A stretch of DNA of 64,000 bases from positions 67,308 through 131,307 of the forward strand of contig CAZGXN010000002.1 in NCBI GenBank assembly GCA_964530135.1. Reading direction: 5' to 3'. The notes beneath the pieces were generated by a model. It saw only the letters and a list, made by a program, of their open reading frames with translations. It did no database searches and had not been told where the DNA came from. The DNA is from an uncultured Bdellovibrionales bacterium (lineage in GTDB: Bacteria; Patescibacteriota; Minisyncoccia; Moranbacterales; UBA1568). Both the position numbers and the translations under genes were made by a program. Positions within the stretch are counted from its first letter, which is position 1. Each line of letters begins with the position of its first letter. Below are positions 1-64,000 of this stretch, in pieces.

Positions 1-486
1 TTTCAAAAAAGGGTAGCGCTCTTGCCATTTCGGAAACGGTTTTTCAGCAATCGCAAGAAAATCCGCCCCGGCCAAACCATTGGTTGTGAGCCGCTCCGCC
101 ATCTCACGCAGCGTCCAACCTTCAGGAAAGGTAACACGCACGCCCGCAGGGATGACTCGACCCTCCACAAAACGCTCAATAATTTCAGGGATAGAAAGCT
201 TCCCTGAAAGACGATACTCACCTACCTGGAAGGCTTTATACTGTCCCGTTTTAAGAGCCGAAACGATAAAGGTGAGTCGCCCATCAATAATCCCCGCTGC
301 TTCCAAGCGTTCAGCAATGAGCGTTACCCCCTCACCACTTTTCACAATGAAGCGCTGTTCATCTTCTACCCGTCCACGAGCCGTATCAACCCGGTTCAGC
401 AGGTACCAGTACGTAGCCCCGCCGATACAACCCAGGATGACCGTCACGACCACCACCGCTTTTGCGATCCGGAAAATAAAGTGCAT
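1..486 (-). CDS. mltG: Endolytic murein transglycosylase MltG/YceG family, N-terminal ~160 aa; the gene runs off the window start.
   Basis: Hand translation of the minus strand from ATG at about 486 gives MHFIFRIAKAVVVVTVILGCIGGATYWYLL (TM anchor), then ...GEYRLSGKLSIPEIIERF...VRVTFPEGWTLREMAERL, the YceG signature; there is no stop before position 1. Track ORF 80..499(+) is its low-complexity antisense shadow. Confidence 0.65.
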   Translation of the reverse strand, partial: MHFIFRIAKAVVVVTVILGCIGGATYWYLLNRVDTARGRVEDEQRFIVKSGEGVTLIAERLEAAGIIDGRLTFIVSALKTGQYKAFQVGEYRLSGKLSIPEIIERFVEGRVIPAGVRVTFPEGWTLREMAERLTTNGLAGADFLAIAEKPFPKWQERYPFLK

Positions 487-495
487 GAGGAAATA

Positions 496-957
496 TTAGT
501 AGCCAATCACCTGAACAACAACATCTCGCTCGCGCGCGCCATCAAACTCCACCGCGAAAATACTCTGCCGCTCCGTGAGTAGGAGTACTCCTTTTTCAAC
601 CGGGATTGTTTCGCTGCTTCCGAGGAGCATTGCCTTGCAGTGAGAGTGGCCATTGGATCGGCCATCAGAACGAGTTTCGCGGCGCAACTCAAACAGATCA
701 TGAGAATACTGGTCATCAACCGGTGCGACCTTGTAAAGGGTGCGCATAAAATCCCGAAGGAGCATGGGTTCGTTATGATTGATAACGATACTCATCGTCG
801 TATGCGGTACATACACCAACACTTGACCCTCACGGATACCCGACCGACTCACGACCTCCTGGACCGCTGTTGAGATATCAAGAAATTCGATCTGCGTCGT
901 GCTCTTGAGATCAATTCGTTCTTTATGAATTTTCATATGTGTGTTTCTTGGCTTCAC
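496..957 (-). CDS. yjbQ: YjbQ/UPF0047 family protein (secondary thiamine-phosphate synthase-like). GTG start; the true start may be the internal MKIHKE.
   Basis: 153-aa ORF, ...IEFLDISTAVQEVV...GQVLVYVPHTTMSIVINHNEP..., typical YjbQ length and motifs. Confidence 0.7.
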   Translation of the reverse strand: MKPRNTHMKIHKERIDLKSTTQIEFLDISTAVQEVVSRSGIREGQVLVYVPHTTMSIVINHNEPMLLRDFMRTLYKVAPVDDQYSHDLFELRRETRSDGRSNGHSHCKAMLLGSSETIPVEKGVLLLTERQSIFAVEFDGARERDVVVQVIGY

Positions 958-974
958 ATCAACACGGTCTGCAT

Positions 975-1289
975 TTACCCAATACTTGTAAGAGCATCGC
1001 GTAAAGCATCTTTTTCTTGAACCCCGATGAATTCTTTGACCACTTGCCCGCCCTTAAAAACCTTCAGTGTCGGAATAGACATAACACCGTATTGGCTCGC
1101 GATTTCCGGATGTTCATCAACATTGAGCTTTCCAATCTTCACAGTTGTTACTTCGTTCGACAGTGCCTCGATAACCGGTCCCATGATCTGGCATGGACCA
1201 CACCAAGGTGCCCAAAAATCAACCAAAACCGGTTGCTCACTTTTCACAACCTCAGATTCAAAATTGTCTTTTGTAAACTCTCGTGCCAT
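975..1289 (-). CDS. trxA: Thioredoxin.
   Basis: 104 aa with the WCGPC active site and thioredoxin fold order (FWAPWCGPCQ). Confidence 0.9.
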   Translation of the reverse strand: MAREFTKDNFESEVVKSEQPVLVDFWAPWCGPCQIMGPVIEALSNEVTTVKIGKLNVDEHPEIASQYGVMSIPTLKVFKGGQVVKEFIGVQEKDALRDALTSIG

Positions 1290-1371
1290 ACATTCTTATA
1301 CTCAACGATTACATATACTCTATAGTAGACTTTTGGTGATAAAAAAGCAAAAGGTATGACGATATTCATCA

Positions 1372-1668
1372 TCATACCTCACGACCAGTTTCGATAACCT
1401 GGGTAATCGAATCTGGACAGGCGATTTGAACCTGAGCAAAAGACTCATGGTTCAAGGGGGTGATGCTCTTTGTTTGGGGTGCTATCGCCGGGCCTGGTGC
1501 CACCTCTGAAACACCTTCAGCCTCTATTTCAGCGATGATTCTCTGGCCGAGCATGACGAGCGCTTGACCGAGCGCACGCTGATCTCCATCCTGACTCTTT
1601 TGGAGAATCTCTGCCAACTCATCTGCCCAACGCCACTGACGGATGAGGTCATCATAGCGACTCAACAT
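1372..1668 (-). CDS. Hypothetical protein; likely starts at the internal MLSRYDD.
   Basis: ORF 1372..1722 sits between trxA and lepA with no recognisable family; start chosen to avoid crowding the lepA stop. Confidence 0.35.
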   Translation of the reverse strand: MLSRYDDLIRQWRWADELAEILQKSQDGDQRALGQALVMLGQRIIAEIEAEGVSEVAPGPAIAPQTKSITPLNHESFAQVQIACPDSITQVIETGREV

Positions 1669-1740
1669 ATATACCTCCAGAAGAAGATTGTAAAAGAAGC
1701 CTCCCCACCCTAATGGACACAAGAATTTTTGTCAAAAGAA

Positions 1741-3615
1741 CTATTTATTATTCTTCAAAATTTCAAGAAAGGCTTTGGGTGGAATTGTTACCCGACCAGT
1801 TTCCTTCATGCGTTTCTTGCCCGCCTTTTGTTTCTCAAGTAGTTTTTTCTTCCGACTGAAATCCCCTCCATACATATACCCTGTAACATCCTTTCGGAAG
1901 GCTGAAATCGTTTCACGCGCAATCACCTTGGCCCCGATAGCCGCTTGAAGTGCCACCGCAAAACCCTGACGGGGCAGAATGTTTTTCAGTTTCTCCACAG
2001 TTTTTTTCCCTTCAGCTTGGGCCGCTCGGGCAGGTACCAGCCGTGAAAAGGCATCAATCTTTTCACCCGCCACAAGAATATCCAGTTTTACGACATCGCT
2101 TTCACGATACCCGATCAAGTCATAATTCATCGAAGCATAGCCTGAAGATGCGCTTTTCAATTCATCATGAAAATTTACTATGACATCTATAAGCGGTGCC
2201 TCAAATGAGACAATGATGCGGCCTTCATCAAGGTATTCGGTATTTTTGTATTCTGAACGGATTGATTGAGCCAGACGCATTACATTCCCCAGATACTCAC
2301 TAGGTGTGATAATAGAAAGTGCAACAAAGGGTTCAAAAATCTTTTCAATACCGGCTGGATCTGGCATCTCTGACGGCGAATAGAGTAGAATCCGTTCCTG
2401 CTGGCCGTATAGCTGGAGCTCATACACCACCGAGGGAGTGGTGATCGTCGGGATGAGTTCAAATTCCCGTTCGAGACGAGCCTGAATGATCTCGAGGTGC
2501 AAGAGGCCAAGAAAACCACAGCGAAACCCTCGTCCGAGCGCCTGATTGCTCTCGGGTTCAAAGGTAAAGGCAGCGTCATTCAACTTTAATTTTTCCAAAG
2601 CATCGCGCATAAAAGCATAGTCTTCACCGTCTGTTGGATACAGACTCGCATAGACAGCTGGTTTGACCTCACGATACCCGGGCAATGGTGCTACTGGAAG
2701 ACTCTCTCGTTCGCGCGGCTGGAGTGTAATAGTATCGCCCACGCGACAGTGTGCGATCGTTTTGAGCCCTGTCGCGATATAGCCAATATCACCCGCAACC
2801 AACATCGGCTGTGGCGTAAGTGCCGGAGCAAAATGACCAACCTCAACTGTCACACTGTCATGCACTCGCCCAATCAGGTGTAACACATCATCCCGTCGAA
2901 CCACCCCATCAACGACACGGACAAATGCTACCACGCCTTTATAAGTATCATAGACCGAATCAAATATGAGAGCCCGCAGCGGCTGATCAACGCGTCCGCT
3001 TGGTACGGGAACACACTCGATAACACGCTCAAGTACCGCCTGTACGCCGATCCCCGTTTTACCAGACGCCAGAAAAATATCGGTCTCCGAACAGCCAATA
3101 AGGTGCATAATTTCTTTTTTGACCTTATCAACCTCCGCATTGGGCAGATCAATTTTGTTCACGACCGGAATAATTTCAAGACCTTGTTCAATCGCCAAAT
3201 ACAAATTGGCCAATGTCTGTGCCTGCACACCCCGGGTGGCATCTACGAGAAGAATGGCCCCCTCCACTGCAGCCAATGAACGCGACACTTCGTAATGAAA
3301 ATCCACGTGCCCGGGAGTATCAATAAGGTTCAGAAGATACTCCTGTCCCCGATACTCATAGTGCATCTGAACTGGCTGGAGTTTGATCGTGATACCTCGC
3401 TCGCGTTCAAGCTCCATCTGATCAAGCAGCTGCTCTTTCATTTTGCGCTTTTCAACAGTCGCCGTCAGCTCGAGGAGCCGATCAGCAAAGGTAGATTTCC
3501 CATGGTCGATATGGGCAATGATACAGAAGTTGCGAATATGTGACTGATCCATAGGAGTATCTTTGGGTTGGGCTGCCATCGGTAAGGAACGAAGGGATTC
3601 TAGCAGAACTCGCAA
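1741..3615 (-). CDS. lepA: Elongation factor 4 (LepA); start probably at the internal MAAQP/MDQSH, about 3579.
   Basis: IRNFCIIAHIDHGKSTFADRLLELT... G-domain (DTPGHVDF, NKID), full LepA length and C-terminal domain. Confidence 0.9.
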   Translation of the reverse strand: MRVLLESLRSLPMAAQPKDTPMDQSHIRNFCIIAHIDHGKSTFADRLLELTATVEKRKMKEQLLDQMELERERGITIKLQPVQMHYEYRGQEYLLNLIDTPGHVDFHYEVSRSLAAVEGAILLVDATRGVQAQTLANLYLAIEQGLEIIPVVNKIDLPNAEVDKVKKEIMHLIGCSETDIFLASGKTGIGVQAVLERVIECVPVPSGRVDQPLRALIFDSVYDTYKGVVAFVRVVDGVVRRDDVLHLIGRVHDSVTVEVGHFAPALTPQPMLVAGDIGYIATGLKTIAHCRVGDTITLQPRERESLPVAPLPGYREVKPAVYASLYPTDGEDYAFMRDALEKLKLNDAAFTFEPESNQALGRGFRCGFLGLLHLEIIQARLEREFELIPTITTPSVVYELQLYGQQERILLYSPSEMPDPAGIEKIFEPFVALSIITPSEYLGNVMRLAQSIRSEYKNTEYLDEGRIIVSFEAPLIDVIVNFHDELKSASSGYASMNYDLIGYRESDVVKLDILVAGEKIDAFSRLVPARAAQAEGKKTVEKLKNILPRQGFAVALQAAIGAKVIARETISAFRKDVTGYMYGGDFSRKKKLLEKQKAGKKRMKETGRVTIPPKAFLEILKNNK

Positions 3616-3631
3616 ACTGAAGATAGCGCCA

Positions 3632-5296
3632 TTACCAATCGCCGCGTTCAGGGTGATCTTCTACCAACGCGACTGTTTCAGGACGACGCAGGATACGGCA
3701 CCAGATAAAACGCTTTATCTGAAGGTATTCTGGTAGACCCAACCAGGCCGAGAGGGCGATATAGATCGCCACACCGATAGTCGTACCAACACCCAGTTTA
3801 ACTGCAACCTCGAGAAAAGTGTCTAGTCGATTGGTAGTCAGTGCAAAAATGCCTTTCGAGTACTGAGCAACGATCGCTGCGAAAAGTGCAATACCGGTAA
3901 TCTGAAAGACTCCTGAAAAAATTTCCCGATCACGCCAAGCTGACATACGCTGCCGCAGAAAATAATACAGGATAAGCATATTGGCTATGGCCCCAACCGA
4001 AAATGCCATCGCGAGACCAGCAACTGCAAAACGCGGCAACAAAAACGGAATGAGCGACAAATGAATGAGTTCTGAAAAGAGCGCCGCCAGAAGCGGAGTT
4101 CTGGTGTCTTGGAGTGCAAAGAAGGTTCGGATAAAAAGCGGACTGAGACTCTGCGCTGAGAGTGAGACAGCCAGCCATCCAAGGACCGTAAATGTGAGAA
4201 TTGTGTCTTCCCAATTAAAGGCACCTGTACCAAGCACGATCCGCACAATTTCCGCTCGAAAAATAATAAAGAGAAGGGAAAGTGGTAGCACGAAGTATAG
4301 GATCCGCCGCATGGTCTGAGCAAAGACAAGAAAGAAATCTGTCTCGGCCGCTGGTTTAGCTGCCAGGGCTGCAAGCACCGGAAATGAAGCAAGTGAAAAC
4401 GCGATACCGAAGAGGCCAAGCGGAACACTCTGAATATTGATCGCAAGAGTAAATGCGGCCAAGCTCCCTGAGATCAGCGTCGATGAAAAAACAGTTACAA
4501 TCACTAAGCTGATCTGATTCACCGCCATCGCCAGTGATCGTGGGATCATCAGCCGAACCACTTTTCGGAATGCCGGATCATGCAGGCTTGTGCCGAGAGC
4601 CAATGTCGAAAACCGATACCCCGCCCGCCGAAAAGCAGGAAACTGAACAAGAGCATGCAGCAAAGATCCGAGAACGACACCGAATGCGAGACCGACCGGT
4701 CCGAAAGATGGGTAGAGTATCGTAATTCCGAAAATAATACCGATGTTATAGAAGACTGGGGCAAACGAGTAAGCCAAAAACTGTTTGAAAGAAACGAGTA
4801 CGCCACCAATCACTGCTGAAAGAGCGAGAAATATCGGTGAAAGAAGCATGATGCGCGTCAACAGAGCCACCAATGATTGCTTTTCTGGGGAAAATCCAGG
4901 GGCTATCCACCCAGCAATCTGATGTGCGAGGAACATGCCCACAATCGCGGCGGCAGCCAGAATAACGGTGAGCCATTGGAGTGCACCCTCAACCAAATTC
5001 CAGGCTCGGGTGTGTTCGTTCCGAGCTATCAGTCCTGTAAAAACTGGCACAAACGCTGCCGAGAGTGCACCGAGAACCAAGAAACTATATACAAGATCTG
5101 GCAGCCGAAATGCGGCATAATACGCATCCAGTAAATCCCCCGCGCCGAATGACGAAGCGAGGAGACGATCACGAATAAAACCAAGAACACGACTCGCGAT
5201 TCCCGCCAGAGCGATAATAAATGCTGCGCCCCCGAGTGTTTCGATAGGGCGCATACTCCACTGCCACAAACGGTGCACTCTTTGTATCACATGCAA
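3632..5296 (-). CDS. murJ: Lipid II flippase MurJ/MviN.
   Basis: 554 aa polytopic membrane protein; N-terminus ...FIIALAGIASRVLGFIRDRLLASSFGAGDLLDAYYAAFRLPDL... is the MurJ signature. Confidence 0.85.
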   Translation of the reverse strand: MHVIQRVHRLWQWSMRPIETLGGAAFIIALAGIASRVLGFIRDRLLASSFGAGDLLDAYYAAFRLPDLVYSFLVLGALSAAFVPVFTGLIARNEHTRAWNLVEGALQWLTVILAAAAIVGMFLAHQIAGWIAPGFSPEKQSLVALLTRIMLLSPIFLALSAVIGGVLVSFKQFLAYSFAPVFYNIGIIFGITILYPSFGPVGLAFGVVLGSLLHALVQFPAFRRAGYRFSTLALGTSLHDPAFRKVVRLMIPRSLAMAVNQISLVIVTVFSSTLISGSLAAFTLAINIQSVPLGLFGIAFSLASFPVLAALAAKPAAETDFFLVFAQTMRRILYFVLPLSLLFIIFRAEIVRIVLGTGAFNWEDTILTFTVLGWLAVSLSAQSLSPLFIRTFFALQDTRTPLLAALFSELIHLSLIPFLLPRFAVAGLAMAFSVGAIANMLILYYFLRQRMSAWRDREIFSGVFQITGIALFAAIVAQYSKGIFALTTNRLDTFLEVAVKLGVGTTIGVAIYIALSAWLGLPEYLQIKRFIWCRILRRPETVALVEDHPERGDW

Positions 5297-5314
5297 GATA
5301 AATTACTCCTCTTC

Positions 5315-7414
5315 CTAATTCTTCTTTCCGAACACCACCCCCCAATACACATCCCTTTCAAGGGGTTGTTCCAGCGTAAAGATACGCTGGTACGGTATCA
5401 AATTTTCTGGGGTCTGCCAAACTGGTTGCCATCCCTCAGGATAATGCAGGGTAGCCTTCAAACGGACACCTTGCGTACCGGACTGCTTCTGGTACAGAGC
5501 TGAATATGAATGAACCGCTTCTTTCTCATCCGCTGTCCCGAGTGTCATACGAAAAGGCAACTCATACACATAGCGAACCGTTACTGACTCCCCGGGACTG
5601 ACATAGACCCAATTACCAAACACAGTTTTCCCTGCATCGGTTGATATGCGTGTGCCACTGGCTGGATCAATGACCATTTCTCCTTCTTCGCGAGTGATAT
5701 CCGGATCCTGACGGAAACCAAGCGCGGCATAATTCAAGGGAGGTTCAGGAAATTCTCGTGTCATACCCTCAGCTGAGATGAGGGTTGCCCCCTGAGGAAC
5801 ATACACTCGCAGATAATCGGCATTAACCTTGTTCCACCAGTCATAAGGCGTATTTCCGCCGGTATGTTCACGCGTAATAGAAACTGTGTCTCTCACCCGA
5901 CCATCGGACTGAATCTCTGCAGTATGCGAAATCGATTCCCGAATGACGCCATCTGTCTTGTAGCCATTGATATTGGTATGGATGACAGACAGATAGTCCC
6001 GCGGTGTCTCAATCACCTCTCCTGACCAACCAACGCCACGGATCAACTGCTCGATGTCTGGATGACGAGCATACAGGAGGATATGTTTCTCATTGAGAAG
6101 CTCGGCTAACAGACCCCCCAGCTTCCAAGTTTCCTGAGGATGATCGAAAGAAAGAAAACGCCGGATCAACACCTCCGTCAAATCCCCCAATATTTTCTTT
6201 GGATTATTCTCTTCCCGATCATACTTGACCTCAACCTCCTCCTGAAGAATCGGCATAAAATTTTCTGCCTCAATAGTTACGCCGTATTCCGGAAGAGAGA
6301 CTGGTCCGACAAGTGTCAAGATACGCTCCAATACTTCCGGCGTGAGGGTAATAATTCCGTCCACTGTCGGGCCGCCAGTCTTCTCATAAAAAAATATAGC
6401 TTTCTCAGCGGAGGTGGGAAAATCAGGAAACCAATTACTATCATGAAGGCTCCACCCTGCGCTGATCTTTTGAATTGGCTTTGGCGGCACGATATTTTCT
6501 TTCAACTGACCATCAGGATTAAATATACCGTCAACAAAAAAACGACGGATGCGAGCCTGATTCATTTCCAGAAGAGCATAGCTCCCAATAAATCCTCCCG
6601 TCGCGCGAAGCTCATGATTATTTTGAAAAAGAAAGAGATAGTTCCGTGGACCATTCATACCCAACAGCTCAGCTAAAAGTGTCTGATGTTCGGTATAGCC
6701 GCGCAGCAGTGCTGTCGTCAAAGGTAAGGCGGTGCGCACCTGAGTAACCCGAGCGCGATATTGTTCTGGGAGGGCATCAACCCGAACTCGCTCCAGCGCG
6801 CGTTGTGCGACGATCAAATGATCATACGCCGCTGTAACCGCCACCCCCGAACGCTGCAGTCGATCAATCGCTGATACTGGACCGTTAGACACCGGTGATC
6901 TATCAAGAAAATCTGGGAGTACTGGAAGAAGTACTGTGGCTGAATCAACCCCTTCACGGCCCGCACGGAATAATGCTTCAGCCGCTATACCCTGGGCGAT
7001 GCCTGGCACCTGCGTTCCACCGGTCGGAAACCAGGCAAAAGGCCGAAGCCAACGAGCGCCCGTTGCAAAATCCCGCCGTGCCAGAGCAAGATGCGTTTGA
7101 GCTTTTTCTCTCTCCCCTGCCCGAAGACTCTCAAGAGCAGCTTTCATTTCTACAACAGCTGATTCACCCAAAGCCGGTATAATCTGAATCACTGCGAAGA
7201 CTCCTAAGAAACAAAATCCTAAACACCCTCCCAATAGGGCAAGCCGACGATATACCCGATTCGGCTGCGGAACGGTAGGTTGAAGAATTGGAGTCCTCGA
7301 GGGGGCTGGTGGATACACTCGCGGTACAACCAGCCGACCTTGGAAGCCGCCCGGGTCTCTCGCTGGAATGTTTTCTTTTCGTCTGATATCTCGCATAACT
7401 TCCGTATACCTCAC
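5315..7414 (-). CDS. Large exported single-TM protein, DUF4012-like.
   Basis: 699 aa: Pro-rich cytoplasmic N-terminus, one TM, then a large domain containing LFLFQNNHELRATGGFIGSYALLEM, which matches my recollection of the DUF4012 NNAELRxTGGFIGS motif. Confidence 0.55.
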   Translation of the reverse strand: MRYTEVMRDIRRKENIPARDPGGFQGRLVVPRVYPPAPSRTPILQPTVPQPNRVYRRLALLGGCLGFCFLGVFAVIQIIPALGESAVVEMKAALESLRAGEREKAQTHLALARRDFATGARWLRPFAWFPTGGTQVPGIAQGIAAEALFRAGREGVDSATVLLPVLPDFLDRSPVSNGPVSAIDRLQRSGVAVTAAYDHLIVAQRALERVRVDALPEQYRARVTQVRTALPLTTALLRGYTEHQTLLAELLGMNGPRNYLFLFQNNHELRATGGFIGSYALLEMNQARIRRFFVDGIFNPDGQLKENIVPPKPIQKISAGWSLHDSNWFPDFPTSAEKAIFFYEKTGGPTVDGIITLTPEVLERILTLVGPVSLPEYGVTIEAENFMPILQEEVEVKYDREENNPKKILGDLTEVLIRRFLSFDHPQETWKLGGLLAELLNEKHILLYARHPDIEQLIRGVGWSGEVIETPRDYLSVIHTNINGYKTDGVIRESISHTAEIQSDGRVRDTVSITREHTGGNTPYDWWNKVNADYLRVYVPQGATLISAEGMTREFPEPPLNYAALGFRQDPDITREEGEMVIDPASGTRISTDAGKTVFGNWVYVSPGESVTVRYVYELPFRMTLGTADEKEAVHSYSALYQKQSGTQGVRLKATLHYPEGWQPVWQTPENLIPYQRIFTLEQPLERDVYWGVVFGKKN

Positions 7415-8559
7415 TTTGACTGGACAGCTTTATGATACAGGTGGAGCGTATCACGCGCCATGCGTCGCCACGAAAATTCCGCCACGCGGGAAAATCCTCG
7501 CTCTCGCAATGATCCGTTTCGTTGTGCCGAGAGAGCTTGCCGCAGCATATCAATACACGCCGACGGCTCAGTCGGATCGAAATACAGAGCAGCCGAACCA
7601 TACACTTCGGGAAGTGAGCCGGCCCGTGCCGCTACAACCGGCACGCCGTAATTCATCGCCTCAAGTCCAGGGAGACCAAAACCCTCATACAGCGAGGGGA
7701 AAAAGTATACCTGTGCCCGACGATACAGTACACCCAATGAAGCATCATCCAGATACCCTACAAACTGGATATTTATCATCCCTGCAGCTATCACCTTCTC
7801 ACGAAACGCACGATAAAAATAATCTTCTTTTCCCACGCAGAGGAAGAGATATTCGGGGAAGGCCACGGCTGCATCCAGGAGTAGTTCGAGATTTTTGTGC
7901 GGGTACGCATTGCCGACATACAAGATGAAAGGGCGAATACTCTCTCCTGTCTTGTTTTTTGATACGAGACCAAGTGAAAGGAGCAGTGTCTGTTCGGCAG
8001 CAGGAGATACCCAATAACAAAACGGGTCGGCTGCCTCAAGGGTCAGATTAGTCTTCCCGCGCGCAGCCGGATAACTAGACTCAATATCTCGCTGCGTAAA
8101 AGCGGAGACAGCGATGATCAACCGAGACCGTCGAATAGCGCAGGCGATAACCAGACGATACGCTAGGTATTTCAACCAATACAGAAAGGGGGGGAGTTCA
8201 CTCGCTTTAACGGTTGGAAAGTGAAGCAAGATCAAATCATGAATGGTTACCACAAAAGGAATGTTGATCAGTATCGGCACATTAAAATGTGGGAAGTGAA
8301 CGAGATCAAGCCGAAAATGATTGAACAGACGCGGGAGCATAAGCTGCTCCTGCCACCCATACCAAGGATAATCTGCTACTGCCTTTGTAAAACGAGGGTG
8401 CACTGGTTGGTACTCATCAAAATTTTCTTTTCGAAGAAAAACAACATATTCATTCGTATCCACCGGAAGACGCTCCAGATGAGTGATAAGTTTCTCGGTA
8501 TAACGACCCAAGCCCTTGCCAAGAGATCCGTAGAAGCGGGCATCAATACCAATCCTCAT
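7411..8559 (-). CDS. Family GT4 (GT-B) glycosyltransferase.
   Basis: 382 aa with C-terminal ...EGFGLPGLEAMNYGVPVVAARAGSLPEVYGSAALYFDP... the GT4 E-x7-E region; overlaps upstream gene by 4 nt. Confidence 0.8.
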   Translation of the reverse strand: MRIGIDARFYGSLGKGLGRYTEKLITHLERLPVDTNEYVVFLRKENFDEYQPVHPRFTKAVADYPWYGWQEQLMLPRLFNHFRLDLVHFPHFNVPILINIPFVVTIHDLILLHFPTVKASELPPFLYWLKYLAYRLVIACAIRRSRLIIAVSAFTQRDIESSYPAARGKTNLTLEAADPFCYWVSPAAEQTLLLSLGLVSKNKTGESIRPFILYVGNAYPHKNLELLLDAAVAFPEYLFLCVGKEDYFYRAFREKVIAAGMINIQFVGYLDDASLGVLYRRAQVYFFPSLYEGFGLPGLEAMNYGVPVVAARAGSLPEVYGSAALYFDPTEPSACIDMLRQALSAQRNGSLRERGFSRVAEFSWRRMARDTLHLYHKAVQSK

Positions 8560-8564
8560 AGTAA

Positions 8565-9269
8565 TTACACAGATGGTTCGACTGATCCGAGGGATGCTTG
8601 GCTATTCATTGAAAAGATAAAGAGTGCCTCTGCTGCGAGGATCTGAAAAACACCAGTTTCTTCAAGACGGTTCTTCATTTTATGAAATACGATAAAGGCT
8701 GCCACTCCCCTGACATCTTCTGGTGAACGCACGAACGAAAATTTCCCCTCTTCCCACAAGTATTTTTTGGTATCCAGGAGATACCGCCCATCAAAATTTT
8801 TCATGACCTCATAGTGTTTCCCATCCCCGACCTCATAGCGCTCGAGGATTGAATTGTCTCCGAGAGCAACAAAATAGAGTGCGACACAATTGGATCGAGC
8901 GAGGAGTTGTATCGCATCAATAATTGGGTCATACAATGCCTGCCCCTGCAATGCTGATACCTTCGACTGTGGCAACGATACCACCATGTTCTTCACGATA
9001 TCGATCCGCCGATTCATCTCGCCGATATACGAATACGATTGAGAGAGATCTTTCCGAATCTGATTGGCCTCTTGTTGCAATGAGAGTTTTTCTCGAACCG
9101 CTCGCAAGAATGCAGACTCTTTACCGAGATACAGAAGCAATCCAGCAATACCAAAGCAAAATATCAATAGCGATTCGAGATCTTCCTCGTTAAAAAACAA
9201 GATACCATCTTGTACGAATTCGGGCGTTACAATCATGCATACGAACAAGATGAGGTATATCCAATACAT
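8565..9269 (-). CDS. Hypothetical membrane protein (2 predicted TM plus a ~230-aa cytoplasmic coiled-coil-containing domain); start placed at the internal MYWIYL to avoid overlapping galU.
   Basis: ORF 8565..9491 overlaps the galU 3' end by ~200 nt; the internal Met just after the galU stop gives a clean start. Confidence 0.4.
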   Translation of the reverse strand: MYWIYLILFVCMIVTPEFVQDGILFFNEEDLESLLIFCFGIAGLLLYLGKESAFLRAVREKLSLQQEANQIRKDLSQSYSYIGEMNRRIDIVKNMVVSLPQSKVSALQGQALYDPIIDAIQLLARSNCVALYFVALGDNSILERYEVGDGKHYEVMKNFDGRYLLDTKKYLWEEGKFSFVRSPEDVRGVAAFIVFHKMKNRLEETGVFQILAAEALFIFSMNSQASLGSVEPSV

Positions 9270-9282
9270 GTTTTCGTTTTTA

Positions 9283-10170
9283 TCACGAAGGCCGAAGTGT
9301 TTTGAGATAGGACCGGAGTTTGTCGCCAACCTCAGGGTGTTGCAAGCCGAAATGAATGGTCGCCTTGATAAAATTGAATTTATCGCCCGTATCAAGCCAT
9401 TCGCCGGAAAGCTTCCTTCCATACAGCGGTTTCCCCTGCTCCAACATCGCATCAAAAGCGTCCGCCAAACGAATCTCACCACTCTTTCCATGCTTCATCG
9501 AAGCTAACACTCGAAATACTTCAGGGGTAATGATGTATTTCCCAACTGCCACGAGATTGGATGGTGCGGCTTCAAGTGTTGGCTTTTCGATAATGCCCTT
9601 TACTTCATACGTCATATCATCGAGGGGAATACCGTCGATCACGCCAAACTTTGACACCTCTTCTGGAACGACTTCGGATAAGCCGATGACCGGATCGTGA
9701 TATTTCTCATAAGTCTCAATCAACTGTCGAGATGCCGGAATCGCTGAATCATATAGACAGTCACCGAAAATCACGAGGACGCTTTCATCATCATCTACGA
9801 GATGTGCGGCCTGAAGCAGCGCATGACCATCACCGAGAGGCACTGGTTGTCGGACATAGGAAAACTTTGCCAAACCGGAAATTTTTTGAACCGCCTCGAG
9901 AAGCGCGTGTTTGTTTTTCTCAACAAGCGTATCTTCAAGTTCATAAGAAACATCGAAATGATCTTCGATAGCCCGCTTCCCGCGACCAGTAACAAAAATA
10001 ATTTCTTCGATACCCGATGCCACTGCCTCTTCGACGAGATACTGAATGACTGGTTTATCGACGATGGGGAGCATTTCCTTTGGCTGAGCTTTCGTTGCTG
10101 GTAAGAAACGAGTCCCAAACCCAGCAACCGGAAGAATTGCTTTTTTTACTGAGCGGTATTGATCATGCAT
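9283..10170 (-). CDS. galU: UTP--glucose-1-phosphate uridylyltransferase.
   Basis: AILPVAGFGTRFLPATKAQPKEMLPIVDKPVIQY... N-terminus and length 295 aa typical of GalU. Confidence 0.9.
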   Translation of the reverse strand: MHDQYRSVKKAILPVAGFGTRFLPATKAQPKEMLPIVDKPVIQYLVEEAVASGIEEIIFVTGRGKRAIEDHFDVSYELEDTLVEKNKHALLEAVQKISGLAKFSYVRQPVPLGDGHALLQAAHLVDDDESVLVIFGDCLYDSAIPASRQLIETYEKYHDPVIGLSEVVPEEVSKFGVIDGIPLDDMTYEVKGIIEKPTLEAAPSNLVAVGKYIITPEVFRVLASMKHGKSGEIRLADAFDAMLEQGKPLYGRKLSGEWLDTGDKFNFIKATIHFGLQHPEVGDKLRSYLKTLRPS

Positions 10171-10202
10171 ACAAGTGAAGAAATTATCTATTTATATCCT
10201 AC

Positions 10203-10997
10203 TTAGTGGAGAGAAACCAGACGCTTGAACTCCTGATTGAAATCGATAAGAGCTTCCTCAAGCATCGGATGAAACTGCGACCGAAGATTCTTTTCGCGGA
10301 CATGAATACTGGCATCGAGGAGTGAATCATGGGTACCAACATCAAACCAGGCGCCCTCAATCACGCGGACATCAAGCTGATTTTTTCCGAGATAGTGATT
10401 GTGGATGTCGGTGATCTCTAACTCGCCCCGTGAAGAGGGTTGGAGTCCACGCGCAACCTCGACCACATCAGCATCATAGATATACAGCCCAGGGATCGCA
10501 AAATGACTCTTGGGTGATTTTGGTTTCTCAACAATCGACAGTACCTTACCCGTTACCGGATCAAACTCAACAACGCCAAAACGCTCTGGATCCGGCACGG
10601 CTTTCGCAAATACCCGACCACCACTCTCAAAACTTTGAATCGCTTCGATAAAATTGTCATCAAAAAGATTATCCCCCAAAATCATTGTGCAGGGACCATT
10701 GTCGATAAAGTCCTCTCCGAGAATAAAAGCTTCTGCCAACCCACGCGGTTCTTTCTGGACAACGAAAGAAATGTTGATTCCATATTTTCGGAGCAAAGAT
10801 CCAAGAAGGTTGAGATAATTTCCCGCATGCTCGGGAGAAACAATAATCAGGATATCTCGGATGCCGGCCGAAATGAGAGTATTGAGCGGATAGAAAATCA
10901 TTGGTCGATCGTACACCGGAAGAAGCTGCTTCGAGGCGATGGCCGTAAGCGGAAGGAGTCGGGTACCATTACCACCTGCGAGAATAATACCTTTCAT
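10203..10997 (-). CDS. rmlA: Glucose-1-phosphate thymidylyltransferase (RmlA family, short form).
   Basis: MKGIILAGGNGTRLLPLT...KQLLPVYDRPMIFYPL... nucleotidyltransferase signature. Confidence 0.8.
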   Translation of the reverse strand: MKGIILAGGNGTRLLPLTAIASKQLLPVYDRPMIFYPLNTLISAGIRDILIIVSPEHAGNYLNLLGSLLRKYGINISFVVQKEPRGLAEAFILGEDFIDNGPCTMILGDNLFDDNFIEAIQSFESGGRVFAKAVPDPERFGVVEFDPVTGKVLSIVEKPKSPKSHFAIPGLYIYDADVVEVARGLQPSSRGELEITDIHNHYLGKNQLDVRVIEGAWFDVGTHDSLLDASIHVREKNLRSQFHPMLEEALIDFNQEFKRLVSLH

Positions 10998-12241
10998 AGT
11001 TTTACATTCTTATAGACAGGGAACTGTTTACAGAGTCGCCGGACCTCTTGATGGACATGTTCCAATACAGCAACATCCCCATCGGATCGGAGCACTCTAT
11101 CGATCCACTGAGCGATCAATCGGACTTCTTTTTCCCGCATCCCCCGCGTCGTCAATGCTGGGACCCCGAGACGCAAGCCTGAAGGATCCATCGGGCCACG
11201 CGGATCATCCGGAATGATGTTTTTATTGACTGTGATGCCCGCCGCATCGAGGAGATGTTCTCCAGTCTTTCCGGACACGCCATGACTCGCAACGGTATCT
11301 ATGAGCACCATATGATTTTCCGTTCCGCCAAAGAGGATGGAAAATCCCCGTTTCCGCAATGCCTGTTCGAGAGCCTGAGCATTTTTCAGAATCTGTTTTC
11401 CGTAGCGCTTGAATTCTGGCCGCAGTGCCTCACCAAATGCAACCGCTTTCGCCGCGATCACATGCATATGCGGACCACCTTGAAGTCCTGGGAAAACTGC
11501 TTTATCAATTCTCTGGGCGATTTCCTTCCGACAGAGGATCAGTCCCCCACGCGGTCCCCGCAGCGTTTTGTGTGTCGTCGCCGTTACGACATCAAAATAG
11601 GGAATGGGACTAGGCACTACTTTCGCCGCAACCAAACCAGCAATATGGGCCATATCCATCATCGAGTAGGCCTTCACTCTGCCCGCGATCTTCTGAAACT
11701 GAGCGTAGTCAAGCTGGCGTGTATAGGAAGAAAATCCAGCCAGTAGGAGTTTCGGCTTTTCTTTCTTCGCCAACGCTTCAAGTTTCTGGTAATCAATTGA
11801 ACCATCAGGTTCTGTTTTGTAGCGAACAAACCGGTAAATTTTCGGCATGAGGGTTACGGGGTGACCATGCGTCAGATGACCGCCATGTGAGAGATCCATA
11901 CCCAGGATGGTATCGCCTGGTTCGAGCAAAGCCGAATAAACGGCAATGTTGGCAGGAGCACCTGAATGCGGCTGGACATTGGCATGTTCGGCACCAAACA
12001 ACTTCTTTGCGCGCTCAATCGCCAAAGTTTCTACTGCGTCGGTAAATGTTTGTCCGCCATAATAGCGCCGTCCGGGATACCCTTCAGCATATTTGTTCGT
12101 AAAAACACTTCCCAGAGTCTCAAGAATCGCTCGGGAAACATAATTTTCGGATGCAATAAGCTCAAGCCCTTCTTCTTCGCGACGAATCTCTCCTTGAATC
12201 AGGTCAGCTACCGTTGGGTCATGGAGGCGCAGTTGTTTCAT
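10994..12241 (-). CDS. glyA: Serine hydroxymethyltransferase.
   Basis: 415 aa, ...LIASENYVSRAILETLGSVFTNKYAEGYPGRRYYGG... and the PLP-lysine region THKTLRGPRGG. Confidence 0.95.
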   Translation of the reverse strand: MKQLRLHDPTVADLIQGEIRREEEGLELIASENYVSRAILETLGSVFTNKYAEGYPGRRYYGGQTFTDAVETLAIERAKKLFGAEHANVQPHSGAPANIAVYSALLEPGDTILGMDLSHGGHLTHGHPVTLMPKIYRFVRYKTEPDGSIDYQKLEALAKKEKPKLLLAGFSSYTRQLDYAQFQKIAGRVKAYSMMDMAHIAGLVAAKVVPSPIPYFDVVTATTHKTLRGPRGGLILCRKEIAQRIDKAVFPGLQGGPHMHVIAAKAVAFGEALRPEFKRYGKQILKNAQALEQALRKRGFSILFGGTENHMVLIDTVASHGVSGKTGEHLLDAAGITVNKNIIPDDPRGPMDPSGLRLGVPALTTRGMREKEVRLIAQWIDRVLRSDGDVAVLEHVHQEVRRLCKQFPVYKNVKL

Positions 12242-13131
12242 AGCGAAGGGAAAAAGTTTTCTAAAAATTCTCTGAGTGCTTCTGTATAGAATCGTTGCTT
12301 CGGCCGCTTTGTATTGATGAGCACTGAGGTATGCGGTCGTTGCGCCGGTCGAGGAAAGCCCTGGCTCGTAACCGGAATAACTTCTGTTTTAAATCCCGCC
12401 TGCCGGAAAAGCTCAAGCGCAGCCTGAAACCAAGTTGCTCCGCCTTCATTGGGCAAGTGATAAATACCTGGTGCCGCCTCCTCTTCAACAAGCTCGCGTG
12501 TCGCCCGAGCGAGATCGGGTGCATAGGTGAAACAACTCTTCTCATCATCAACCACCTTGACGCTCGGAGCCGTCTTTGCCTGCGTCAGCATAATCTCAAA
12601 AAAACTACGCTTGCCAAGCTTAGAGACAGCCGGTTCGCCAAACAATTTGGAGAGACGGATGAGATAGGCCTTGCCACCAGCGTTGAGAACCGCCTTCTCG
12701 CCTTCATGTTTCGAAGTCCCATACCGTGAAATTGGGTTTGGCTGGGCGTCCTCAGGGTACCCGTCAATGGCTGTTCCGTCAAAGACATAGTCCGTCGAAT
12801 AGTGAACAAAAGGGATGTCCTGCGCGGCCGAAAAACGGGCGAGGTAGCCTGGAACATCGCGGTTCAAAATGAGCGCTTTCCGGTATTCCTCATCATCCGT
12901 CTCGCAGTCATCAACGACATTATAGGCCGCTGCATTCACGATGATGTCTGGAGCGAACCGAGCGATTTTCTCCAGTGCGGTAGTCTCTTCTGCAAGATCA
13001 ATCTCGGCAATGTCCCAAAGCCCAAGCTCATAGCCGGCCAAGCGGAACTCCTGCCCGAGCGCCTGACCAAGCATACCTTTCGCCCCGAGTATAAGGGCTT
13101 TCTTCCGCGGTTTCGACTGTGTTCCATCCAT
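12238..13131 (-). CDS. rmlD: dTDP-4-dehydrorhamnose reductase.
   Basis: KALILGAKGMLGQAL... Rossmann N-terminus, 297 aa, RmlD-like architecture. Confidence 0.8.
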   Translation of the reverse strand: MDGTQSKPRKKALILGAKGMLGQALGQEFRLAGYELGLWDIAEIDLAEETTALEKIARFAPDIIVNAAAYNVVDDCETDDEEYRKALILNRDVPGYLARFSAAQDIPFVHYSTDYVFDGTAIDGYPEDAQPNPISRYGTSKHEGEKAVLNAGGKAYLIRLSKLFGEPAVSKLGKRSFFEIMLTQAKTAPSVKVVDDEKSCFTYAPDLARATRELVEEEAAPGIYHLPNEGGATWFQAALELFRQAGFKTEVIPVTSQGFPRPAQRPHTSVLINTKRPKQRFYTEALREFLENFFPSL

Positions 13132-13251
13132 ATGTTCTCATTATAGCAAACTCATTTCCCCACCATATCCAACGCCTACAGTGCACATGATGCCCTCTCA
13201 AACGCAGAATGGTCGCTTTCATGAATCAGCCAGATAACTTAAGAAACTCTA

Positions 13252-14250
13252 TTATTCATACTGCTCCGCGTAATATTTCTGATACTCCCCGCTTTTCACG
13301 CGCTGCCACCAGGCTTCATTATTCTTGAACCACTCCACAGTCTTAGCGAGACCTTCTTCGAGCGTTACCGTCGGCTCCCAACCAAGTTCGGATTTGATCT
13401 TAGAAAAATTAATCGCATAGCGCCGATCATGACCCAGCCGGTCTTTCACATATTCAATCGATGACTCGTCTTTCTCGAGAAGTTCAAGAAGTTTCTTCAC
13501 AATCCAGACATTCTTCTGCTCACCAGCACCGCCGATGCAGTAGGTTTCTCCAATCTTTCCTCGCTCAAGGATGAGTGCGATCGCGCGGCAATGATCCTCC
13601 ACATAGAGCCAATCACGGACCTGTGTCCCATCACCATACACCGGCACCTTTTTCCCCTCGAGGAGATTGGTAATCGCGAGCGGGATGAGCTTTTCGGGAA
13701 AATGGTACGGGCCATAATTGTTCGAGCAATTGGAAATCGTCATTGGTAGGCCATAGGTGTGGTAGTAGGCCCGAACAAGGTGGTCTGAACTAGCCTTGGA
13801 GGCACTGTAGGGACTCCGCGGATCATAAGGAGTAGTTTCATCAAAAGCCGGGTCTGTTGGAGCCAGTGAGCCAAAAACTTCATCAGTCGAGACATGATGA
13901 AAGCGCTTGCTATACTTTCGGGCCGCTTCGAGAAGGGTGAATGTCCCGAAGATATTCGTCCGGACGAAAGCTTCGGGACCGAGGATGGACCGGTCGACAT
14001 GGCTCTCGGCAGCAAAGTGCACGATCATGTCGCACTCAGCCACAAGCGAATCAACCATATTCGCGTCGGTGATATCCCCTTTCACGAAACGATAGCGCGA
14101 TTCATCTTCAAGTGTGGCGAGATTTTCAAGATTGCCAGCATAGGTCAGCACATCGAGATTCACAACTTCAGCGTCGGGGGACGCTTGGAGAATGTGGTGA
14201 ATGAAATTAGAACCGATGAACCCGGCGCCGCCGGTAACGAGCAGTTTCAT
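13252..14250 (-). CDS. rmlB: dTDP-glucose 4,6-dehydratase; start at the internal MKLLVTGG.
   Basis: [21 protein letters not shown]... plus [15 protein letters not shown] catalytic motif; the 5' extension of track ORF 13252..14451 would overlap rmlC. Confidence 0.9.
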
Positions 14251-14254
14251 GCGT

Positions 14255-14809
14255 CTAGCTGTTAAAAGTGAATTCTTGAGTAATCTCTGAAAGCAGTGGA
14301 TGTACCCGATCCTTCTCTGAGACGATCGGATCTGGTGTGCCCCACTCGATTCCGATTGCTGGATCATTATAGCGGATGCCACGATCGTGTTCCTTGGAGT
14401 ACGGCGCCGTACACTTGTAGGCAAAGAGAGTATCATCTTCGAGACTAACAAAACCGTGGGCGAAACCAGCCGGTATCCAAAATTGTTTATGATTCTCGGC
14501 TGAGAGTTCTACAGCAACATATTTCCCAAAGGTAGGAGACCCAAAACGAATATCGACGGCCACATCCAACACCCGCCCCTGCAGGACTGAGACAAGCTTG
14601 CCCTGGGCGAATGGCGGTGCCTGATAGTGCAGCCCGCGCAAGACTCCTCGCTTCGACACCGAGAGATTATCCTGGATGAATTCTTCAGTGATCCCCGCCT
14701 CGCGATATCGATCGCGGCTATAGGTCTCCATGAAACATCCCCGCTCATCGGGAAAAATCTGCGGTTCGATGATGAGAAGCCCAGGAACAGGAGTTTTTTG
14801 GATGTTCAT
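14255..14809 (-). CDS. rmlC: dTDP-4-dehydrorhamnose 3,5-epimerase.
   Basis: 184 aa cupin; [21 protein letters not shown]... and RGLHYQ motif. Confidence 0.9.
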
Positions 14810-14861
14810 ACTCTCTATATCTCGTCAATGGAATGTCTCCATCCTAGCGCATCCAGCCGAA

Positions 14862-14905
14862 ACGAAAAAGCGCCCCTTCTTCGACTGTGCTGAGGGCGCC
14901 TTTTT
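14862..14905 (-). terminator. Rho-independent terminator closing the dcw/KH operon (hairpin is symmetric, possibly bidirectional).
   Basis: GC stem gcgcccc...gggcgc with ~17-nt loop flanked by an A-run on plus and T-run on minus, just downstream of the KH gene stop. Confidence 0.5.
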
Positions 14906-14911
14906 GTTTGG

Positions 14912-15301
14912 CTAGATCTTGATGTCGTTCATCACGTCCTCTAATGAGCGCGGAGCTGGCGTCGGCTGGACCACATGCTCAAACGGCTCATTCGGACTTA
15001 CAGACGCCTCCGTCTCAGGTTTTCGCTCTCGTCGGGCACCACCTTCTGGTTCATTGATCTTCAAATTGACCCGCGCACTATTCCGCGCACCGATAACACG
15101 GAGCAGTGTTCGGAGGGCCTTGGCCGTCATGCCTTCCCGACCGATCACCATGCCCATATCGTCCGCATGAACATCCAGTGTGATAAGTACACCCATTTCA
15201 TCGACTTTACGCTCAACCTTTACGCTGTCTGGGTTGTCGACCAACATCTTTACAACATATTCAACAAATTCCCTGTCTCGTGCTTCGTCTGTCATACACA
15301 T
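14912..15301 (-). CDS. KH-domain RNA-binding protein (KhpA/YlqC-like) with ~50-aa C-terminal extension.
   Basis: ...VLITLDVHADDMGMVIGREGMTAKALRTLLRVIG... GXXG KH motif. Confidence 0.7.
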   Translation of the reverse strand: MCMTDEARDREFVEYVVKMLVDNPDSVKVERKVDEMGVLITLDVHADDMGMVIGREGMTAKALRTLLRVIGARNSARVNLKINEPEGGARRERKPETEASVSPNEPFEHVVQPTPAPRSLEDVMNDIKI

Positions 15302-15380
15302 CCTAAAGGTAATGTGGGTTAAGGGCTACATATACATTTTATGCCAAGCGAAATGAAAATTCAATCTTTTGTCCAGTCTA

Positions 15381-16703
15381 CTAGTGCCATTCGGCCGGTG
15401 CCGTAAAAGGTGTCGAGCGCCAGGCAGTGGATTGGCGACAGAGTAATCGGTGCATATCCTTTTGACTTTGCTTACCCAATAGTGCCGCCACAATGAATTC
15501 CATACGCACACCCTGAGACCCCTTCACCAGAACCAGATCATCGGGACGAATCAGTTCATTCAACTGCGCACACGCTGTGTACGGATCGGGAAAATAGGCA
15601 ATGCCCTTTTCGGGAAAATTGGTGCCACGCAGTGCATCCACAAGAAAGCGCATATGCTGACCGACACCGATAAACACTGTTGCACCACTCGCAATAACCG
15701 CATCCCGCAATGAGCGGTGTGCCACACCGGTATCGCTTCCAATCTCAAGCATATCGCCGAGCACAACAACCTTGCGAGGGGCGATGAGTTCACGGAGTGT
15801 CGCGAGTGCAGCCTGAGTAGAAACAACCGAGGCATTATAAGTGTCGTCGATAATACGGACATTTGCGTCTCCCACAAGAAAATTCATTCGACCGGTAGGT
15901 GGCTTAAACTCGGACAATGCGGAAGCGATATCGACTAAGTTTATCCGAAGTGCTGTACCCACTGCTGCAGCCGCAAGAACCGCTGACAGGTGATGTCGAG
16001 CGATCACATGCGGCAACCGGACAGGAATACTCTTACCGTTAACATTGAGTTTGAACGAAAGACCTTCAACGCGGCTACCCTCCTGAAGCAGCCGGATATT
16101 GTCAGCTGAAAGTGTCGCTGTGGGAGTGAGGCCATATGAGATTATCTTGGCTCGGGTTCGTTCATTCTGTTGCATCACTCGCTCATCATCCGCATTGAGA
16201 ACGGCGCACCCGTCCTCTCCCAAAGCCGCAATAATCTTTCCCTTTTCTACAGCAATCTGTTCAAGATTTTCAAAATTTGCCAGATGGCTTTCGGCAATCC
16301 GCGTCAAGACCGCTACATCAGGCCGAACAATGCTGAGTAAATAATCCATGTCGCCAGGATGATCCACACCCATCTCCACAATAAGCACCTCGGGATACGA
16401 TTCGAATCGAAGAGAAATCGCACATGCATGAAAAACTGCACCACACCAACGCAATAGAGATCGTCCAGGATTCGAGATTCCCAGAATCGCTAACGGAAGA
16501 CCAAATTCATTATTATAATTTCCAGGTGAAGAGCGAATGGAATAATTTTTTGCGACTACAAGCGCAATCGCCTCCTTGGCCGAGCTTTTCCCAACTGAAC
16601 CAGTGATACCAACCACAATGGGTTTGCGAGATTTGATCACCAGCCGTGCCAAAAAACCAAGTGCGTGCGCAAATTTTCTTTTCCACCGTGTTTGTAGTGT
16701 CAT
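15381..16703 (-). CDS. murF: UDP-N-acetylmuramoyl-tripeptide--D-alanyl-D-alanine ligase.
   Basis: IVVGITGSVGKSSAKEAIALVV... P-loop, Mur ligase domain order, 440 aa. Confidence 0.85.
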   Translation of the reverse strand: MTLQTRWKRKFAHALGFLARLVIKSRKPIVVGITGSVGKSSAKEAIALVVAKNYSIRSSPGNYNNEFGLPLAILGISNPGRSLLRWCGAVFHACAISLRFESYPEVLIVEMGVDHPGDMDYLLSIVRPDVAVLTRIAESHLANFENLEQIAVEKGKIIAALGEDGCAVLNADDERVMQQNERTRAKIISYGLTPTATLSADNIRLLQEGSRVEGLSFKLNVNGKSIPVRLPHVIARHHLSAVLAAAAVGTALRINLVDIASALSEFKPPTGRMNFLVGDANVRIIDDTYNASVVSTQAALATLRELIAPRKVVVLGDMLEIGSDTGVAHRSLRDAVIASGATVFIGVGQHMRFLVDALRGTNFPEKGIAYFPDPYTACAQLNELIRPDDLVLVKGSQGVRMEFIVAALLGKQSQKDMHRLLCRQSTAWRSTPFTAPAEWH

Positions 16704-18475
16704 AATCCAGTATTACCTATCGGTTCAGTCGTCGGTACTTTAGCATAGGATAAAAGAAACTGCATGATCGCACCAAAGGTTGGTGCTGCACTCGACTCAG
16801 CCCACTGGACATCTTTCGGATTATCAAACTTGACCACGACGACAAAGCGTGGATCATTCAGTGGCGCATACCCAGCAAAAGAACCGATTGTTATGTTTTC
16901 ATCATACCCTTTCGACCCCGATTTGGAGACTTGGGCTGTCCCCGTCTTACCACCGACGAGATACCCCGGAACATTGGCACGCTTACCATGTCCATTCACG
17001 ACAACACTCCGCAACATCTCACTTATTTTCTGGGCTGTATCCTGAGAGAGTACTCGCCGAATTTCCTCAGGCTTTATTGGTTGTTCTTCACCTGACTGAT
17101 TGATGATCCGATCAACGATCTGCGGACGCATGAGAATCCCATTATTGGCAAATACACCATACGCCATCGCGAGCTGAAGCGGTGTTACCGTGATCCCCTG
17201 GCCGAAAGAAGCTGTCATAAACTGAATGGTCGACCGAAGATTATCGAGATTACGGAGATTCCCTCCATGTTCAGCCGGCAGACGAATACCAGTTTTCGAA
17301 CCAAAACCAAATTTGTAAAGATAGTCCCGAAATACCGCATGACCGACGAGACGCTCGACATACATCACTCCCGTATTGATTGACTCATCCAATACTCGTG
17401 TCATACTGCTCCGACCATACACCTTTCCCTCTGCATTCCGAATATTGTATCCACTTTCACGAACCACACCAGGATCGACAAATTCCGTTGTCGGACTCAC
17501 CTTACCTTCTTCAATGCCAATAGCCATCGTGATCGGCTTCATGACTGATCCCGACTCATACGGGAAACTCACCAGTGGATTGATGAACAATCCTTGATCT
17601 TCAATTTTTCCATACTCATTTGGATTAAATTGTGGCACACTCGCCAGAGCGAGGATCTTCCCCGTTTTTGGTTCAAGCACGATCGCTGAAGCCGTATCAG
17701 CATTAAATTTTTCTCGCGATTCGGAAAGAATTTTTTCGACCTCATACTGAATAGTATGGTCGATAGTCAAGACAAGATTTGCGCCATCTTCTGGCGCGAG
17801 GTATTCGCGATCAGTTAACGAAATCCATCGACCGGCCGCGTCACGTTCCTGAGACAGGGTACCATCTTGACCCCGTAACTCGGAGTCCCACGCTGCCTCG
17901 ATACCGTACATACCGAGTTCGCCGGTATCACTCGGACGAACAAATCCGATAACCTTTGAAGCGAGTTCGTTCGCAGAATAATATCGGTATACCTCCGGAA
18001 GAAAATCCACTCCACGGAGACGGAGCTCTCTGAGTTTTTCTTCCTCGGCAGGAGTTATCTTTTTCTTGATAATTTCAAAAGGATCAGATCGATCCGAAAG
18101 ACGATCACGAACCATGCGCTCTTCCACTCCGAGTACTGAGGAAAGTGCGAGAGCCGTTCCAGGAATGTCCTCCACTAATTTCGGGACAACATAGACAAGT
18201 TTGTATTCTCGATTGACTGCCACTGGATAGGGAACATCCCCGTCCCGCAACGCGATACTGCCCCGCTCCGACCGGAGCGCCTGCGCCACTATATGCTGAT
18301 CTTCAGCAATCGCGACCCATTTCTCATGACTGAGAATTTGTAGATTATACAGTCGAAGAATGATGAGACAACCCATGAACACCAGCGCGCCACAAAAAAA
18401 ATACAGCCGCCACGACGGGGCAGCGTTCAACAAACGCGTAGTTTGTGAATGTAAGGATCGACGAACAACGGACAT
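16700..18475 (-). CDS. ftsI: Peptidoglycan D,D-transpeptidase (class B PBP, FtsI/PBP2).
   Basis: 591 aa; N-terminal TM, dimerisation domain, transpeptidase motifs SVMK (SxxK) and KTGTA. Confidence 0.85.
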   Translation of the reverse strand: MSVVRRSLHSQTTRLLNAAPSWRLYFFCGALVFMGCLIILRLYNLQILSHEKWVAIAEDQHIVAQALRSERGSIALRDGDVPYPVAVNREYKLVYVVPKLVEDIPGTALALSSVLGVEERMVRDRLSDRSDPFEIIKKKITPAEEEKLRELRLRGVDFLPEVYRYYSANELASKVIGFVRPSDTGELGMYGIEAAWDSELRGQDGTLSQERDAAGRWISLTDREYLAPEDGANLVLTIDHTIQYEVEKILSESREKFNADTASAIVLEPKTGKILALASVPQFNPNEYGKIEDQGLFINPLVSFPYESGSVMKPITMAIGIEEGKVSPTTEFVDPGVVRESGYNIRNAEGKVYGRSSMTRVLDESINTGVMYVERLVGHAVFRDYLYKFGFGSKTGIRLPAEHGGNLRNLDNLRSTIQFMTASFGQGITVTPLQLAMAYGVFANNGILMRPQIVDRIINQSGEEQPIKPEEIRRVLSQDTAQKISEMLRSVVVNGHGKRANVPGYLVGGKTGTAQVSKSGSKGYDENITIGSFAGYAPLNDPRFVVVVKFDNPKDVQWAESSAAPTFGAIMQFLLSYAKVPTTEPIGNTGL

Positions 18476-18486
18476 AGCGGCAAAGA

Positions 18487-18840
18487 TCAGTGGAGGGCAA
18501 TCGTGTTTGTACGCGCCGTTATCACGGTCGTGGGTTCAGCCTTTTCCATTCGAAGCTCAACACTTCCGGCTTCGACAAGCTGTAGAGATTTTGCCTCAGC
18601 TTCTTGAACACGTAATTCAGTATTCACTTTTTTTAATGCCTTCAGTTCTTTTTCGAGCGTCCGGATAGCATAGCCCTGAACAGCTCCCCGATTAACTGTA
18701 TACACATACAGACCGGCCGAAAGAAGTGAGAGTCCGATCAAGACAACCACGGCCACATGGATCGCTCCAATATATGCCTCGACCCGATGAGCCCGGGATG
18801 ATTTTCTCTGTAGACTGAGATGCTCAGGAGAGAGACGCAT
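18487..18840 (-). CDS. ftsL: Putative FtsL-like cell-division protein (TM plus coiled coil); start at the internal MRLSPEH.
   Basis: Position between rsmH and ftsI; small bitopic protein IGAIHVAVVVLIGLSLLSAGLYVYTV followed by a coiled coil. Confidence 0.5.
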   Translation of the reverse strand: MRLSPEHLSLQRKSSRAHRVEAYIGAIHVAVVVLIGLSLLSAGLYVYTVNRGAVQGYAIRTLEKELKALKKVNTELRVQEAEAKSLQLVEAGSVELRMEKAEPTTVITARTNTIALH

Positions 18841-18857
18841 AAATATGTTTTTTATTT

Positions 18858-19817
18858 TTATTTTTTCAATCGTTCGACAATCCGTACTTTTGCACTGCGC
18901 GCCCGAGGATTTGATTGAATCTCTGTTTGATCTGGTACAAGTGGTTTTTTGGTAACCCAGCAAAGTGTCGGATGATCCGAGCGAATATGTTTTTGGGACA
19001 GATGCTTGACCATCGCATCTTCACCGGAGTGAAAAGTAACGAAGGCCGCCCGACCACCTGGCCGGAGAGCCAGAGGAAGAGCAGTGAGCAGGCGCTCGAG
19101 ATGGGTGTGTTCGCTATTGACTGCTATCCGGAGCGCTTGAAACACCTTGGTCGCCGGATGAATCTTGGCGCGACGGCGAGCTGGTACGACATTTCCCCAA
19201 ATGAGTTCACGGAGTTCGATTGTCGTTGTGAGCGGTGCCAACTGTCGAGCCGAGATGATCGCGCGCGCGAGACGCTGAGCCTCTGGTTCATCACCATATG
19301 TCTGAAAGAGATCTGTGAGTGCTGCTTCATCCCACTGATTGAGGATATGAGCCGCCTGGACAGTCTCGTCAGAATTAAGTCGCATGTCGAGCGGTCCGTC
19401 GAGCTGAAAGCTGATACCACGTTTTGGGTCAGCCAGTTGATCACTCGAAAGTCCCAGATCAGCAACCAGCGCATCAGCCCCATCCCAACCATATTTCTGA
19501 AGCACCTCCAGAATGCTGTCGTATGACACTCGAACGAGGATGAGTCTCTTCGTTTCGAGCGCTGCTTTCAGGCGTGGTTCTTGAGCGGCTTGATCTCGGA
19601 AACGATCGATTGCGGCCCGATCCCAATCCAACGCGATGACTTGACCAGTCGGTCCAACCTGATCCAACAGCGCGCGTGTATACCCTCCACCACCGAGAGT
19701 CGCGTCCATTACCCGCATTCCGGGTACTAATTCAAGGGCGCTCAACACTGCACCGAGCATGACCGGTGTGTGCCCTGTATGTATCTGTTCCATATTGTTG
19801 AGGTACGCTTTCTTCAC
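18858..19817 (-). CDS. rsmH: 16S rRNA (cytosine1402-N4)-methyltransferase RsmH/MraW.
   Basis: HTPVMLGAVLSALELVPGMRVMDATLGGGGYTRALL... SAM motif. Confidence 0.9.
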   Translation of the reverse strand: MKKAYLNNMEQIHTGHTPVMLGAVLSALELVPGMRVMDATLGGGGYTRALLDQVGPTGQVIALDWDRAAIDRFRDQAAQEPRLKAALETKRLILVRVSYDSILEVLQKYGWDGADALVADLGLSSDQLADPKRGISFQLDGPLDMRLNSDETVQAAHILNQWDEAALTDLFQTYGDEPEAQRLARAIISARQLAPLTTTIELRELIWGNVVPARRRAKIHPATKVFQALRIAVNSEHTHLERLLTALPLALRPGGRAAFVTFHSGEDAMVKHLSQKHIRSDHPTLCWVTKKPLVPDQTEIQSNPRARSAKVRIVERLKK

Positions 19818-20251
19818 TAGTACACCCCGAGTTTACCGAGTTCGTTCGCAATTTTTTCGGTATTCTTTTCCGCTTGGTGTTTGTATTTCTGCCACTCTTT
19901 TACATCCCAGATTTCAAGTCGGTTATATAAACCAACTACCGTAACCTCTTTCGACAATCCCGCCTCCCGCTTGAGGTACTCGGGAATGAGGATACGACCC
20001 TGAGCATCGAACTCGACATCTGTCGCACCCGACAACATGAGTCGGATGAAGCTCCGCGTTCCAGTCTCGCCGACTGGTAGCGATCCGAGCTTACCAGCGA
20101 GTTCTTCCCATACCTTCATTGGATAGACAAAGAGTGAACGGTCGAGTCCGCGGGTAATGACAACCCGAGCTCCGAGCTCTCCGCGAAACTTCGACGGCAA
20201 GGCCAGACGCTTTTTCGGATCAATCGAATGCTGATACTCGCCGATGAACAT
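19817..20251 (-). CDS. mraZ: Transcriptional regulator MraZ.
   Basis: MFIGEYQHSIDPKKRLALPSKFR... duplicated SpoVT/AbrB-like halves, 144 aa. Confidence 0.9.
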   Translation of the reverse strand: MFIGEYQHSIDPKKRLALPSKFRGELGARVVITRGLDRSLFVYPMKVWEELAGKLGSLPVGETGTRSFIRLMLSGATDVEFDAQGRILIPEYLKREAGLSKEVTVVGLYNRLEIWDVKEWQKYKHQAEKNTEKIANELGKLGVY

Positions 20252-20340
20252 ATACGTAAAACTTTATTTGAACACCGGCCAACAGCACCGTCTCTCGAGG
20301 CGTGGAAAAACCGAACAGGCAAAGTACTTTCGTGAAATTC

Positions 20341-20390
20341 ACCACATTTCACCACTTCACTGTTCTTAATACCCATTCTATTCCACTTTC
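20341..20390 (-). promoter_or_regulatory. Direct repeats upstream of mraZ, candidate MraZ operator boxes.
   Basis: Plus-strand caccacattt/caccacttca (minus GTGGTGAA x2) at an exact 10-bp period plus a third ccactt ~30 bp away, 90-140 nt upstream of the mraZ start. Confidence 0.35.
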
Positions 20391-20417
20391 AGAAAATCTG
20401 CAAATACCCTTTAAAAA

Positions 20418-20450
20418 AGCCAAAAAACGCCGGTCTAACGGCGCCTATAA
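20418..20450 (-). terminator. Rho-independent terminator (second of two) downstream of pepA.
   Basis: Minus-strand ggcgccgttagaccggcg hairpin followed by ttttttggctttttt. Confidence 0.5.
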
Positions 20451-20469
20451 AGGGCTATCCTAGAAAATT

Positions 20470-20510
20470 ATCTAAAAAAGAAAAGAGAGGTGCAGCGTTG
20501 TGCAACCTCA
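20470..20510 (-). terminator. Rho-independent terminator downstream of pepA.
   Basis: Minus-strand gaggttgcacaacgctgcacctc hairpin followed by tcttttctttttt. Confidence 0.5.
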
Positions 20511-20636
20511 TCTCGCGAGTGCCGGTCCTTCCACGGGACCAAGTATTGGGGCGTCAGTGAGACAATAGCTGGTGTAATGGTGGAAGAATCTTGGCACTTC
20601 CAGTATACAACAGGGAGAGAAATCTGCAAAGACCCG

Positions 20637-22064
20637 TCAAGCCTTCGTCGAGAGAAAGCGGACGAGGAGTTGCACGCCAGCGCCAATCGAGCCCTTGGCT
20701 AAATACTCACCTGAGATGCTCGTCATGCGCGGCGCGATATCGATATGCACCCATGGATAGGTTACGAATTGCTTGAGAAAGATAGCCGCCGTAATCGCCC
20801 CGCCCCATTTTGTATTTCCGACATTGCCGATATCGGCATAAGTCCCCTTGATATCCTCAAGATACTCATCCCACAATGGAAGCGGCCATACCGGATCCCC
20901 TACCGCTGTCCCGATGTGGCGAAATTCTCCCTCAAGTTTCTCATTTTCAGTAAACAAAGCTGAGCTCCGCTCTCCCAGAGCCACCACGGCTGAGCCCGTC
21001 AGCGTAGCGATATCTACCACGAGTCGGGGCCGGTATCGAGCCGCCCATGTCAGTGTATCGGCGAGAATAATTCTCCCTTCAGCATCTGTGTCTTGTACCT
21101 CAACAGTTTTACTGGAAAGCGTCCGGATGATATCCCCTGGACGATAACTTTCTCCAGAAAGCATATTTTCCACTGCCGGAACCAGTACGATAATATTTTT
21201 CTTCACCTGCAGCCGAGCACATGCTGCCAGCGTATGAATGACGCTCGCTCCACCGGACATATCCATGTTCATGCCCAATATAGCAGTCGTGGGTTTCAGG
21301 TTGATCCCTCCAGCATCAAAAGTTACCCCTTTCCCGATAAGGACGATTGGCCGCTCACTCGTTTTCCCACCCTGATATTCAAGAATGATAAATCGCGGTT
21401 TTGAAGCAGAACCTTTACCCACCGCTATAATTCCCGCTAGGCCACGACGCTGTATCTCCCGATCATTCCATACGGTTACGCGTACAGGAAGATTCTTCAA
21501 TGCACTCCGAGCATGCCGAGCTAAGAGTGCCGGAGTCATCTCTCCTGCTGGCATGGTCGCAATATGACGGGCACGGTTTGTTTCTTCACCGATGATCTTC
21601 CCCCGTCGAAGTGCCTGGATAATGCGAGGCTTTTGAGCATTCAGGAGGTACATACTTCGAACATGTACAAACCCCTCTGACGGAGGAGTTTTGTATTCTT
21701 CGAACGCGTAGTTCGCCAAAATACTATTTGTACTCAATAACTCTGCGAGCTCTGCTGTCGAAATGTTTCCTGGCCCAGCGATAGACTCAAGCTGCGCAAA
21801 ATCAATGACAAGCACCTTCAAATTTTTTGCATTCGCCACGACGATTATCCGGCGAATAAGGAGGAGGAGCGCCCGTCGAGACAGCTGATTCGTTGTATCA
21901 ACGCCGATTTCTAAAAAACCGCGTCCGACCGCGTCCCTTCGAAAATCCTCACCCTTTTCTGTTCGAAAAATTATTTTGACCGCTGACCGGGGCGGCTTCT
22001 GATTCGTGAGAATACGCATAAAGACCATTCCGTTTAAAAACTCGTACTTCAGTTCGTGCATCAA
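20637..22064 (-). CDS. pepA: Leucyl aminopeptidase (M17 family).
   Basis: M17 signature NTDAEGRL as DTDAEGRIILADTL, plus ...NTKWGGAITAAIFL...; 475 aa. Confidence 0.85.
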   Translation of the reverse strand: MMHELKYEFLNGMVFMRILTNQKPPRSAVKIIFRTEKGEDFRRDAVGRGFLEIGVDTTNQLSRRALLLLIRRIIVVANAKNLKVLVIDFAQLESIAGPGNISTAELAELLSTNSILANYAFEEYKTPPSEGFVHVRSMYLLNAQKPRIIQALRRGKIIGEETNRARHIATMPAGEMTPALLARHARSALKNLPVRVTVWNDREIQRRGLAGIIAVGKGSASKPRFIILEYQGGKTSERPIVLIGKGVTFDAGGINLKPTTAILGMNMDMSGGASVIHTLAACARLQVKKNIIVLVPAVENMLSGESYRPGDIIRTLSSKTVEVQDTDAEGRIILADTLTWAARYRPRLVVDIATLTGSAVVALGERSSALFTENEKLEGEFRHIGTAVGDPVWPLPLWDEYLEDIKGTYADIGNVGNTKWGGAITAAIFLKQFVTYPWVHIDIAPRMTSISGEYLAKGSIGAGVQLLVRFLSTKA

Positions 22065-22276
22065 TCCACTCTGTCCGTTTAGGGCAATATACCCTCTCCA
22101 ATCAACCTGATTCTGACCGTCCCCAATGATTACACCCTCACGGTGTTACCAACAAAAACAGCACCCAAACAATCCAGTTACTAGCCAACCAAAAAGCCGT
22201 GCTTGTATTGTATCACTTACCCGATTTTTCCCTCAAAAATGAGGTATTTTTCATCTACTCCCCCACGCTCTCGGTT

Positions 22277-23488
22277 TTATAGATACTTCCTCCCTGTCAG
22301 TTTTTTGGGAAGATACTCCTGGGCTGCTTCAGCAGCGTCCTGATAGTCTGGGGTGTACTTATAACCCTTGCCGTAGTCGAGAGATTTCATGAGTTTGGTT
22401 GGCGCATTTCGGAGATGCAGTGGCACGGGCTCATTGGGAAATGCGACGATGTCTGCCTTGACCTTTGCGGAGGCAGTGTAGAGTACATTTGATTTCTTGG
22501 ATCGTGTGAGATAAACGACCGCTTGGGCCAGATTCACTGAGCACTCAGGCATACCGATATACTGGCATGCCTGGTACGCTGCGATGGCTTGAGGAAGGGC
22601 AAATGAATTTCCCAGCCCGACATCTTCTGATGCAAACCGGACGAGCCGGCGAGCAACAAAAAGCGGATCTTCTCCGGCTTCCAACATACGGCCGAGCCAG
22701 TAAAGTGCCGCATCGGCATCGCCGCCGCGCATGGATTTGTGGAGTGCCGAAATGATATTGTAATGTTCTTCACCGTCTTTGTCATAAAGGAGGTGCGGGT
22801 GCTCCACCACGCGTTCGACAAGCTCGGGTGTGATTGATTTCCCGAGACTGGCGCACGCTTCGAGCATATTGTATGCCGCACGGGCATCGCCACCCGAGAG
22901 TGCCGCAATATACTGTAGTGCTCTTGGGTCAGCCTTCACTTTCTTCTGTTTCAAAACTTCATCTCGAGTGATCGCCGCTTTGAGGAGAGACTCAACATGC
23001 TCGGGCTCATGCTTGTCCAAAACAAGGACACGCATACGCGAAAGGAGGGCAGCATTCACCTCAAAACTTGGATTTTCAGTCGTCGCACCAATAAGAGTAA
23101 TCGTCCCATCCTCGACATGGGGCAGGAGTGCATCCTGTTGTGACTTATTCCAGCGATGGATCTCGTCAACAAAGAGAAGTGTCCGTGCGCCGAGCCGCCC
23201 TGTCGCTTTTGCTCCTTCGACGATGCGCTGAATCTCTTTCTTGCCACTCTCGACTGCCGAGAGCTGAAGAAAATGCGACTGAGTCTCGAGCGCGATGAGC
23301 CGCGCGAGGGTCGTCTTGCCACTCCCTGGCGGCCCCCAAAAGAGCAGTGATGGGACCCGATCTTGACTGATAGCATGTCGCAAAAAAGACCCGACTCCCA
23401 GAATCTTCTCCTGACCGATGAAATCAGTTAGTTGTTTCGGGCGCATCCGTTCAGCCAGGGGCGAAAGCGCAGATGCTTCAGTTTCCAT
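22277..23488 (-). CDS. rarA: Replication-associated recombination protein A (AAA+ ATPase RarA/MgsA).
   Basis: LLFWGPPGSGKTTLARLIA Walker A, LLFVDEIHRWNKSQQDALLPHVE, C-terminal MgsA domain. Confidence 0.9.
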   Translation of the reverse strand: METEASALSPLAERMRPKQLTDFIGQEKILGVGSFLRHAISQDRVPSLLFWGPPGSGKTTLARLIALETQSHFLQLSAVESGKKEIQRIVEGAKATGRLGARTLLFVDEIHRWNKSQQDALLPHVEDGTITLIGATTENPSFEVNAALLSRMRVLVLDKHEPEHVESLLKAAITRDEVLKQKKVKADPRALQYIAALSGGDARAAYNMLEACASLGKSITPELVERVVEHPHLLYDKDGEEHYNIISALHKSMRGGDADAALYWLGRMLEAGEDPLFVARRLVRFASEDVGLGNSFALPQAIAAYQACQYIGMPECSVNLAQAVVYLTRSKKSNVLYTASAKVKADIVAFPNEPVPLHLRNAPTKLMKSLDYGKGYKYTPDYQDAAEAAQEYLPKKLTGRKYL

Positions 23489-23490
23489 AG

Positions 23491-24294
23491 TTAAAGCGAG
23501 ACTGCGGTCTCAGAAAAAACGAGCGAGAGACCAACTGGACAGTGATCAGAGCCAGGTACATCCGAAAGAATAATAGCCTCCTTCATATTGGCTTCCAGAC
23601 TCTTGTCGACGAAGAAATAGTCAATCCGCCAACCGACATTGCGTTCACGAGAACGCGTTTTCATATCCCACCATGTATAGGCCACTTCCCGCGGATGAAA
23701 ATGGCGATAAGCATCGATAAATCCAACTGCAAGAAGTTTATCGATCCATTCGCGCTCCATCGGCATGAAGCCGGATGTCTTCTCATTCTCTTTCGGTCGA
23801 GCAAGATCGATCTCTTGGTGCGCAGTGTTCACATCGCCGCAGAGCACGATCTTCTTCCCCTGACTCCGGAGATGTGTGAGGTAGTGGAGAAATTCGTCAT
23901 AGAATTGCATTTTGTATTGAAGCCGAAGCTCACCCGACCCACCATTGGGAAAGTAAACATTGATCAGTGTAAAATGACGGAACTCCATCTCGATCACCCG
24001 ACCTTCGCGGGAAAGGAGATTATCACCGAAAAATGTCTTCACAGCAAATGGTTTTTTCTTCACATAGATACCGACACCACTATAGCCTTTCTTTTCTGTC
24101 GAGCAGCTGAAGTAACTCATATACCCATCCGGATTCCGAAGCTCTTCGGTCAACTGATCAGGATCACTGATCTTTGTTTCTTGGACCGCAACAATAGGAA
24201 ATTTTCCCTGCTGCATCCAAGCGATGAAATCTTTCTTGCCAGCCGAGCGAAGTCCGTTGACATTCCAGGAGATAAGGGTGTAGTGCTCTTGCAT
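23491..24294 (-). CDS. xth: Exodeoxyribonuclease III.
   Basis: LISWNVNGLRSA...VAVQETK... EEP fold nuclease, 267 aa. Confidence 0.9.
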   Translation of the reverse strand: MQEHYTLISWNVNGLRSAGKKDFIAWMQQGKFPIVAVQETKISDPDQLTEELRNPDGYMSYFSCSTEKKGYSGVGIYVKKKPFAVKTFFGDNLLSREGRVIEMEFRHFTLINVYFPNGGSGELRLQYKMQFYDEFLHYLTHLRSQGKKIVLCGDVNTAHQEIDLARPKENEKTSGFMPMEREWIDKLLAVGFIDAYRHFHPREVAYTWWDMKTRSRERNVGWRIDYFFVDKSLEANMKEAIILSDVPGSDHCPVGLSLVFSETAVSL

Positions 24295-24314
24295 AAAATG
24301 GATATCGGATTCCT

Positions 24315-25544
24315 CTATCCTAGCATTTCCGAGCCAGTGCTAAAAGCGGCTTTTGAGAGACCCTTATTGGATGTAGGCGCTTTGCCGATCAGGTGCTCTC
24401 GGCCGGACAGCCGGAGGACGAGATGATCGAGTTCGGTATAACGCCGTTTCTTTTCATGGATATCAACGTCATTATCCATCTTGAGTGCCGCCGTACCGTG
24501 ACGCGGCGAGTACCAAGCGATGAATGCCTTTACAAATTTCACCCGCCTGGCGATATCCATAGTAGCCTCAAAGTCCTCCCTAGTCTCACCCGGAAAACCA
24601 ACGATGATATCCGTCGTAAACTGGACATCGGGCACTTTTGCCCGAATCCGGTCGATGAGTGCTAAATACTCATCGCGTGTATACCACCGATTCATTGCTT
24701 TGATAATCTTGTCACTGCCCGCCTGAATGGGGAGGTGCAGCAATCGATCAATATTTGAATGTCGGGCAATAACCTCAATCAACTCATCTGAGAAATCCCA
24801 TGGATTCGCCGAGAGAAACATCACCTTCTCTACCCCGGAAGTCTCAGCAACCGCCTCGAGGAGATATGTGAAAAGGGTTGGGATACGATGTCGACCCAGG
24901 TGTTTTACCATTACTGGTTTCACTCGTTTTCCATCCGGTAGCGCATACTGAGAACCAGTCCGCATTGTTTCCATCAATAAATCGGCACCGTACGAATTCA
25001 CATTTTGACCCAAAAGTAATATTTCCGTCTTGCCATTTTTTACCGCCTCACGTACTTCATGGAGTATCTCATCAAACGGTCGTGACCGCTCTTTGCCGCG
25101 CGAAAACGGAACGATGCAGAAGGCGCAAAAATTATTACAGCCATTTGAAATAACGACTGAAGCCATTTTTCCCGTGTTCCGTTTCGGTGCGTGTTCAAAT
25201 CCCACATCTTCCATCGGAAGAAATAACTCATTCGGAAGACGCTCTCTCATGCGTTTCATGAGTTTTCCTGACGGTTCCCGTGCTGCCGCACCGACCAGAC
25301 AGCCCGTAATCACAATTTGCAGATCTTCAGGTCCGCGTTTCGATTTTTCACGAAGATTTTGAACCAGGCCATAGACCCGCTCTTCGGCCCGATCACGAAC
25401 GATACAGGTATTTACAATGAGTGTATCGGCTTCCTCGATACTCTCGGCCGAGACAAAGCCGCGAGCTTCATACTGGCTCGCGATGCGCTCCGAATCAGCC
25501 GTGTTCTGCTGGCAACCAAAGGTCTGAATAAAGTATTTTTTCAT
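24315..25544 (-). CDS. miaB: MiaB-like tRNA methylthiotransferase (radical SAM MTTase).
   Basis: N-terminal MTTase domain MKKYFIQTFGCQQN, radical-SAM CNNFCAFC cluster motif, TRAM-like C-terminus. Confidence 0.75.
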   Translation of the reverse strand: MKKYFIQTFGCQQNTADSERIASQYEARGFVSAESIEEADTLIVNTCIVRDRAEERVYGLVQNLREKSKRGPEDLQIVITGCLVGAAAREPSGKLMKRMRERLPNELFLPMEDVGFEHAPKRNTGKMASVVISNGCNNFCAFCIVPFSRGKERSRPFDEILHEVREAVKNGKTEILLLGQNVNSYGADLLMETMRTGSQYALPDGKRVKPVMVKHLGRHRIPTLFTYLLEAVAETSGVEKVMFLSANPWDFSDELIEVIARHSNIDRLLHLPIQAGSDKIIKAMNRWYTRDEYLALIDRIRAKVPDVQFTTDIIVGFPGETREDFEATMDIARRVKFVKAFIAWYSPRHGTAALKMDNDVDIHEKKRRYTELDHLVLRLSGREHLIGKAPTSNKGLSKAAFSTGSEMLG

Positions 25545-25699
25545 AGTGCAAGCATGTGGAAAGCTAGCACAGCATACCCGGTTCTCGGGCTTCTTTCAAG
25601 TAGCTCTGTAATTTCCTTCCATTCCCATGACCAAACATCCCGAGATACAAATCAGTCAGAGCCAAAAGAAGTTTCCACCATACGCTTCTATATTGAGCA

Positions 25700-25745
25700 A
25701 AACAAAAACCCTTGGTTACTACATGGTAGTTTCCAAGGGTCCAAG
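25700..25745 (-). terminator. Rho-independent terminator of the hypothetical gene 25796..26518.
   Basis: Minus-strand cccttggaaactac-cat-gtagtaaccaaggg hairpin followed by tttttgttttgc. Confidence 0.45.
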
Positions 25746-25795
25746 AGTCTAAGTGTCCAAGAGTCTTTTGCCTAATGGACTGAAGGGTCAAATCA

Positions 25796-26518
25796 TCACA
25801 GGGCTGCGTTGCCTGGGCAGAGAACCTGGTCGTCAGCATGCCAGCGGCCAAACTCGTCGATCTTCCAGACGTTGACGCGCCACCGGCGGTCGTCGGAGTC
25901 CCGGCGGACACCCACGGCGAAGACAACACCTCCTTTGCCCTCGACATAGAAGATGTTCGCGGAGCCGTTGTTGAGGAGCAAACCCGACTGGCCGCCCGGC
26001 TGTGCCTCGATCAAGGCTGCGATGTCTTCCAGCGTGGAGAGGTGGTTTTCCGGCAGTTCCTCCCTGATGTCTCGGTCGTAGGCGTTCGCTTTGAGGAGCG
26101 AGGCTACATAGGGACATGCCGGGGTCGAATCCACCGTCTGCCTGGCGTGGATGTCGAGGCGATCGGCGAAGGTGTCGTGGATGTAGAGGCCGGTGCCGGT
26201 CTGGTAGAACGCCGCCGCATTGAAGGGCTTGGTTCTCGCCGGAACGGTTGACTTGCCGACAGGCTTGAGGAGCCGGGTTTCAGCGAGCACGGGATATTGA
26301 GAATCTCGCCTCTTCAAGATACCAACAATCGCTTGTTGCATTTCTGCCTTGATCTCACCAAAGTGCTCAATGGCACACCGGGCACCATCTTTGCTCAGTT
26401 TTGCGTCAACGATGGCTAAAAAGGCGACATTGGGCGTGGCATCTTCAAGGAGACGCTGCAGTTCCTTTTCATGGTCTTGCATGATCGACTGAGTCGTCAT
26501 CGCAGTCTCCTTGCCCAT
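25796..26518 (-). CDS. Hypothetical protein; the 3' two-thirds of the gene is a high-GC island.
   Basis: Longest ORF in the region; own promoter-like region and terminator; antisense ORFs (e.g. 25838..26251+) are typical GC-rich shadows. Confidence 0.5.
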   Translation of the reverse strand: MGKETAMTTQSIMQDHEKELQRLLEDATPNVAFLAIVDAKLSKDGARCAIEHFGEIKAEMQQAIVGILKRRDSQYPVLAETRLLKPVGKSTVPARTKPFNAAAFYQTGTGLYIHDTFADRLDIHARQTVDSTPACPYVASLLKANAYDRDIREELPENHLSTLEDIAALIEAQPGGQSGLLLNNGSANIFYVEGKGGVVFAVGVRRDSDDRRWRVNVWKIDEFGRWHADDQVLCPGNAAL

Positions 26519-26539
26519 AGCCTAACCAAAGTGGTTAAG

Positions 26540-26617
26540 TTTGCCAGAGCGAAGAAGCTTCTCTTTCCCAACTAAGAGATCGAATCTCCAAATAAAAAAA
26601 CCTCTTCGCTCTGGCAA
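26540..26617. promoter_or_regulatory. Imperfect inverted repeat between rlmN and the hypothetical gene (operator or attenuator candidate).
   Basis: gccagagcgaagaag ... cctcttcgctctggc separated by ~45 nt, including an A7 run. Confidence 0.3.
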
Positions 26618-26789
26618 CTTGATTGGTTTTTAATGAACGATGTATTATACACTTTTTTACGATTGTGTCTAGAGTAATAATACGGCTCGAACAAGTCTCT
26701 CTTTCTTTTCACTCAGTCTCTTGCAGTCTCAACTTATTTCCTTTCAAATCTCTATTATCCATACAGTCGGAGGAATAGGCTGAGATGAT

Positions 26790-27836
26790 TTATGAGGCTT
26801 TCTTCTCGACAATGAGCTGGCCGCAAGCGGCAGCAATATCCGCACCCATGGTGCGACGACGAGTGACATCCAAGTGACCATCACTCAATTTCTTTTCAAA
26901 AGCAATCAAAGCCGAACTCACACTCGTAGCATAGTGGCTCTTGGTATCATTATAAGGAATGAGGTTAATCTTTACCTTGCCGACTTTTCGAGCAAAGGCG
27001 ATAAGCTTGTCAGCGTGTGCCGGTGTATCATTGATGCCGGCCAACATGATGTACTCAAAGGTCAGGTGCCGCCGGCGACTTTCAAATTTCACAAAATACT
27101 CCTGTGTCCATTGTGCGAGGTCTTCGAGAAATTTTGGATATGACGAAGGCATAATATTTGTTCGCGTCTTTGCATCAGCGCTATGCAGTGATATCGCCAA
27201 GCGAACAGGCGGCCAAGCCTCGTCCATAAGAAGTTTGCGTAACATCGGGATCAGTCCAACTGTCGAGACCGTCAGCCGTGTTGGGCCCATATCGGTATAT
27301 GCGAGAAAAGTCTGGAGTGAAACTTTCACGTTCTCATAGTTCGCCAACGGCTCCCCCATCCCCATATAGACGACATTACTGATACGCTGTTCCAAATCAT
27401 GCCGTCCATTGAGAAAGTACAGCCAGAATCGATACTGATCGACAATCTCATCAGCCGTGAGGTTGCGTGTAAAGCCCATCTTACCAGTCGCACAAAAGGT
27501 GCAGGCCATAGCGCAGCCGACTTGGGAGGATACGCATATACTCCAGAATCCCCGAGCATTCTGCATCAGGACGGTCTCGATGCGTTTGCCATCAACCGTC
27601 TCGAGAACAGCCTTGAAGGTATCGAGTTTCACGCTTTGCAGTAATGCTACCTGCGTGAGTGTAAGCCAGGGTACTTGCTCAGAAAGCTTTCCTCTCCAGT
27701 CTTTTGGTAAAACAGTAATGGCATCCCATTGTTGCCAATCTGGACGAAACAAGGCCGCCTCCGCTTGTCGGAGACGAAAAGCAGGGGCTCCATCAAAGAG
27801 ACGCAGCAACATGGTTGAACGCATTTCCATAGGCAA
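26790..27836 (-). CDS. rlmN: 23S rRNA/tRNA (adenine-C2)-methyltransferase RlmN (radical SAM).
   Basis: SICVSSQVGCAMACTFCATGKMGFTRNLTADEIVDQ... and C-terminal conserved Cys. Confidence 0.9.
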   Translation of the reverse strand: MPMEMRSTMLLRLFDGAPAFRLRQAEAALFRPDWQQWDAITVLPKDWRGKLSEQVPWLTLTQVALLQSVKLDTFKAVLETVDGKRIETVLMQNARGFWSICVSSQVGCAMACTFCATGKMGFTRNLTADEIVDQYRFWLYFLNGRHDLEQRISNVVYMGMGEPLANYENVKVSLQTFLAYTDMGPTRLTVSTVGLIPMLRKLLMDEAWPPVRLAISLHSADAKTRTNIMPSSYPKFLEDLAQWTQEYFVKFESRRRHLTFEYIMLAGINDTPAHADKLIAFARKVGKVKINLIPYNDTKSHYATSVSSALIAFEKKLSDGHLDVTRRRTMGADIAAACGQLIVEKKAS

Positions 27837-27886
27837 GATTCACAGTACTCTACCCTGTCTGAAGGATGACGTCAATACCAAAAAGA

Positions 27887-28222
27887 TTAGCGCTCTTTTT
27901 TCCTGGCACCAGCAAATAAGTCTCGGCTCGTTTCTGTAACCGCTGTATGCCTCTGACGATCTTGATCAAGGTTTTCCAAAACTTCAAGAAATTTCTTTTC
28001 CTGAAAAGCTGTTTCTTTCGCCGTCGTTTCGAGATAAGCCCTCCGTTCACTCTCTGTCCATTGATAACGATACAAATCACGATTCCACTGATACATCAAA
28101 AAACCTGTCAGACCAAGGAAAAGTAAGCTAAAGAGGAGACGGTAGTGACGCATCCAAAAATAGAGCCCTCGCTTCCGAGCCGATGCAAACGATATTCGAT
28201 TTAAAGAAAATTTTATAGTCAT
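27887..28222 (-). CDS. Hypothetical small bitopic protein at the distal end of the pilus locus.
   Basis: Start at the internal MTIKFS; one TM (LLFSLLFLGLTGFLMY) plus a charged coiled-coil tail. Confidence 0.35.
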   Translation of the reverse strand: MTIKFSLNRISFASARKRGLYFWMRHYRLLFSLLFLGLTGFLMYQWNRDLYRYQWTESERRAYLETTAKETAFQEKKFLEVLENLDQDRQRHTAVTETSRDLFAGARKKER

Positions 28223-28223
28223 G

Positions 28224-28988
28224 TTAGTCTTGTATGTATACGACTGTTTCCAATACCGCATCCAACTGATCAGTTTTTGGCATCGGGGGAGGAGTAACGC
28301 TTTCAGGCAATTCCCCAAAAGGATTGAATGTCCCCGCTCCGGAGGAAACCCGATCACCTTCTTCTGGCTGAACCTTTATGTCTAAACTAATCACATCCAA
28401 CGCATAGGGAAGCGTCTCAAGATGCCGTAAATAACGGATAATCATCCCATATTCGCCTGAGACGGTCATCGTTAATTTCAAGAATTTTTTCAGTGGCAAT
28501 TCAGCAATAATACCGGTTCCCTTATCAGTGCCCCCACCCTTCTTGACTGGTGCAACCGAATCTTCTGTCTCTTTTTCTCCCGAAACTGGTTGCTTGGATC
28601 CATTTGCCTTTTCCTTTTCATTGACAATCGTTACCTTACTCTCGAGAAAAGCATTGTCGCGAGATTCGATCTTGATAGTCACACCATCAGCTAAAGCCTG
28701 CTGTTCAAGCGTTTCGATAAAATCGACCAACCGCTCTTTCGTGAGGATAATATTCAACCGATCTTTTTGCTCGCTGATGAGCGCATGTTGAGCCTCGAGT
28801 TCAGGCAAACGCTCAAGCTGCTTCTCCCGATACTCCCGAATCACGGAGAGTTTCTGGATATCATCCATTTTTATCTGAATAGTCGTGAGCAGCGGGCGAA
28901 TGCCAAACCAGGCAATCAGACAAATAATACCCAAGAGAATGCCTTGCATAACTATCGGTTTCATTTTTTCCCACATTGGATTCGACAT
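28224..28988 (-). CDS. pilO: Type IV pilus assembly protein PilO-like.
   Basis: Start at MSNPMWEKMK; N-terminal TM, coiled coil, C-terminal globular domain; position after pilN. Confidence 0.55.
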   Translation of the reverse strand: MSNPMWEKMKPIVMQGILLGIICLIAWFGIRPLLTTIQIKMDDIQKLSVIREYREKQLERLPELEAQHALISEQKDRLNIILTKERLVDFIETLEQQALADGVTIKIESRDNAFLESKVTIVNEKEKANGSKQPVSGEKETEDSVAPVKKGGGTDKGTGIIAELPLKKFLKLTMTVSGEYGMIIRYLRHLETLPYALDVISLDIKVQPEEGDRVSSGAGTFNPFGELPESVTPPPMPKTDQLDAVLETVVYIQD

Positions 28989-28992
28989 AGCA

Positions 28993-29556
28993 TTAGGACT
29001 GAATGAGACACTCTTTTTTGAGTTTAAAATCGACCTGAAAATCAACTTCTTTTTGTGAGAAAAGATTAGAAATAGGGACCCGCACATCACTCACACACCC
29101 CTCCTCTTTCAACGCATTTTCGAAACGGAGAAATTGTTCCCGAATTTCGGCCTGACCAATGATGGAAACCGTGTAGTCCTTGGTTGTAATACGCACAATA
29201 ACAACTCCATCCGGGGTAAGTTTGTGAAGTAATTCTGGCAGAACGCTCCAGCGGAGGTGTGCCTTCTGATACCGACTGACACTGTCTGTTTGCATATTTA
29301 TTTTCTTGAACTCCTCCTGATATGCAACGAGTTTCTTGGCCTCCTCACTAAACTGCTCAAATGTAGAGAGTCCTTCGCGCCCGACATTTTCCTGATACTT
29401 CAGGATTGTATAGATTCCTCCCAACATCGCAACATAATAGAGCTCGAGCAATAAAATAAGCGTCGTTTGCCACAAAAAGAAACGACTGCGAAATTTTCGC
29501 ACCAAAGCCTCCTTCTTCAACTCTGGTAAAACATTAAGTAAGATCTTCATATTCAT
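28993..29556 (-). CDS. pilN: Type IV pilus assembly protein PilN-like.
   Basis: ~190 aa, N-terminal KILLNVLPELKKEALVRKFRSRFF... plus TM, typical PilN. Confidence 0.6.
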   Translation of the reverse strand: MNMKILLNVLPELKKEALVRKFRSRFFLWQTTLILLLELYYVAMLGGIYTILKYQENVGREGLSTFEQFSEEAKKLVAYQEEFKKINMQTDSVSRYQKAHLRWSVLPELLHKLTPDGVVIVRITTKDYTVSIIGQAEIREQFLRFENALKEEGCVSDVRVPISNLFSQKEVDFQVDFKLKKECLIQS

Positions 29557-30628
29557 CGAGGCCCCGAAGTGCGAGACCAATAGCGGTTGAGTACTGTACC
29601 GAATGCCCTCGATCGATAGGTGGGAGTGTTCGCCCCAGTCTGATATTCACCCAAGGATTGCCAAACTCTATGGATTGATTGAGCCGTTTTGTGAGGTATG
29701 GCAGGAGACCTTTCATGTTTGAACCGCCGCCACATAAGACAATATTATCAATCGTAGCTGAATATCCAAGATTATTCAGATAAAAATTCGTCGAACGCTC
29801 GATCTCAATAGCCAGATTCTCAAGGATCGGTTGAGCAGCCTTAAAAAGTGGGCTCTTCATAGCGAGTGAACCAAGTCCGTATTTTATTTTCATTGCCTCT
29901 GCCTCCTCGAATGGGACGCGCATTTCTTTTGAAATAGCATCGGTGATCATTTGCGAAGACAATGGAACACTTGAGGTGAAGCATGGCGTATGACCAATCG
30001 CCACGAGAAAACTTGTCCGTCGATCACCAATATCCACAATGAGGCGAGTTTTATCTTCATCTTTGTCGAGCAACAGACTCCGCGCCTGAGCAATCGACTC
30101 TGTCTCCAGACCAACCACTTCAAGGCCAACTTTCTCAAGTACGGTGTAAATCTGATCCACCATTGAACGGGCAACTGCTACCACGAGCACACTCATTTTA
30201 TTTTTCTCCTTAACAAGTTTTTTGTCCAAAATTTGGTAATCATAGTACACCTGATCAAGTGTCAGTGGAATATTGGCTTCAATTTCCCATTTGATAGCTT
30301 CTTTGGCTTCATCGGGCGACATGATTGGCAGTGAGACCACCCGAAGGAAAGCTTTCGTTTCCGGTAGTGAACAAATTACTTCCCGGGTCTTGATGGGTCT
30401 CGGTATCGTCTTATTCAAAAGATCTTTGAGAGACTGCACGACCACAGCTTCATTAATAATGTCTCCATCAACGATACTTCCGATGGCCAGCGGGACCGAG
30501 CCAAAACTCGAAACAACATCTGTCTTCCCCTCACGCTCTAGCCAAACGGCTTTGATAGAGAGGTCAGACAAGTCCAGACCAAACGGTTGGGGAAAGAGAT
30601 CAAATATCTTCTTCCGAAATAAATTCAT
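29534..30628 (-). CDS. pilM: Type IV pilus assembly protein PilM (actin-like ATPase fold).
   Basis: MNLFRKKIFDLFPQPFGLDLSDLSIKAV... PilM N-terminus, ~365 aa, FtsA-like. Confidence 0.7.
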   Translation of the reverse strand: MNLFRKKIFDLFPQPFGLDLSDLSIKAVWLEREGKTDVVSSFGSVPLAIGSIVDGDIINEAVVVQSLKDLLNKTIPRPIKTREVICSLPETKAFLRVVSLPIMSPDEAKEAIKWEIEANIPLTLDQVYYDYQILDKKLVKEKNKMSVLVVAVARSMVDQIYTVLEKVGLEVVGLETESIAQARSLLLDKDEDKTRLIVDIGDRRTSFLVAIGHTPCFTSSVPLSSQMITDAISKEMRVPFEEAEAMKIKYGLGSLAMKSPLFKAAQPILENLAIEIERSTNFYLNNLGYSATIDNIVLCGGGSNMKGLLPYLTKRLNQSIEFGNPWVNIRLGRTLPPIDRGHSVQYSTAIGLALRGLDEYEDLT

Positions 30629-30752
30629 ACTGAATTTTTGGTGTCTTGATGTTTTTATTACCAAACCGGTCGAGCGAGAGGTGTTTTCATTTCCGAACGA
30701 AGTACCAGCGAAATGAGAAGCGCTTCACCAGACATCTCAGGAAACAAATAAC

Positions 30753-30795
30753 CCACACAAACAGAACGCTCCTCACAACACACGATTCATGAGTG
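30753..30795 (-). terminator. Inverted repeat between the pilX-like and pilM genes (terminator or attenuator candidate).
   Basis: acagaacgctc...gagtgttctgt 11/12 IR; on the minus strand it is followed by a T-rich ttgtgtgggttatttgtttcc. Confidence 0.3.
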
Positions 30796-30821
30796 TTCTG
30801 TTTCTATCATAGCATGCACCA

Positions 30822-32240
30822 TTACAGTTCTTCCCACAAATCTAATTCATACTGAGTCCCAGCTGGAAAGAAAGGGGGCGGACAATACATAAGATTATTA
30901 TCATAAAACAGATTGCGAGTGATATAACCCGATACATGATTCCCTGAGATATCCGCCCAGGCGAAACCATAACGCTGATTGCTCGCGATCGCGCCGTACA
31001 CGGTGATCGCATCACGGATAGCATATGGACCTGTATAGTTGGCTCGACCGACCCGCCCCGATTGAGCAATCAAGGCCGCATCGATCCGCAGAACATTATT
31101 ACTTTGGCGATAGACTTCGACATCCTGTTGTCCAATCAGGCCAATCATATCAGTACAGTCATAGTTGGTGTATCGGACATCTTTACCCAAATACATGGTT
31201 TTCTTAGCGGCTGAAATGAGATTGGCCGCGACGACCGTCACGCGTTTCCCACTAACCGTCCCTTCGAGCCACACATTGTTTTCTACGTAAATTATACCGT
31301 TGTTGGGGATAGTATAGCTCGACCAACCACCCGAATAATTATTGATTTCATTGGTCGAAGCATTGAAACTCTGGACCGTCCGGATATCAAATGTGTCATT
31401 GGCCTTGAGTATAATATGCCGTCCTTGGTTCGTATTATCAAAGTAGAGGCTTCCATTCGTACCCGCCTGCGCCTCCGTCTTCATGAAGCTCAGATCTGCC
31501 AATACACCACTAAAATCTGCAGTGCCAACTGGAAAGGAGCGTCCTGCCTCAAAAACCGTCGGAACATCAGGTACCGCCGTCGGTGGCAGAGGATCAACTG
31601 GATTGTGTGTGTGTACTCCAAACTCATTTGATCCCAGATGATCAGGATCATTGTAATCAGAAACCGCACTCGAAACAGTATTGTGTGCCAAGCCATCAAA
31701 ACGGATACCGTAGTTTGAATGAATCCTTCCAAAGACTTCTGTGCCCGCTCCAAATCGAATATAATCATTTGCCAAAACACTATATTCGCTCCAAGAAGGA
31801 CGGCGCAGTCGAGCCTGAATCGTCCGTTGAACAGTCGGAAATTTGTATGTCCACCCCGTTGATTTTACCGTTACGCTCGTATACCCTGTTTCCGGAGGTA
31901 TGACTTCGAGACGATACCGGCCAATGACGCCCCCGCTCGGATCAGAATAATCGCTCTCATACGCTGTACCAACACCATAGGCGCTCCCGCCACTCCAAAA
32001 GGCTTCGATCTGTGCGGCTGTTTTCCCTTCAACATTATGAGCGAGATACCAACGATAGAAATCAATACCCGCCTCAGCGATCTGAAATGACTGCTCACGG
32101 GAACGGATCTGGAGCGTATATTGGATATTGGATGAGACATACTGAACAATCGAGACAAGGATGATCTGCACGACCGCCATGATGACCAAGCCGTAGACAA
32201 GTGCACTGCCTGATTGCCGCCGTTGCATACTGTTTATCAT
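30822..32240 (-). CDS. Large pilus-associated protein with a PilX-N-like N-terminal hydrophobic segment.
   Basis: MQRRQSGSALVYGLVIMAVVQIILVSIV... resembles the PilX N-terminal domain; 472 aa, β-rich Ser/Thr/Asn/Gly-rich body. Confidence 0.5.
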   Translation of the reverse strand: MINSMQRRQSGSALVYGLVIMAVVQIILVSIVQYVSSNIQYTLQIRSREQSFQIAEAGIDFYRWYLAHNVEGKTAAQIEAFWSGGSAYGVGTAYESDYSDPSGGVIGRYRLEVIPPETGYTSVTVKSTGWTYKFPTVQRTIQARLRRPSWSEYSVLANDYIRFGAGTEVFGRIHSNYGIRFDGLAHNTVSSAVSDYNDPDHLGSNEFGVHTHNPVDPLPPTAVPDVPTVFEAGRSFPVGTADFSGVLADLSFMKTEAQAGTNGSLYFDNTNQGRHIILKANDTFDIRTVQSFNASTNEINNYSGGWSSYTIPNNGIIYVENNVWLEGTVSGKRVTVVAANLISAAKKTMYLGKDVRYTNYDCTDMIGLIGQQDVEVYRQSNNVLRIDAALIAQSGRVGRANYTGPYAIRDAITVYGAIASNQRYGFAWADISGNHVSGYITRNLFYDNNLMYCPPPFFPAGTQYELDLWEEL

Positions 32241-32866
32241 AGTGACTTGAGATTACGAAGGTCTGCAAACGATTCTATGTTGATATTATTCGGTGCCTTA
32301 ATCGGGTCGATATTCATCCGAATGAATACTCGCACCAGTCGGACATCTTCAATCGCGATTGGTGTCGGGATAGGATTGTTTACCGTATCCCCGGGATAAT
32401 TTTCATTATAGTAATAAAAGAGAGGTTCGGTTGACTCATTCACAATGTAATCTGCGAGTACCGTCGTCGTCCCATCACCCGCCGCATAGGTCGGTGGCTG
32501 AGTCGAGGACGGTTCTCGCACCCCGCGCATCAATCGATCATTCGTCGCATCCAACCAATAGTGAACGCGTTCGGTGACACCGTCATTATCAATATCCAAA
32601 TACACCTGTAAATCAAAATCGTCTCCGGACTCGACTGGATAGTCGCCATTATCCGCTTGGCGTACTTTCCGTAAATTCTTGATGATGTCGCTTGAAGCCC
32701 GATTAACCTGTATCGCTGTTACGCCTGTTTCCAAGATAAATTTATTGCTTTTCCAACTGCTGGAAAAGAGGAGTGTGAAACCGAGCATTCCCGCAGCCAT
32801 GATAAAAATCGCCACGATCATTTCGATCAGCGTCAATCCTCTCAAGCGTTTCCGATAAATTCTCAT
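32237..32866 (-). CDS. Type IV pilin-like protein (prepilin-type N-terminal cleavage/methylation domain).
   Basis: MRIYRKRLRG|LTLIEMIVAIFIMAAGML... class-III signal with Glu at +5. Confidence 0.7.
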   Translation of the reverse strand: MRIYRKRLRGLTLIEMIVAIFIMAAGMLGFTLLFSSSWKSNKFILETGVTAIQVNRASSDIIKNLRKVRQADNGDYPVESGDDFDLQVYLDIDNDGVTERVHYWLDATNDRLMRGVREPSSTQPPTYAAGDGTTTVLADYIVNESTEPLFYYYNENYPGDTVNNPIPTPIAIEDVRLVRVFIRMNIDPIKAPNNINIESFADLRNLKSL

Positions 32867-32882
32867 AGTCAGAAATACTATT

Positions 32883-34262
32883 TTATAGACTCATGGGCAC
32901 AGCGAGTGACTCTAGTCCGGAGGAAACTGTAACTGTTCCATTTTGTGTCGTATACCCAGTTGCCGTAATCGCATAATCATAGGTAGCCGCAACGAGTCCG
33001 GGCGTTGCAGTCGCGGGGAGATAGGCTTTCCCGTAAAGACTCGTCGTTACTGTCTCATCATACACAAGTGTGGTATTGGTGAGCCGGACAGATGCGCCAC
33101 TAATCGGTGTTCCATCTGTCGCATTTGTTACAGTGAAAAGCACGCCATTCACCGCTGTATCGGCCAGAATCATCTCGACAGTCTTCGTCGTATTCGGAGA
33201 AAGATCAATAGTATTCCCGCTCGCCGCCGATTCAGGATTGAGCCGCACAAAACGATACCCCGTTTCACCACTATCCAGGGTCCAGGTATAGCTTCCAGAG
33301 CTCCGGTTTTCATATTCCCGCTCTCCACTTCCATTCGTCGCCGCATCCTCTCCAAAATCATAGACTGGCACACCCGTTCCAAAGTTCGTCCCGAGCTGTC
33401 GGCCACCATCAATCCGATAGTCAATATTTGGAACCATAACACCAAAAGGGTCTTCTGTCTGAAGTCGCAGCGTCGAAGAATAGTCCATCACAAAGGATGT
33501 CTGATTCACCACACTATCCACTACCGAAGCATGTACATCCGTCGGAACAAAGGTCGTCGTTGGATAGGGTGCGTAGGTGGCACTCCCAAAGTATCCAGAT
33601 TTTGAAAAGGTTATCCGGTAATTTTGAACACTCGCTGGTGCCCCAACAAAAAAGAGATTGCCAGATGCATCCGTAGTAGCCGTCACATCAACCGCTGGGG
33701 TTACTGCGCTGTTGACGACGCGTACCGTCGCACCAGAGACGCCATTACCCTGTGAGTCGAGGATATTGATAGAAAGAGTGCCACCACCCGCAGGTTGCTC
33801 TACCCCCAAGGGAGAGAAGGTAGAAAAAAGCGCCACTTTTTCAGCATCACTCTCGCTCCCCCACGCGACTTCGACACGAACGCGCTTATAATCGTTCGGA
33901 ACGGCATCGTTCGGGCTCCCGCTCAATGTGCCATCATACGCATCATCCACATACTGGACAAACGTGTGCACCTGATACACAGAGTTGTTTACCGGAACGG
34001 TCTCATTTTCTTGTATATCACCCGCTGGAATACCTGAAACTGTCCCTATAGCCTCATAGCTAAGACTCCGCACAATCTCCATTTTCTGATTTGCCAGAGC
34101 AATCGCTCCCAAACGATATTTTGATTGTTGGATCAACGCCGTGCTGTACGCAAATGTCTGAAAGAAAACCGCTGTGATAAGCGAAAAAAGAAATAAAAAG
34201 ACCAAGCCCTCAATCAGGGTAAATCCCGAGAGGTGGCGTCGTACTGTGCCGATACCTAACAT
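32883..34262 (-). CDS. Large type IV pilin-like protein (prepilin N-terminus plus ~420-aa Thr/Ser/Gly-rich body).
   Basis: RRHLSG|FTLIEGLVFLFLFSLITAVF... canonical GFTLIE prepilin motif. Confidence 0.7.
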   Translation of the reverse strand: MLGIGTVRRHLSGFTLIEGLVFLFLFSLITAVFFQTFAYSTALIQQSKYRLGAIALANQKMEIVRSLSYEAIGTVSGIPAGDIQENETVPVNNSVYQVHTFVQYVDDAYDGTLSGSPNDAVPNDYKRVRVEVAWGSESDAEKVALFSTFSPLGVEQPAGGGTLSINILDSQGNGVSGATVRVVNSAVTPAVDVTATTDASGNLFFVGAPASVQNYRITFSKSGYFGSATYAPYPTTTFVPTDVHASVVDSVVNQTSFVMDYSSTLRLQTEDPFGVMVPNIDYRIDGGRQLGTNFGTGVPVYDFGEDAATNGSGEREYENRSSGSYTWTLDSGETGYRFVRLNPESAASGNTIDLSPNTTKTVEMILADTAVNGVLFTVTNATDGTPISGASVRLTNTTLVYDETVTTSLYGKAYLPATATPGLVAATYDYAITATGYTTQNGTVTVSSGLESLAVPMSL

Positions 34263-34270
34263 AGGGAGGG

Positions 34271-35494
34271 TTACTTGATATTTTCGAGCACACTATACAT
34301 CGGCTGCAACATCGCAACCGCAAAAAATCCGACTGTACTTCCGATCAGGAGCATAAGAATCGGTTCGATAATGGATGACATATTTTTTGTAATCTGAGAG
34401 ACTTCTTCTTCATAAAATTCTGCGAGACGCTGAAGAACATTTTCTGTTTTTCCTGTTTCTTCACCAACCTGGATAATCTGAGGAACAAGAATCGGGAAGA
34501 TGCTTGGGTATTGACCGATGATTTTTGAAAGCTCGGTCCCCTTTTGAATTTCTTCAATCCCTTTCATTAATGCCTCTCGATAGTAAACGTTGCCCAATGT
34601 CCGTGAGACGATGGTCAATGCGGTAACCACTGAAATACCACTCTTTAAAAGTGAACTATAAATGCGGGCAAAACGAGCGCAATTCACCTTAATGACGATA
34701 CTACCGATAATGGGCATCCGCAGTATTATCCAATGAAGCATATGCCTCCCCGCATCAGTTTTTGACAGAATCCGAAACCCGACTGCTGACCCGATGACAA
34801 TCCCGAGGGTCAGAATCCAATGCGTCCGGATAAAATCCGACAGATTGATGATAAACTGAGTCGTCGCCGGCAGCTTCACTTCCATATCGATGAAGACCTG
34901 TGTAATCTTTGGTAGGATGTATGTCAGCATAAGAATACCGATACCGATCATTGCGACGACGATCACGGCCGGATAAATCATTGCTCCACGCACCTTCGAA
35001 AGCAAATCATTCTCTTTTTCAAGCTGCAGCGCCAGGATGTCAAGAATCTCCTCCAAATTACCTGAGATCTCTCCAACCGAAATCATGCTGACGAAAAGCT
35101 CATTAAACACGCTCGGGTACTTGGCCAACCCCTCGGAGAGCTGCTTACCTGCCTGGACATCATCATGGACACTTTGCAGGATTTTTTGAAAGCGACGATT
35201 GCTCGTCTGCAAGGAAAGATTGTGGATGGCTCGCGATACCGTCAAGCCAGACGATGTCATGACGGCGAGGTTACGAGTAAAAACCATCTTTTCCTTCAAC
35301 GGAACCGTCATGAATCGCTCAAGGAACTTGACTTGAGTTCCCTCTGACGCTTCTTCAATACACTTTATTGATGTAACCAAAAAACCCTGGGTTCGGAGCT
35401 CTTGTCCGACCTGGTTCTCATCTTTGCCGACAATTTCTCCACCCTTCGTTTCACCAGTAGAGATATTCTTGGCTGTATACAAATACTTCGGCAT
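34271..35494 (-). CDS. pilC: Type IV pilus platform protein PilC (GspF family).
   Basis: 407 aa, duplicated GspF domains, 3 TM, N-terminus MPKYLYTAKNISTGETKGGEI... typical PilC. Confidence 0.85.
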   Translation of the reverse strand: MPKYLYTAKNISTGETKGGEIVGKDENQVGQELRTQGFLVTSIKCIEEASEGTQVKFLERFMTVPLKEKMVFTRNLAVMTSSGLTVSRAIHNLSLQTSNRRFQKILQSVHDDVQAGKQLSEGLAKYPSVFNELFVSMISVGEISGNLEEILDILALQLEKENDLLSKVRGAMIYPAVIVVAMIGIGILMLTYILPKITQVFIDMEVKLPATTQFIINLSDFIRTHWILTLGIVIGSAVGFRILSKTDAGRHMLHWIILRMPIIGSIVIKVNCARFARIYSSLLKSGISVVTALTIVSRTLGNVYYREALMKGIEEIQKGTELSKIIGQYPSIFPILVPQIIQVGEETGKTENVLQRLAEFYEEEVSQITKNMSSIIEPILMLLIGSTVGFFAVAMLQPMYSVLENIK

Positions 35495-35543
35495 GGCCGT
35501 TTCGTTGGTGTTTCTTTTCCTCTAGTATAGCATGCAGAAAAAT

Positions 35544-36470
35544 CTACGATACCAAGAGGCCGTGCACAGCCAGACGCTCCTTGAAACGATCGAAGACAGC
35601 TGGGCCCTTGGGACACGGCAAAAAAATAAGTGCCTGATCATTTGCAACGATAAAAGCGCCGGGTGTCTGAGATTTTGGGTTTTGTTCGATTTTTTTCTTC
35701 TGCCAGGAAGATAACTTCACTTCCCACCCCTCCCAAGAAAAAAGCTGTTCCAGCAAAAGACGCAGTTTCAGTTGAAGGCGAGATGCTGAATGCAACCAAA
35801 AATTCGGCAATGTCGTGGGCTGATAGGTTGGCTTCAATCGGGCCATCCAGCGATTAGCCAGCTCGAAATGCCGTTCGGTGTCCCGCCCAACCAGCGTGTA
35901 CATGAAACGATACTCGCTGGCAGAAAAATAATCCTGCATCGCAATTTCCAAACTTGCATCGGTAATAAAATAATTGAGACAAGCCCGATTCTCAACGTAA
36001 CGGCCATGCCGACGCTTACCAAAAAGCTGAAGTACCAGTGATAATGCCGTTCGACCACGCCAAATGGCACCGCCTGAGAGCACAACGAAGAAGTCCCAGT
36101 CACTCTCATGATCACCTCGTTTCATCGAGAGGCTACCTGTCAATGCGATCATCCGTACAAAGGGAACCCAAGCCAATTTCCAGGCCAGCGCGGCCGCACG
36201 ACGAATCTTGGGTACAGCATACTTTTCGCTCCGAATCCGAGCTGACACCAGAAGCTCACGCTGCGGCAATATGAGAAATCCACTCAAACGAGTAATCGCC
36301 CCAAGGGCTACAAGACCATCAAGTACACCCGAAACCTGCCCCAGTGTCGGAGCTTCTGACGATACTTCATCGTGAGTCGCGATGAGGTGCTTCCACACCT
36401 CAAACGCAGTCATCGGATAATCCAACGCATCATAGTAGACGATTGTTGCCAGAACTGTTTTTCGCAACAT
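35544..36470 (-). CDS. Hypothetical protein with nucleotidyltransferase-fold (Pol-beta-like) signature.
   Basis: ...TGSLSMKRGDHESDWDFFVV... fits hG[GS]-x9-13-[DE]h[DE]h; 308 aa, no P-loop; immediately upstream of pilC. Confidence 0.4.
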   Translation of the reverse strand: MLRKTVLATIVYYDALDYPMTAFEVWKHLIATHDEVSSEAPTLGQVSGVLDGLVALGAITRLSGFLILPQRELLVSARIRSEKYAVPKIRRAAALAWKLAWVPFVRMIALTGSLSMKRGDHESDWDFFVVLSGGAIWRGRTALSLVLQLFGKRRHGRYVENRACLNYFITDASLEIAMQDYFSASEYRFMYTLVGRDTERHFELANRWMARLKPTYQPTTLPNFWLHSASRLQLKLRLLLEQLFSWEGWEVKLSSWQKKKIEQNPKSQTPGAFIVANDQALIFLPCPKGPAVFDRFKERLAVHGLLVS

Positions 36471-36482
36471 ATAGTCGTACCG

Positions 36483-39290
36483 CTACAGATACTTCCCCGT
36501 AAAACTTGTTTTCACCTTCTTGAGTTTTTCGGGAATCCCCGCGTACACCACTTGTCCACCCCGTTCCCCGCCTTCAGGACCCATATCGATTACCCAGTCT
36601 GACGCACGAATAACATCTATGTTGTGCTCGACGACCAACACGGTATTTCCTTTATCGACAAGTGCATTTAAAACCTCAAGCAGTCGCCGCACATCTTCGA
36701 AGTGAAGACCAATAGTCGGTTCATCGAGGATATACAGTGTCTTCCCAGTTGATTTTCGGGCCAGCTCCGTGGCCAGCTTGATGCGCTGAGCTTCACCACC
36801 TGAGAGATTGGGTGCACTCTGCCCCAAAACGAGATATCCCAGGCCGACTTCCTCCAAGACCCGAAGTTTCTCTTCAATCATCGGCTGGTCGAGAAAGAAA
36901 TGCCGCGCTGCCGAAACAGTCAGTCGCAGCACTTCAGAAATATTCATCCCCCGATACTGAATCGCCAATGTTTTCGCATTGTAACGCGTCCCATTACAGA
37001 CTTCACAAGGAATATAGACATCTGGTAAGAGATACATCTCGATCTTTTTCAATCCACCACCCTGACAGACTTCACATCGCCCACCGCGCATATTAAAACT
37101 AAAATAAGACGCCGAGTACCGTTCCTTAACGGCTTCAGGTGTCGCGGCAAATACATCTCGAATAAGACTAAAAATACCGGTATAGGTTGCCGCATTGGAA
37201 CGCGGTGTTCGGCCAATAGCATCCTGAGTAACCGTGATTACTTTATCGATATGCTCAATCCCACGCAACGCAGTATGTTTACCTGGGTCAGTTCGAGCCT
37301 GGTAGAAATGTCGGGACAAGGCTCGAGAGAGAATATCATGCACGAGTGTGGATTTGCCCGAACCAGAAACACCAGAAACCGCAACAAATTTTCCGAGCGG
37401 GATTTCAACGGTTACCGCTTTCAAATTGTGTTCCGTTGCACCCTCGATAGAAAGCGACTTCCCCGAACCCGTGCGGAGTGTGTCACGCTTCATAACCAAG
37501 CGTTTGCCTGAGAGGTATTGGCCCGTGAGGAGTTTTGATTTCATGAGTTTTTCCGGTGTACCCGAAAAAATAATCTCACCGCCTTCCCGACCGGCACCCG
37601 GGCCAAGATCAATAATCCAATCAGCTTTCCGCATAATTGCTACATCATGTTCGACCACGACGAGAGAATTATTGGCACCCCGCAGTTCCTCCAATGCTCG
37701 AATAAGCCGGTCCGTATCGCGACTATGCAGTCCAACCGAGGGTTCGTCGAGGACATAGATAATACCTGAAAGTCCCGACTTAATTTGGACGGCCAGTCGA
37801 ATACGCTGCGCTTCACCACCCGAAAGTGTATCCGCACTCCGCGAAAGTGAGAGGTAGCCGAGACCGACCTTGTCAACCGCCATCAGGCGCATCTCCATTT
37901 CATTAAACAATGGTTCTACCAGAGATTTTTCCTCACCATCCGAAAGGAGTTTGGATCGCAAATCTTTGAAAAATATCCGAAGATCCTCAATCGAGCGATC
38001 AACAAAAGCATTGATATTTTTGTCTGCAATATAGACCGAGAGCGATTCGGGGCGGAGTCGCTTCCCCTCACAATCCGAACAGCGCCGCATAAACATAAAA
38101 GTCTCAATCTCGGCGCGCAGATGATCCGACTTCGTCTCACGATATTTTCGTTCGAGCAAACCAAGCACCCCGGGAAATCCAAATTCATCCGTTGGATCAC
38201 GCCGAGCATCACCCCGAAGAATGTATTCTCGCTCTCGCGCTGTCAATTTTTTTACTGGGACATCCAGCGATATTTTCTCACGCTTGGCCATCTCCCGAAA
38301 CAGTGTCATTGGACCATTGCCATTTCCCCGATCACTATTCATCTTGCTCCAGGGACGGATAGCACCCTCAGCGATCGAAAGTGTATCATTTGGGATAACG
38401 AGCGCTGGATCAAATTCGAGTGTCACGCCCAAACCACCACAGGTCGGACAGGCACCCTCGGGACTATTGAATGAAAAGTGGGCTGGTGAAAACTCGGGGA
38501 GCTCAATCAAACAAGTTTCACACCGATACCGCTCGTGATAATTATGAAAATGCCGACCATCAACAAACAGGCGCATAACTCCCTGACCCGTCTGAAACGC
38601 CGTATGGATCGAATCAAGCAAGCGTTCTTTGTCCGGACGCACTGAATCAAGAGTTAATCGGTCAATAATGACGAGACAATTCGCCGGTGCGGCTGGATCA
38701 ACGCGATTCTTAAGCTCCGCTAGCGAAATCGCCGTTTCAGCGTACCAGACTCGAACGAAACCCCAATCATCAATGAGATCCATAGCTTGCTGCCAGGTCT
38801 TTCCGATAAGTAAGGGGCTTTCCGCAGCCAGCACCAATTGCGACCCGCTCGGCAATGTGAGAATCTCATTCAGAATTGTTACGGCTGTCTTGCGTGAGAG
38901 CGTCTGATCACACTTCGGACAATGGGGCTGACCAACTTTTGCAAAGAGCAATCGGAGGTAGTCATACACCTCAGTCATAGTTCCGACCGTCGAACGCGGA
39001 CTGCGCGACACGCTCTTCTGATCAATCGAGATAGCCGGCGAGAGATTACGAATCGTATCGACATCCGGCTTGTCATAGCCCTCCATGAAATTTCGGGCAT
39101 AGGCCGAGAGGCTCTCAACATAGCGCCGATTCGCTTCAGCGTACAAGGTATCAAAAGCCAATGATGATTTTCCTGACCCCGAAAGTCCCGTAACGACGAC
39201 CAGGCAATCACGTGGAATATCAATATCCACATTCTTTAAATTGTTTACCCGGGCCCCGCGAATCTCGATGACGCTCTTTTTTCCAGGCAT
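36483..39290 (-). CDS. uvrA: Excinuclease ABC subunit A (canonical, with insertion domain).
   Basis: 935 aa, two ABC modules, [17 protein letters not shown], three Zn modules (CPKC/CETC, CPTC/CSDC, CEVCQG). Confidence 0.95.
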
Positions 39291-39396
39291 ACGCCGTTCG
39301 GTACGATAGACAAGTTGTTTCCCAGTATACTGGAAATCTGTGCGTCGGTAAAGTATCGCTTCGATCCCCTGGGATATGGAACAATACTACTGACAA

Positions 39397-40707
39397 TTAT
39401 CCCTGAAGAAATTGCGCGCGTTTTTTCTTGCGATGAAAACGGATCGCGAAACGATGCGCCTCGGCATTGGCCAAGAGGATGTCTTTCTCGAACCGTTTGA
39501 CTAACCCGCGCGGCCCGATGATGTGATCCGGCTGGTGCTTGGCATTCTTCACGACACCAACGACCGGAATCGTCAGTCCCTTCTTCTTTAAAATCCGAGT
39601 GGCCACATCCGACTGCAGGAGTGCCCCGTCAACAACCATGAGTTCGGGGAGTATCCATTCACTATGTGCCAGACGACGAGTCAGGATTTCCTCCAAAGCT
39701 GATAGGTCATTGCCACCGTGAGCGTTGCGCAATGTGAACAGTCGATACTCACTCTTCTTGGCCAGGGCGTGCTGCACGACAGTCATGACACCAACGGTCG
39801 CCTCACCCTGGAGATGCGCCGTGTCATAGGCCTCGATCCGTGCGGCCGAGCTTTCCTCACGATCAAGCTTCATGAGTGCGACATCACGAATATGCCCGAG
39901 ATCGAAGAGGAGTCGTTTGATCTCGTTCGCTTTTTCAAACCGCAATTCCTTCGCCGCGACTTTCATTTCACGCTCTAGATTCTTCACGAGATCTACTTTC
40001 TTGCCGCTGAAGAAGAGTACGATCCGTTTCACAGTCTTCCGATAGTCGACCGCTGAGACCGTACCGACGCAGACACCCGGGCATCGGCCGATCTGTGCTT
40101 GAAAGCATGGCCGTGCTTTTTTCTTCTGTTCATCTGTAAGTTCAGCGTACGGTACACATTTGTCGCGGTACGGAAAGATCTGCCGCACAATCTTGAGTGC
40201 CGTCCGGAGTGCTTCCCCACGCGTATACGGGCCGAACCGCTCCTTAATTGGTGCCGTGAACTTCCCCGTCTCGATATCACGCTCGCGAACAAGGAGGACG
40301 CGCGGAAAATCTTCTTTCGTGATGACAACGAAATTATAGCTCTTGTCGTCCTTGGCATCGGTATTGTAGGGCGGCTGATGCTTCTTGATGAGCTGCCCTT
40401 CGCGAAGAAGTGCTTCGAGGATAGAGTCGAGCGGGATCCAGGCAATCGCAACGGCTCGTTCCAGCATAAGGACGAGCTTCGGCCCGCGCGTCTCGGCCAA
40501 ATCAGGACCGAAATAACTCTTCACACGATCCGACAAAATGGTTGCCTTGCCAATATAGAGAATTTCATCACCCGCCCCAAGAAAAAAGTACACGCCCGGC
40601 ATTTCGGGCAGTCCCGCCAACAACGCCAGAAGTGCAACTCTTGCAGACTGGGTGTTTTCCTTGCGGAGGCTCGCAATACTAATTTTCTTCTCCCAGGGAT
40701 GGATCAT
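39397..40707 (-). CDS. uvrC: Excinuclease ABC subunit C, short form lacking the C-terminal (HhH)2 domain.
   Basis: GIY-YIG (GVYFFLGAGDEILYIGKATILSDRVKSY), Cys-rich CFQAQIGRCPGVC, UVR-like RFEKANEIKRL, RNase-H-like RIEAYDTAHLQGE; ends without an HhH2 segment. Confidence 0.8.
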   Translation of the reverse strand: MIHPWEKKISIASLRKENTQSARVALLALLAGLPEMPGVYFFLGAGDEILYIGKATILSDRVKSYFGPDLAETRGPKLVLMLERAVAIAWIPLDSILEALLREGQLIKKHQPPYNTDAKDDKSYNFVVITKEDFPRVLLVRERDIETGKFTAPIKERFGPYTRGEALRTALKIVRQIFPYRDKCVPYAELTDEQKKKARPCFQAQIGRCPGVCVGTVSAVDYRKTVKRIVLFFSGKKVDLVKNLEREMKVAAKELRFEKANEIKRLLFDLGHIRDVALMKLDREESSAARIEAYDTAHLQGEATVGVMTVVQHALAKKSEYRLFTLRNAHGGNDLSALEEILTRRLAHSEWILPELMVVDGALLQSDVATRILKKKGLTIPVVGVVKNAKHQPDHIIGPRGLVKRFEKDILLANAEAHRFAIRFHRKKKRAQFLQG

Positions 40708-40788
40708 AGAAGACTATTATAATATATTGACATCTGTCCGTAAATGGTATATGCTATTGCTAATGTAGCTTAACAACTGGAGGCCCAA

Positions 40789-41031
40789 TTGCCCAAACGC
40801 AATCACCCTGACTACTACTACACCATGTGCAACGAGATCATCGCGCTCATGGATGACCAGGCGGGTAAACCCTTCGATGTCACTTGTTTCAAGAGACAGT
40901 TCCGGAGAGTGGCTATCCGCCACGATATCCTACCCGGATCCGACAGCTATCAAGCCCATTACCGGATTGTCCAGGGCATGGTAGCCCGCAAGCTTCCCCA
41001 GACGCAGCCGCGTCAAACCGCGTTCGTTTAG
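40789..41031 (+). CDS. Hypothetical small protein (80 aa), TTG start.
   Basis: GGAGG Shine-Dalgarno 5 nt upstream of TTG; followed by a hairpin and T9 terminator. One of very few plus-strand genes. Confidence 0.45.
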   Translation: MPKRNHPDYYYTMCNEIIALMDDQAGKPFDVTCFKRQFRRVAIRHDILPGSDSYQAHYRIVQGMVARKLPQTQPRQTAFV

Positions 41032-41092
41032 CCGCGTCCTCTCAGGAGCCAATCACCTCTCACGGTGTGCGGCTCGTTTTTTTTTATACTGA
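41032..41092 (+). terminator. Rho-independent terminator (bidirectional candidate) between the small plus-strand gene and the PD-(D/E)XK nuclease gene.
   Basis: agccgcg...cgcggct stem followed by ttttttttt. Confidence 0.5.
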
Positions 41093-41094
41093 AA

Positions 41095-41838
41095 TCATAC
41101 CCCCCGCTTCATTCGGGCATCCGTGTAGACACAAAACTCACAGTTCGGTGCCGCCGCAGGTGCGGTATCCGCCATGAGACACTCCTTTGCCTCATAGATG
41201 ACGCCCTCCACCCACTCGTCATTGCCATCATAGGCGATGAGATGAATATCGAATTCAAGTTTTGCGTCAAATGCTTCTTTATCTGTTCCGGCATTACAAT
41301 AAACAAAGTAGCCTGTTGATGAAACTGCATAGCCATTCGACCGGAGCAGCCATTGATATATCTCCATTTGGCGGCGATAGGCATTGTGCCAGCCGTCATT
41401 GAGCTTGTCGATCACTTCCGCTTTACTCGTCGCTTTGTAATCAACCACGATGTACTCATCGCGCGAATTGATCCACAAATCATCGATCGCTCCCGTGATG
41501 ATGAGATTCGTCGGTCGATGGTGATACTGCACGCCCTGAAAATTCTCGCGCCAGATGTCGAGATCAGCGTGCGCGACCGGCCGGGCATCGATGCCGTACT
41601 TTTCCAAAAGCGGGTGCTGGGTCGATGCCGCACGATGAATGTCGAACTCTTTCTTGAGCAATGTATCGACGGCTTTGTTCAGATTGAACGGTGGACCCTG
41701 TGGTTGCCCAACTCCGAGCCGCCGGTCAATATAGAAGCAGCGCGGACAGGCAAGGAACTGTTCGAGCTTAGAGCGCGAGAGCTTGAACGCCGACTCGGAT
41801 TTTGGATCAAATATATTTCGGGAACGTAGGATAGCCAT
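41095..41838 (-). CDS. PD-(D/E)XK nuclease, Cas4/RecB-like, with CxxC...CxxC metal-binding pairs.
   Basis: N-terminal CPRC, core ...GAIDDLW...EYIVVDYKATSK (D-x-EYK), C-terminal CEFC; 247 aa. Confidence 0.6.
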   Translation of the reverse strand: MAILRSRNIFDPKSESAFKLSRSKLEQFLACPRCFYIDRRLGVGQPQGPPFNLNKAVDTLLKKEFDIHRAASTQHPLLEKYGIDARPVAHADLDIWRENFQGVQYHHRPTNLIITGAIDDLWINSRDEYIVVDYKATSKAEVIDKLNDGWHNAYRRQMEIYQWLLRSNGYAVSSTGYFVYCNAGTDKEAFDAKLEFDIHLIAYDGNDEWVEGVIYEAKECLMADTAPAAAPNCEFCVYTDARMKRGV

Positions 41839-41984
41839 AGTCTTTCGAGTATATCATTCTCTCGCATGTTAGGAGACCACCTGGCATCCAAAGTCAAGAA
41901 AAAACCGGCTGGGGAAGATGCTCCCTAGCCGGTTTCCAGAACGGTCATTGCCAAACACTGTGTGGGTATCCATTTGCCCCACAT

Positions 41985-42377
41985 TTATTTACGGGCCTTC
42001 GCTTTTTCGATAGCGACCAGCGCCCGCCGTACGGCTTTCACAAGAGGATCAGTCCGGACTGTTTGAAAATAGCTCTGCGGCACATTGGTTACCGCGCCTG
42101 TTACCAGATTTTTCCGAAACAGTCGATAATCCTCGCCAAATACAAAATCCTTTGATCGCTGCAGCTGAAACATCGCCAGACGCGGGATAGGCCAAGTGCT
42201 CACTGATCCACCAGCGAGATGAAGCCGTACTACATCCCGATCATCAAGCATGAGCCCGAAACTTTCAAAAAGTGCAAAAATATTTTGATTGGCAAGTTTT
42301 CCGATCGGATAGACAAAGAACTCGTAATTGACCGGCGCTGTGATCCGCGTCGGTTTTTTTACCTTTACCATGGTCAT
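41985..42377 (-). CDS. Hypothetical protein.
   Basis: 130-aa ORF with mixed composition and no recognisable family. Confidence 0.35.
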   Translation of the reverse strand: MTMVKVKKPTRITAPVNYEFFVYPIGKLANQNIFALFESFGLMLDDRDVVRLHLAGGSVSTWPIPRLAMFQLQRSKDFVFGEDYRLFRKNLVTGAVTNVPQSYFQTVRTDPLVKAVRRALVAIEKAKARK

Positions 42378-42457
42378 GGTATGCCTCCTGGAGTAAATAA
42401 TGGGTTGGGAAACAACGAAAAAACAGTGTCGCTACAGTAACATACAACTCAGAAATA

Positions 42458-43273
42458 TCAAGGGGTGGCGGATTGAGGTGGAATGATAATCATTGCCTTG
42501 CGCTCACCTGCGATCGATAGATGCTTACCGGTCGGATATTCACGGATTGCCCCATAGAGAACGGCTTCAGGATAATGAAAGCCAGCACCTTTCCATGTAC
42601 CTGGATCATTTGTGATGAATGCTTTCTTCTCAGCATCATAGCCGGTTACGACGAGCATGTGCTGAGCGGGACCTGGGCGAGTGAAGTTTGGATTCGAGAG
42701 CGCCTGTCCATTTGTCGGAACGATAACCACACCTTCGCTCAGCGCCTGCTTCAATTCCTCCAAAGTGAAGTCATAAATCACTCGATAATCCGAGATGTAA
42801 AAATAACCGTTGAGGAGAATATCAGCTGTATCAGTCACATCCGTATCAACCGCCTGACCGATTTGCTTCTCCTGATAGCGCGCCAGAGCGATGAGCTCCG
42901 CTTTCACTTCGTCTTTCGTATACGACCGTCCCGACCGCCAGGCATGGACCATCAGAGCCGAAGCCTCTTCGCATCCGTTCTGAAATTCGCTCTTTGCCCA
43001 CTCACCAGTCGGTGCCTGAGAAGTGAAGAACACATCTTCCCAAGACTTTGGAGCGACAGGTTTGATGGTGCTCGCGGATGTTGAGACTGATTCCAATTCC
43101 CCTGATACCGTAACCCGCTCAACCAGAGGATCAGGTGGGATAACCACCTCTTCTGACAGCGCGCTCTCAGGAGACATGATCGCCTGATTCGACTTCGAAT
43201 ACCAGAAATAGATCCCCCAAAAAACCATCCCTAGGAGTCCGATCACAAAAAATATTTTTTTTCCAGTCATCAT
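42458..43273 (-). CDS. Membrane-anchored C39-like (peptidase_C39_2/BtrH-like) putative cysteine peptidase.
   Basis: N-terminal TM FFVIGLLGMVFWGIYFW; candidate Cys in ...NGCEEASALMVHAW... and His in ...PAQHMLVVTGYD... Confidence 0.5.
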   Translation of the reverse strand: MMTGKKIFFVIGLLGMVFWGIYFWYSKSNQAIMSPESALSEEVVIPPDPLVERVTVSGELESVSTSASTIKPVAPKSWEDVFFTSQAPTGEWAKSEFQNGCEEASALMVHAWRSGRSYTKDEVKAELIALARYQEKQIGQAVDTDVTDTADILLNGYFYISDYRVIYDFTLEELKQALSEGVVIVPTNGQALSNPNFTRPGPAQHMLVVTGYDAEKKAFITNDPGTWKGAGFHYPEAVLYGAIREYPTGKHLSIAGERKAMIIIPPQSATP

Positions 43274-43347
43274 GCTTTCATCCTAGCATTAAAAAGAAAT
43301 ATCCCCATCGCGTATAACGCAACGGGGACATCAACAGCCGTGCCTTC

Positions 43348-43698
43348 TCATGCTTGCCGGACATAACGCCGTACCTCCGTCCAAAGTCTGAGACCATGTT
43401 CCGCGGAATGTGTCACCGCAAACACATGTCTCCAGCCATGATTCTCGCGACGGTACAAAAGCTCGATACGGGCCATGCCACTCCGAGTACCACGCGGTGG
43501 TCCGATGAAGCACTGCACGATCTCAAAACCATTCTCAGTTTTAGCGTGATGGTATTTTTTGATGAGTTCCATAATGACACAGCTGAGCTGGTCGTTATAG
43601 AGCGCCAATGGCTCATCGCCCTGCCGTGGATCATCCAGTGGCACACCATACATACCTGGTGCCGGCTCCAGGACAAACTTCCGTTTTGGTGATTTCAT
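43348..43698 (-). CDS. Hypothetical protein.
   Basis: 116-aa ORF, co-directional and close to the C39-like gene. Confidence 0.35.
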   Translation of the reverse strand: MKSPKRKFVLEPAPGMYGVPLDDPRQGDEPLALYNDQLSCVIMELIKKYHHAKTENGFEIVQCFIGPPRGTRSGMARIELLYRRENHGWRHVFAVTHSAEHGLRLWTEVRRYVRQA

Positions 43699-43771
43699 CG
43701 AAAACCTCCATTCTCAAGTTTTAAAAGAAGCCCCTCGAAACTAACACTGAAACGAAAGATTGTACAGCTCT

Positions 43772-44962
43772 TTAGCGTCGCCGGCCAAAGTGGCGAGCGC
43801 CCGGACGAGCCGCTGAGGCTGGTCGCCGGACGCTCCGGAGAGGTTTCATATCACCCTCGGGAACTGTTCCGCCCGCTACCGGTAAAGTGATACGCATGAG
43901 GCGTTCGATATCTCGGACATTCCCTTTTTGATCAGGCGTTGCAAACGAAATAGCGCGACCTTCTCGGCCCGCCCGCGCGGTACGGCCGATGCGGTGTACA
44001 TAATCCTCCGCTTTTTCTGGAAGATCATAATTAATAACGACTTCAATACCAGTAACATCAATTCCCCGAGCAGCAATATCGGTCGCAACGAGTACGCGAT
44101 ACCGGCCACTTTTGAATCCATCCAAGGCTTCACGCCGTTGGGCCAATGAACGGTTCGAGTGGATTTCGACCGCCTGATGACCTTTGTTTCGCAGGGACAA
44201 AGCGATTCGCTTAGCAATAAATTTTGTGCGAGTGAACACGAGCACACTCCCGTCATATTCAGTCAGCAGCTTCAGTAACAGATCAAGTTTTTCCATGTGT
44301 GGCACAAAGAAGATTTCCTGGGAAATTTTCTCAACCGCTGTCCCAGGTGGAGCGACTTCGACCCGCGTCGGGATCTTTAGATAAGAGGTTGCAAGGCGAA
44401 CAACTTCATTTGGCATGGTTGCAGAGAACAACATCGTCTGGCGTTCTTTCGGGACATGCTTCACAACCTCAGCGATCTGCGGAGCAAAACCCATATCGAG
44501 CATGTGATCAGCTTCATCAAGAACGAGAATGCTCACTTGATCGAGCTTCACAGTCCGTTGTCCAAGGTGATCATTCAGCCGGCCTGGTGTGGCGATGATA
44601 ATATGTGGATTGGCTCGAATCTGCCGTTTCTGCTTTTCCATAGAGTCACCGCCAATCAGCACAGCCGTGCGAATACCGAGTTTTTTCCCAATGCGTTGAA
44701 AGGTTTCGTCTACCTGAAGAGCGAGTTCACGAGTCGGGAGAATAACCAGACCCTGACGACGCTTGTCTTCCAAAATACGACCGATCATCGGGATGCCAAA
44801 AGCAAGTGTCTTACCTGTTCCCGTCTGAGCAATACCCATGACATCCTTGCCGGTGATAGCGATTGGAATGGAGCGTTCCTGAATCGGGGTCGGCATGACA
44901 AACTTGAGTTCATCGAGGACAGCGAGGAGCCCCGGGGCAATACCGAGATTATGAAAACTCAT
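43772..44962 (-). CDS. DEAD-box ATP-dependent RNA helicase.
   Basis: Q-motif FHNLGIAPGLLAV...PTPIQ, AQTGTGKT, VLDEADHMLDMGF, SAT, HRIGRTARAGREG. Confidence 0.9.
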   Translation of the reverse strand: MSFHNLGIAPGLLAVLDELKFVMPTPIQERSIPIAITGKDVMGIAQTGTGKTLAFGIPMIGRILEDKRRQGLVILPTRELALQVDETFQRIGKKLGIRTAVLIGGDSMEKQKRQIRANPHIIIATPGRLNDHLGQRTVKLDQVSILVLDEADHMLDMGFAPQIAEVVKHVPKERQTMLFSATMPNEVVRLATSYLKIPTRVEVAPPGTAVEKISQEIFFVPHMEKLDLLLKLLTEYDGSVLVFTRTKFIAKRIALSLRNKGHQAVEIHSNRSLAQRREALDGFKSGRYRVLVATDIAARGIDVTGIEVVINYDLPEKAEDYVHRIGRTARAGREGRAISFATPDQKGNVRDIERLMRITLPVAGGTVPEGDMKPLRSVRRPASAARPGARHFGRRR

Positions 44963-45034
44963 GTAAAAAATGTTAGATACGGAATCAAGCTATCTTGGCA
45001 CGGATTGACCGTTTGGTCAACCCTGAAAAAGGTT

Positions 45035-45415
45035 TTACTCCCAAATCCCCTGCCATTTACCAATATACTCCACGACGACATAGAGAAAAAAGCTGTAGCC
45101 AACAACGCCGGCGATAAGCGTAATCAGGATGCCATTCACGATGCGATTCCGCTCGCGTTTCGCCTGATCGAGTGTACAGATACCCTGATGCCGGAGATGA
45201 GAGAGGTACGCAACACTCAAGGCGAGCAATCCCACAAAACGGAAATACCATTTATACTCGCCATACAATGTGTCAGCAAGTGAAGTAGCAAAACTCACGG
45301 TTGAGAGACCAAGAAACACCAGGATTACTGGTGAAAGACAACACAGCGACGCAATGACAACCGGCACTGAAGCAACCCTAAATATTTCTTTTACCTGCAT
45401 ATCACTAGTATACAC
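45035..45415 (-). CDS. Small membrane protein, MerT-like (Cys-Cys pair in TM1).
   Basis: VIASLCCLSPVILVFLG in first TM, 3-4 TM, ~125 aa. Confidence 0.35.
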   Translation of the reverse strand: MYTSDMQVKEIFRVASVPVVIASLCCLSPVILVFLGLSTVSFATSLADTLYGEYKWYFRFVGLLALSVAYLSHLRHQGICTLDQAKRERNRIVNGILITLIAGVVGYSFFLYVVVEYIGKWQGIWE

Positions 45416-45466
45416 CCCCTAAAAATACATCAATGGAACGGTGGCGTGTAGCGTGTAGGAGGAATA

Positions 45467-46630
45467 CTATATCAAACGGATTGCTTTCGCCACCGCTGCG
45501 ACAACACGTTTATCAAAAGTGTTTGGGATGATATTACCGGCAGTCGGCTTCTCAACTAATGCGGCGAGGTTTTTTGCGGCTCGGACCAGCATCGCATCCG
45601 TGATCCGTCGGATTTTGTGATCCAGCGCCCCTCGGAAAATACCCGGGAAACCGAGGGAATTATTGATCTGATTGGCGAAGTCCGATCGTCCCGTCGCAAC
45701 GATTCGCGCTCCGGCTCGAAATGCAGCGTCAGGCATAATTTCTGGCACTGGGTTCGCCAATGCAAAGATAATCGGATCAACTGCCATCGTCCGTACATGT
45801 TCTTCACTCAGTATGTCCGCTTTAGAAACACCAATGAAGACATCTGCTCCAGCGATTGCAACCGTAAGATCACCATCGATACCATCTGGATTCGTTTTAG
45901 CCCGAAGTGCCTGTTTGTGTTGATCAAGATCGCTGCGATTGGGGCCGAGGATACCGCGACTATCAAGTATGACGATGTTTTCGACGCCGTACACAAGCAA
46001 TAGTTCAGCGATAGCTTGTCCGGCAGCCCCCGCACCAGAAATCACAACCCAAACCGATTCTTTTTTCTTCTTTACGACTTTCAGCGCATTGATGAAACCA
46101 GTCAAAACCACCATCGCCGTCCCATGCTGATCATCATGCATGACTGGAATATCTAACTCCTCCTGTAATCGCTGTTCAATCTCGAAGCAGCGCGGGGCCG
46201 CGATATCTTCCAAATTGATACCACCGAAACCAGGCGCGATCCGCTTCACGGTCTCGATGATCTCTTCCGTATCCTGCGTAGCCAGTACGATTGGAAACGC
46301 ATCGACACCTGCCAGTGTCTTGAAGAGCATTGCCTTTCCTTCCATGACCGGAAGCGCAGCTACCGGACCGATGTTCCCGAGGCCGAGCACTGCCGAACCA
46401 TCAGAGACAACCGCAACCATATTCCCCTGCATCGTATACTGCCCCGCGTCTTCAGGATGCATCGCGAGATGACTCGACACTGCTCCAACGCCCGGTGTGT
46501 AGACCACAGCAAGATCGTCTTTATTCTTGACCGGAATTTTTGGCGTGACCTCGACTTTTCCGCGGAGTTTCTTGTGAAGCGCAAGCGCAAGCTTGGCATA
46601 GTTCTTCTTCGCTGTTTTTTTGGCGACCAT
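45467..46630 (-). CDS. NAD(P)-dependent malic enzyme (short, MaeB-N-terminal-like).
   Basis: ...VYTPGVG...; GINLEDIAAPRCFEIE; GAGAAG Rossmann; 387 aa. Confidence 0.85.
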   Translation of the reverse strand: MVAKKTAKKNYAKLALALHKKLRGKVEVTPKIPVKNKDDLAVVYTPGVGAVSSHLAMHPEDAGQYTMQGNMVAVVSDGSAVLGLGNIGPVAALPVMEGKAMLFKTLAGVDAFPIVLATQDTEEIIETVKRIAPGFGGINLEDIAAPRCFEIEQRLQEELDIPVMHDDQHGTAMVVLTGFINALKVVKKKKESVWVVISGAGAAGQAIAELLLVYGVENIVILDSRGILGPNRSDLDQHKQALRAKTNPDGIDGDLTVAIAGADVFIGVSKADILSEEHVRTMAVDPIIFALANPVPEIMPDAAFRAGARIVATGRSDFANQINNSLGFPGIFRGALDHKIRRITDAMLVRAAKNLAALVEKPTAGNIIPNTFDKRVVAAVAKAIRLI

Positions 46631-46727
46631 ATCTGGAATTTTTTTAAAAAAATTGAATATTTTACGATTTCACTCGTTAGAGAAAAAAGGAGGGTCTTCT
46701 TACGAAGACCCTCGGGAGAAATAGCAC

Positions 46728-47489
46728 CTAGTAGTAGGCGCCTTCGATATCGACGATGGTGCCATAAACGTAATCGGATGCTTCACCCGAAAGTGAGACG
46801 ATAAGGTTGGCGACTTCTTCGGGCTTGGCTTGGCGACCACTCTTGATCTTGGGCAATTCGACTGCCCAATCCTCTGCCGTTACAGTATCGTTCATCCGAG
46901 TCTTGACCCAACCCGGAGCAACTCCGTTGACATGGATGCCATGCTCGGCATAGTAGTAGCTCGCATTCTTCACGAGCGCCTCTTGGCCCGCCTTCGAGGA
47001 ATCGTAGGGTGCAGAACTTGCACTGAAAGTTCGGCGGCCATTGATGGACGTCACAACGACGATACGGCCGGCGATACCCTTGGCGACCATACGGTCTGCG
47101 ATGGCCCGAGTCGAAACCCAACAGCCGACCAGATTGACCGCAAGAACTTTGGCCCAGAGTTCAGGGGTCTGATCCTTGAACGGAGTATCCGGCGACCATC
47201 CGATGTTGTCGGCAACGACATCGATCTCTTGGCCGTTTGCCGCGACTGCGTTCTCGAGCAACTGCTCGAACGCTTTCGGATCCATCCGGTCGCCATGACC
47301 GGCGACAAAGACCTTTACATCTTTCGCGCGGAGCTCTTCGGCCAGTGCTTCCGCTTCCGATTGCTTACTGCCATACGTCAATGTAATCGCAGTGGCACCA
47401 GCGCTGAGGTACTTCATCGCAACCGCGTGGCCGATGCCGCCGCTCGCTCCGAGCACCAATGCGTGCTTGCCCTTAAGGTACGTGCTCAT
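46728..47489 (-). CDS. SDR family oxidoreductase.
   Basis: LVLGASGGIGHAVA TGxxxGxG, NNAG-like region, YDSSK catalytic Y-x3-K. Confidence 0.85.
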   Translation of the reverse strand: MSTYLKGKHALVLGASGGIGHAVAMKYLSAGATAITLTYGSKQSEAEALAEELRAKDVKVFVAGHGDRMDPKAFEQLLENAVAANGQEIDVVADNIGWSPDTPFKDQTPELWAKVLAVNLVGCWVSTRAIADRMVAKGIAGRIVVVTSINGRRTFSASSAPYDSSKAGQEALVKNASYYYAEHGIHVNGVAPGWVKTRMNDTVTAEDWAVELPKIKSGRQAKPEEVANLIVSLSGEASDYVYGTIVDIEGAYY

Positions 47490-47547
47490 AGGTATTTCTC
47501 CTGTTGGTGATTTGGGTTAGGTTCAACCGCTCTGAACTCACCCTTGC

Positions 47548-47576
47548 ATTATACCCCCAGGGGGTACATAAGTCAA
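47548..47576 (-). promoter_or_regulatory. Consensus sigma-70 promoter of the SDR gene with a perfect palindrome in the spacer.
   Basis: Minus strand TTGACT-17-TATAAT; spacer holds taccccctgggggta (7-1-7 palindrome); AGGAG RBS 8 nt before the ATG. Confidence 0.55.
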
Positions 47577-47589
47577 TATAGATACGCCG

Positions 47590-48825
47590 TCAATCCTCAC
47601 CGCGGATGCGGAAGATCCGATCGTCCAAGGGAGCGGGATTGCCCCGACCGTCGCGATTCGAAGTCGTGAAGTAAATATTACCATCTGGTCCTTCGACGAC
47701 TGCACGAATACGACCGAGGGATGACACTTCGCGTAACTTGCCATAAGCCGCAATTGTTTCTGGATTTTCCGTATCCAATCGAATCCGCATTAGTCCTTCA
47801 CCTTTGAGCGCACCAAAAAATAGATTACCCCGCCATTCCGGAAACACCCGTCCCGAATAAATCATCAGCGACGCAGGGGCCTCTGCTGGCGTCAGTACGA
47901 GCAATGGCGAGATCATTCCTGGACGACTTTTCTCATGTGAAACAACCGGCCAACCATAGTTGCCACCCGACCGAATCAAATTCACTTCGTCCCCACCAGC
48001 CGGGCCATCAAAAACCGATGGTCCATGCTCTGTCTCATACAATGCTCCCGTATCCGGATGCCAGGCGAGACCCTGCGGATTGCGGTGGCCGAATGACCAG
48101 ACGGCATTTCCCTGCATTGGATTATCTGTCGGGATTGTCCCATCTTTGTTGAGACGGAGAATTTTCCCTGCCAGTGAACGCGTATCTTGGGCAAGCTCTT
48201 TACTCGCCGCATCACCAGTCGAGATATAGAGCTTACCATCAGGACCAAACGCGATCCGACAACCCGCATGAAATTGAGCCGCTGGAATACGATCGATAAT
48301 AACCATCGGGCTTTCAAGTGCAGTGCCAGCATCGACAAAGCGTACTACCTTCACCCACAATTGTTCATTCGTTGCATACGCCATCGCCACATAGAGAAAG
48401 TGATTGTTCGGATATTCCGGATCAAGTGCCAGCGACATCAGTCCATCCTCTCCTTTCTCGATAACTTCATTAAACACATGAAGTGGCTTTTCATGGAGTT
48501 CACCTTGTTCAACAACACGAATCTGACCCGGCCGCTCAGTAACGAGAATACGCTCAGGTGAAGTAAAAACGAGATCCCAAGGCGTATCGAGACCCGACGC
48601 AACCGCCTCAACTTTCACGGTAGGATTTCTCTCGCGCACTTCTTCCAGCGTATCGGGTGCGTCGCGCACAATCGGACCATTATCCTGAACCACTGGTTTT
48701 TGGTCAATAACAGTCACCTCTTGACCAGGATGAAGTGCTGTACTCAGCCAATTAAACCAGTACACGCCGACAAAGAGACCGGCTGCAAGTAAAAGCAAAA
48801 AGAGATAACTGAAAAACCGTTTCAT
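47590..48825 (-). CDS. PQQ-dependent soluble sugar dehydrogenase family (YliI-like β-propeller) with N-terminal signal/TM; track ORF extends to 48855.
   Basis: ...AFGPDGKLYISTGD, HRNPQGLAWHP, GGDEVNLIRSGGNYGWP motifs of the GSDH family. Confidence 0.75.
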   Translation of the reverse strand: MKRFFSYLFLLLLAAGLFVGVYWFNWLSTALHPGQEVTVIDQKPVVQDNGPIVRDAPDTLEEVRERNPTVKVEAVASGLDTPWDLVFTSPERILVTERPGQIRVVEQGELHEKPLHVFNEVIEKGEDGLMSLALDPEYPNNHFLYVAMAYATNEQLWVKVVRFVDAGTALESPMVIIDRIPAAQFHAGCRIAFGPDGKLYISTGDAASKELAQDTRSLAGKILRLNKDGTIPTDNPMQGNAVWSFGHRNPQGLAWHPDTGALYETEHGPSVFDGPAGGDEVNLIRSGGNYGWPVVSHEKSRPGMISPLLVLTPAEAPASLMIYSGRVFPEWRGNLFFGALKGEGLMRIRLDTENPETIAAYGKLREVSSLGRIRAVVEGPDGNIYFTTSNRDGRGNPAPLDDRIFRIRGED

Positions 48826-48845
48826 AGTTTGTTTGGTACCGATAT

Positions 48846-48896
48846 AGTATACCATTCCTACCTGTTGACAATGTTCCCAAAGTGCTATACTAGGGG
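48846..48896. promoter_or_regulatory. Divergent promoter-like elements.
   Basis: On the minus strand, ttgtca-N14/16-tatact sits upstream of the dehydrogenase start. On the plus strand, TTGACA-15-TGcTATACT is followed by aggggcgg. Confidence 0.35.
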
Positions 48897-49102
48897 CGGA
48901 AAGCCTTCAGAATGGTCCAGCGAAAAATTGAAACCCACCTGGTATTCAGGGAAATGATTTTTCCGACACTATCATTTTTGGGATTCAGTCGCCCGACCTG
49001 CATTGAGGGCTTTTCATTATTATGAGCACTCGCTTGCTGCTGTATTGTCTTCTTTAAACTCAAACATCTCGCCGCTAGCGTTTAGCTGAGTTAATACACT
49101 CT

Positions 49103-49489
49103 TCAATTCAGAAAATCTGGATCACGGCTCAGCCGCGCCTGCCACGCTGCAGAGCTCACGAGGACATAAAAAATAATCGTCGTGATCAAAAGTGCGGCTT
49201 GTTGTTCTGGACGCATAGCATGATCTGTAAGCCAGAGTGTAAACACATACGCAAGGAGTGGCACGATAGTATCTGACAAAACATTGAGTTTCAGTTCTCG
49301 AATATGCAAAAACATTTCGAAGTATTCCCACAAAATCGCTATCCCGAGGGTAGCTATAAAAAATGGAATTGTGGGAAGTCCAAACACACGGACGCTCAAC
49401 GCAACGAGCATACCCAAAAGAAAATGCGGCACTGACCAGTAGTCGATGAGACCCTTGAAGGATCGTAAGGATTTGATCCGTACACTCAT
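49103..49489 (-). CDS. Hypothetical small polytopic membrane protein.
   Basis: 128 aa, ~4 predicted TM helices. Confidence 0.5.
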   Translation of the reverse strand: MSVRIKSLRSFKGLIDYWSVPHFLLGMLVALSVRVFGLPTIPFFIATLGIAILWEYFEMFLHIRELKLNVLSDTIVPLLAYVFTLWLTDHAMRPEQQAALLITTIIFYVLVSSAAWQARLSRDPDFLN

Positions 49490-49502
49490 ACTCTCAACTG
49501 TA

Positions 49503-49802
49503 TCACACCAGTACCAACCTTACGGTGAGTACCACCCCTTCACGAATACTTTCTGCTTGTCGCACTTTTGCCTTAAGTGCCAACAGATACTGGCCCGCTT
49601 TGGTGGGAAAGAGTGTGGTCCGCCAAGTAGTCCTCCCAACGGTTGCCTCAATCGGAATAAATTGAAAGCCGACAGTTTTCGTTCGAACCATGCGGATAGC
49701 AGCACTCATCTCGGTATCAATCGGTATAAAATACCAACTCGCTGGAGCGACCGTATATCGGATAACCTTTCCTGTTACTTTGAATATTTTTCTTCTGAGC
49801 AT
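49503..49802 (-). CDS. DUF1905-like small protein; start at the internal MLRRK, since the upstream part of track ORF 49503..50120 overlaps the GIY-YIG gene.
   Basis: ...VGFQFIPIEATVGRTTWRTTLFPTKAGQYLLALKAKVRQAESIREGVVLTVRL resembles the DUF1905 consensus. Confidence 0.45.
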   Translation of the reverse strand: MLRRKIFKVTGKVIRYTVAPASWYFIPIDTEMSAAIRMVRTKTVGFQFIPIEATVGRTTWRTTLFPTKAGQYLLALKAKVRQAESIREGVVLTVRLVLV

Positions 49803-49899
49803 ACTTTTCACGATCCTATCAACCGTCATGACTACTGTGTAAATATACCTGGATACGAGAGCGTGTCTAAACTTCAAGCGAAAACTCTCTCGCGTGAGA

Positions 49900-50148
49900 T
49901 TAATGCTTATGTATGAGAGTATTTTTTTCTGTCCGCGACAGCTTTTTGATGCGAGCCTCTTCACGCGAGGCGGTGGAACGAGTCCGAAAGCGCCGGACAT
50001 ACACAATCGCCACCGGCCGACGGCCGCGCGTATACTTGGCACCCCGCGAGGATGTATTGTGTTCTGACAATCGCCGAGCGAGATCCGTTGCAATACCCGT
50101 ATAGAGTGTTCCGTCAGCACAGCTGAGAATATAGAGTGAATACATCAT
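49900..50148 (-). CDS. GIY-YIG nuclease superfamily small protein (YhbQ-like).
   Basis: MMYSLYILSCADGTLYTGIATDLARRLSEH... GIY...YTG motif, 82 aa. Confidence 0.8.
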   Translation of the reverse strand: MMYSLYILSCADGTLYTGIATDLARRLSEHNTSSRGAKYTRGRRPVAIVYVRRFRTRSTASREEARIKKLSRTEKNTLIHKH

Positions 50149-50161
50149 TTCGGATAGTTAT

Positions 50162-50740
50162 TCAGATTTTAAGCTGACGCATCGCCCGCCGTCGTTCTTG
50201 GTAATCAGGCATGGCTTGTTCAACGAGAGTCCAAAAACGCGCTGAGTGATCAAACACGCCAATATGACAGAGTTCGTGCAAGATAACATAATCCGCCAGA
50301 GCTGGTGGAATAAGGGCAATTCGATAGTTAAATGAAAGATTTCCTGATCGCGAACAGCTTCCCCAACGGGTTTTCTGATTCCGGACGCTGATTTTTCCAT
50401 ACACGAAATTATACTGCGTGTTGAAATATGCCAGTCGACGCGTAGCCAATACACGGGCAGATTCTTTGTGTTGTGCATACTCCCGCGCTCCTCCCTGGGT
50501 GAGAAGGGGTACTCCCCGTTGCCGAAAAATCCGTACCTGCTCACCAATCCAGTCCGCGTGTCGCAACAAAAATTGTTCGATTAAACTGCTCCGTACCCAA
50601 TACGGAGCGGATACCGAAAGCCCGCCATTCAGAGACACGGCCAGACGCACGTGATGTGTTCGAAGACTCCGCCGCAATATATAGTCGTAGGAAGTAGTTC
50701 CGAGTTCGATAGTTCTTCGTTGCAAAGCAATATTACTCAC
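50162..50740 (-). CDS. YgjP/DUF45-like zinc metallopeptidase-fold protein (M48/WLM-like).
   Basis: HELCH (HExxH) near the C-terminus, ...RWGSCSRSGNLSFNYRIALIP... typical YgjP. Confidence 0.7.
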   Translation of the reverse strand: MSNIALQRRTIELGTTSYDYILRRSLRTHHVRLAVSLNGGLSVSAPYWVRSSLIEQFLLRHADWIGEQVRIFRQRGVPLLTQGGAREYAQHKESARVLATRRLAYFNTQYNFVYGKISVRNQKTRWGSCSRSGNLSFNYRIALIPPALADYVILHELCHIGVFDHSARFWTLVEQAMPDYQERRRAMRQLKI

Positions 50741-50924
50741 AATCGAAATTATATGTGGTAGTTATCCTCAAGCGAAGCCTGACCCGCATCCAGTTCTTTG
50801 ATGCAGAGCTCTCGGGCCCGTGTATTTACGGTTACAAAAATTCGCGCCAACGACAACCTTTGGGTATTTTACCACCCCCCAAAAGAGCGGTGTATACTAG
50901 GGGTATATTGGTAATAACCGAAAT

Positions 50925-51242
50925 ATGCTGTCTTCCATGGAACAACTCCCTCTCAATTTTGATGTCGATACTGAAGAAACACAGCCCCCCAAACCCGAAG
51001 CCGTTCCGATTGATGTGACGGTGCTAAACCACAATGAAATCATTTCCCTCCTCCCCCGTCTCTCCCGTGAAGCACTTCTCGTGGGGTATCATACCTGGAT
51101 TGGAAAAGATCCCCGCCTGCGAAGTCTGAGCGATGAACAGCTCCGGCAGGGTATCCGAGATCCAGAAGCGGAGATTGCCCGATTGAGAGTCATAGATATG
51201 GCCGCCGACAAAGAAGACCTGAAGAGCACGCATAGACGATAA
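50925..51242 (+). CDS. Hypothetical acidic small protein (105 aa).
   Basis: Plus-strand ORF preceded ~25 nt by the gtgTATACTagggg promoter-like motif. Confidence 0.4.
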   Translation: MLSSMEQLPLNFDVDTEETQPPKPEAVPIDVTVLNHNEIISLLPRLSREALLVGYHTWIGKDPRLRSLSDEQLRQGIRDPEAEIARLRVIDMAADKEDLKSTHRR

Positions 51243-51269
51243 ACTATTCCGAGATTCTCTCTCGTTTTG

Positions 51270-52442
51270 TTATTGTACTTTCGCTTCAGAACCAACTGGT
51301 TGAGTTGTCTGATTGGCCGGAACCATGAGCTGGGCACTCACCGTATCACAACTCCGTCCAGCACCGTGTTCTTGCCAGATCGAACTTGGATCATAGCCCG
51401 TTGCTGGATTCGCAGCCTCTCTCGGCAAGGCAAAAGTCGCACAGAGCTCAAAATCACCAACATACCCCGAGCCCTGAAGACGCTTGGGTGTTACTATCCG
51501 GTACTCATACACTAGCCCTGTCTCCGGATCAGACAAGTATGAAACGCAGTAGCTATACTGGCTTGATTGACGTAGATCCACGAGCGAAACCGGTAAGGCG
51601 CCGAGATTTGAAGCATACTGTTCAATACAATGAGCCAAGTTTGAGAGATGGTTTGCCCGCGTCTCGTCAAATGATCGGTTCCGTTCAGTCGTGGGCGAGC
51701 CCCCAACAAAAAATCCGAGCCCAATACCAAGTATGATGATGGCTGTAACTCCCCGACCGAAATATTGAAAGGTCTGGCGCGGAATATTCACTTGATACTG
51801 AATTTTTTTTCGCTCCAGATAGTAAAAGCCAAAGACCGCCCCCGCAATGCCGAAAATGGTCAATGCCTTCAGGAAGAAACGCACGGTAATCTCGCCCTGA
51901 AGAAGAGTAAAGACCGTCGTAATGAGATCACCTACGATCGTCACTGCCGTAATAAGAAGCACGAAATACGTCAACCATTTCGAAAGTTTCGACTCCGCCC
52001 GCCCCTCATCCTCACGAAACTTGCGGAACCAAAGTCGGAGAGAAAAATAATAGAGTGGAAATCCGATGAGGAGCGCAGCTGTAGCATAGTGGATAGCGCT
52101 TGAATACTCCGCTGCACCATACCAACCCGTGTTCAATGGATCCGGGAAAGAAGCATTCACAATTTGGAAATAGAGTGTTCCGAGTGCAGACGCGACAATA
52201 CCCAGCAGAATGAAGGAGAAGAGATTGATCACAACATCAACGGCCGAAGCGCGCTTCGACAAAGCCGGACGATTCCCTTCAACTGGTACAGGGGCACCCA
52301 GTGCTACAATGCCAGCCCGAAAGGCAATTTCTGCCTCATCCTCAGTCCAGCCCACCGTGACGAGCTCTTCTTTCACCTCAGATTTCCCTGCCCCAGACCG
52401 GAGACGGCTGACAACATACTCCCCAAGCTTCGAGGTATCCAT
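51270..52442 (-). CDS. Hypothetical polytopic membrane protein with ~60-aa soluble N-terminal domain and Ser/Thr-rich C-terminal tail (possibly DUF5671-like).
   Basis: 390 aa, ≥6 predicted TM segments. Confidence 0.45.
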   Translation of the reverse strand: MDTSKLGEYVVSRLRSGAGKSEVKEELVTVGWTEDEAEIAFRAGIVALGAPVPVEGNRPALSKRASAVDVVINLFSFILLGIVASALGTLYFQIVNASFPDPLNTGWYGAAEYSSAIHYATAALLIGFPLYYFSLRLWFRKFREDEGRAESKLSKWLTYFVLLITAVTIVGDLITTVFTLLQGEITVRFFLKALTIFGIAGAVFGFYYLERKKIQYQVNIPRQTFQYFGRGVTAIIILGIGLGFFVGGSPTTERNRSFDETRANHLSNLAHCIEQYASNLGALPVSLVDLRQSSQYSYCVSYLSDPETGLVYEYRIVTPKRLQGSGYVGDFELCATFALPREAANPATGYDPSSIWQEHGAGRSCDTVSAQLMVPANQTTQPVGSEAKVQ

Positions 52443-52586
52443 AGAATAGAATGAGTATTATGTTTTCAGTATATCACTTCCTCCTTCCTCTGTTATTTCA
52501 GTACACTCAAAGCCTCAAAAAGTAAAAAAAAAGCCACTCCTCAAAATGAAGGCGGCTCACAACGGGTCAAACTCGAGGATCTCGAG

Positions 52587-53933
52587 TCAGCCTGATTCTT
52601 TTCGGATTCGTTCCAGCGCTTCCAGCCACAAATCCACTTTTTGTCGATTGATGTGCCGCGCATATGGAGACAAATTTCTCCAGGCACGCGCCAGGGCGCC
52701 CATCACACCCGGCTGACTCATTCCGAGCTCACGAGCAGTTACCACAAGGGTCTGTTTCCGTCCACCGATCTCGAGGCCATAGTGATGATTGAATACTGCA
52801 TACTGTGCCTCGGTCAGCCGCTCCTTGGCTGTCGCTTGCAGCATACGCATCCGTTCCTTGAGCAGTGCGAATTCGACATCTCTCGTTTGTTGATGAATTG
52901 GGACTGGGCGTTTGATGGCTCGAGATAACACCTCCGACCAGATAATCTCCGTACCCGCCAATTCTTCGAGAAGGTGTACATTCTCAAGAAAATGGAGAAA
53001 TGTTTCTTTTGACAGAATCGGGGTGGATCTCTCCCAGATGTCCTGAACTACCTGCCGAATGCGTTCGCGAGTGACAGAAAAACATTGTCCCACAGATTCG
53101 AGTGTTTTTCTGTGCCGATCCGAATCAAGACCATACACCGCAACAAAGATTTGATAGTTGCGTTCACTGAACTCAGTCCACACCCAATCAAGTAAGCGGC
53201 CGATTTGTTGAATTGCCTCAGTAAGCCTCTGGCGGGCCTCCAAAACAAGTATCGGTTCAGCAATAGATGTGTCCAAAACCAACTCACCAACGGTTGTGGC
53301 ATCTGTTCCGTCCTCGCTAGACAGGATCGGTGCATCAAGTGAAGTATGCTGCTGTTCAGAAAGAACAATCAGTGCCCGCTGAACTGTTTCGACTTTCATA
53401 TCAAGCCTGGTAGCAATCCGATCTGGGGTCGGACGAATGCCTTGTTCGAGAAGCTCATCTATCGTACTGAGTATATTCCAAACACGAGCACGCATATATG
53501 TTGGAAGTCGGATAAGCGGTCCTGATTCAATCGCTGCTTGTCTAACAAAGTGGCGTATCCATGCGACGGCATATGTGGAAAAGGTATTGCCCAGACTCGG
53601 ATCGTACCGTTCGGCCGCACGCATCAGTCCAAAGACCCCTTCCTGAACAAGATCTTCAATGGGCAGACTGCTCTTCCAGTAACGCTGTGCGACAGAGTAC
53701 ACCAATCCCATGTTATGGAGCACGAGTTTGTCCTTGGCTGCTTGGTCTCCCTGCGCGATACGCCCCGCGAGGAAATTGACTTCAGTAGGCGACAAAACCG
53801 GGAAGTGCTTATTCTCAAACGGCAGACAACGAGGAGTCTGATCTAACCGGTTGGTCGTGGGCGTTTTTTTTTCACCATCAAAAAACAGCTCCTGAGGGAA
53901 AGTCGATAACTGTTCCAGTTCGAGAGTTTTCAT
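52587..53933 (-). CDS. Sigma-70 family RNA polymerase sigma factor with an apparent second region-4-like HTH.
   Basis: Region 2 (DLVQEGVFGLMRAAERYDP...FSTYAVAWIRH), region 3, region 4 (ESVGQCFSVTRERIRQV), then a second LTEAQYAVFNHHYGLEIGGRKQTLVVTARELGMSQPGVMGALARAWRNL. Confidence 0.8.
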   Translation of the reverse strand: MKTLELEQLSTFPQELFFDGEKKTPTTNRLDQTPRCLPFENKHFPVLSPTEVNFLAGRIAQGDQAAKDKLVLHNMGLVYSVAQRYWKSSLPIEDLVQEGVFGLMRAAERYDPSLGNTFSTYAVAWIRHFVRQAAIESGPLIRLPTYMRARVWNILSTIDELLEQGIRPTPDRIATRLDMKVETVQRALIVLSEQQHTSLDAPILSSEDGTDATTVGELVLDTSIAEPILVLEARQRLTEAIQQIGRLLDWVWTEFSERNYQIFVAVYGLDSDRHRKTLESVGQCFSVTRERIRQVVQDIWERSTPILSKETFLHFLENVHLLEELAGTEIIWSEVLSRAIKRPVPIHQQTRDVEFALLKERMRMLQATAKERLTEAQYAVFNHHYGLEIGGRKQTLVVTARELGMSQPGVMGALARAWRNLSPYARHINRQKVDLWLEALERIRKESG

Positions 53934-54102
53934 CGTACGCTCCTTGTACAGAGTTGCTCATGATTGAGTCCTATTTGTTAAAGACCAAGAGAAAACTCCA
54001 TTAAATTCGCACCTTCTCATAAATTTGTCAAACAACCATCCATTTCTTCCTTCTGGTCGTTTCTATGGTGAGGATAGAATTTTTTTCAAAGCGAACAAGA
54101 AA

Positions 54103-54258
54103 CTAACGGTCGCCGCGTTTACCTTTACGCTGCTTACCGAGATTCTTGATCCCCAAGTTACGAACTTTTCCGTCAAGCCGAGCAGCTTGCCAGAGAGCTG
54201 GCATGGCGGGCTTGAAAGGCGCTTTAGGTGCCGCCGTTGGTTTCTTAGTACTTGCCAT
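54103..54258 (-). CDS. Candidate small basic ORF (51 aa, MASTKKPTAAPKAPFKPAMPALWQAARLDGKVRNLGIKNLGKQRKGKRGDR) in the long sigma-factor upstream region.
   Basis: Hand translation, no family recognised; may instead be non-coding leader. Confidence 0.15.
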   Translation of the reverse strand: MASTKKPTAAPKAPFKPAMPALWQAARLDGKVRNLGIKNLGKQRKGKRGDR

Positions 54259-54449
54259 AGAGTTACTGTATCAGAAATTACCTCTCAACCAAGGGGGACA
54301 GTCCCCTCTTTGTTTATACTAGCACTTCGTCAGGGTAGTGGAAATTTTGATGAGTACATCCGCAATATCTCCCCTGCAAAATTCCGAGCATACTCAATGT
54401 ATACCGAAACGAAACATATTTCTCACGTCCATCCTCGAATTGGCTGTAC

Positions 54450-54950
54450 TCACTGCGAGCTCTGCACACTCCGACGATAGTAGCCGACCAGCGTCGCTTC
54501 AGCTATGACATTGCCCAACAAGGCATTGCGCAACATGAGATCAGTCGCCTCCACAGGGAGATGAAGCGCATGGCGAAGGGCATACAGATGAAAGATATAA
54601 GTATGTTCGCCTTGATGCGGACACGGGCCACCATACGCTGCTTGACCAAAGGAGTTTATCCCTTGAATGGCGTCTTGGGGAAGCGAGTTTTCTTTGATAT
54701 ATGTCGTGCGGGGGTGAATGTTCCAGACACGCCAGTGGATCCAATGCCCACCGGGTGAGTCCGGATCCTCTACAATAAGCGCCAGACTTTCAGCGTCTTC
54801 GGGTACATTCTCAATCGTGAGCGGCGGATTAACATCACGACCTTCACAAGTATACTCGCGCGGAATCTGCTCGCCATATGCAAAAGCTGGACTATGTACA
54901 CGAAATGGTGGTTTTTCGAGGACGCGTTCCATCATACTGTTTTGTTTCAA
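54450..54950 (-). CDS. YbhB/YbcL family PEBP (Raf-kinase-inhibitor-like) protein.
   Basis: ...VEDPDSPGGHWIHWRVWNI... and ...GQAAYGGPCPHQGEHTYIFHLYAL... Confidence 0.8.
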   Translation of the reverse strand: MKQNSMMERVLEKPPFRVHSPAFAYGEQIPREYTCEGRDVNPPLTIENVPEDAESLALIVEDPDSPGGHWIHWRVWNIHPRTTYIKENSLPQDAIQGINSFGQAAYGGPCPHQGEHTYIFHLYALRHALHLPVEATDLMLRNALLGNVIAEATLVGYYRRSVQSSQ

Positions 54951-54986
54951 ACAAACACTCTTTCACACCCCTATCCTAGCATGAAC

Positions 54987-57572
54987 TTACTTTTGACGAA
55001 GTACTGACTTCAGGTAGCGACCCGTATGGGAACCATCGGTCTTGGCGACCATTTCCGGAGTTCCAGTGGCGATAATTTTTCCACCACCCGAGCCACCTTC
55101 CGGTCCGATATCGATGATATAATCCGCTGATTTGATCAGATCCATATTGTGTTCGATGACCATAACGGTATTGCCCTTCACCACCAGCCGATCAAGGATC
55201 TCGATGAGTTTTCTCACATCGGCATAGTGGAGCCCAATCGTCGGCTCATCAAGGAGGTATATAGTCCGTTCAGTCGACTGACGATACAGCTCGGAAGCGA
55301 TCTTCACACGTTGGGCTTCACCGCCCGAGAGTGTTGTCGCAGACTGGCCGAGCTCAAGATAACCAAGCCCAACTTCATTTAAAGTCTTCAATCGATCAGC
55401 AATGGCCGGAATCGCATAGAAAAATGTATACGCATCCTCAATAGTCATCGAGAGTACTTGGTGAATATTCTTCCCCTTGTAGGTTACTTCGAGAGTTTCT
55501 TTGGTAAACCGCTTGCCATCACAGACATCACAGGGTACATAGACTGTCGGAAGGAAGTGCATTTCAACGGCAATAAAACCATTCCCTTCACATGTCTCAC
55601 AACGGCCACCCGGACGATTGAATGAAAAACGGCCCAATTTCCAACCCCGAACCCGAGCCTCTTCTGTCGAGGCAAACAGGTCTCGAATATGATTGAAGGC
55701 ACCCGTATAGGTCGCCGGATTCGAACGCGGCGTGCGGCCGATGGGGCTTTGGTCAATCATCACGACGCGTGAGAGATATTCTGTTCCCGTAAAAGTATCA
55801 CAGTGTTCAACCTGATGTGTCTTGTATCGGCGATCGAGACGGCCCTGGAGATTCCGGTGAACGATCTCATACAGAAAGGATGATTTACCCGATCCCGAGA
55901 CACCCGTAACAGCGATAAAACGGCCGAGTGGGATATCGACACTGAGATTTTGAATATTATAAATACGGCCGCCGCGAATCTTCAGACTGCCTTTCTCTTT
56001 GCTTCGGCGTTCGGGAATCGGGATAGACTCCTCACCACGTAAATACGCGAGTGTCAGCGATCCAGATGGGTTCGTCTTTGCAGTCAAAAGGTCCTCAAGA
56101 AAACCCGACACCACAACTTTGCCACCATGCACCCCCGCACCTGGGCCGATATCGACAATAAAATCAGAAGCAAAGATAGTGTCTTCGTCGTGTTCGACGA
56201 TAATAATCGTATTTCCGAGTGCCCGCAGAGACTTCAATGTTTCAATCAACCGTTCATTATCTTTTTGATGAAGGCCAATTGTCGGTTCATCGAGCACATA
56301 CAGTGCCCCAACGAGCTGACTCCCGAGCTGACTCGCAAGCCGGATACGCTGCGCTTCACCCCCCGAGAGCGTATTGGCCCGTCGATCAAGCGTCAGATAG
56401 TTGAGACCAACATTGAGGAGGAACTGGAGCCGGCTACTGATTTCACGCAGCACGACTGAGGCAATCTGTTCCTCACGCTGAGTGAGGCTCAGGGTCGTGA
56501 AAAAATCAAAAGCCCGCGCTGTCGTGAGGCGCGTCAAATCAACGATATTTTGACCACCTAGTTTAATATGAAGCGCTTCCTCACGAAGCCGTGTACCATT
56601 ACACACCTCACATGGCTCTGCTCCAAAAAAATGCTTGGTGCCAAGACCATTACATGCCTGACAAGCGCCCGAGGGTGAGTTAAATGAAAAGAGTCGTGGC
56701 TCGACCTCAGGATAAGAAAATCCATCATACGGGCAAGTAAATTTTGCCGAAAGAAGAAATATTTCGTTACCGATACTTACCTTCACAATACCCTCAGCTT
56801 CTTCGAGCGCTTTTTGAATCGCTTCCGAAAGTCGGATCTCCGTATCATCCTTATAGTCTCGGAAATCTCGCGCGAGGAATTCATCTACAACGAGATCGAT
56901 ATCATGTTTGAAATTCTTCTTTAATACAACTTGCTCGCGGAGACTTTTTCGCTTTCCGTCGAGAAAAATCGAAACAAATCCACGACTGAGTGCGTTGTAT
57001 AACATCTGATAGTACTCGCCCTTTCGACTCCGGACTACCGGCGCAAGGACAATAACCGGTGCCTCAGCTTGATTACGCTCCTCCAAAACAGCGTGAACTT
57101 TTGTTTTCACCGTTTCCAACATTTCTTCCGTCGAGAGCCGTGAGATCTCACGGCCACACTCGAGACAGTGTGGCCGACCGAGTCGAGCGTAGAGGACTCG
57201 AAGGTAATCATAGATTTCGGTCACCGTCGCAACTGTCGAGCGCGGATTCCGACTGGCTGATTTCTGATCAATGGAGATCGCTGGTGAGAGTCCGGTGATT
57301 TCGTCGACATCCGGTTTTTGCATCGTATTCAAAAACTGCCGAGCATATGCCGAAAGACTTTCGACATACCGACGCTGACCCTCAGCGAAAATCGTATCAA
57401 ACGCAAGTGAGCTCTTGCCAGAGCCAGAGAGACCAGTAAAAACGATCATGTGATTCCGTGGCATCTCGACCGTGATGTTTTTTAAATTATGTGTTCGAGC
57501 ACCCTTGACGACGATCCACTCCGATGGACCGGTGAAGGATTTCTGTTTCTTGGATCCCTTTTTTTCAGGCAT
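54987..57572 (-). CDS. UvrA paralog (861 aa) lacking the insertion domain.
   Basis: Same ABC/Zn architecture as uvrA ([17 protein letters not shown], ...); between ACQACNGLG and CEVCNGTRL only ~9 residues versus ~110 in uvrA at 36483..39290. Confidence 0.85.
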   Translation of the reverse strand: MPEKKGSKKQKSFTGPSEWIVVKGARTHNLKNITVEMPRNHMIVFTGLSGSGKSSLAFDTIFAEGQRRYVESLSAYARQFLNTMQKPDVDEITGLSPAISIDQKSASRNPRSTVATVTEIYDYLRVLYARLGRPHCLECGREISRLSTEEMLETVKTKVHAVLEERNQAEAPVIVLAPVVRSRKGEYYQMLYNALSRGFVSIFLDGKRKSLREQVVLKKNFKHDIDLVVDEFLARDFRDYKDDTEIRLSEAIQKALEEAEGIVKVSIGNEIFLLSAKFTCPYDGFSYPEVEPRLFSFNSPSGACQACNGLGTKHFFGAEPCEVCNGTRLREEALHIKLGGQNIVDLTRLTTARAFDFFTTLSLTQREEQIASVVLREISSRLQFLLNVGLNYLTLDRRANTLSGGEAQRIRLASQLGSQLVGALYVLDEPTIGLHQKDNERLIETLKSLRALGNTIIIVEHDEDTIFASDFIVDIGPGAGVHGGKVVVSGFLEDLLTAKTNPSGSLTLAYLRGEESIPIPERRSKEKGSLKIRGGRIYNIQNLSVDIPLGRFIAVTGVSGSGKSSFLYEIVHRNLQGRLDRRYKTHQVEHCDTFTGTEYLSRVVMIDQSPIGRTPRSNPATYTGAFNHIRDLFASTEEARVRGWKLGRFSFNRPGGRCETCEGNGFIAVEMHFLPTVYVPCDVCDGKRFTKETLEVTYKGKNIHQVLSMTIEDAYTFFYAIPAIADRLKTLNEVGLGYLELGQSATTLSGGEAQRVKIASELYRQSTERTIYLLDEPTIGLHYADVRKLIEILDRLVVKGNTVMVIEHNMDLIKSADYIIDIGPEGGSGGGKIIATGTPEMVAKTDGSHTGRYLKSVLRQK

Positions 57573-57577
57573 ATCAG

Positions 57578-58303
57578 TTAGTTTCGTTCAAAAGAATGTT
57601 GAATAAATGTGCATTCATGGTCACGCTCTGGATGAACAACACATTCTACAGTTTCCTCGGGCGGGAGTGATTCAAGTGCATGGAAAAATCGTTCCTTCTG
57701 ATTAATCCAATCGAGACTTACCAGATAGGTCGAGGTCGCCAGTCCAGCCGCTGCAAAACGCCGGTGATTTTTCTGATTGAGCCGAGAGAGAATATGTCCG
57801 ATCGCCGCATGATGAAGCGATACCAACATCCCGCGCTGACCAAAGCGGACATGGGGTATGCGAAACTCATGTGCAAGCGTGAGCGCGAGCGGGAAAAAAC
57901 TTGGGAAAAAATGGACATGCTCGTGACTATTCAATCCGTCCGGGTATCGGCCAAATAACTCATAAAAACGCTCAATTTGGGAACGCCATTCAGCCGCGAC
58001 TGCCTGAGGTGACATATACCCCATAAAGTAGCGCACCACAAAATGTACTCCCCGCCGCAGAGTCCCATGCCCCGTTTCGGCACCGCGAGCCATCAGACTG
58101 ATGAGATCGAGATGGATATCAATCTTCACCCCTGTCGCCGCCAGAGCCACTGCATCTGCCGGACTACAGTAGTGAGTCATGACGGCGACCCGCTGTAATA
58201 CACCAGACTGCGCCAATGGCAAAATCCGACGGACTGTGTCCCGAATACCATAATCATCGGCGGAGAGTACGAGACGCGCTTTGGCTCGTTGAGAGATATG
58301 CAT
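57578..58303 (-). CDS. ChbG/HpnK (YdjC) family carbohydrate deacetylase-like protein.
   Basis: ARLVLSADDYGIRDTV..., conserved His/Asp positions, 241 aa. Confidence 0.6.
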   Translation of the reverse strand: MHISQRAKARLVLSADDYGIRDTVRRILPLAQSGVLQRVAVMTHYCSPADAVALAATGVKIDIHLDLISLMARGAETGHGTLRRGVHFVVRYFMGYMSPQAVAAEWRSQIERFYELFGRYPDGLNSHEHVHFFPSFFPLALTLAHEFRIPHVRFGQRGMLVSLHHAAIGHILSRLNQKNHRRFAAAGLATSTYLVSLDWINQKERFFHALESLPPEETVECVVHPERDHECTFIQHSFERN

Positions 58304-58328
58304 AGCAAAGATTGAGGATAGCAGAAAT

Positions 58329-58682
58329 TTACTTTTTCGGAAAGACGACTCGGTTACGGACTAGGGTAATGCCCTCGCGCATCAGTCGTTGAACTTTGAC
58401 ACTCGTCCCACCAAATGCATACTCGCCAACCGCTCCATCGGATCGAACAACCCGATGACAGGGTACATCCTGATAACAATTTTCACGCAATGCCGTTCCA
58501 ACCGCCCGTGCCGCTTTTGGGACACCAGCGAGCCGCGCGACTTCGCCATATGTCCGAAACTGACCAGGCCGAATTTGAGCGACAACCGCATAGACTGCTC
58601 GACGAAAATGAGAAAGTCCCAGCGCTTTTTTATAACTTCTCTGGGATGGAGTATGCAGGGAAAGAATGGGCATATTGATCAA
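58329..58682 (-). CDS. ogt: Methylated-DNA--protein-cysteine methyltransferase (Ogt/MGMT C-terminal domain).
   Basis: YGEVARLAGVPKAARAVGTALRENCYQDVPCHRVV: HTH plus PCHRV active-site Cys. Confidence 0.85.
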   Translation of the reverse strand: MINMPILSLHTPSQRSYKKALGLSHFRRAVYAVVAQIRPGQFRTYGEVARLAGVPKAARAVGTALRENCYQDVPCHRVVRSDGAVGEYAFGGTSVKVQRLMREGITLVRNRVVFPKK

Positions 58683-59159
58683 ATCAACATTTATTCACTG
58701 ATTGCAAAGGCAGTTTGAAGATCTGTATTTGCCCTGGCTCGTTCCGCCTGAAATATCTGTACCGCATCTGCAAAACTCTTTTTTTGAACTTCAGTCAGAG
58801 ATGTTGCCTCGGTCATGATATCAGCTACAAATTGCTCGTCAGCAGTTCATCCTTCACGACCCGTCTTCAGGCCAGCCTTGAAATCCCTGATTGATGACAC
58901 GCATTGGAACTCCGCTGGCACACTCATCTTCTAGTTTTTTTATCGCCACCGTAACTGAAGCAGCAAATGTATCCCGGGCTGACTACATACGGGCAGCCTG
59001 TTTCAACACAAGCGGATTCATCCCTTTTCGGAAACTTGACAAGAGCAGTATCGCGACCGCGTCACACCGGTGTAAAACAACGCGACGAGAGTGCTTGAAA
59101 AAGAATAATTGAATGTCGTCGCATGAGTGCAGTATACACCGCTTCCAGAAGAGACGAAA

Positions 59160-59186
59160 AAAGCCCATTCGGGCCTTTTTCTCACA
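59160..59186 (-). terminator. Rho-independent terminator (symmetric) downstream of the secreted coiled-coil gene.
   Basis: aaaaaagcccattcgggccttttt: GC stem flanked by A6/T5. Confidence 0.5.
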
Positions 59187-59205
59187 CCAGTACCGATGTA
59201 CCAAC

Positions 59206-60072
59206 TCATGAATTGGTTGTACTGCCCATTGCGGCGCGGAGTTTTTCCTGAGCTGACTTCATAGCTGCTTTGAAGGTTTCAATGGCGGTATCAATGGATT
59301 GCCGGCGAGTTTCAGCCAATGCCTTCACATCATCTCGGATCTTCTCAACCGACCCGCGGTCTGCCTTTAAGGCCGCCCGAGCTGTCTTCACTGCAGCTTC
59401 ATAATTTGAACGGATAGTCTTTGGATCAACGTCATTTTCACAATCTGATTTTGCCTGAGTAGCCGCTGCATCGACCGCTGATTTGAATTTTGCATAATTA
59501 TCAGTTGCATTGCTCTTCCTCGCGGTAACAAGAGCATCCACCGCTGTACGAAAATCCTCAATCGCTTTGTCAATCGCTGCCCGTCGCGCGGCGATCGCTG
59601 CGTCGACCGCTGATTTAAATTCAACCACTGCTGCTTTCTGAGCATCGGTACCCGCTTTTTCACTCAGTTTGGCATACAGCGCAGCCCGCCGTTCATCCTG
59701 TGCTGCACGTTTCGTTTCAAGCTGCTCGTCACGATTGTCCCGACGCGCGGTATGACGACTGACCCGATCCTCAATCCGTCCCTTTACCCGATCAGTCCGA
59801 TTATCCATCCGGTCGCTCCGGTTATCGAGCCGTTCCGTAAACCGAGCACAAAAGGCATCCTGACGCTCTGCTTTTTTTTCCTCCTTCTTTTCCTCCCAGT
59901 CAGCCTTGCGTTCTTCCAAGCGAGCCTTGGCTTCTTCGGCGCGCTGAGTAAATCGCGTATTCGCACCACCCTCTGATTCAGCCGAAACAATGAGTGGTGA
60001 TCCCAAAATAGCCGCCATTGAAAGAACGGACAGGAAACGTTTTGTAAGAGTCGTATTCATACGCTTTGTCAA
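59206..60072 (-). CDS. Secreted coiled-coil protein with internal DRxD/NR repeats.
   Basis: Signal peptide MTKRMNTTLTKRFLSVLSMAAILGSPLIVSAESEG; Ala/Glu/Lys/Arg-rich heptad-like sequence; repeated RLDNRSDRMDNRTDRVKGRIEDRVSRH encoded by imperfect ~15-nt DNA repeats (~59760-59830). Confidence 0.55.
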   Translation of the reverse strand: MTKRMNTTLTKRFLSVLSMAAILGSPLIVSAESEGGANTRFTQRAEEAKARLEERKADWEEKKEEKKAERQDAFCARFTERLDNRSDRMDNRTDRVKGRIEDRVSRHTARRDNRDEQLETKRAAQDERRAALYAKLSEKAGTDAQKAAVVEFKSAVDAAIAARRAAIDKAIEDFRTAVDALVTARKSNATDNYAKFKSAVDAAATQAKSDCENDVDPKTIRSNYEAAVKTARAALKADRGSVEKIRDDVKALAETRRQSIDTAIETFKAAMKSAQEKLRAAMGSTTNS

Positions 60073-60082
60073 ACATTACAGA

Positions 60083-60439
60083 TTAATTTCCCTCTTCGAG
60101 ATCAGCCATCTCATCTTCTCCAAGAGCCGAGAAATCCTCCCGATCGGCGAGGGCTTCATCAATGAGATCAGCAGTGGCGGTATCGGGCGTAACCGTAGCT
60201 GGCAATGGTGTCGTTGCTACGGATGATGGCGCTGCCTGCTTTTCTGTTTTACCCATACTATCCGATGTTGGCATCATCGGGTTTGTTGCAGATGGACTCG
60301 GCTGATCCTGCATACTGTACTGAGTATAGATCAATGCCAGTATGACCAGCATGAGAAAGAGCGCGAATCCAAAACCCAACATTCTTCGAGGTATCATAAT
60401 GTTTGTTGTGTATATTAATGAATTACCCGCACTCTGCAC
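60083..60439 (-). CDS. Small bitopic membrane protein with Thr/Pro-rich linker and acidic C-terminal tail.
   Basis: TM GFGFALFLMLVILALIY; 10-nt gap to the coiled-coil gene. Confidence 0.45.
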   Translation of the reverse strand: MQSAGNSLIYTTNIMIPRRMLGFGFALFLMLVILALIYTQYSMQDQPSPSATNPMMPTSDSMGKTEKQAAPSSVATTPLPATVTPDTATADLIDEALADREDFSALGEDEMADLEEGN

Positions 60440-60490
60440 CAGCGAGATAATCAGACGCTACTGACCCATATTCTACCATACTTTGTAGCC

Positions 60491-60943
60491 TTGCCAAATA
60501 GCCAAACCCACGGTATGGTCGAGACAAATAGTTGGTCCTTTAACTTTCCGGAGGGCTCTAGCATGGTCCACACTTCCGCGCTCTTCAGCCGTTTCATGAT
60601 GAAAGAGGCATACACCGTATCCCTCATCCGGCAACTGATCTATCCAACCGGTAACGTGCACTGCACGGCCATCGAGTACCGTTTGATATACACCAGTATC
60701 ATCAATGCCCCAAGTGCCGCCCAAGCCGTCATGGAGGCCCTCTACGAATACTCTACCGAACGCCTCATCGCTCGACGGAGCACAGGGAACAAATCACTCA
60801 GTCTAAAAAATCTCAGCGACATTGATCTCTGGGCTCATAACTGGACTTGGTCTACACTCCGACTCACCGGAACTCCCAAACAAGACATCTTCTTTGTTGT
60901 CAAGCCGTGGGAGCCGCCAAAGCGCCTCCCACCAACCGATTGA
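60491..60943 (+). CDS. Hypothetical protein (TTG start; true start uncertain).
   Basis: 150-aa plus-strand ORF in a 540-bp gap; a competing 83-aa minus ORF 60473..60724 looks less protein-like. Confidence 0.25.
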   Translation: MPNSQTHGMVETNSWSFNFPEGSSMVHTSALFSRFMMKEAYTVSLIRQLIYPTGNVHCTAIEYRLIYTSIINAPSAAQAVMEALYEYSTERLIARRSTGNKSLSLKNLSDIDLWAHNWTWSTLRLTGTPKQDIFFVVKPWEPPKRLPPTD

Positions 60944-60976
60944 AGCCGTATTGTATATCAAAATGACGGCTGTACT

Positions 60977-63043
60977 TCACCCAGACACATCATGTTGACT
61001 GGGGTTTTTTTTACGTACATTCGCCGTCTGTCGAGCCTCAAGTGCCCGAATCTCATCCCGCAAGATAGCTGCCGTTTCAAAATCGAGCAGTTTCACCGCT
61101 GCCCTCATCTCTCGCTCTTTGGTACGGATGATCTTTTCTGGATCCCGAGCAAAACCTTTGGCATCAAGCGCGAGTGAAACAGCGACCGCCTTGTCGTGCT
61201 CGCTCTGAAGCTTTTCAGTAATATCATGGATGTTCTTGCGGATAGTCCGAGGGGTGATCGCGTGCTCAGTATTGTAGGCGAGCTGAAGCGCCCGTCGTCG
61301 AGCTGTCTCACTCAACGCATACTCAATCGACGATGTTGTCCGATCAGCGTAAAGTATTACCCGCCCCAGGACATTTCTCGCCGCCCGACCGATAATCTGA
61401 ATGAGCGATGTTTCGGAGCGGAGAAATCCCTCCTTGTCTGCATCCAAGATACCGATAAATGTTACTTCCGGCAGGTCCAGTCCTTCTCGCAAGAGATTCA
61501 CACCGACAAGACAATCAAACTCCCCTTTTCGAAAGCGAGTAAGGATCTTGATACGGTCGATCGTCAACACATCACTATGAAGATATTCGGCTCGGATATT
61601 TTTTTCTTTGAGATATTGTGCCAAGTCTTCAGCCATTTTCTTCGTCAGAGTGGTCGCGATCACACGGCCACCTTTTTTCACTTCGTTTTCAGTCTCACGG
61701 ATAAAATCTCCAATCTGGCCCGGATAGTCAGCCCTCGCCTGAATCGGCCGAATAGTAACTTCGGGATCGAGGAGTCCCGTTGGACGGATAACCTGCTCGA
61801 CAGTCTGCATACTCACTGTACGCTCGTACTCAGCTGGGGTCGCCGAAGTAAAAACGATGGGTCCAACCCGTTCGAGAAATTCCTCATACCGCAGCGGACG
61901 ATTATCCAGCGCGCTCGGGAGACGGAAACCAAAATCAATGAGGGTTTTCTTTCGGGCTTGATCACCATGGTACATCCCTCGGAGTTGCGGTAGCGTAACA
62001 TGCGATTCATCGATGATCGTCAGAAAATCCGGTGATCCATCTGGCAAATGTGGGAAATATGAAAGCAATGTTTCGGGTGGTTCACCGGCACTTTTCCCCG
62101 AAAGATGCCGCGAGTAATTTTCAATCCCTGAGCAATATCCAATCTCGTCAATCATCGCAAGATCATAGTGAGTCCGACGCTTCAGTCGTTCGGCCTCAAG
62201 GAGCTTCCCCTCCCTTGCGAATTCCTTGAGCTGCCAATCGAGCTCTTCGCGAATCGTTACCAATGCTTTTTCCTTTTTGTCCTGATCGGTGATAAAATGT
62301 TTGGTCGGAAATAAAATGATAGCATCTTCTTTCCGCAGAACAGTCTGTGAAACGGGATCAATTTTAGTTATCGCTTCAATCCGATTGGCACCGAGCTCAA
62401 GAGCATAGATATATTTCTCGGAAATCGGCATCACTTCAATCCGATTGCCAATCGCCCGAAAATGGCCAGGGGTGATATCGGCATTGGTCCGCTCGAAAAA
62501 GATAGTGATGAGACGACGAAGAAGGGTTTCGCGAGTGATGATTTCACCAACAGACAGTTTAATATTTTCCCGCAAATATTCTTCGGGACTCCCGAGACCG
62601 TAAATACAAGATACCGAAGCGATGATGATGACATCTCGCCGTGTCAGCAGCGACTGGGTCGAAGCATGCCGGAGCCGATCAATTTCTTCATTGATCGAAG
62701 CGTCTTTCTCGATATAGGTATCGGTGATCGGCATATACGCTTCCGGCTGGTAAAAATCATAATACGAGACGAAGTAGTGAACCGCGGCCGTAGGAAAGAA
62801 GACTTCAAATTCTTGAGCGAGCTGAGCCGCTAGAGTCTTATTGTGTGCGATGACGAGCACCGGACTTGCCTGTCGGGCGATCACATTGGCCATCGTAAAT
62901 GTCTTGCCTGATCCCGTAACACCAAGCAATGTCTGAAAGCGGTCGCCGCGATGGAGACCGGTCATGAGGGATTCAATCGCCCCCGGCTGATCTCCCGCCG
63001 GCGGCCAATCAGATTTCAATTGAAAGAGTGGTGTGTGCTTCAT
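60977..63043 (-). CDS. uvrB: Excinuclease ABC subunit B; start at the internal MKHTPLFQL.
   Basis: FQLKSDWPPAGDQPGAIESL, LLGVTGSGKTFTMANVI, DESH, UVR domain LRDEIRALE at the C-terminus. Confidence 0.95.
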   Translation of the reverse strand: MKHTPLFQLKSDWPPAGDQPGAIESLMTGLHRGDRFQTLLGVTGSGKTFTMANVIARQASPVLVIAHNKTLAAQLAQEFEVFFPTAAVHYFVSYYDFYQPEAYMPITDTYIEKDASINEEIDRLRHASTQSLLTRRDVIIIASVSCIYGLGSPEEYLRENIKLSVGEIITRETLLRRLITIFFERTNADITPGHFRAIGNRIEVMPISEKYIYALELGANRIEAITKIDPVSQTVLRKEDAIILFPTKHFITDQDKKEKALVTIREELDWQLKEFAREGKLLEAERLKRRTHYDLAMIDEIGYCSGIENYSRHLSGKSAGEPPETLLSYFPHLPDGSPDFLTIIDESHVTLPQLRGMYHGDQARKKTLIDFGFRLPSALDNRPLRYEEFLERVGPIVFTSATPAEYERTVSMQTVEQVIRPTGLLDPEVTIRPIQARADYPGQIGDFIRETENEVKKGGRVIATTLTKKMAEDLAQYLKEKNIRAEYLHSDVLTIDRIKILTRFRKGEFDCLVGVNLLREGLDLPEVTFIGILDADKEGFLRSETSLIQIIGRAARNVLGRVILYADRTTSSIEYALSETARRRALQLAYNTEHAITPRTIRKNIHDITEKLQSEHDKAVAVSLALDAKGFARDPEKIIRTKEREMRAAVKLLDFETAAILRDEIRALEARQTANVRKKNPSQHDVSG

Positions 63044-63088
63044 ATCAAGGGGTAAAAAAAGAAAAACAGTCCGATCACACAAATGAAA

Positions 63089-63808
63089 TCATTTTGAAGA
63101 GACCCGCCTCGTTGTCCACCAATGTACCAAACGACGATAGAGGTGGAGACCGTGGTGGCGATTGGCATACAACCAGACGAGACTCGCAACTGTCAATCCA
63201 ACCAGAAGAATACCGATACCAAAACGCATGCGTTCAATATCCATAAAGAAGGCCCGTAAGGCCTGCACGCCAGAATATCCGGCCATGGCATAGAAAAAAT
63301 CTTTGCAAAAATTACCCAGATACGAAGCGGTAAGAAAAACGCGGAGCCGGATACGGATAACACCTGCAGCAATTGAGATCAGAATGGTGGGGAAAAAAGG
63401 GATGACACGCAAGAGAAACAGAAGCACTCCGTCCCGCCAGGGGCTGCCACTGAATTTTTGACCAATGCGCTCAATATCAGCATGCTTCAGTCCAAGGTAG
63501 CGACCAAAACGGTCGACCACGACATCTTCGAGCTTGTCACCGAGTGTGTAGTAGATATACGACCCAATGAGTTTGCCAAGATTGCCGAGCACCACGAGCC
63601 AGACCAAAAAAAGCACGGTCCGTCCTTCAAGATGCGCAAAGAAACCCGCCGTTGTCATAACGAGCATCGACGGAATCGGCGCGATAACTTCTTCAGCAAA
63701 AGACCCAATAAAAACAAAGATCTCAAGCGGAACAATGGCCGCTAATTCACGGATCCCATTTTCAACCTGATGGAGCCAGATAAACATGCTTGAATACTGG
63801 CCAATCAC
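63089..63808 (-). CDS. DedA/TVP38 family membrane protein.
   Basis: Polytopic; ...FIGSFAEEVIAPIPSMLVMTTAGFF... DedA signature region. Confidence 0.7.
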   Translation of the reverse strand: MIGQYSSMFIWLHQVENGIRELAAIVPLEIFVFIGSFAEEVIAPIPSMLVMTTAGFFAHLEGRTVLFLVWLVVLGNLGKLIGSYIYYTLGDKLEDVVVDRFGRYLGLKHADIERIGQKFSGSPWRDGVLLFLLRVIPFFPTILISIAAGVIRIRLRVFLTASYLGNFCKDFFYAMAGYSGVQALRAFFMDIERMRFGIGILLVGLTVASLVWLYANRHHGLHLYRRLVHWWTTRRVSSK

Positions 63809-64000
63809 AGTGCACGATTAAACGCATCATCAATGCGATCGACATCTTTGCGTTCGAGCCCGAGCTTCAAGGCATCTTCACGGAGTTCACTGATGAACTC
63901 TTCTTTCTCCTTATAATTCATACCATTTGAAGAACCTTGCTTATCCATATGACCCTCCGCCGCCGCCTCCACGATTGCGCGTTCTCGCTCATTCAACCCC
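63805..64000 (-). CDS. Hypothetical protein, C-terminal fragment (gene continues beyond the window end).
   Basis: ORF open to the window edge (the track's M is a TTG 4 nt from the end); overlaps the DedA start by 4 nt. Confidence 0.3.
   Translation of the reverse strand, partial: GLNERERAIVEAAAEGHMDKQGSSNGMNYKEKEEFISELREDALKLGLERKDVDRIDDAFNRAL

Follow-up and report, generated by a model that had tools for sequence, protein, structure and literature searches.

Within the window (the whole 64-kb stretch of DNA analysed here), an open reading frame (ORF) of 240 codons on the minus strand (positions 25796-26518, present in the ORF list) raises two questions: what it encodes, and why its 3' two-thirds is so GC-rich. 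To the first we answer, with a probability of roughly 0.85, that the ORF is the variable protein (target) of a diversity-generating retroelement (DGR) of the type seen in Candidate Phyla Radiation (CPR)/Patescibacteria; target genes of this type are already known in CPR bacteria. To the second, the GC island is the conserved C-terminal module that bears the variable region (VR), and all family members examined share its enrichment in C-ending codons. The window holds the recipient part only, namely promoter, structured leader, gene with VR, conserved 3' UTR and terminator (Table 1).

Table 1. Features of the putative DGR target locus, in window coordinates.
Feature	Position	Strand	Basis or remark
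Sigma-70-like promoter TAGACA-N16-TATAAT, preceded by GTG	26644..26671	-	11/12 consensus positions
Structured 5' leader	26521..26617	-	Long imperfect hairpin 26541-26617 and small hairpin 26521-26539, upstream of ribosome-binding site
Ribosome-binding site AAGGAGA	26506-26512	-	Precedes ATG at 26500
Putative DGR variable-protein gene	25796..26500	-	234 aa + stop; ORF listing, homologues start MTTQSI...
N-terminal helical region	26282..26500	-	Residues 7-79 (ORF numbering); lineage-specific, host-like GC3 0.54
Conserved C-terminal alpha/beta domain (GC island)	25799..26281	-	Residues 80-240; composition, AlphaFold2 model
Variable region (VR)	25806..25924	-	Codons 199-238 of 240; TR alignments
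Conserved 3' UTR element with two GACNCTTGGAC motifs	25743..25795	-	Conserved in 22 loci
Intrinsic-terminator-like hairpin and T-tract	25699..25742	-	Hairpin ~25710-25742, T-tract 25699-25709; fold
Cassette-spacer homology, ~50 nt	25652..25698	-	blastn to L004 4422-4560, L005, L016 and L003; ends at ~25652

Gene, product and flanking signals

The initial annotation gave a 240-aa product of no recognised family. This holds in that the window protein matched nothing in Pfam or NCBIfam, but the DGR variable-protein identity was missed. A PHROGs search with the protein found nothing, exact-protein look-ups for it and for homologue P0001 returned no record, and paralogues of the gene were not found within the 64-kb window. 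Translation probably starts at the ATG behind the ribosome-binding site (MTTQSI...), giving a product of 234 aa that matches its homologues. In the N-terminal region three helices were predicted and no transmembrane-like segment was seen; the region is 15-54% identical to that of homologues, and its nearest relatives are not those of the C-terminal domain. An antisense ORF (25838-26251, plus strand) was set aside, since long ORFs are expected opposite GC3-rich DNA.

The signals on both sides of the gene recur in the family. The upstream inverted repeat reported previously is real, with a folding energy of -49.4 kcal/mol (z=-7.0); the leader structure is kept in three independent loci with a few compensatory changes, and homologues in L042/L043 and L008 are preceded by the same conserved promoter and leader. 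Rfam returned nothing relevant, its sole match being a spurious sub-threshold miRNA on the leader hairpin. Downstream, the 12-bp direct repeat described earlier was recovered at 25739-25750 and 25755-25766 and corresponds to GACCCTTGGA, a motif conserved in the 3' UTR of the family, where the element is conserved in reverse transcriptase (RT)-linked and stand-alone loci alike. Lying by the VR 3' end, this element is a candidate target-recognition region and may serve in homing. The terminator proposed beyond it was likewise borne out; a simple terminator scan had missed it because such a scan allows short stems only. Its stem is kept across loci while the inner stem sequence varies, and RNAalifold gave 7 conserved outer pairs and zero compensatory pairs.

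Variable region and adenine pattern

The VR takes up the final ~119 bases of the coding sequence and matches the template repeat (TR) of L001 at 81.5% over 119 nt. The TR of L004 gives 21 mismatches, with 18 falling on TR adenines, and the TR consensus gives 22, with 17 on adenines (p=4e-8; adenine occupies 32 of the 119 positions), the TRs compared being heterologous ones that are nearly identical across species. The family TR has the pattern GTCTTCGCCGTGAATGTCAACTGGAACTC[C/G]GACAACCGCAAGTGGAACGTCAACGACTGGAAGCTCGACGAGAATGGCAACTGGAA[C/T]GCTGACAACCAGGTTCTCTGCCCAGGCCACGC. Five differences are not at adenines: two fall at sites that vary among the TRs themselves, a third is the VR/TR difference seen universally at the 3' end, and of the two true changes that are left, one is W206R, which hits a Trp shared by at least 90% of homologues. 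The fixed difference GGCAACGC (VR) versus GGCCACGC (TR) is present at the VR 3' end as an IMH-like boundary. Across the family, VR columns that correspond to TR adenines have an entropy of 1.49 bits, the other columns one of 0.29 bits.

In a complete cassette of the family, the TR would be transcribed, the RT with Avd would make a cDNA while misincorporating opposite template adenines, and the cDNA would replace the VR of the target, thereby randomising ~17-20 residues. In P0001 the scaffold is 98% identical to that of the window protein and the VR just 56%, which would be an indirect sign of recent diversification; judged from sequence, the VR may be under diversification in this organism at present.

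Cassettes in relatives and a stand-alone copy in the window

We found 152 homologues, mostly in Candidatus Moranbacteria. A full cassette of the family runs in the order target gene, terminator, spacer, TR, Avd (on the opposite strand), RT. The gene for P0003, a 68% identical homologue, lies ~320 bp upstream of a TR that is followed by an RVT_1 reverse transcriptase, and this TR/VR pair differs at 17 sites, 16 of them TR adenines. Avd (PF22296, E=6.7e-13) sits between TR and RT and was present in 10/10 TR-linked loci examined, counting the duplicates L001/L002. The cassette RT of relatives matches RVT_1 and phrog_1423 and carries the motifs LGNLTSQ and YADD. Over its full length the window gene is 59-68% identical to targets that adjoin TR, Avd and RT in L003, L004, L005 and L008 and a TR in L029/L030; a relative closer than 68% was not found in the three collections searched (genome and metagenome scans). 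A retron or group II intron was considered and rejected, given the adenine-biased TR/VR pair and Avd of the relatives and the lack of any RT in the window.

None of the donor parts was found in the 64-kb window: there was no second VR copy (TR), no Avd and no DGR RT (tblastn with the L001 RT, best E-value 0.25). The window copy is thus a target that either lies far from its donor parts or has recently lost them. Such isolation is common in the family, in which an adjacent TR accompanies 8/23 genome loci and most copies with at least 5 kb of downstream sequence are without TR/RT.

We consider the chances about even that donor parts elsewhere in the genome service the window copy in trans. Trans-targeting of stand-alone copies is plausible from the sequence of one metagenome-assembled genome (MAG), to which both the stand-alone L012 and the full cassette L004 belong; 19 sites distinguish the L012 VR from the L004 TR, and 17 of these are adenines.

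The other reading, that the TR-Avd-RT segment was deleted and the gene, recently orphaned, is now fixed, no longer diversified and possibly decaying, falls a little short of an even chance. It draws on the missing donor parts and on the ~50 nt of cassette spacer that survive past the terminator before homology ends, possibly a remnant of the lost segment. Decay is visible elsewhere in the family: L014 is a degraded cassette whose TR is gone and of which an Avd fragment is left, and the complete genome CP064994.1 gave a single locus (L020), stand-alone and with at least 9 non-adenine differences, so that some stand-alone copies are relics. W206R in the window VR and a 9-nt deletion in the VR of the syntenic locus L009 point the same way. 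Against the relic reading, the ORF is intact, its two true non-adenine VR differences lie within the range of bona fide pairs when these are compared with heterologous TRs, and conservation reaches 84% in the elements of the VR 3' end and the 3' UTR (3' UTR region against L004, over 140 nt). The coexistence of L012 with the L004 cassette and the scaffold/VR contrast of P0001 also speak against it.

Composition of the GC island

The island at ~25800-26270, for which the initial annotation had given 63-72% GC, was measured at 63.1% over 25797-26276, the highest value among 480-bp stretches of the 64 kb (mean 49.2%, sd 3.0, z=4.7). The eight 60-nt blocks of 25801-26280 have 65, 72, 53, 65, 60, 63, 65 and 60% GC, and the 72% quoted for 25861-25920 came out at 71.7%. 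Surrounding values of 48-55% were also reproduced (5' part of the ORF, 26281-26518, 50.4%; miaB-like gene 48.9%; rlmN 49.4%).

GC at codon positions 1/2/3 is 0.64/0.45/0.81 in codons 81-240 and 0.61/0.35/0.54 in codons 1-80, with third-position C at 0.54 in the C-terminal domain. The ORF tops the 56 ORFs of the window both for GC3 (0.71; mean 0.50) and for third-position C (0.44; mean 0.23). Amino-acid composition is ruled out as the cause, as the excess sits at third codon positions, and so is avoidance of adenine on the coding strand, as third-position A (0.09) and T (0.10) are equally depleted and the AT skew is positive.

The island is a family trait and not a local accident. In 14/14 homologues the C-terminal part has a GC3 of 0.72-0.82 with ~50% third-position C. 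Across homologue loci the gene has a GC content of 0.53-0.63 against 0.42-0.60 in its flanks, and in one host with 60% GC flanks the family gene is less GC-rich than its surroundings. The comparison with related genomes that the initial annotation recommended therefore turned out against its own proposal of a recent horizontal insertion: full-length homologues share the composition, every one examined is GC3-rich, and in the syntenic L009 the gene occupies the same site, immediately upstream of miaB, which leaves no one-off high-GC insertion. Foreign origin of the whole cassette is ruled out by the host-like GC3 of the RT (0.45-0.56).

Mosaicism and nucleotide conservation of the module

The 5' edge of the island is a domain boundary and a recombination junction with the lineage-specific N-terminal region. 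Short family members begin exactly at this boundary, at about codon 80. The N-terminal part and the scaffold have incongruent relationships (PHI-like recombination test, p=0.005): P0001 is 31% identical to the window protein in the N-part against 98% in the scaffold, and P0036 54% against 68%. Domain fusion, as suggested earlier, or a horizontally exchanged module is hence partly right, since the break falls at a true domain boundary and the relatives of the two parts disagree.

The nucleotide sequence of the module is far more conserved between species than are neighbouring genes or the RT. Comparing the window with L009 at fourfold-degenerate (synonymous) sites gives identities of 0.30-0.44 for rlmN, miaB, rarA and xth, as against 0.72 for the scaffold and 0.88 for the VR, where codon bias alone predicts 0.34-0.42. 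Within cassettes the corresponding figures are 0.27-0.36 for the RT and 0.74-0.86 for the adjacent target scaffold.

Three simpler accounts of the island were weighed. Selection on codon usage alone, by which a highly expressed gene would have gained C-ending codons without any horizontal exchange, is quite unlikely. Third positions that are ~54% C, a strong promoter (11/12) and a strong ribosome-binding site agree with it, but homologous fourfold-site identity (0.55-0.82) is far above the expectation from codon preference, the N-part on the same mRNA has a GC3 of only 0.54, and none of the window's other fairly GC3-rich ORFs, which encode a short-chain dehydrogenase, UvrC and a nuclease, is a classic high-expression gene.

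Plain horizontal acquisition, with the 3' two-thirds taken from an unrelated high-GC donor whose composition it keeps, is very unlikely even though the sharp composition step coincides with the recombination junction and divergence at synonymous sites is far below that in flanking genes. All homologues are GC3-rich, in hosts with flanks of 42-60% GC; the named relatives are all Moranbacteria/CPR; the adjacent cassette RT is host-like in GC3; the gene is syntenic in L009; and no high-GC donor lineage with near-identical DNA was found in the three collections searched.

An assembly chimera, in which two populations or paralogues would have been joined at ~26280, is extremely unlikely: mis-joins through the C-module are conceivable, as it is 80-87% identical between species, but reading frame and junction peptide are those of the family, the full-length architecture, junction sequence (..YPVLAETRLLKPV..), 5' leader and 3' UTR recur in many independent assemblies, a 5' leader and N-part of the same type are joined to the C-module in L042, L043 and L008, and the junction of C-module and miaB is seen again in L009.

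Predicted fold of the C-terminal domain

A first full-length AlphaFold2 model was poor (pLDDT 68; shallow alignment) and its fold search uninformative, whereas the C-terminal domain was modelled with a pLDDT of 97.2 and a pTM of 0.92. This domain had no match in Pfam, PDB sequences or Foldseek, and neither Foldseek nor Pfam linked the VR-bearing domain to C-type lectin DGR proteins. Its family comprises 1988 cluster representatives (E<=1e-3), and the domain may define a family of ~2000 protein clusters without a Pfam model. In the model the ~17-20 variable residues fall on two beta-strands and the next loop; their alternation along the two strands may present a flat variable sheet face. The variable protein may have a ligand-binding role.

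The composition of the module may result from its horizontal exchange or from gene conversion, which may be GC-biased. A broader proposal is that the C-terminal domain is an unclassified, non-C-type-lectin DGR scaffold and, at the same time, that its nucleotide sequence is kept near-identical from one Moranbacteria species to another, independently of the RT, through horizontal exchange or GC-biased gene conversion of the module; we offer this conjunction tentatively, with the odds against it. The module so exchanged may consist of the domain, VR, 3' UTR and TR. If true, RT-uncoupled exchange or conversion would account for the GC island as well as for the abundance of stand-alone copies.

Discussion

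Reading the ORF as a DGR target gives an annotation to what had been a nameless compositional anomaly, that of a putative variable-protein gene in a CPR genome. RT-anchored surveys miss remote targets, as noted by Roux et al. (2021, PMC8144416), and a GC3 island in a small hypothetical gene can flag the target family even where the RT is far away or lost. Should the side results hold, the confidently modelled fold without structural match could be a new scaffold for massive sequence variation. They would also raise the questions of why the recipient module is conserved at the DNA level above the cassette's own RT and how frequently CPR DGRs act in trans, and the mosaic N-termini would be of interest as well.

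DGRs of CPR bacteria, for which Paul et al. in 2017 is reportedly a source, resemble the present family. Two surveys describe a 'CPR set' (Wu et al. 2018, PMC5758913) and a 'DGR clade 2' (Roux et al. 2021, PMC8144416) of CPR/Patescibacteria DGRs, and also VR classes without an assignable fold (UVR1-6). Shared with these are a cell-encoded RT, Avd and TR in the relatives, a C-terminal VR with adenine-specific TR/VR differences, and a target without recognisable transmembrane segment or known domain, which is what both surveys (PMC5758913, PMC8144416) found for targets in CPR. A family-wide GC3 excess and the conservation of the module relative to the RT are not mentioned in the available parts of PMC5758913 and PMC8144416. 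The window copy further differs from CPR DGRs in being without donor parts within 64 kb.

The prototype is the DGR of Bordetella phage BPP-1 (Mtd, TR, Avd, Brt), whose target recognition Guo et al. are said to have described in 2011. As in BPP-1, the VR makes up the last ~40 codons, a fixed mismatch to the TR marks the VR 3' end (compare IMH in the VR with IMH* in the TR), and conserved structured DNA follows directly downstream of the VR. Unlike BPP-1, the host of the window gene is a bacterium and not a phage, the gene is not that of a tail fibre, similarity to the C-type lectin fold of Mtd was not detectable by Foldseek or PDB sequence search, and the Avd of the family is encoded between TR and RT, on the opposite strand.

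For the stand-alone copies the counterpart is the DGR of Treponema denticola, with TvpA and seven scattered targets. Wu et al. (2018, PMC5758913) describe it together with 'Lineage 4' DGRs that have remote targets, and state that DGR donor genes are able to act in trans. In T. denticola one TR/RT serves several distant paralogous targets, an arrangement to which the L004 cassette and the stand-alone L012 of a single MAG may be compared.

The window gene is a stand-alone target of the diversity-generating retroelement type

The 240-aa reading frame on the minus strand of the window had been described in the initial annotation as matching no recognised family and as containing a GC-rich 3' island, and both observations held. 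No significant match was found in Pfam or NCBIfam, and the island was the most GC-rich 480-bp stretch of the 64 kb (63.1% GC against a mean of 49.2%, z = 4.7; 71.7% in block 25861-25920), compared with 50.4% in the 5' third of the ORF, 48.9% in the flanking miaB-like gene and 49.4% in rlmN. The inverted repeat noted upstream (folding at -49.4 kcal/mol, z = -7), the hairpin with T-tract downstream and the 12-bp direct repeat were likewise present. Homologue comparison and an AAGGAGA ribosome-binding site indicate that translation probably begins with the ATG at 26500, for a product of 234 aa.

What the initial annotation missed is that the gene is a stand-alone variable-protein gene (target) of a diversity-generating retroelement (DGR). 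Protein searches returned 152 relatives, the named ones all from Candidatus Moranbacteria; full-length members (~234 aa) are numerous and 60-70% identical, and the remainder comprise the C-terminal ~165 aa alone or carry unrelated N-termini. The genomic context of one relative, P0003, was decisive. A copy of the last ~120 coding bases of this gene lies ~320 bp downstream. Gene and copy disagree at 17 positions, and at 16 of these the copy has an adenine; a 363-aa reverse transcriptase (RT) follows. The combination of a gene bearing a variable region (VR), a downstream template repeat (TR) and an RT is the DGR signature. The cassette RT was matched by RVT_1 and the phage RT family phrog_1423, and contains LGNLTSQ and YADD, the forms that RT motifs 4 and 5 take in DGRs. 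Between TR and RT, on the opposite strand, lies an accessory protein gene (Avd; PF22296 bAvd-like, E = 6.7e-13, over the curated cut-off), found at all TR-linked loci examined.

A scan of species-representative genomes gave 23 loci, 8 with an adjoining TR and 6 of these 8 also with an RT; L010 ends at a contig end, and the L024 match spans just 51 nt. TR and RT were both absent from the other loci within up to 10 kb. Two tandem family members precede a single TR-Avd-RT at L008, where the first member has a VR whose 3' end matches the common TR type, not the divergent L008 TR. The Avd frame of L003 lacks a common start codon (ATG, GTG or TTG) close to its 5' end and is therefore missing from the mechanical ORF list; it may use a non-canonical start. 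At L014 the post-terminator sequence joins the post-TR region directly, so the TR has been deleted; Avd residues 36-89 are left, and no RT was found within 7 kb. Several metagenome-assembled contigs (L004, L005, L008, L009, L012 and others) are titled 'uncultured Bdellovibrionales bacterium' yet bear this Moranbacteria-type gene, and these taxonomic labels look wrong.

Coordinates of features in the window and at related loci
Feature	Sequence	Position	Strand	Remark
ORF	window	25796-26518	-	240 aa
VR	window	25806-25924	-	codons 199-238, gap-free alignment to family TRs
GC island	window	25797-26276
Promoter and leader	window	26521-26671	-
Promoter and leader	L042	420-612
Promoter and leader	L008	8840-9030
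Inverted repeat	window	26541-26617
Hairpin and T-tract	window	~25699-25742
12-bp direct repeat	window	25739-25766
8-nt stop-codon insertion	window	25788-25800	-
Conserved DNA past stop codon	window	25652-25790		84% identity to L004 4422-4560 (non-coding)
Antisense ORF	window	25838-26251	+	137 aa
Short-chain dehydrogenase	window	46728-47489	-	GC3 0.65
ORF	window	60491-60943	+	150 aa
Tandem family members	L008	~8990-9650, 10019-10723
Avd frame	L003	11180-11505	-
Two additional genes	L009	5685-9877		809 aa, 594 aa
Post-terminator/post-TR join	L014	589-860

The window VR is diverged from TRs at adenines

The window VR differs from the L004 TR at 21 positions, 18 of which are TR adenines, and from the TR consensus (32 adenines among 119 positions) at 22, of which 17 are adenines (hypergeometric p = 4e-8). 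Two of the five non-adenine differences from the consensus fall at positions polymorphic among TRs, and one is a fixed 3'-end difference of the family (VRs have GGCAACGC and TRs GGCCACGC), reminiscent of the IMH/IMH* boundary at which homing starts in the DGR prototype. The two genuine changes are T>C (W206R) and C>A (L220I). Across 29 gap-free sequences of VR type from all loci, columns at TR adenines had an entropy of 1.49 bits and the other columns 0.29 bits, a contrast slightly understated because 3 of the 29 are actually TRs. The protein alignment agrees, with the pattern VFAVxVxWxSxxRxWxVxxWxLxExGxWxAxxQVLCPGNAAL. The 64-kb window contains no second VR copy, DGR-type RT, Avd or paralogue of the gene.

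Conserved sequences flank the gene

Past the stop codon, two GACCCTTGGA-type motifs (the direct repeat) followed by the terminator hairpin recur in 22 loci. The inner sequence of the hairpin varies among loci, and RNAalifold recovered just seven invariant outer pairs and zero compensatory changes. Homology reaches ~50 nt beyond the terminator, into what is the spacer toward the TR in full cassettes, and in the window ends ~100 nt short of miaB. The window shares with L006, L011, L014, L018 and L032 an insertion of 8 nt at the stop codon (..CTGTGATGATTTGACCC.. versus ..CTCTGACCC..), which results in two in-frame TGA codons. Upstream, a promoter and ~125-nt structured 5' leader are kept at three family members in differing genomic contexts; the leader, which has one long and one small hairpin and shows compensatory changes, may be a regulatory RNA acting in cis, and was not present upstream of L003-type members.

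The GC island probably marks an exchanged module

Third codon positions carry the GC excess (0.64/0.45/0.81 GC at positions 1/2/3 in codons 81-240 and 0.61/0.35/0.54 in codons 1-80, with ~0.50-0.54 at position 3 in neighbours), and the ORF ranked first of 56 window ORFs for both GC3 and third-position C. Next were a short-chain dehydrogenase gene and a 150-aa ORF (third-position C 0.42, no Pfam match) on the plus strand, whereas nearly all window genes are on the minus strand. An antisense ORF overlapping the island most likely results from high GC3; L003 and L009 have comparable ones of 215 and 146 aa.

The initial annotation had read the composition break as a horizontal insertion, domain fusion or assembly chimera. 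A chimera is not supported, since the island is a family property not peculiar to this contig: GC3 was 0.72-0.82, with third-position C ~50%, in the last 160 codons of 14 homologues, and GC was 0.53-0.63 in family genes against 0.42-0.60 in flanks. A foreign, high-GC origin of the whole cassette is ruled out by the ordinary GC3 (0.45-0.56) of RT genes in the same cassettes. A mosaic gene with a horizontally exchanged module stands, given that the N-terminal part and the scaffold (the conserved C-terminal part apart from the VR) have incongruent relatives. P0036 is the nearest relative of the window N-terminal part (54%) but one of the most distant in the scaffold (68%), and P0001 matches at 31% in the N-terminal part against 98% in the scaffold. 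At its 5' edge, ~codon 80 (~26281), the island coincides with the conserved-domain start, where short family members begin, and this edge doubles as a recombination junction. Recombination was also indicated by a PHI-like permutation test (26 sequences, 169 informative scaffold sites; p = 0.005). Most homologues are GC3-rich in the N-terminal part too (mostly 0.61-0.78); the step is visible in the window because its N-terminal part is host-like (0.54).

The initial annotation had also proposed comparison with related genomes, and syntenic L009 carries the target at the same place, directly upstream of miaB, with rlmN, miaB, xth and rarA proteins 80-87% identical. Two additional genes lie between rlmN and target in L009 and are absent from the window, hence an indel of ~4.3 kb. 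Fourfold-degenerate site identity between window and L009 was 0.30-0.44 in these four flanking genes, near the chance value of 0.25 and thus saturated, 0.72 in the target scaffold and 0.88 in the VR, with 0.34-0.42 expected from codon preference alone. Within cassettes it was 0.27-0.36 in RT genes versus 0.74-0.86 in adjacent target scaffolds, and TRs are almost identical across species whose RT proteins are just 62-67% identical. We infer that the recipient module (domain, VR and 3' UTR) and the TR undergo exchange or conversion across lineages more frequently than the genome at large; high GC3 would arise as a side effect of this, for example through GC-biased conversion, or would result from some constraint at the nucleotide level.

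Trans-active target or relic

We put the probability that the window copy is active in trans, served from elsewhere in the genome, at about 0.5. Its ORF, VR 3' end and 3' elements are all intact, and it has two true non-adenine differences from a TR type almost identical between species, a count within the range of real pairs set against heterologous TRs. Stand-alone L012 and the full cassette L004 occur in the same metagenome-assembled genome; of the 19 mismatches between the L012 VR and the L004 TR, 17 are at adenines. The scaffold of P0001 is 98% identical to that of the window and its VR only 56%, so diversification in that allele lineage was very recent. Other DGRs are known to act in trans and to have remote targets (PMC5758913).

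That the gene is a relic target we rate a little short of an even chance. W206R replaces a Trp that at least 90% of homologues retain, 9 nt have been deleted from the VR of the syntenic L009 copy, and L014 is a decayed cassette, its TR gone and only an Avd fragment left. The complete genome CP064994.1 yielded a single copy, stand-alone and diverged, and the spacer remnant in the window suggests deletion of TR-Avd-RT.

The variable domain has a confidently modelled, unmatched fold

Three helices were predicted in the N-terminal part, with no transmembrane-like segment (maximum Kyte-Doolittle hydropathy 1.06 over 19 residues). The C-terminal 166 residues were modelled from a deep alignment of 143 diverse members at pLDDT 97.2 and pTM 0.92. 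The VR spans two beta-strands (residues 199-207 and 212-219), the following loop and the last strand, and variable and conserved residues alternate along its strands. Foldseek gave no match in PDB (best E = 0.8) or among the predicted structures of viral proteins in BFVD (best E = 0.47), nor did profile searches against PDB sequences, and the 143 members shared no consistent Pfam family even at E ≤ 10. The family counts 1988 cluster representatives (50% identity clusters, E ≤ 1e-3); one, P0132 (926 aa), has five matching stretches of the C-terminal domain and may carry VR-type domains in tandem.

For specialists, interest lies in the GC3 signature shared across the family, in how conserved the module is at nucleotide level when set against the RT, in a fold with no structural match and in the conserved leader upstream. 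Among known systems, several VR classes (UVR1-6) of the Candidate Phyla Radiation (CPR) are described as not assignable to a fold (PMC5758913); CPR DGR targets are said to lack recognisable domains (PMC8144416), and uncharacterised VR domains, according to the same source, may prove to be new C-type lectin variants.

Follow-up and report, generated by a model that had tools for sequence, protein, structure and literature searches.

The question raised by this locus is what a cell builds with a cluster of pilus genes that includes no secretin and encodes pilin-like proteins of very large size, as a reading from the sequence alone had described it, and what part the large proteins play. The window, i.e. 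the whole stretch of DNA analysed, is 64 kb long, and all coordinates given here are on its minus strand. The locus is best read as a conserved cluster that encodes, for a type IV pilus of Moranbacteria (CPR), the platform in the membrane together with three subunits of the tip. Homologues of its products bear the names Candidatus Moranbacteria or Moraniibacteriota, and the host belongs to Candidatus Moranbacteria (CPR/Patescibacteria), which agrees with the monoderm or CPR-like envelope envisaged by the sequence-only reading.

The ORF check of the window confirmed nine minus-strand ORFs at the coordinates and in the order listed in that reading, and likely true starts were set from homologues for pilM (30628), pilN (29550), pilO (28988) and a small gene (28222). 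Eight of the genes, from pilC to the small gene, which encodes a 111-aa protein, are tightly packed and kept as a block; successive gaps measure 8, 16 and 8 nt between pilC and p472, and -17, 4 and 1 nt between pilM and the small gene. Comparative synteny showed that the block of p459, p209, p472, pilMNO and the small protein is retained in about 88 related loci. The remaining gene, which encodes an NTase-fold protein and had been counted with the pilus genes, was rejected as a member of the locus, because its partner across related loci is uvrA, with which it travels, and not the pilus genes. A dprA gene lies about 6 kb past the window end.

The platform genes were analysed by HMM searches. 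The gene pilC (34271..35494) encodes an inner-membrane platform protein of 407 aa with two T2SSF domains (Pfam T2SSF, 2.1e-58, two stretches), which is 71-82% identical to its counterparts in three related loci (L001, L002 and L004). On the NCBIfam models it scored 301 and 288 bits for PilC, 321 bits for GspF and 148 bits for ComGB, the GspF and ComGB scores all being under their cut-offs (240 bits for ComGB). The gene pilM (29534..30628) encodes a cytoplasmic actin-like platform protein which, read from the ATG at 30628, has 364 aa, the same length as its homologues; it matched Pfam PilM_2 (1.1e-46) and TIGR01175 (182.8 bits, cut-off 133). The genes pilN (28993..29550), whose first 17 nt lie within the end of pilM, and pilO (28224..28988, from the ATG at 28988) encode bitopic proteins of 185 and 254 aa, respectively. 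The window PilN matched PF05137 at 3.6e-4, just below the Pfam cut-off, and its family profile matched M. xanthus PilN (3jc8) with an E value of 0.0049. Its N-terminus, MKILLNVLPE, resembles INLLP, the motif by which PilN binds PilM, and L5, N6, L8 and P9 are conserved. The window PilO gave no Pfam match; 11 of the 23 members of its family match PF04350 (Pfam PilO; best 3.3e-5), the family profile matched M. xanthus PilO (3jc8; E 0.0027), and the GspM model matched at 1.4e-3, below its cut-off. The evidence that these two are PilN and PilO is weak but specific; it is weak when only the window proteins are considered.

The operon ends with the gene for the 111-aa bitopic protein (27887..28222), whose ATG lies 1 nt past the pilO stop codon. 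This gene follows pilO in 69 related loci, including the pilB-adjacent ones (arrangement B) and the distant L087, and stands where pilP stands in pilMNOPQ operons. A search for Pfam and PDB relatives of the protein found none. It is probably a lineage-specific platform accessory.

Two other identities were considered for the machine as a whole. A ComG locus, which the sequence-only reading had itself named as the competing identity, was rejected on the presence of PilMNO and on the PilC scores (301 bits on the PilC models versus 148 on ComGB); the matches to the ComGE and ComGF models span the N-terminal helix only. A type II secretion system was also rejected, as GspD, GspC, GspL and GspE are missing and the GspF, GspK, GspH and GspM matches are below their cut-offs. 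The components of a type IVa pilus that were found here are a PilC/GspF-family platform protein, PilM with PilN and PilO, and class III prepilins; PilB was found neither in the window nor in the 10 kb on each side.

Secretin, T2SSE ATPase (PilB/PilT) and prepilin peptidase are all absent from the 64-kb window and from 10 kb past either end, so that the absences reported for the locus itself extend beyond it, and tblastn with Moranbacteria PilB gave nothing below E = 6 in the 84 kb of window and flanks. PilD, PilT and a major pilin were found neither in the window and its flanks nor in the flanks of the about 88 related loci, and the secretin PilQ neither in the window nor in related loci. It is not surprising that there is no secretin, since a CPR cell has no outer membrane. 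Type IV pili without PilQ are widespread in CPR, and the absence of PilQ, being expected there (PMC6744442), is thus compatible with a monoderm form of type IVa pilus. Published work shows both the lack of a secretin and the splitting of pilus genes over several loci to be normal for CPR (PMC6744442, PMC11623550), which makes the locus less unusual than the sequence-only reading suggested in its title.

In about 15 related loci a kinase gene, a response regulator gene and pilB lie directly upstream of pilC (T2SSE 1e-131). Here, and likewise at about 65 related loci, the stretch from p308 to pilC lacks all three genes. The cluster might accordingly be taken for a decaying remnant, left after the extension ATPase gene of the operon was lost in the clade, and the lack of any pilB in 84 kb would suit this explanation. 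We consider it very improbable. The eight ORFs are intact across dozens of species, and purifying selection is strong on all genes, with dS saturated and dN at 0.07-0.35, which puts omega at or below about 0.1 where computable. Moreover, one genome (L094) carries the kinase, response regulator and pilB module by itself, showing that this module and the pilus block can live apart. It is plausible, as first proposed, that the extension ATPase is encoded elsewhere in this genome.

The largest pilin-like proteins are p459 and p472. We read them as minor pilins of the tip or priming kind, belonging to the modular type already known, rather than as oversized major pilins. A six-frame scan of the 64 kb for class III signals (G[FL..][ST]L[IV]E plus a hydrophobic stretch) returned exactly two sites, the N-termini of p459 and p209, the same two canonical signals that the sequence-only reading had noticed; Glu5 is invariant in both families. 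The gene p459 (32883..34262) encodes a modular minor prepilin of 459 aa with the leader MLGIGTVRRHLSG followed by FTLIE. Cleavage is inferred after G13 (codon 34224-34226), which leaves a mature protein of 446 aa, where 420 aa had been given. Its Glu5 is invariant in 38 homologues, and it matched N_methyl (17.8 bits) and Pfam CarboxypepD_reg (4.2e-12). Thr, Ser, Gly and Asn make up 35.7% of p459 compared with 17-25% in the neighbouring cytoplasmic proteins, and Gly, Ala, Ser and Thr 39.5% of the mature protein. In the AF2 model (pLDDT 82) a helix (residues 16-66) and a four-stranded sheet (81-149) are followed by sandwiches at 161-247, 252-342 and 351-457. In Foldseek the sandwiches matched Ig-like domains of pili and adhesins; the matches included the TIE protein (2e-15) and, among sortase-pilus proteins, PitA, BcpA and SpaA (1e-6 to 1e-9). 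The protein is thus predicted to consist of a pilin module and three Ig-like beta-sandwich domains. By its signal, the CarboxypepD_reg match and the model, p459 is a class III signal module fused to non-pilin domains, i.e. a modular pilin, and it agrees with a class of modular, tip-exposed pilins described in the literature, of which CPR provide many examples (PMC8179133).

The second prepilin, p209 (32237..32866, 209 aa), has the leader MRIYRKRLRG followed by LTLIE, and passes the N_methyl cut-off (21.9 bits). With cleavage inferred after G10 its mature length is 199 aa (corrected from 190 aa), which is not far above normal pilin size; the claim that both mature parts far exceed that size stands only for p459, which is read as a minor modular pilin. 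The claimed richness in Thr, Ser, Gly and Asn is likewise clear only in p459, p209 having 26.1%. A DxDxDGxxE loop occupies residues 91-99 (32570-32596), in which D91, D95 and E99 are invariant in the family and D93 and G96 at least 90% conserved. Comparison of p209 with solved structures gave no match, and its best, weak family match was the minor pilin PilV (TIGR02523, 5.7e-5, under the cut-off).

Since no other prepilin-type ORF occurs within 10 kb of the block in the about 88 Moranbacteria loci, where the few short matches are truncated copies of p459 or p209, it may be asked whether p209 is the major pilin, so that the operon, with the adjacent pilB of some relatives, would encode a nearly self-contained pilus having p459 and p472 as its sole minor pilins. 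The canonical signal with Glu5 would suit such a role, as would the mature length of 199 aa, a size also seen among type IVb major pilins. We nevertheless regard this as unlikely. Major pilins are usually enriched in Gly, Ala, Ser and Thr (PMC11623550), whereas these residues make up 24.6% of p209, equal to cytoplasmic proteins and well short of p459. The gene sits between two tip-type pilins and is equally conserved, its best, weak family match is a minor pilin, and CPR are known to keep major pilins at separate loci. At one and the same distance the pilin-like proteins are 49-58% identical, PilC and PilM 72%, and PilN and PilO 35-42%; judged from these identities, the pilin-like proteins appear more conserved than would be expected of a major pilin. 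We concluded that p209 is probably a PilV-type minor pilin and the partner of p472.

The third pilin-like protein, p472 (30822..32240), is read as a PilX/GspK/ComZ-type tip pilin of 472 aa (468 aa from the start at 32228 in the public annotation). Its N-terminus reads QSG followed by SALVY, with Tyr instead of Glu at position +5. The likeness to PilX-N that had been noticed at first was borne out by PilX_N PF14341 (4e-3) and by the GspK N-terminus model NF037980 (2.5e-6), and G11, L14 and Y16 are conserved in the family. The family gave 2752 matches, the best 120 of which are 59-84% identical, and relatives of p472 occur in at least 583 species genomes. The AF2 model (pLDDT 81, pTM 0.73) was compared with the PDB by Foldseek; the only matches below 1e-3 were three ComZ chains of 6qvi (5e-11 to 5e-10), spanning almost the whole length of p472 with a TM-score of about 0.3, and ice-binding beta-solenoids came next (0.01-0.1). 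The model therefore suggests a GspK-like pilin domain joined to a large triangular beta-solenoid of the ice-binding type. ComZ, a DNA-binding tip protein of Thermus, has the same two parts (PMC6561018), and cyanobacterial PilX proteins share its architecture (bioRxiv 10.64898/2026.02.12.705559). The predicted likeness to ComZ is at fold level only, as a profile of 40 family members misses 6qvi even at E = 10. The locus has only three minor-pilin-like genes, and classical core sets have four.

The ComZ-like fold also bears on the possibility that the machine builds only a short pseudopilus, Com-like or type II secretion-like, which would draw DNA in across the wall or export proteins. Transformation requires ComZ, whereas piliation does not (PMC6561018), the N-terminus of p472 is GspK-like, PilC has a slightly better score with the GspF model than with the PilC models, no pilT is nearby, and dprA is not far from the window. 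On the other hand, PilM, PilN and PilO stand in place of GspL and GspM, GspC and GspD are missing, ComG systems have no PilMNO, and the GspF and ComGB scores remain under their cut-offs. Pili have in addition been seen on CPR cells and are functional in Saccharibacteria (PMC11623550, PMC9894109). A pseudopilus is therefore, in our judgement, quite improbable.

We consider it likely that the locus supplies a type IVa-like pilus of Candidatus Moranbacteria with its membrane assembly platform and its priming (tip) subunits. The system would work as follows. A prepilin peptidase encoded elsewhere would cut p459 after G13 and p209 after G10. The N-terminal helices of the three pilin-like proteins would join in the membrane, where p472 would cap a small complex with p209, encoded immediately upstream, and p459. 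This complex would prime filament assembly on PilC-PilMNO, and PilB, encoded elsewhere here, would add the major pilin, whose gene is outside the window. As the complex would come first and the major pilin be added afterwards, p472, p209 and p459 are proposed to end up at the pilus tip, where the solenoid of p472 and the three-Ig stalk of p459 may bind extracellular DNA, as the analogy with ComZ would suggest, the surface of a host cell, or both. Analogy with known systems is what suggests the heterotrimer, its position at the tip and the ligand.

More tentatively, and with considerable doubt on our part, the tip may be a fixed and unusually large three-protein structure across Moranbacteria, made of a ComZ-type solenoid pilin, a calcium-loop pilin and a three-Ig-stalk pilin, on a secretin-less platform with a new bitopic protein in the place of PilP. 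The tip proteins are strongly conserved, unlike the fast-evolving adhesins of other pili, and their ligand would thus be a universal one, most likely extracellular DNA; the pilus would then serve auxotrophic cells mainly as a scavenger of DNA or nucleotides.

Among known systems, ComG of Firmicutes is also a secretin-less type IV filament of cells that lack an outer membrane, and DNA uptake is a possible role of both, but PilM, PilN and PilO are present here, and only ComG has its ATPase and major pilin in the operon. As in the core priming complexes of minor pilins or pseudopilins, GspH-I-J-K and FimU-PilV-PilW-PilX, a GspK/PilX-type subunit lacking Glu5 is encoded with Glu5-bearing minor pilins beside platform genes, and weak N-terminal matches to GspK, GspH, PilV and GspJ were obtained, all below the family cut-offs. 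The present set differs in having three members instead of four, two of them far larger, and no PilY1. The predicted GspK-like domain and triangular solenoid of p472 recall ComZ/PilA2, the tip DNA receptor of Thermus thermophilus (6qvi), and cyanobacterial PilX. In p472 as in ComZ, the N-terminal helix is hydrophobic and Glu5 is missing, and the gene adjoins that of a small minor pilin. The protein differs from ComZ in the lack of detectable sequence similarity, the low TM-score, a host with no outer membrane, the presence of two accompanying minor pilins where ComZ has three, and the absence of a major pilin next to it. In p459, as in PilB and PilC of Streptococcus sanguinis (PMC8179133), a small class III pilin module bears grafted domains expected to be tip-exposed; these are vWA or lectin domains in S. 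sanguinis and, in p459, three tandem transthyretin/CnaB-like Ig domains, a fold of sortase-pilus shafts.

There is a parallel also with the pili of the Saccharibacteria TM7x (PMC11623550, PMC9894109) and the CPR-wide set (PMC6744442), which likewise have PilC and PilMNO, no secretin, and split loci. In Nanosynbacter lyticus TM7x the pilus genes are spread over four loci, and its large minor pilins of the PilX type, which lack PilD signals (PMC11623550), are proposed to be at the tip; some of its pilins also show sequence similarity to type II secretion pseudopilins. The present locus differs in belonging to another phylum (Moranbacteria, Parcubacteria group) and in having no pilB, pilT or pilD. 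An ice-binding-type beta-solenoid and three Ig-like domains form the accessory domains here, compared with a jelly-roll and a beta-propeller in TM7x. Conservation of the pilin-like proteins across the phylum is good, at 47-84% identity, whereas the pilins of TM7x are poorly conserved. Secretin-less pili, split loci and large modular pilins have already been documented in CPR, and the system is an ordinary one for its group.

The ORF listing of the window showed nine consecutive ORFs between positions 27887 and 36470, all on the minus strand, as had been described by the sequence-only reading. The HMM scan identified a PilC (34271-35494; T2SSF, 2.1e-58), a PilM (29534-30628; PilM_2, 1.1e-46, with a TIGR01175 score above its cut-off), and, weakly, a PilN (28993-29550). 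The evidence for PilN and for PilO (28224-28988) is weak when one sequence is taken at a time. The family profiles of these two matched the Myxococcus PilN (E 0.0049) and PilO (E 0.0027), respectively, and Pfam PilO was matched by 11 of the 23 members of the PilO family. Between pilC and pilM lie the genes of three pilin-like proteins, named by their lengths in amino acids: p459 (32883-34262), p209 (32237-32866) and p472 (30822-32240). The same scan recovered an N-terminal methylation motif in two locus proteins and a PilX_N/GspK-type N-terminus in one.

Comparison with homologues revised the starts of pilM, pilN, pilO and the last gene of the locus to 30628, 29550, 28988 and 28222, respectively. 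The genes are tightly packed, with gaps of 8, 16 and 8 nt from pilC to p472 and of -17, 4 and 1 nt from pilM to the small gene. The spacer between p472 and pilM (30629-30821, minus strand) is 193 nt long in the window versus about 65 nt in the related loci L001, L002 and L004. Within it, a hairpin (ACAGAACACUC...GAGCGUUCUGU) precedes a U-rich run; a terminator or structured RNA at this place was not supported, as the spacer folds no better than shuffled sequence (z = -0.15). Scans for promoters and terminators gave nothing informative. The small gene (27887-28222) encodes a bitopic protein of 111 aa, for which no known family was found; it comes after pilO in 69 loci and sits in the place of pilP. 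Across the window, the minus strand carries about 55 of 64 long ORFs and the GC skew is negative in each 2-kb bin, consistent with one replichore whose genes are strongly co-oriented.

A six-frame motif scan detected exactly two class III signals in the whole window, at the N-termini of p459 (MLGIGTVRRHLSG|FTLIE) and p209 (MRIYRKRLRG|LTLIE). Glu5 is invariant throughout both families, and the prepilin signals proposed for these two proteins held up; their mature lengths, previously given as 420 and 190 aa, were corrected to 446 and 199 aa. The richness in Thr, Ser, Gly and Asn attributed to both is clear for p459 alone (35.7%), p209 having 26.1% and the neighbouring proteins 17-25%. The only recognisable part of p209 is its pilin N-terminus, together with a weak PilV match. 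Residues 91-99 of p209 (window 32570-32596, minus strand) form a loop, DIDNDGVTE (DxDxDGxxE), that is invariant in the family. The pattern, which recurs in the PilY1 calcium site, is EF-hand-like and may mark a calcium site.

At one and the same distance, the identity was 72% for PilC and PilM, 35-42% for PilN and PilO, and 49-58% for the three pilin-like proteins. The last value is closer to what would be expected of core minor pilins than of a major pilin. It is nevertheless conceivable that p209 is the major pilin, because no other pilin gene was found within 10 kb of any related locus. We consider this unlikely, since p209 resembles PilV, shows no enrichment in Gly, Ala, Ser and Thr and is flanked on both sides by tip-type pilins.

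Structure prediction, which had been suggested for the large pilins, showed that p459 (AF2, pLDDT 82) would consist of a pilin module, made up of a long N-terminal helix and a small pilin sheet of four strands, and of three domains folded as beta-sandwiches. These sandwiches match Ig-like domains of the CnaB/transthyretin type in sortase-pilus subunits and in the TIE protein of B. anthracis (E 2e-15 to 1e-6); the global TM-scores are low, which the flexibility of a multidomain protein would lead one to expect. For the p472 model (pLDDT 81, pTM 0.73), only three PDB matches were below 1e-3, all of them chains of the Thermus thermophilus competence pilin ComZ (6qvi; 5e-11), and the beta-solenoids of ice-binding proteins came next. 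Sequence-profile searches of solved structures with p459, p209, p472 and the small protein gave nothing significant. As no sequence likeness between p472 and ComZ was thus detectable, their relationship is one of fold and architecture only.

The homologues of p459 and p472 carry the names Candidatus Moranbacteria or Moraniibacteriota. Moranbacteria are a phylum of the Parcubacteria group, which is part of the Patescibacteria (CPR). For p459, over 120 cluster-level relatives were found, at 47-75% identity and every one 440-470 aa in length. There were 2752 matches to p472, the best 120 at 59-84% identity, and a scan of species-representative genomes found a relative in at least 583 genomes, the best 80 being all Moranbacteria, many of which bear a mistaken 'Bdellovibrionales' label. 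Dozens of public bins titled 'uncultured Bdellovibrionales bacterium' (L010-L012, L015-L017, L021-L023 and others) have this Moranbacteria-specific locus at 51-82% identity, and these labels look wrong. When the locus genes were compared with those of four relatives, synonymous sites were saturated and dN was 0.07-0.35, which indicates purifying selection on all of them. That the locus is a decaying remnant is highly improbable, given this selection and the intact ORFs. The homologue of p459 or p209 is broken into two ORFs in certain bins (L063 7896-9306; L050 around 7991 and 9380), which could be due to frameshift or assembly error.

The comparative synteny that had been proposed was analyzed by searching about 88 fetched loci with every protein of the locus (tblastn). 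In arrangement A, which the window shares with about 65 loci, the complete genome CP064975.1 among them, the order is uvrA-p308-pilC-p459-p209-p472-pilM-pilN-pilO-small-rlmN, where p308 is a nucleotidyltransferase-fold gene. In arrangement B (about 15 loci), a histidine kinase, a single-domain response regulator and a PilB of 581 aa (T2SSE 1e-131, MshEN domain) are encoded directly upstream of pilC. One genome, L094, has uvrA-p308-kinase-regulator-pilB followed by unrelated genes, and a distant clade (L081 and L087, positions 1-10000) keeps p459-p209-p472-pilMNO with neither pilB nor pilC upstream. We concluded that the stable core is p459-p209-p472-pilMNO-small, from which pilC and the jointly travelling kinase-regulator-pilB module are separable. 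In L087, a response regulator and a 597-aa ORF precede the pilin-pilMNO block. A membrane kinase of about 311 aa and a regulator of about 123 aa lie directly before pilB in some Moranbacteria (L063 3466-6579, L092 8468-11773, L094 8524-11749), and probably regulate pilus extension.

Inspection, motif scan and tblastn found no pilB, pilT, pilD, secretin or further prepilin in the window, and the 10 kb past either end contained no pilus genes; a T2SSE gene was likewise absent from the window and both flanks. A search with a PilB profile, followed through its best 120 matches, did not lead to a pilB gene in any arrangement-A genome, and in four context look-ups pilB adjoined pilC or stood alone. 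The earlier proposal that the ATPase is encoded elsewhere is thus supported by the separable pilB module of relatives, but is not proven in this genome. The known ComG pilus, the alternative considered at the outset, and type II secretion proper were both rejected by gene content; a short Com- or T2SS-like pseudopilus is conceivable, but we regard it as quite unlikely.

The ninth gene, p308 (35544-36470, minus strand; 308 aa), does carry a nucleotidyltransferase signature (GS...SDxD), as its assigned fold implied, but is a companion of uvrA and only a neighbour of the pilus genes. Its very large, uncharacterised family (4276 representative clusters) matched by profile the minimal nucleotidyltransferase MNT (7ae2; 7e-5). 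In Moranbacteria p308 always directly follows uvrA, wherever uvrA sits (other copies: L063 2366-3292, L086 14723-15622, L093 7179-8102). We rejected it as a pilus component, since it stays with uvrA both where it is set apart from pilC by groEL or by the kinase-regulator-pilB module and where uvrA is downstream of the pilus block. This suggests a functional tie to uvrA or DNA repair. Two UvrA paralogues of 935 aa (36483-39290) and 861 aa (54987-57572), uvrC (39397-40707) and uvrB (60977-63082) lie within the same 27 kb, all on the minus strand. The natural-transformation gene dprA (DNA-processing protein A) and topA are located about 6 kb past position 64000 (L006 1275-4674, which is about 5.3-8.7 kb beyond it), where they are oriented against the adjacent genes of the window.

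Encoded and conserved together in this locus are the platform PilC-PilMNO, two pilins of the processed type and one GspK/PilX/ComZ-type pilin that lacks Glu5. We propose that p459, p209 and p472 would form a priming complex that ends at the filament tip, the filament being made of a major pilin and driven by a PilB that may both be encoded elsewhere. The solenoid of p472 and the Ig stalk of p459 would be the ligand-binding parts. By analogy with ComZ, DNA is the best-supported candidate ligand; a host surface, as for the PilX proteins of the Saccharibacteria strain TM7x (PMC11623550), is equally possible.

A central part in host attachment and DNA uptake is commonly ascribed to the type IV pili of CPR bacteria, on which experimental work is known only for Saccharibacteria. 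The locus offers specific proteins that can be assayed for binding to DNA or hosts. It marks out the core that the Moranbacteria system conserves (the three pilin-like proteins, PilMNO and the small orphan protein) and shows that pilC and pilB can have another genomic place than this core. Our literature search found no paper describing Moranbacteria pili or tying ComZ-type pilins to CPR bacteria. Type IV pili without a secretin have been described as a hallmark of the CPR (PMC6744442), and modular pilins are widespread, many of the commonest architectures coming from CPR phyla (PMC8179133). The pilus genes of Saccharibacteria are distributed among four loci, and for their large PilX-type minor pilins, which have no PilD signal, a role as tip adhesins has been proposed (PMC11623550). 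ComZ is a GspK-like pilin domain with an inserted ice-binding-type solenoid; it binds both DNA and the neighbouring minor pilin, PilA2, and a location at the pilus tip has been argued (PMC6561018). A 2026 preprint reports that all cyanobacterial PilX proteins share a ComZ-like architecture and proposes a tip-plug role (bioRxiv 10.64898/2026.02.12.705559). The locus does not amount to a novel type of machine; it adds three modest points that deserve to be recorded, namely an orphan protein where PilP would sit, an unusually high degree of conservation in p459, p209 and p472, and, as judged from the p472 model, an apparent extension to CPR of the ComZ/solenoid-PilX architecture of pilus tips, described before in Thermus and cyanobacteria.

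Follow-up and report, generated by a model that had tools for sequence, protein, structure and literature searches.

A natural class I UvrA variant of Parcubacteria that lacks the insertion domain and probably serves ordinary UvrABC repair

One of the two uvrA genes in the 64,000-nucleotide stretch of DNA analysed here (the window) encodes an 861-aa protein in which the two ABC modules, three Zn modules and the UvrB-binding domain are present and the insertion domain (ID) is missing. Judged from sequence, the best reading is a class I UvrA in a natural ΔID form that is found lineage-wide and would take part in ordinary UvrABC repair, and we regard it as probable that UvrABC excision repair in Parcubacteria, a large group of very small uncultured bacteria that includes Moranbacteria, has this protein as its orthologous, working UvrA. 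The other copy, uvrA1, carries the ID and lies 15.7 kb away, in agreement with a preliminary description of this DNA that had placed two uvrA genes, one of them with the ID, about 15 kb apart. The two genes and the diagnostic parts of the ID-less product are the following:

54987 to 57572, minus strand: uvrA, class I type lacking the insertion domain, 861 aa, the gene reported on here
56772 to 57071, minus strand: UvrB-binding domain, PF17760, residues 168-267 (E 3.8e-19, 69 bits)
56724 to 56735, minus strand: second ligand pair of Zn1, CPYD in translation, with Asp in place of the fourth Cys
56601 to 56663, minus strand: Zn module 2, spanning the deletion junction, CQACNGLGTKHFFGAEPCEVC in translation
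36483 to 39290, minus strand: uvrA1, full-length, 935 aa, ID present (PF17755 and PF17760)

The 861-aa protein scored 1243.9 bits with the NCBIfam UvrA equivalog NF001503 (cut-off 1147), more than the window's full-length 935-aa copy (1197.4 bits), and the same ranking was obtained with phmmer against Bacillus stearothermophilus (Bst) UvrA, 2r6f (1042.9 versus 971.4 bits). The alignment with 2r6f consisted of two blocks and passed from chain residue 304 to 417, skipping residues 305-416, and a Pfam profile search found no match to the insertion domain, PF17755, in the 861-aa protein. The domain is thus missing outright rather than present but diverged, and its loss between the Cys pairs of Zn module 2 is as first described; profile matches also bear out that the ABC modules and the UvrB-binding segment are kept. 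Zn module 2 reads C304-x2-C307, a 13-aa linker NGLGTKHFFGAEP, and C321-x2-C324, so that the spacing is indeed short, although 13 residues separate the Cys pairs and not about nine as had been counted. The Zn1 ligand site is C136, C139, C280 and D283, the replaced Cys having been recognised at the outset. An AF2 model of the protein (pLDDT 81.6) had as its top PDB match 3uwx_A, which is Bst UvrA out of the UvrA-UvrB complex (TMq 0.86). The Moranbacteria copies carry in addition a Lys-rich N-terminal tail of about 18 aa.

The best 120 database homologs were all ~860 aa long, with PF17760 present, PF17755 absent and a deletion junction of the window type, and every named one belonged to Patescibacteria (Moranbacteria and other Parcubacteria). 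Related genome loci, 80 in number, came from Moran-, Paceibacter-, Kaiser-, Taylor-, Lloyd- and Zambryskii-bacteria; the 13-aa linker type NGLGT(K/R)xFFxxE was found in 80/81 loci, the remaining one having 23 aa. Across 199 ID-less sequences (the 120 homologs and 79 loci) the equivalents of K37, K646, E514, E858, the Zn ligands, R216, G502, R712 and R730 were invariant or nearly so, R216 (E. coli numbering; UvrB interface) in 199/199. The equivalents of R722 and R724 were invariant in the 120 homologs, and R or K occupied these positions in 78/79 and 76/79 loci, respectively; all tested catalytic, Zn, UvrB-interface and DNA-groove residues are therefore kept in the ID-less protein. In a neighbour-joining tree the ID-less UvrAs formed a clade with 100% bootstrap support, placed beside ID-bearing UvrAs of Microgenomatia in a sister relation with 54% support. 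A deeper ID-less relative (845 aa, 59% identical) is located after uvrB. The Zn1 Asp is a rare residue common to the ID-less clade and the Microgenomatia ID-bearing UvrAs: it was present in 120/120 ID-less homologs and 77/119 Microgenomatia-like ID-bearing UvrAs, in 5/84 modules of diverse representatives and in 0/120 UvrA1-type proteins. A gene for a stand-alone ID was found neither in the window nor at any of the 80 loci, and in the literature searched we found no description of a natural ID-less class I UvrA of Patescibacteria.

All of the ~51 genes of the window lie on the minus strand. Those relevant to the neighbourhood of the ID-less uvrA are listed here from upstream to downstream:

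60977 to 63082, minus strand: uvrB, 701 aa, upstream of uvrA (NF003673 931.6 bits; UvrA-interaction domain PF17757)
59206 to 60439, minus strand: a pair of small genes separating ogt from uvrB (118 aa; 288-aa coiled-coil/secreted-like)
59156 to 59181, minus strand: terminator-like hairpin just 3' of the 288-aa gene, 11 bp stem and T-run, by pattern match
58329 to 58682, minus strand: ogt, 117 aa (PF01035 E 4.6e-26, TIGR00589), PCHRV active site
57578 to 58303, minus strand: ydjC-family carbohydrate deacetylase homolog, 241 aa (PF04794 E 2.4e-31, 110 bits)
54450 to 54950, minus strand: PEBP / YbhB-YbcL family protein, 166 aa (PF01161, TIGR00481)
39397 to 40707, minus strand: uvrC, short form, 436 aa (PF08459, PF02151, weak GIY-YIG match)

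Neighbours were counted at Moran-like and at 63 more distant Parcubacteria loci, with the eligible loci as denominators. The usual gene order was tgt-uvrB-(x)-uvrA-uvrC-ddl: uvrB was found upstream of the ID-less uvrA, no more than 5 kb away, in 11/12 Moran-like loci and in 40/49 of the others, and uvrC directly downstream in 44/51 non-Moran loci. This synteny and the residues kept in the 199 sequences speak against the initial suggestion that the protein is probably not a standard damage sensor. The window's UvrC lacks the C-terminal (HhH)2 domain and scores 275.9 with TIGR00194 (cut-off 285.45); its alignment with 2nrt, a 220-aa construct of the T. maritima UvrC C-terminus, extends only to residue 166 of that construct. 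The 288-aa protein gave no convincing Pfam match; it has homologs in the equivalent position in 12 Moranbacteria loci.

From architecture, residue conservation, distribution and synteny we infer repair activity for the ID-less UvrA, with kinetic consequences of the lost domain. A single ancestral in-frame deletion would have taken out the ~110-residue ID, the conserved 13-residue loop closing Zn module 2. The protein would dimerise, bind DNA via the signature-domain-II groove (R712/R722/R724/R730 equivalents) and the Zn3 hairpin, hydrolyse ATP at four intact sites and recruit UvrB via its intact UvrB-binding domain, and UvrB and the short UvrC would then make the incisions. Despite loss of the ID clamp, incision would be expected to be kept by analogy with two engineered mutants: E. 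coli UvrA Δ290-400 incises a 50-mer like the wild type, and Bst ΔID has no in vitro defect (PMC3025350). The E. coli deletion also reduces damage discrimination on plasmids, Mfd-dependent repair being relatively better (PMC3025350). By the same analogy, less stable DNA binding and poorer damage discrimination amid excess undamaged DNA would be expected, a cost that would weigh less in a genome of ~1 Mb, and repair might depend more on transcription-coupled loading. In recent cryo-EM work the IDs are described as essential to DNA coordination, and their repositioning as coupled with rearrangement of the UvrB-binding domain (PMC11985968); the ID-less UvrA might therefore need compensation and, since an ID-bearing paralog co-occurs in Moranbacteria, may not act alone there.

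That paralog is the divergent copy of the window. The two UvrAs are ~45% identical (47% in one main aligned block and 41% in the other) and fall into separate clades in trees, so the ID-less uvrA is no recent duplicate of uvrA1, as had been said in setting simple gene duplication aside. In the uvrA1 family (119 sequences) we found R722E, R724E, R730H/Y and G502K, and a long stem branch in trees. Where the two genes appear to share a contig, as inferred across two match tables, it is the ID-less gene that is better conserved (for example, 78-80% versus 70-72% identity to the window copies). The roles first assigned to the two copies are thus reversed: the 935-aa "canonical" one has lost groove arginines and G502 and is the faster-evolving paralog.

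It is conceivable, though unlikely, that in Moranbacteria alone the ID-less UvrA pairs with the ID-bearing UvrA1 into an asymmetric single-ID sensor, the unfused counterpart of tandem 'double UvrA' proteins with an ID-bearing N-module and an ID-less C-module. Both genes apparently share one contig in at least 17 cases (again inferred across the two match tables) and lie 3 kb apart in loci L012 and L015, and their losses are complementary, an intact groove without ID against an ID with the substituted groove. Many tandem UvrAs of ~1750-1820 aa join an ID-bearing N-module to a C-module with 10-33 aa of Zn2 spacing, and some (P0263, P0328) have a degenerate groove in the former and a kept one in the latter. 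The analogy is imperfect, however, since several tandems keep the groove in both modules or have an ID-less module without R216. UvrA1, moreover, has a conserved context without nucleotide excision repair genes (a 308-aa protein, then pilC and type IV pilus genes), and 63 non-Moran loci retain the ID-less features in uvrB-uvrA-uvrC with no UvrA1 nearby, so that an ID-less homodimer is presumably sufficient. No ID-bearing UvrA was found within 8.5 kb downstream of the ID-less gene in 29 eligible non-Moran loci.

The run ogt-ydjC-uvrA-PEBP had at first suggested a dedicated alkylation/adduct-handling or efflux-type module; an operon of this kind, serving adduct handling or efflux-type drug resistance apart from normal nucleotide excision repair, is improbable. 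The four co-directional ORFs are indeed tightly spaced (gaps of 25, 5 and 36 nt), the hairpin upstream likely sets the uvrB unit apart from them, as read from the sequence, and the ID-less uvrA may well be co-transcribed; such spacing is not distinctive, however, because the whole window is on the minus strand and 26/50 of its gaps are ≤36 nt. The Ogt is genuine in that its active site is complete, with equivalents of Tyr114, Arg128, Asn137, Cys145-His146 and Glu172 of human AGT kept in an alignment, although it is the C-terminal domain alone, without the N-terminal MGMT domain. Alkyltransferase-like proteins (ATLs) pass O6-alkylguanine lesions to UvrA, which also favours the dedicated operon. 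The linkage recurs in Moran-like loci, where ogt precedes the ID-less uvrA in 10/14 and ydjC in 12/14, but it is lost elsewhere (1/57 and 0/58, respectively). A PEBP gene lies downstream in just 2/14 Moran-like and 1/61 other loci. Neither YdjC nor PEBP has a family annotation related to DNA, the window YdjC is far under the ChbG and HpnK equivalog cut-offs, the run contains no transporter gene, and the UvrB-binding domain is kept, unlike in drug-resistance class II UvrAs. The widely conserved neighbours are uvrB and uvrC, beside which the ID-less uvrA still stands, and this argues against any special alkylation or efflux module. In Moranbacteria specifically, ogt and ydjC have been inserted between uvrB and uvrA, and ogt is plausibly a member of a loose repair-gene neighbourhood.

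Decay to a truncated pseudogene, or an error of assembly, would explain the unusual length and nothing else, and is refuted by conservation: architecture and junction recur across hundreds of independent assemblies, homologs are 75-93% identical across Moranbacteria with invariant functional residues, and the ID-less gene outdoes uvrA1 in conservation where both appear to share a contig.

Among known systems, the class II paralogs (D. radiodurans UvrA2 2vf7, DrrC, Ecm16 7sh1) are likewise UvrA-fold ABC ATPases and second copies. The 861-aa protein matched them with 608 and 458 bits, far below the 1043 for Bst UvrA, and class II identity, a possibility named at the outset, was rejected because its UvrB-binding domain is retained. 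Tandem UvrAs (~1800 aa, NCBIfam NF001885-type, here from Fibrobacterales and Planctomycetota MAGs) resemble it in their often ID-less C-terminal module; that module is, however, fused to an ID-bearing one and not a close relation of the Patescibacteria clade in trees, which points to independent ID losses. The window Ogt shares with Ogt/MGMT the helix-turn-helix DNA-binding domain, the Arg finger and the PCHRV motif, and with the ATLs (S. pombe Atl1; 3gva among the matches) its size and the C-terminal domain without the N-terminal one of canonical Ogt/MGMT, but it is not an ATL, since the reactive Cys is retained. With class I UvrAs (E. coli UvrA; B. stearothermophilus 2r6f/3uwx; T. maritima 3pih; M. 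tuberculosis 3zqj) the ID-less protein has in common the two ABC nucleotide-binding domains, the UvrB-binding domain, Zn1/Zn2/Zn3, the groove arginines and the uvrB and uvrC neighbours, with 55% identity to E. coli UvrA; it differs in the 13-aa loop replacing the whole ID (E. coli residues ~290-400) and in the Asp as fourth Zn1 ligand. Its boundaries are nearly those of the engineered E. coli Δ290-400 and Bst ΔID mutants, in which the ID has been cut out between the Cys pairs of Zn2 and the UvrB-binding domain kept as well; with these, UvrABC incision of short substrates still proceeds (PMC3025350). Unlike those constructs, the ID-less UvrA is naturally selected and conserved class-wide, down to the sequence of the linker itself.

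The four co-directional ORFs that the preliminary description had grouped together are present as claimed, separated by gaps of 25, 5 and 36 nt. They are listed here together with the uvrC gene of the window.

Positions and strands of the genes in the window
58329-58682, (-) strand: ogt (Pfam and NCBIfam matches)
57578-58303, (-) strand: ydjC (Pfam and NCBIfam matches)
54987-57572, (-) strand: uvrA of 861 aa, without insertion domain (Pfam and NCBIfam matches)
54450-54950, (-) strand: PEBP gene (Pfam and NCBIfam matches)
39397-40707, (-) strand: uvrC of 436 aa, with homologs in about 55 loci (median 414 aa)

The run is preceded by uvrB (60977-63082), two small genes and a terminator-like hairpin (59156-59181), in that order. 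This hairpin was the sole strong-looking candidate in a promoter and terminator scan whose counts were close to the shuffled expectation, and no regulatory RNA or tRNA was found in the region or the entire 64-kb window (Rfam, gathering threshold). The tight spacing of the four genes carries no weight, because all genes of the window, about 51, lie on one strand and 26 of the 50 intergenic gaps measure 36 nt or less. All gene-like ORFs (1-64000) were on the (-) strand, and GC skew was negative in each 2-kb bin. Directly downstream of the PEBP gene lies a gene for a 448-aa sigma-70 family protein (52587-53933, (-) strand) with about 150 extra C-terminal residues past region 4. Other repair or replication genes on the same strand code for MgsA/RarA (22277-23488) and an exonuclease III-type AP endonuclease (23491-24294).

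The 861-aa UvrA was above threshold for the equivalog NF001503 (1243.9 bits, cut-off 1147), and the second score of the models tested (NF001503 and TIGR00630) was 1178.1 bits against a cut-off of 729.8. A UvrB-binding domain is inserted in NBD-I (PF17760, E 3.8e-19) and both LSGGE motifs were recognisable in the alignment. The protein is predicted to have three Zn modules of four ligands: Zn2 and Zn3 present four invariant Cys apiece, and the Zn1 ligands are C, C, C and D versus C, H, C and C in E. coli. The Cys replacement first noticed in Zn1 (CPYD) is real. The reported absence of the insertion domain (ID, PF17755) was also borne out: the protein had no PF17755 match, and its alignment with the B. 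stearothermophilus (Bst) UvrA consisted of two blocks, skipping chain residues 305-416. The Zn2 junction reads CQACNGLGTKHFFGAEPCEVC (window 56601-56663); the spacer between its Cys pairs is short, as described, but has 13 residues instead of about 9. An AlphaFold2 model (pLDDT 81.6) superposed most closely on the Bst UvrA of the UvrA-UvrB complex (3uwx, TM 0.86), where the extra alignment columns corresponded to the missing domain.

An ID supplied in trans by a small neighbouring gene was discarded, as the only tblastn match in the window and 80 related loci was the ID inside UvrA1, the window's other, full-length UvrA (see below). A diverged but still present ID was ruled out by the 13-residue spacer and by tblastn with four different ID sequences, which found nothing in the gene. 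The third candidate, a class II UvrA of the DrUvrA2/DrrC/Ecm16 drug-resistance type, would present the reverse pattern: the protein of the window is not class II, since it keeps the UvrB-binding domain and Zn1 and has lost the ID, and its scores to 2vf7 and 7sh1 were far lower.

A search over 5.8 billion proteins showed that the best 120 homologs (P0001-P0120), of about 845-945 aa and 75-93% identity, all contained PF17760 and none PF17755; every named member among them belonged to Moranbacteria or Patescibacteria. Scanning one genome per species brought up at least 576 relatives. Of these, the 80 best (65-92% identity) were used as loci; they belonged to Moranbacteria and to the Paceibacter-, Kaiser-, Taylor-, Lloyd- and Zambryskii-bacteria. 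The Zn2 spacer had 13 residues, with the pattern NGLGT(K/R)xFFxxE, in 80 of 81 loci, and 23 residues in one locus. This uniformity fits a single ancestral ID deletion whose scar would be under selection. The taxonomic labels of many TPA MAG records look doubtful: Moranbacteria- or Parcubacteria-type sequences were found under "uncultured Bdellovibrionales bacterium" or "uncultured Candidatus Saccharibacteria bacterium" (loci L003-L005, L007, L011, L013, L016, L020, L025 and others).

Among UvrAs that contain the ID (ID+), the closest relatives were those of Microgenomatia (Blackburn-, Woese- and Gottesman-bacteria), each of which matched PF17755. Neighbour-joining trees grouped the ID-less proteins, including the deeper relative P0354, in a clade with a bootstrap of 100 that adjoined the Microgenomatia ID+ UvrAs with weak backbone support (54%); UvrA1 made up a clade of its own with a long stem. 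The fourth Zn1 ligand was Asp in 120/120 ID-less and 77/119 Microgenomatia-like ID+ proteins, in none of 120 UvrA1 proteins and in 5 of 84 modules of diverse representatives. This shared rare residue supports the relationship suggested by the trees, and the Asp replacement would therefore predate the ID loss. The ID-less proteins (P0001-P0120) also have a Lys-rich N-terminal tail before the first beta-strand, e.g. MPEKKGSKKQKSFTGPSE (window 57518-57572, (-) strand); the median length is 18 aa here, against 3 aa in the ID+ orthologues of Microgenomatia and 6 aa in UvrA1. The Lys-rich tail of about 18 aa occurs in the Moranbacteria ID-less proteins and not in the Microgenomatia orthologues; it might confer extra non-specific DNA affinity.

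ID-less modules were also found as the C-terminal half of tandem UvrAs of about 1800 aa (Fibrobacterales, Planctomycetota and others). In the trees, these modules had no relation to the Patescibacteria ID-less clade, a sign of independent ID losses. Many such double UvrAs, of about 1750-1940 aa, combine an N-module that is ID+ with a C-module whose Zn2 Cys pairs are 10-33 residues apart (P0242, P0252, P0259, P0260, P0293, P0339, P0344 and others, the named ones being Fibrobacterales and Planctomycetota MAGs), and would be covalent ID+/ID- pairs. Because their bit scores add up, double-length UvrAs dominated the search for representatives, which thus helped to locate ID-less modules in other lineages and yielded few single-module outgroups.

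To survey the gene neighbourhood, the proteins of the window were compared by tblastn with the 80 loci (±10 kb of flanks per locus), and all flanking ORFs were clustered. Seventeen loci were Moran-like, and the 63 below 73% identity were taken as non-Moran; the usual order in the latter was tgt-uvrB-uvrA-uvrC-ddl, at times with a response regulator between uvrB and uvrA. Among eligible non-Moran loci, uvrB was within 5 kb upstream of the ID-less uvrA in 40/49 and uvrC within 3 kb downstream in 44/51; over all eligible loci uvrB was upstream in 51/61, and the gene of P0354 (845 aa, 59% identical) also comes after uvrB. The companions of uvrA in the window were adjacent to it in far fewer non-Moran loci: Ogt in 1/57, YdjC in 0/58 and PEBP in 1/61. 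For the Moran-like loci the counts were 11/12 for upstream uvrB, 10/14 for Ogt, 12/14 for YdjC and 2/14 for PEBP. Thus, the ogt-ydjC-uvrA order does recur, within Moranbacteria only, and PEBP is not kept even there; with next to no such adjacency beyond Moranbacteria, and no transporter gene within the run, the special alkylation or efflux module proposed earlier is not supported. Short ogt homologs lay within a few kb of the excision-repair (NER) cluster, at varying positions, in three non-Moran or borderline loci: L021 (15922-16161, directly after ddl), L020 (8393-8596) and L062 (1919-2131).

The product of ogt matched PF01035 with 90.9 bits, and aligned with human AGT at PCHRV, at the Arg finger (ARAVG) and at the Tyr and Glu equivalents. 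Having 117 aa, with the match confined to residues 26-105, it falls far under the cut-offs of full-length equivalogs (e.g. 47.5 against 192), and is predicted to be a single-domain alkyltransferase whose catalytic residues are all present. Canonical Ogt/MGMT proteins differ from it in having an N-terminal ribonuclease-like domain. In alkyltransferase-like (ATL) proteins the active-site Cys is replaced (PWHRV or similar); the window's protein retains it and is therefore not an ATL. The position of ogt beside uvrB and uvrA in Moranbacteria is compatible with a loose clustering of repair genes. YdjC was above the Pfam threshold (PF04794, 110 bits vs 29.7) and far under the ChbG/HpnK equivalog cut-offs (60.4 against 227 and 51.3 against 232.6). 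PEBP exceeded both of its thresholds (PF01161, 125.3 bits vs 24; TIGR00481, 106.2 vs 57.75). The family annotations of these two proteins have no connection with DNA.

The 935-aa UvrA1 (36483-39290), previously regarded as the canonical copy, contains both PF17760 and PF17755 and is about 45% identical to the ID-less UvrA (47% and 41% in the two main BLASTP blocks, 44-46% in the alignment). For the comparison of residues, 199 ID-less sequences and 119 of the UvrA1 type were put in E. coli numbering. The ID-less sequences conserved the equivalents of K37, K646 (with a single Q), E514 and E858, the Zn2 and Zn3 cysteines, G502 and an invariant R216 (UvrB interface), with E, Q or D at E222. They also retained the groove arginines R712, R722, R724 and R730, which mutated together served as a DNA-binding-defective control (PMC3025350). 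The UvrA1 family presented R722E in 84/119, R724E in 100/119 and G502K in 116/119 sequences, and H or Y at R730. Its UvrB-binding-domain motifs are degenerate (PF17760 44.8 bits, vs 69 in the ID-less UvrA), and its ATPase sites, Zn sites and ID are all kept (P0121-P0240; loci L012, L015 and L082-L084). UvrA1 occupies a long branch and is conserved throughout Moranbacteria; in every contig inferred, from matching longest-contig sizes, to carry both genes, the ID-less gene was the more conserved. The neighbours conserved beside UvrA1 are a gene for a 308-aa protein that matched no Pfam family and a cluster of type IV pilus genes; only the window, L012 and L015 had uvrC on the upstream side of UvrA1. 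The lost groove Arg and G502, the degenerate UvrB-binding domain, the lower conservation and the pilus-gene neighbours make UvrA1 the atypical paralog. The 308-aa protein always follows UvrA1 and presents a GS...DxD stretch, GSLSMKRGDHESDWDF, reminiscent of nucleotidyltransferases; after it come the pilus genes, for PilC/T2SSF, a CarboxypepD_reg protein, a pseudopilin and PilM/N, the whole region spanning window 29534-36470 ((-) strand), L082 12815-20986 and L084 12879-21251.

The ID-less UvrA has a complete ABC-ATPase core, the DNA groove, the Zn3 hairpin and the UvrB-binding domain, and would dimerise, scan DNA and load UvrB; a hand-over would follow to a short UvrC without (HhH)2. The window's UvrC ends directly after the RNase H-like endonuclease domain and thus lacks the C-terminal (HhH)2 domain; its TIGR00194 score was slightly below cut-off. 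Together with the ΔID UvrA, it suggests that the NER machine of Parcubacteria is streamlined. A solo Cas4-like PD-(D/E)XK nuclease gene (41095-41838, (-) strand; PF12705, TIGR00372 below cut-off) is located about 390 nt upstream of uvrC; L024, L054 and L059 have homologs of it close to their NER clusters.

The role of the ID is still debated. Early ΔID mutants seemed normal in vitro, and later work ties the domain to damage discrimination. Wagner et al. in 2011 reportedly found that the ID stabilises UvrA on DNA and is not essential for discrimination. The E. coli Δ290-400 mutant incised a lesion-bearing 50-mer like the wild type, discriminated plasmid damage more poorly and did relatively better in Mfd-coupled repair, and the Bst ΔID protein had no defect in vitro (PMC3025350). 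According to a 2025 cryo-EM study, the ID is essential both to coordinate the DNA and to bring about the rearrangement by which UvrB is admitted (PMC11985968). One may speculate that weaker discrimination is less costly in a small genome.

From these comparisons, the ID-less UvrA, whose uvrB and uvrC neighbours are conserved, would best be read as the standard NER sensor in a natural ΔID form shared by the whole clade, and not, as initially proposed, as something other than a standard damage sensor. In Moranbacteria it is accompanied by the divergent ID+ paralog, UvrA1. It is conceivable, though rather unlikely, that there the two form a division-of-labour heterodimer, the ID-less UvrA providing the DNA groove and UvrB loading and the groove-defective UvrA1 one ID clamp. 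Such a pair would correspond, without the fusion, to the tandem ID+/ID- UvrAs of other phyla, and asymmetric UvrA sensors would have arisen repeatedly in evolution. In a weaker form of this reading, a whole bacterial class may perform UvrABC repair without any ID, against the view that the domain is essential for DNA coordination and UvrB hand-off. In the full-text literature searched, neither a natural ID-less UvrA nor the architecture of UvrA in Patescibacteria was described; Goosen and Moolenaar 2008 or Wagner et al. 2011 may contain a brief mention. Databases label both the ID-less UvrA and the groove-defective UvrA1 "excinuclease ABC subunit UvrA", which is a problem for annotation. Lying between uvrB and uvrC across Parcubacteria with its UvrB-binding domain intact, the ID-less UvrA represents a natural experiment, and the cognate set of ΔID UvrA, UvrB and short UvrC lets the needs of a minimal bacterial NER machine be asked. 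Compared with class I UvrAs, the window protein differs in missing the PF17755 insertion domain, and is like them in its two ABC modules, UvrB-binding domain, three Zn modules, equivalog scores and uvrB/uvrC neighbours.
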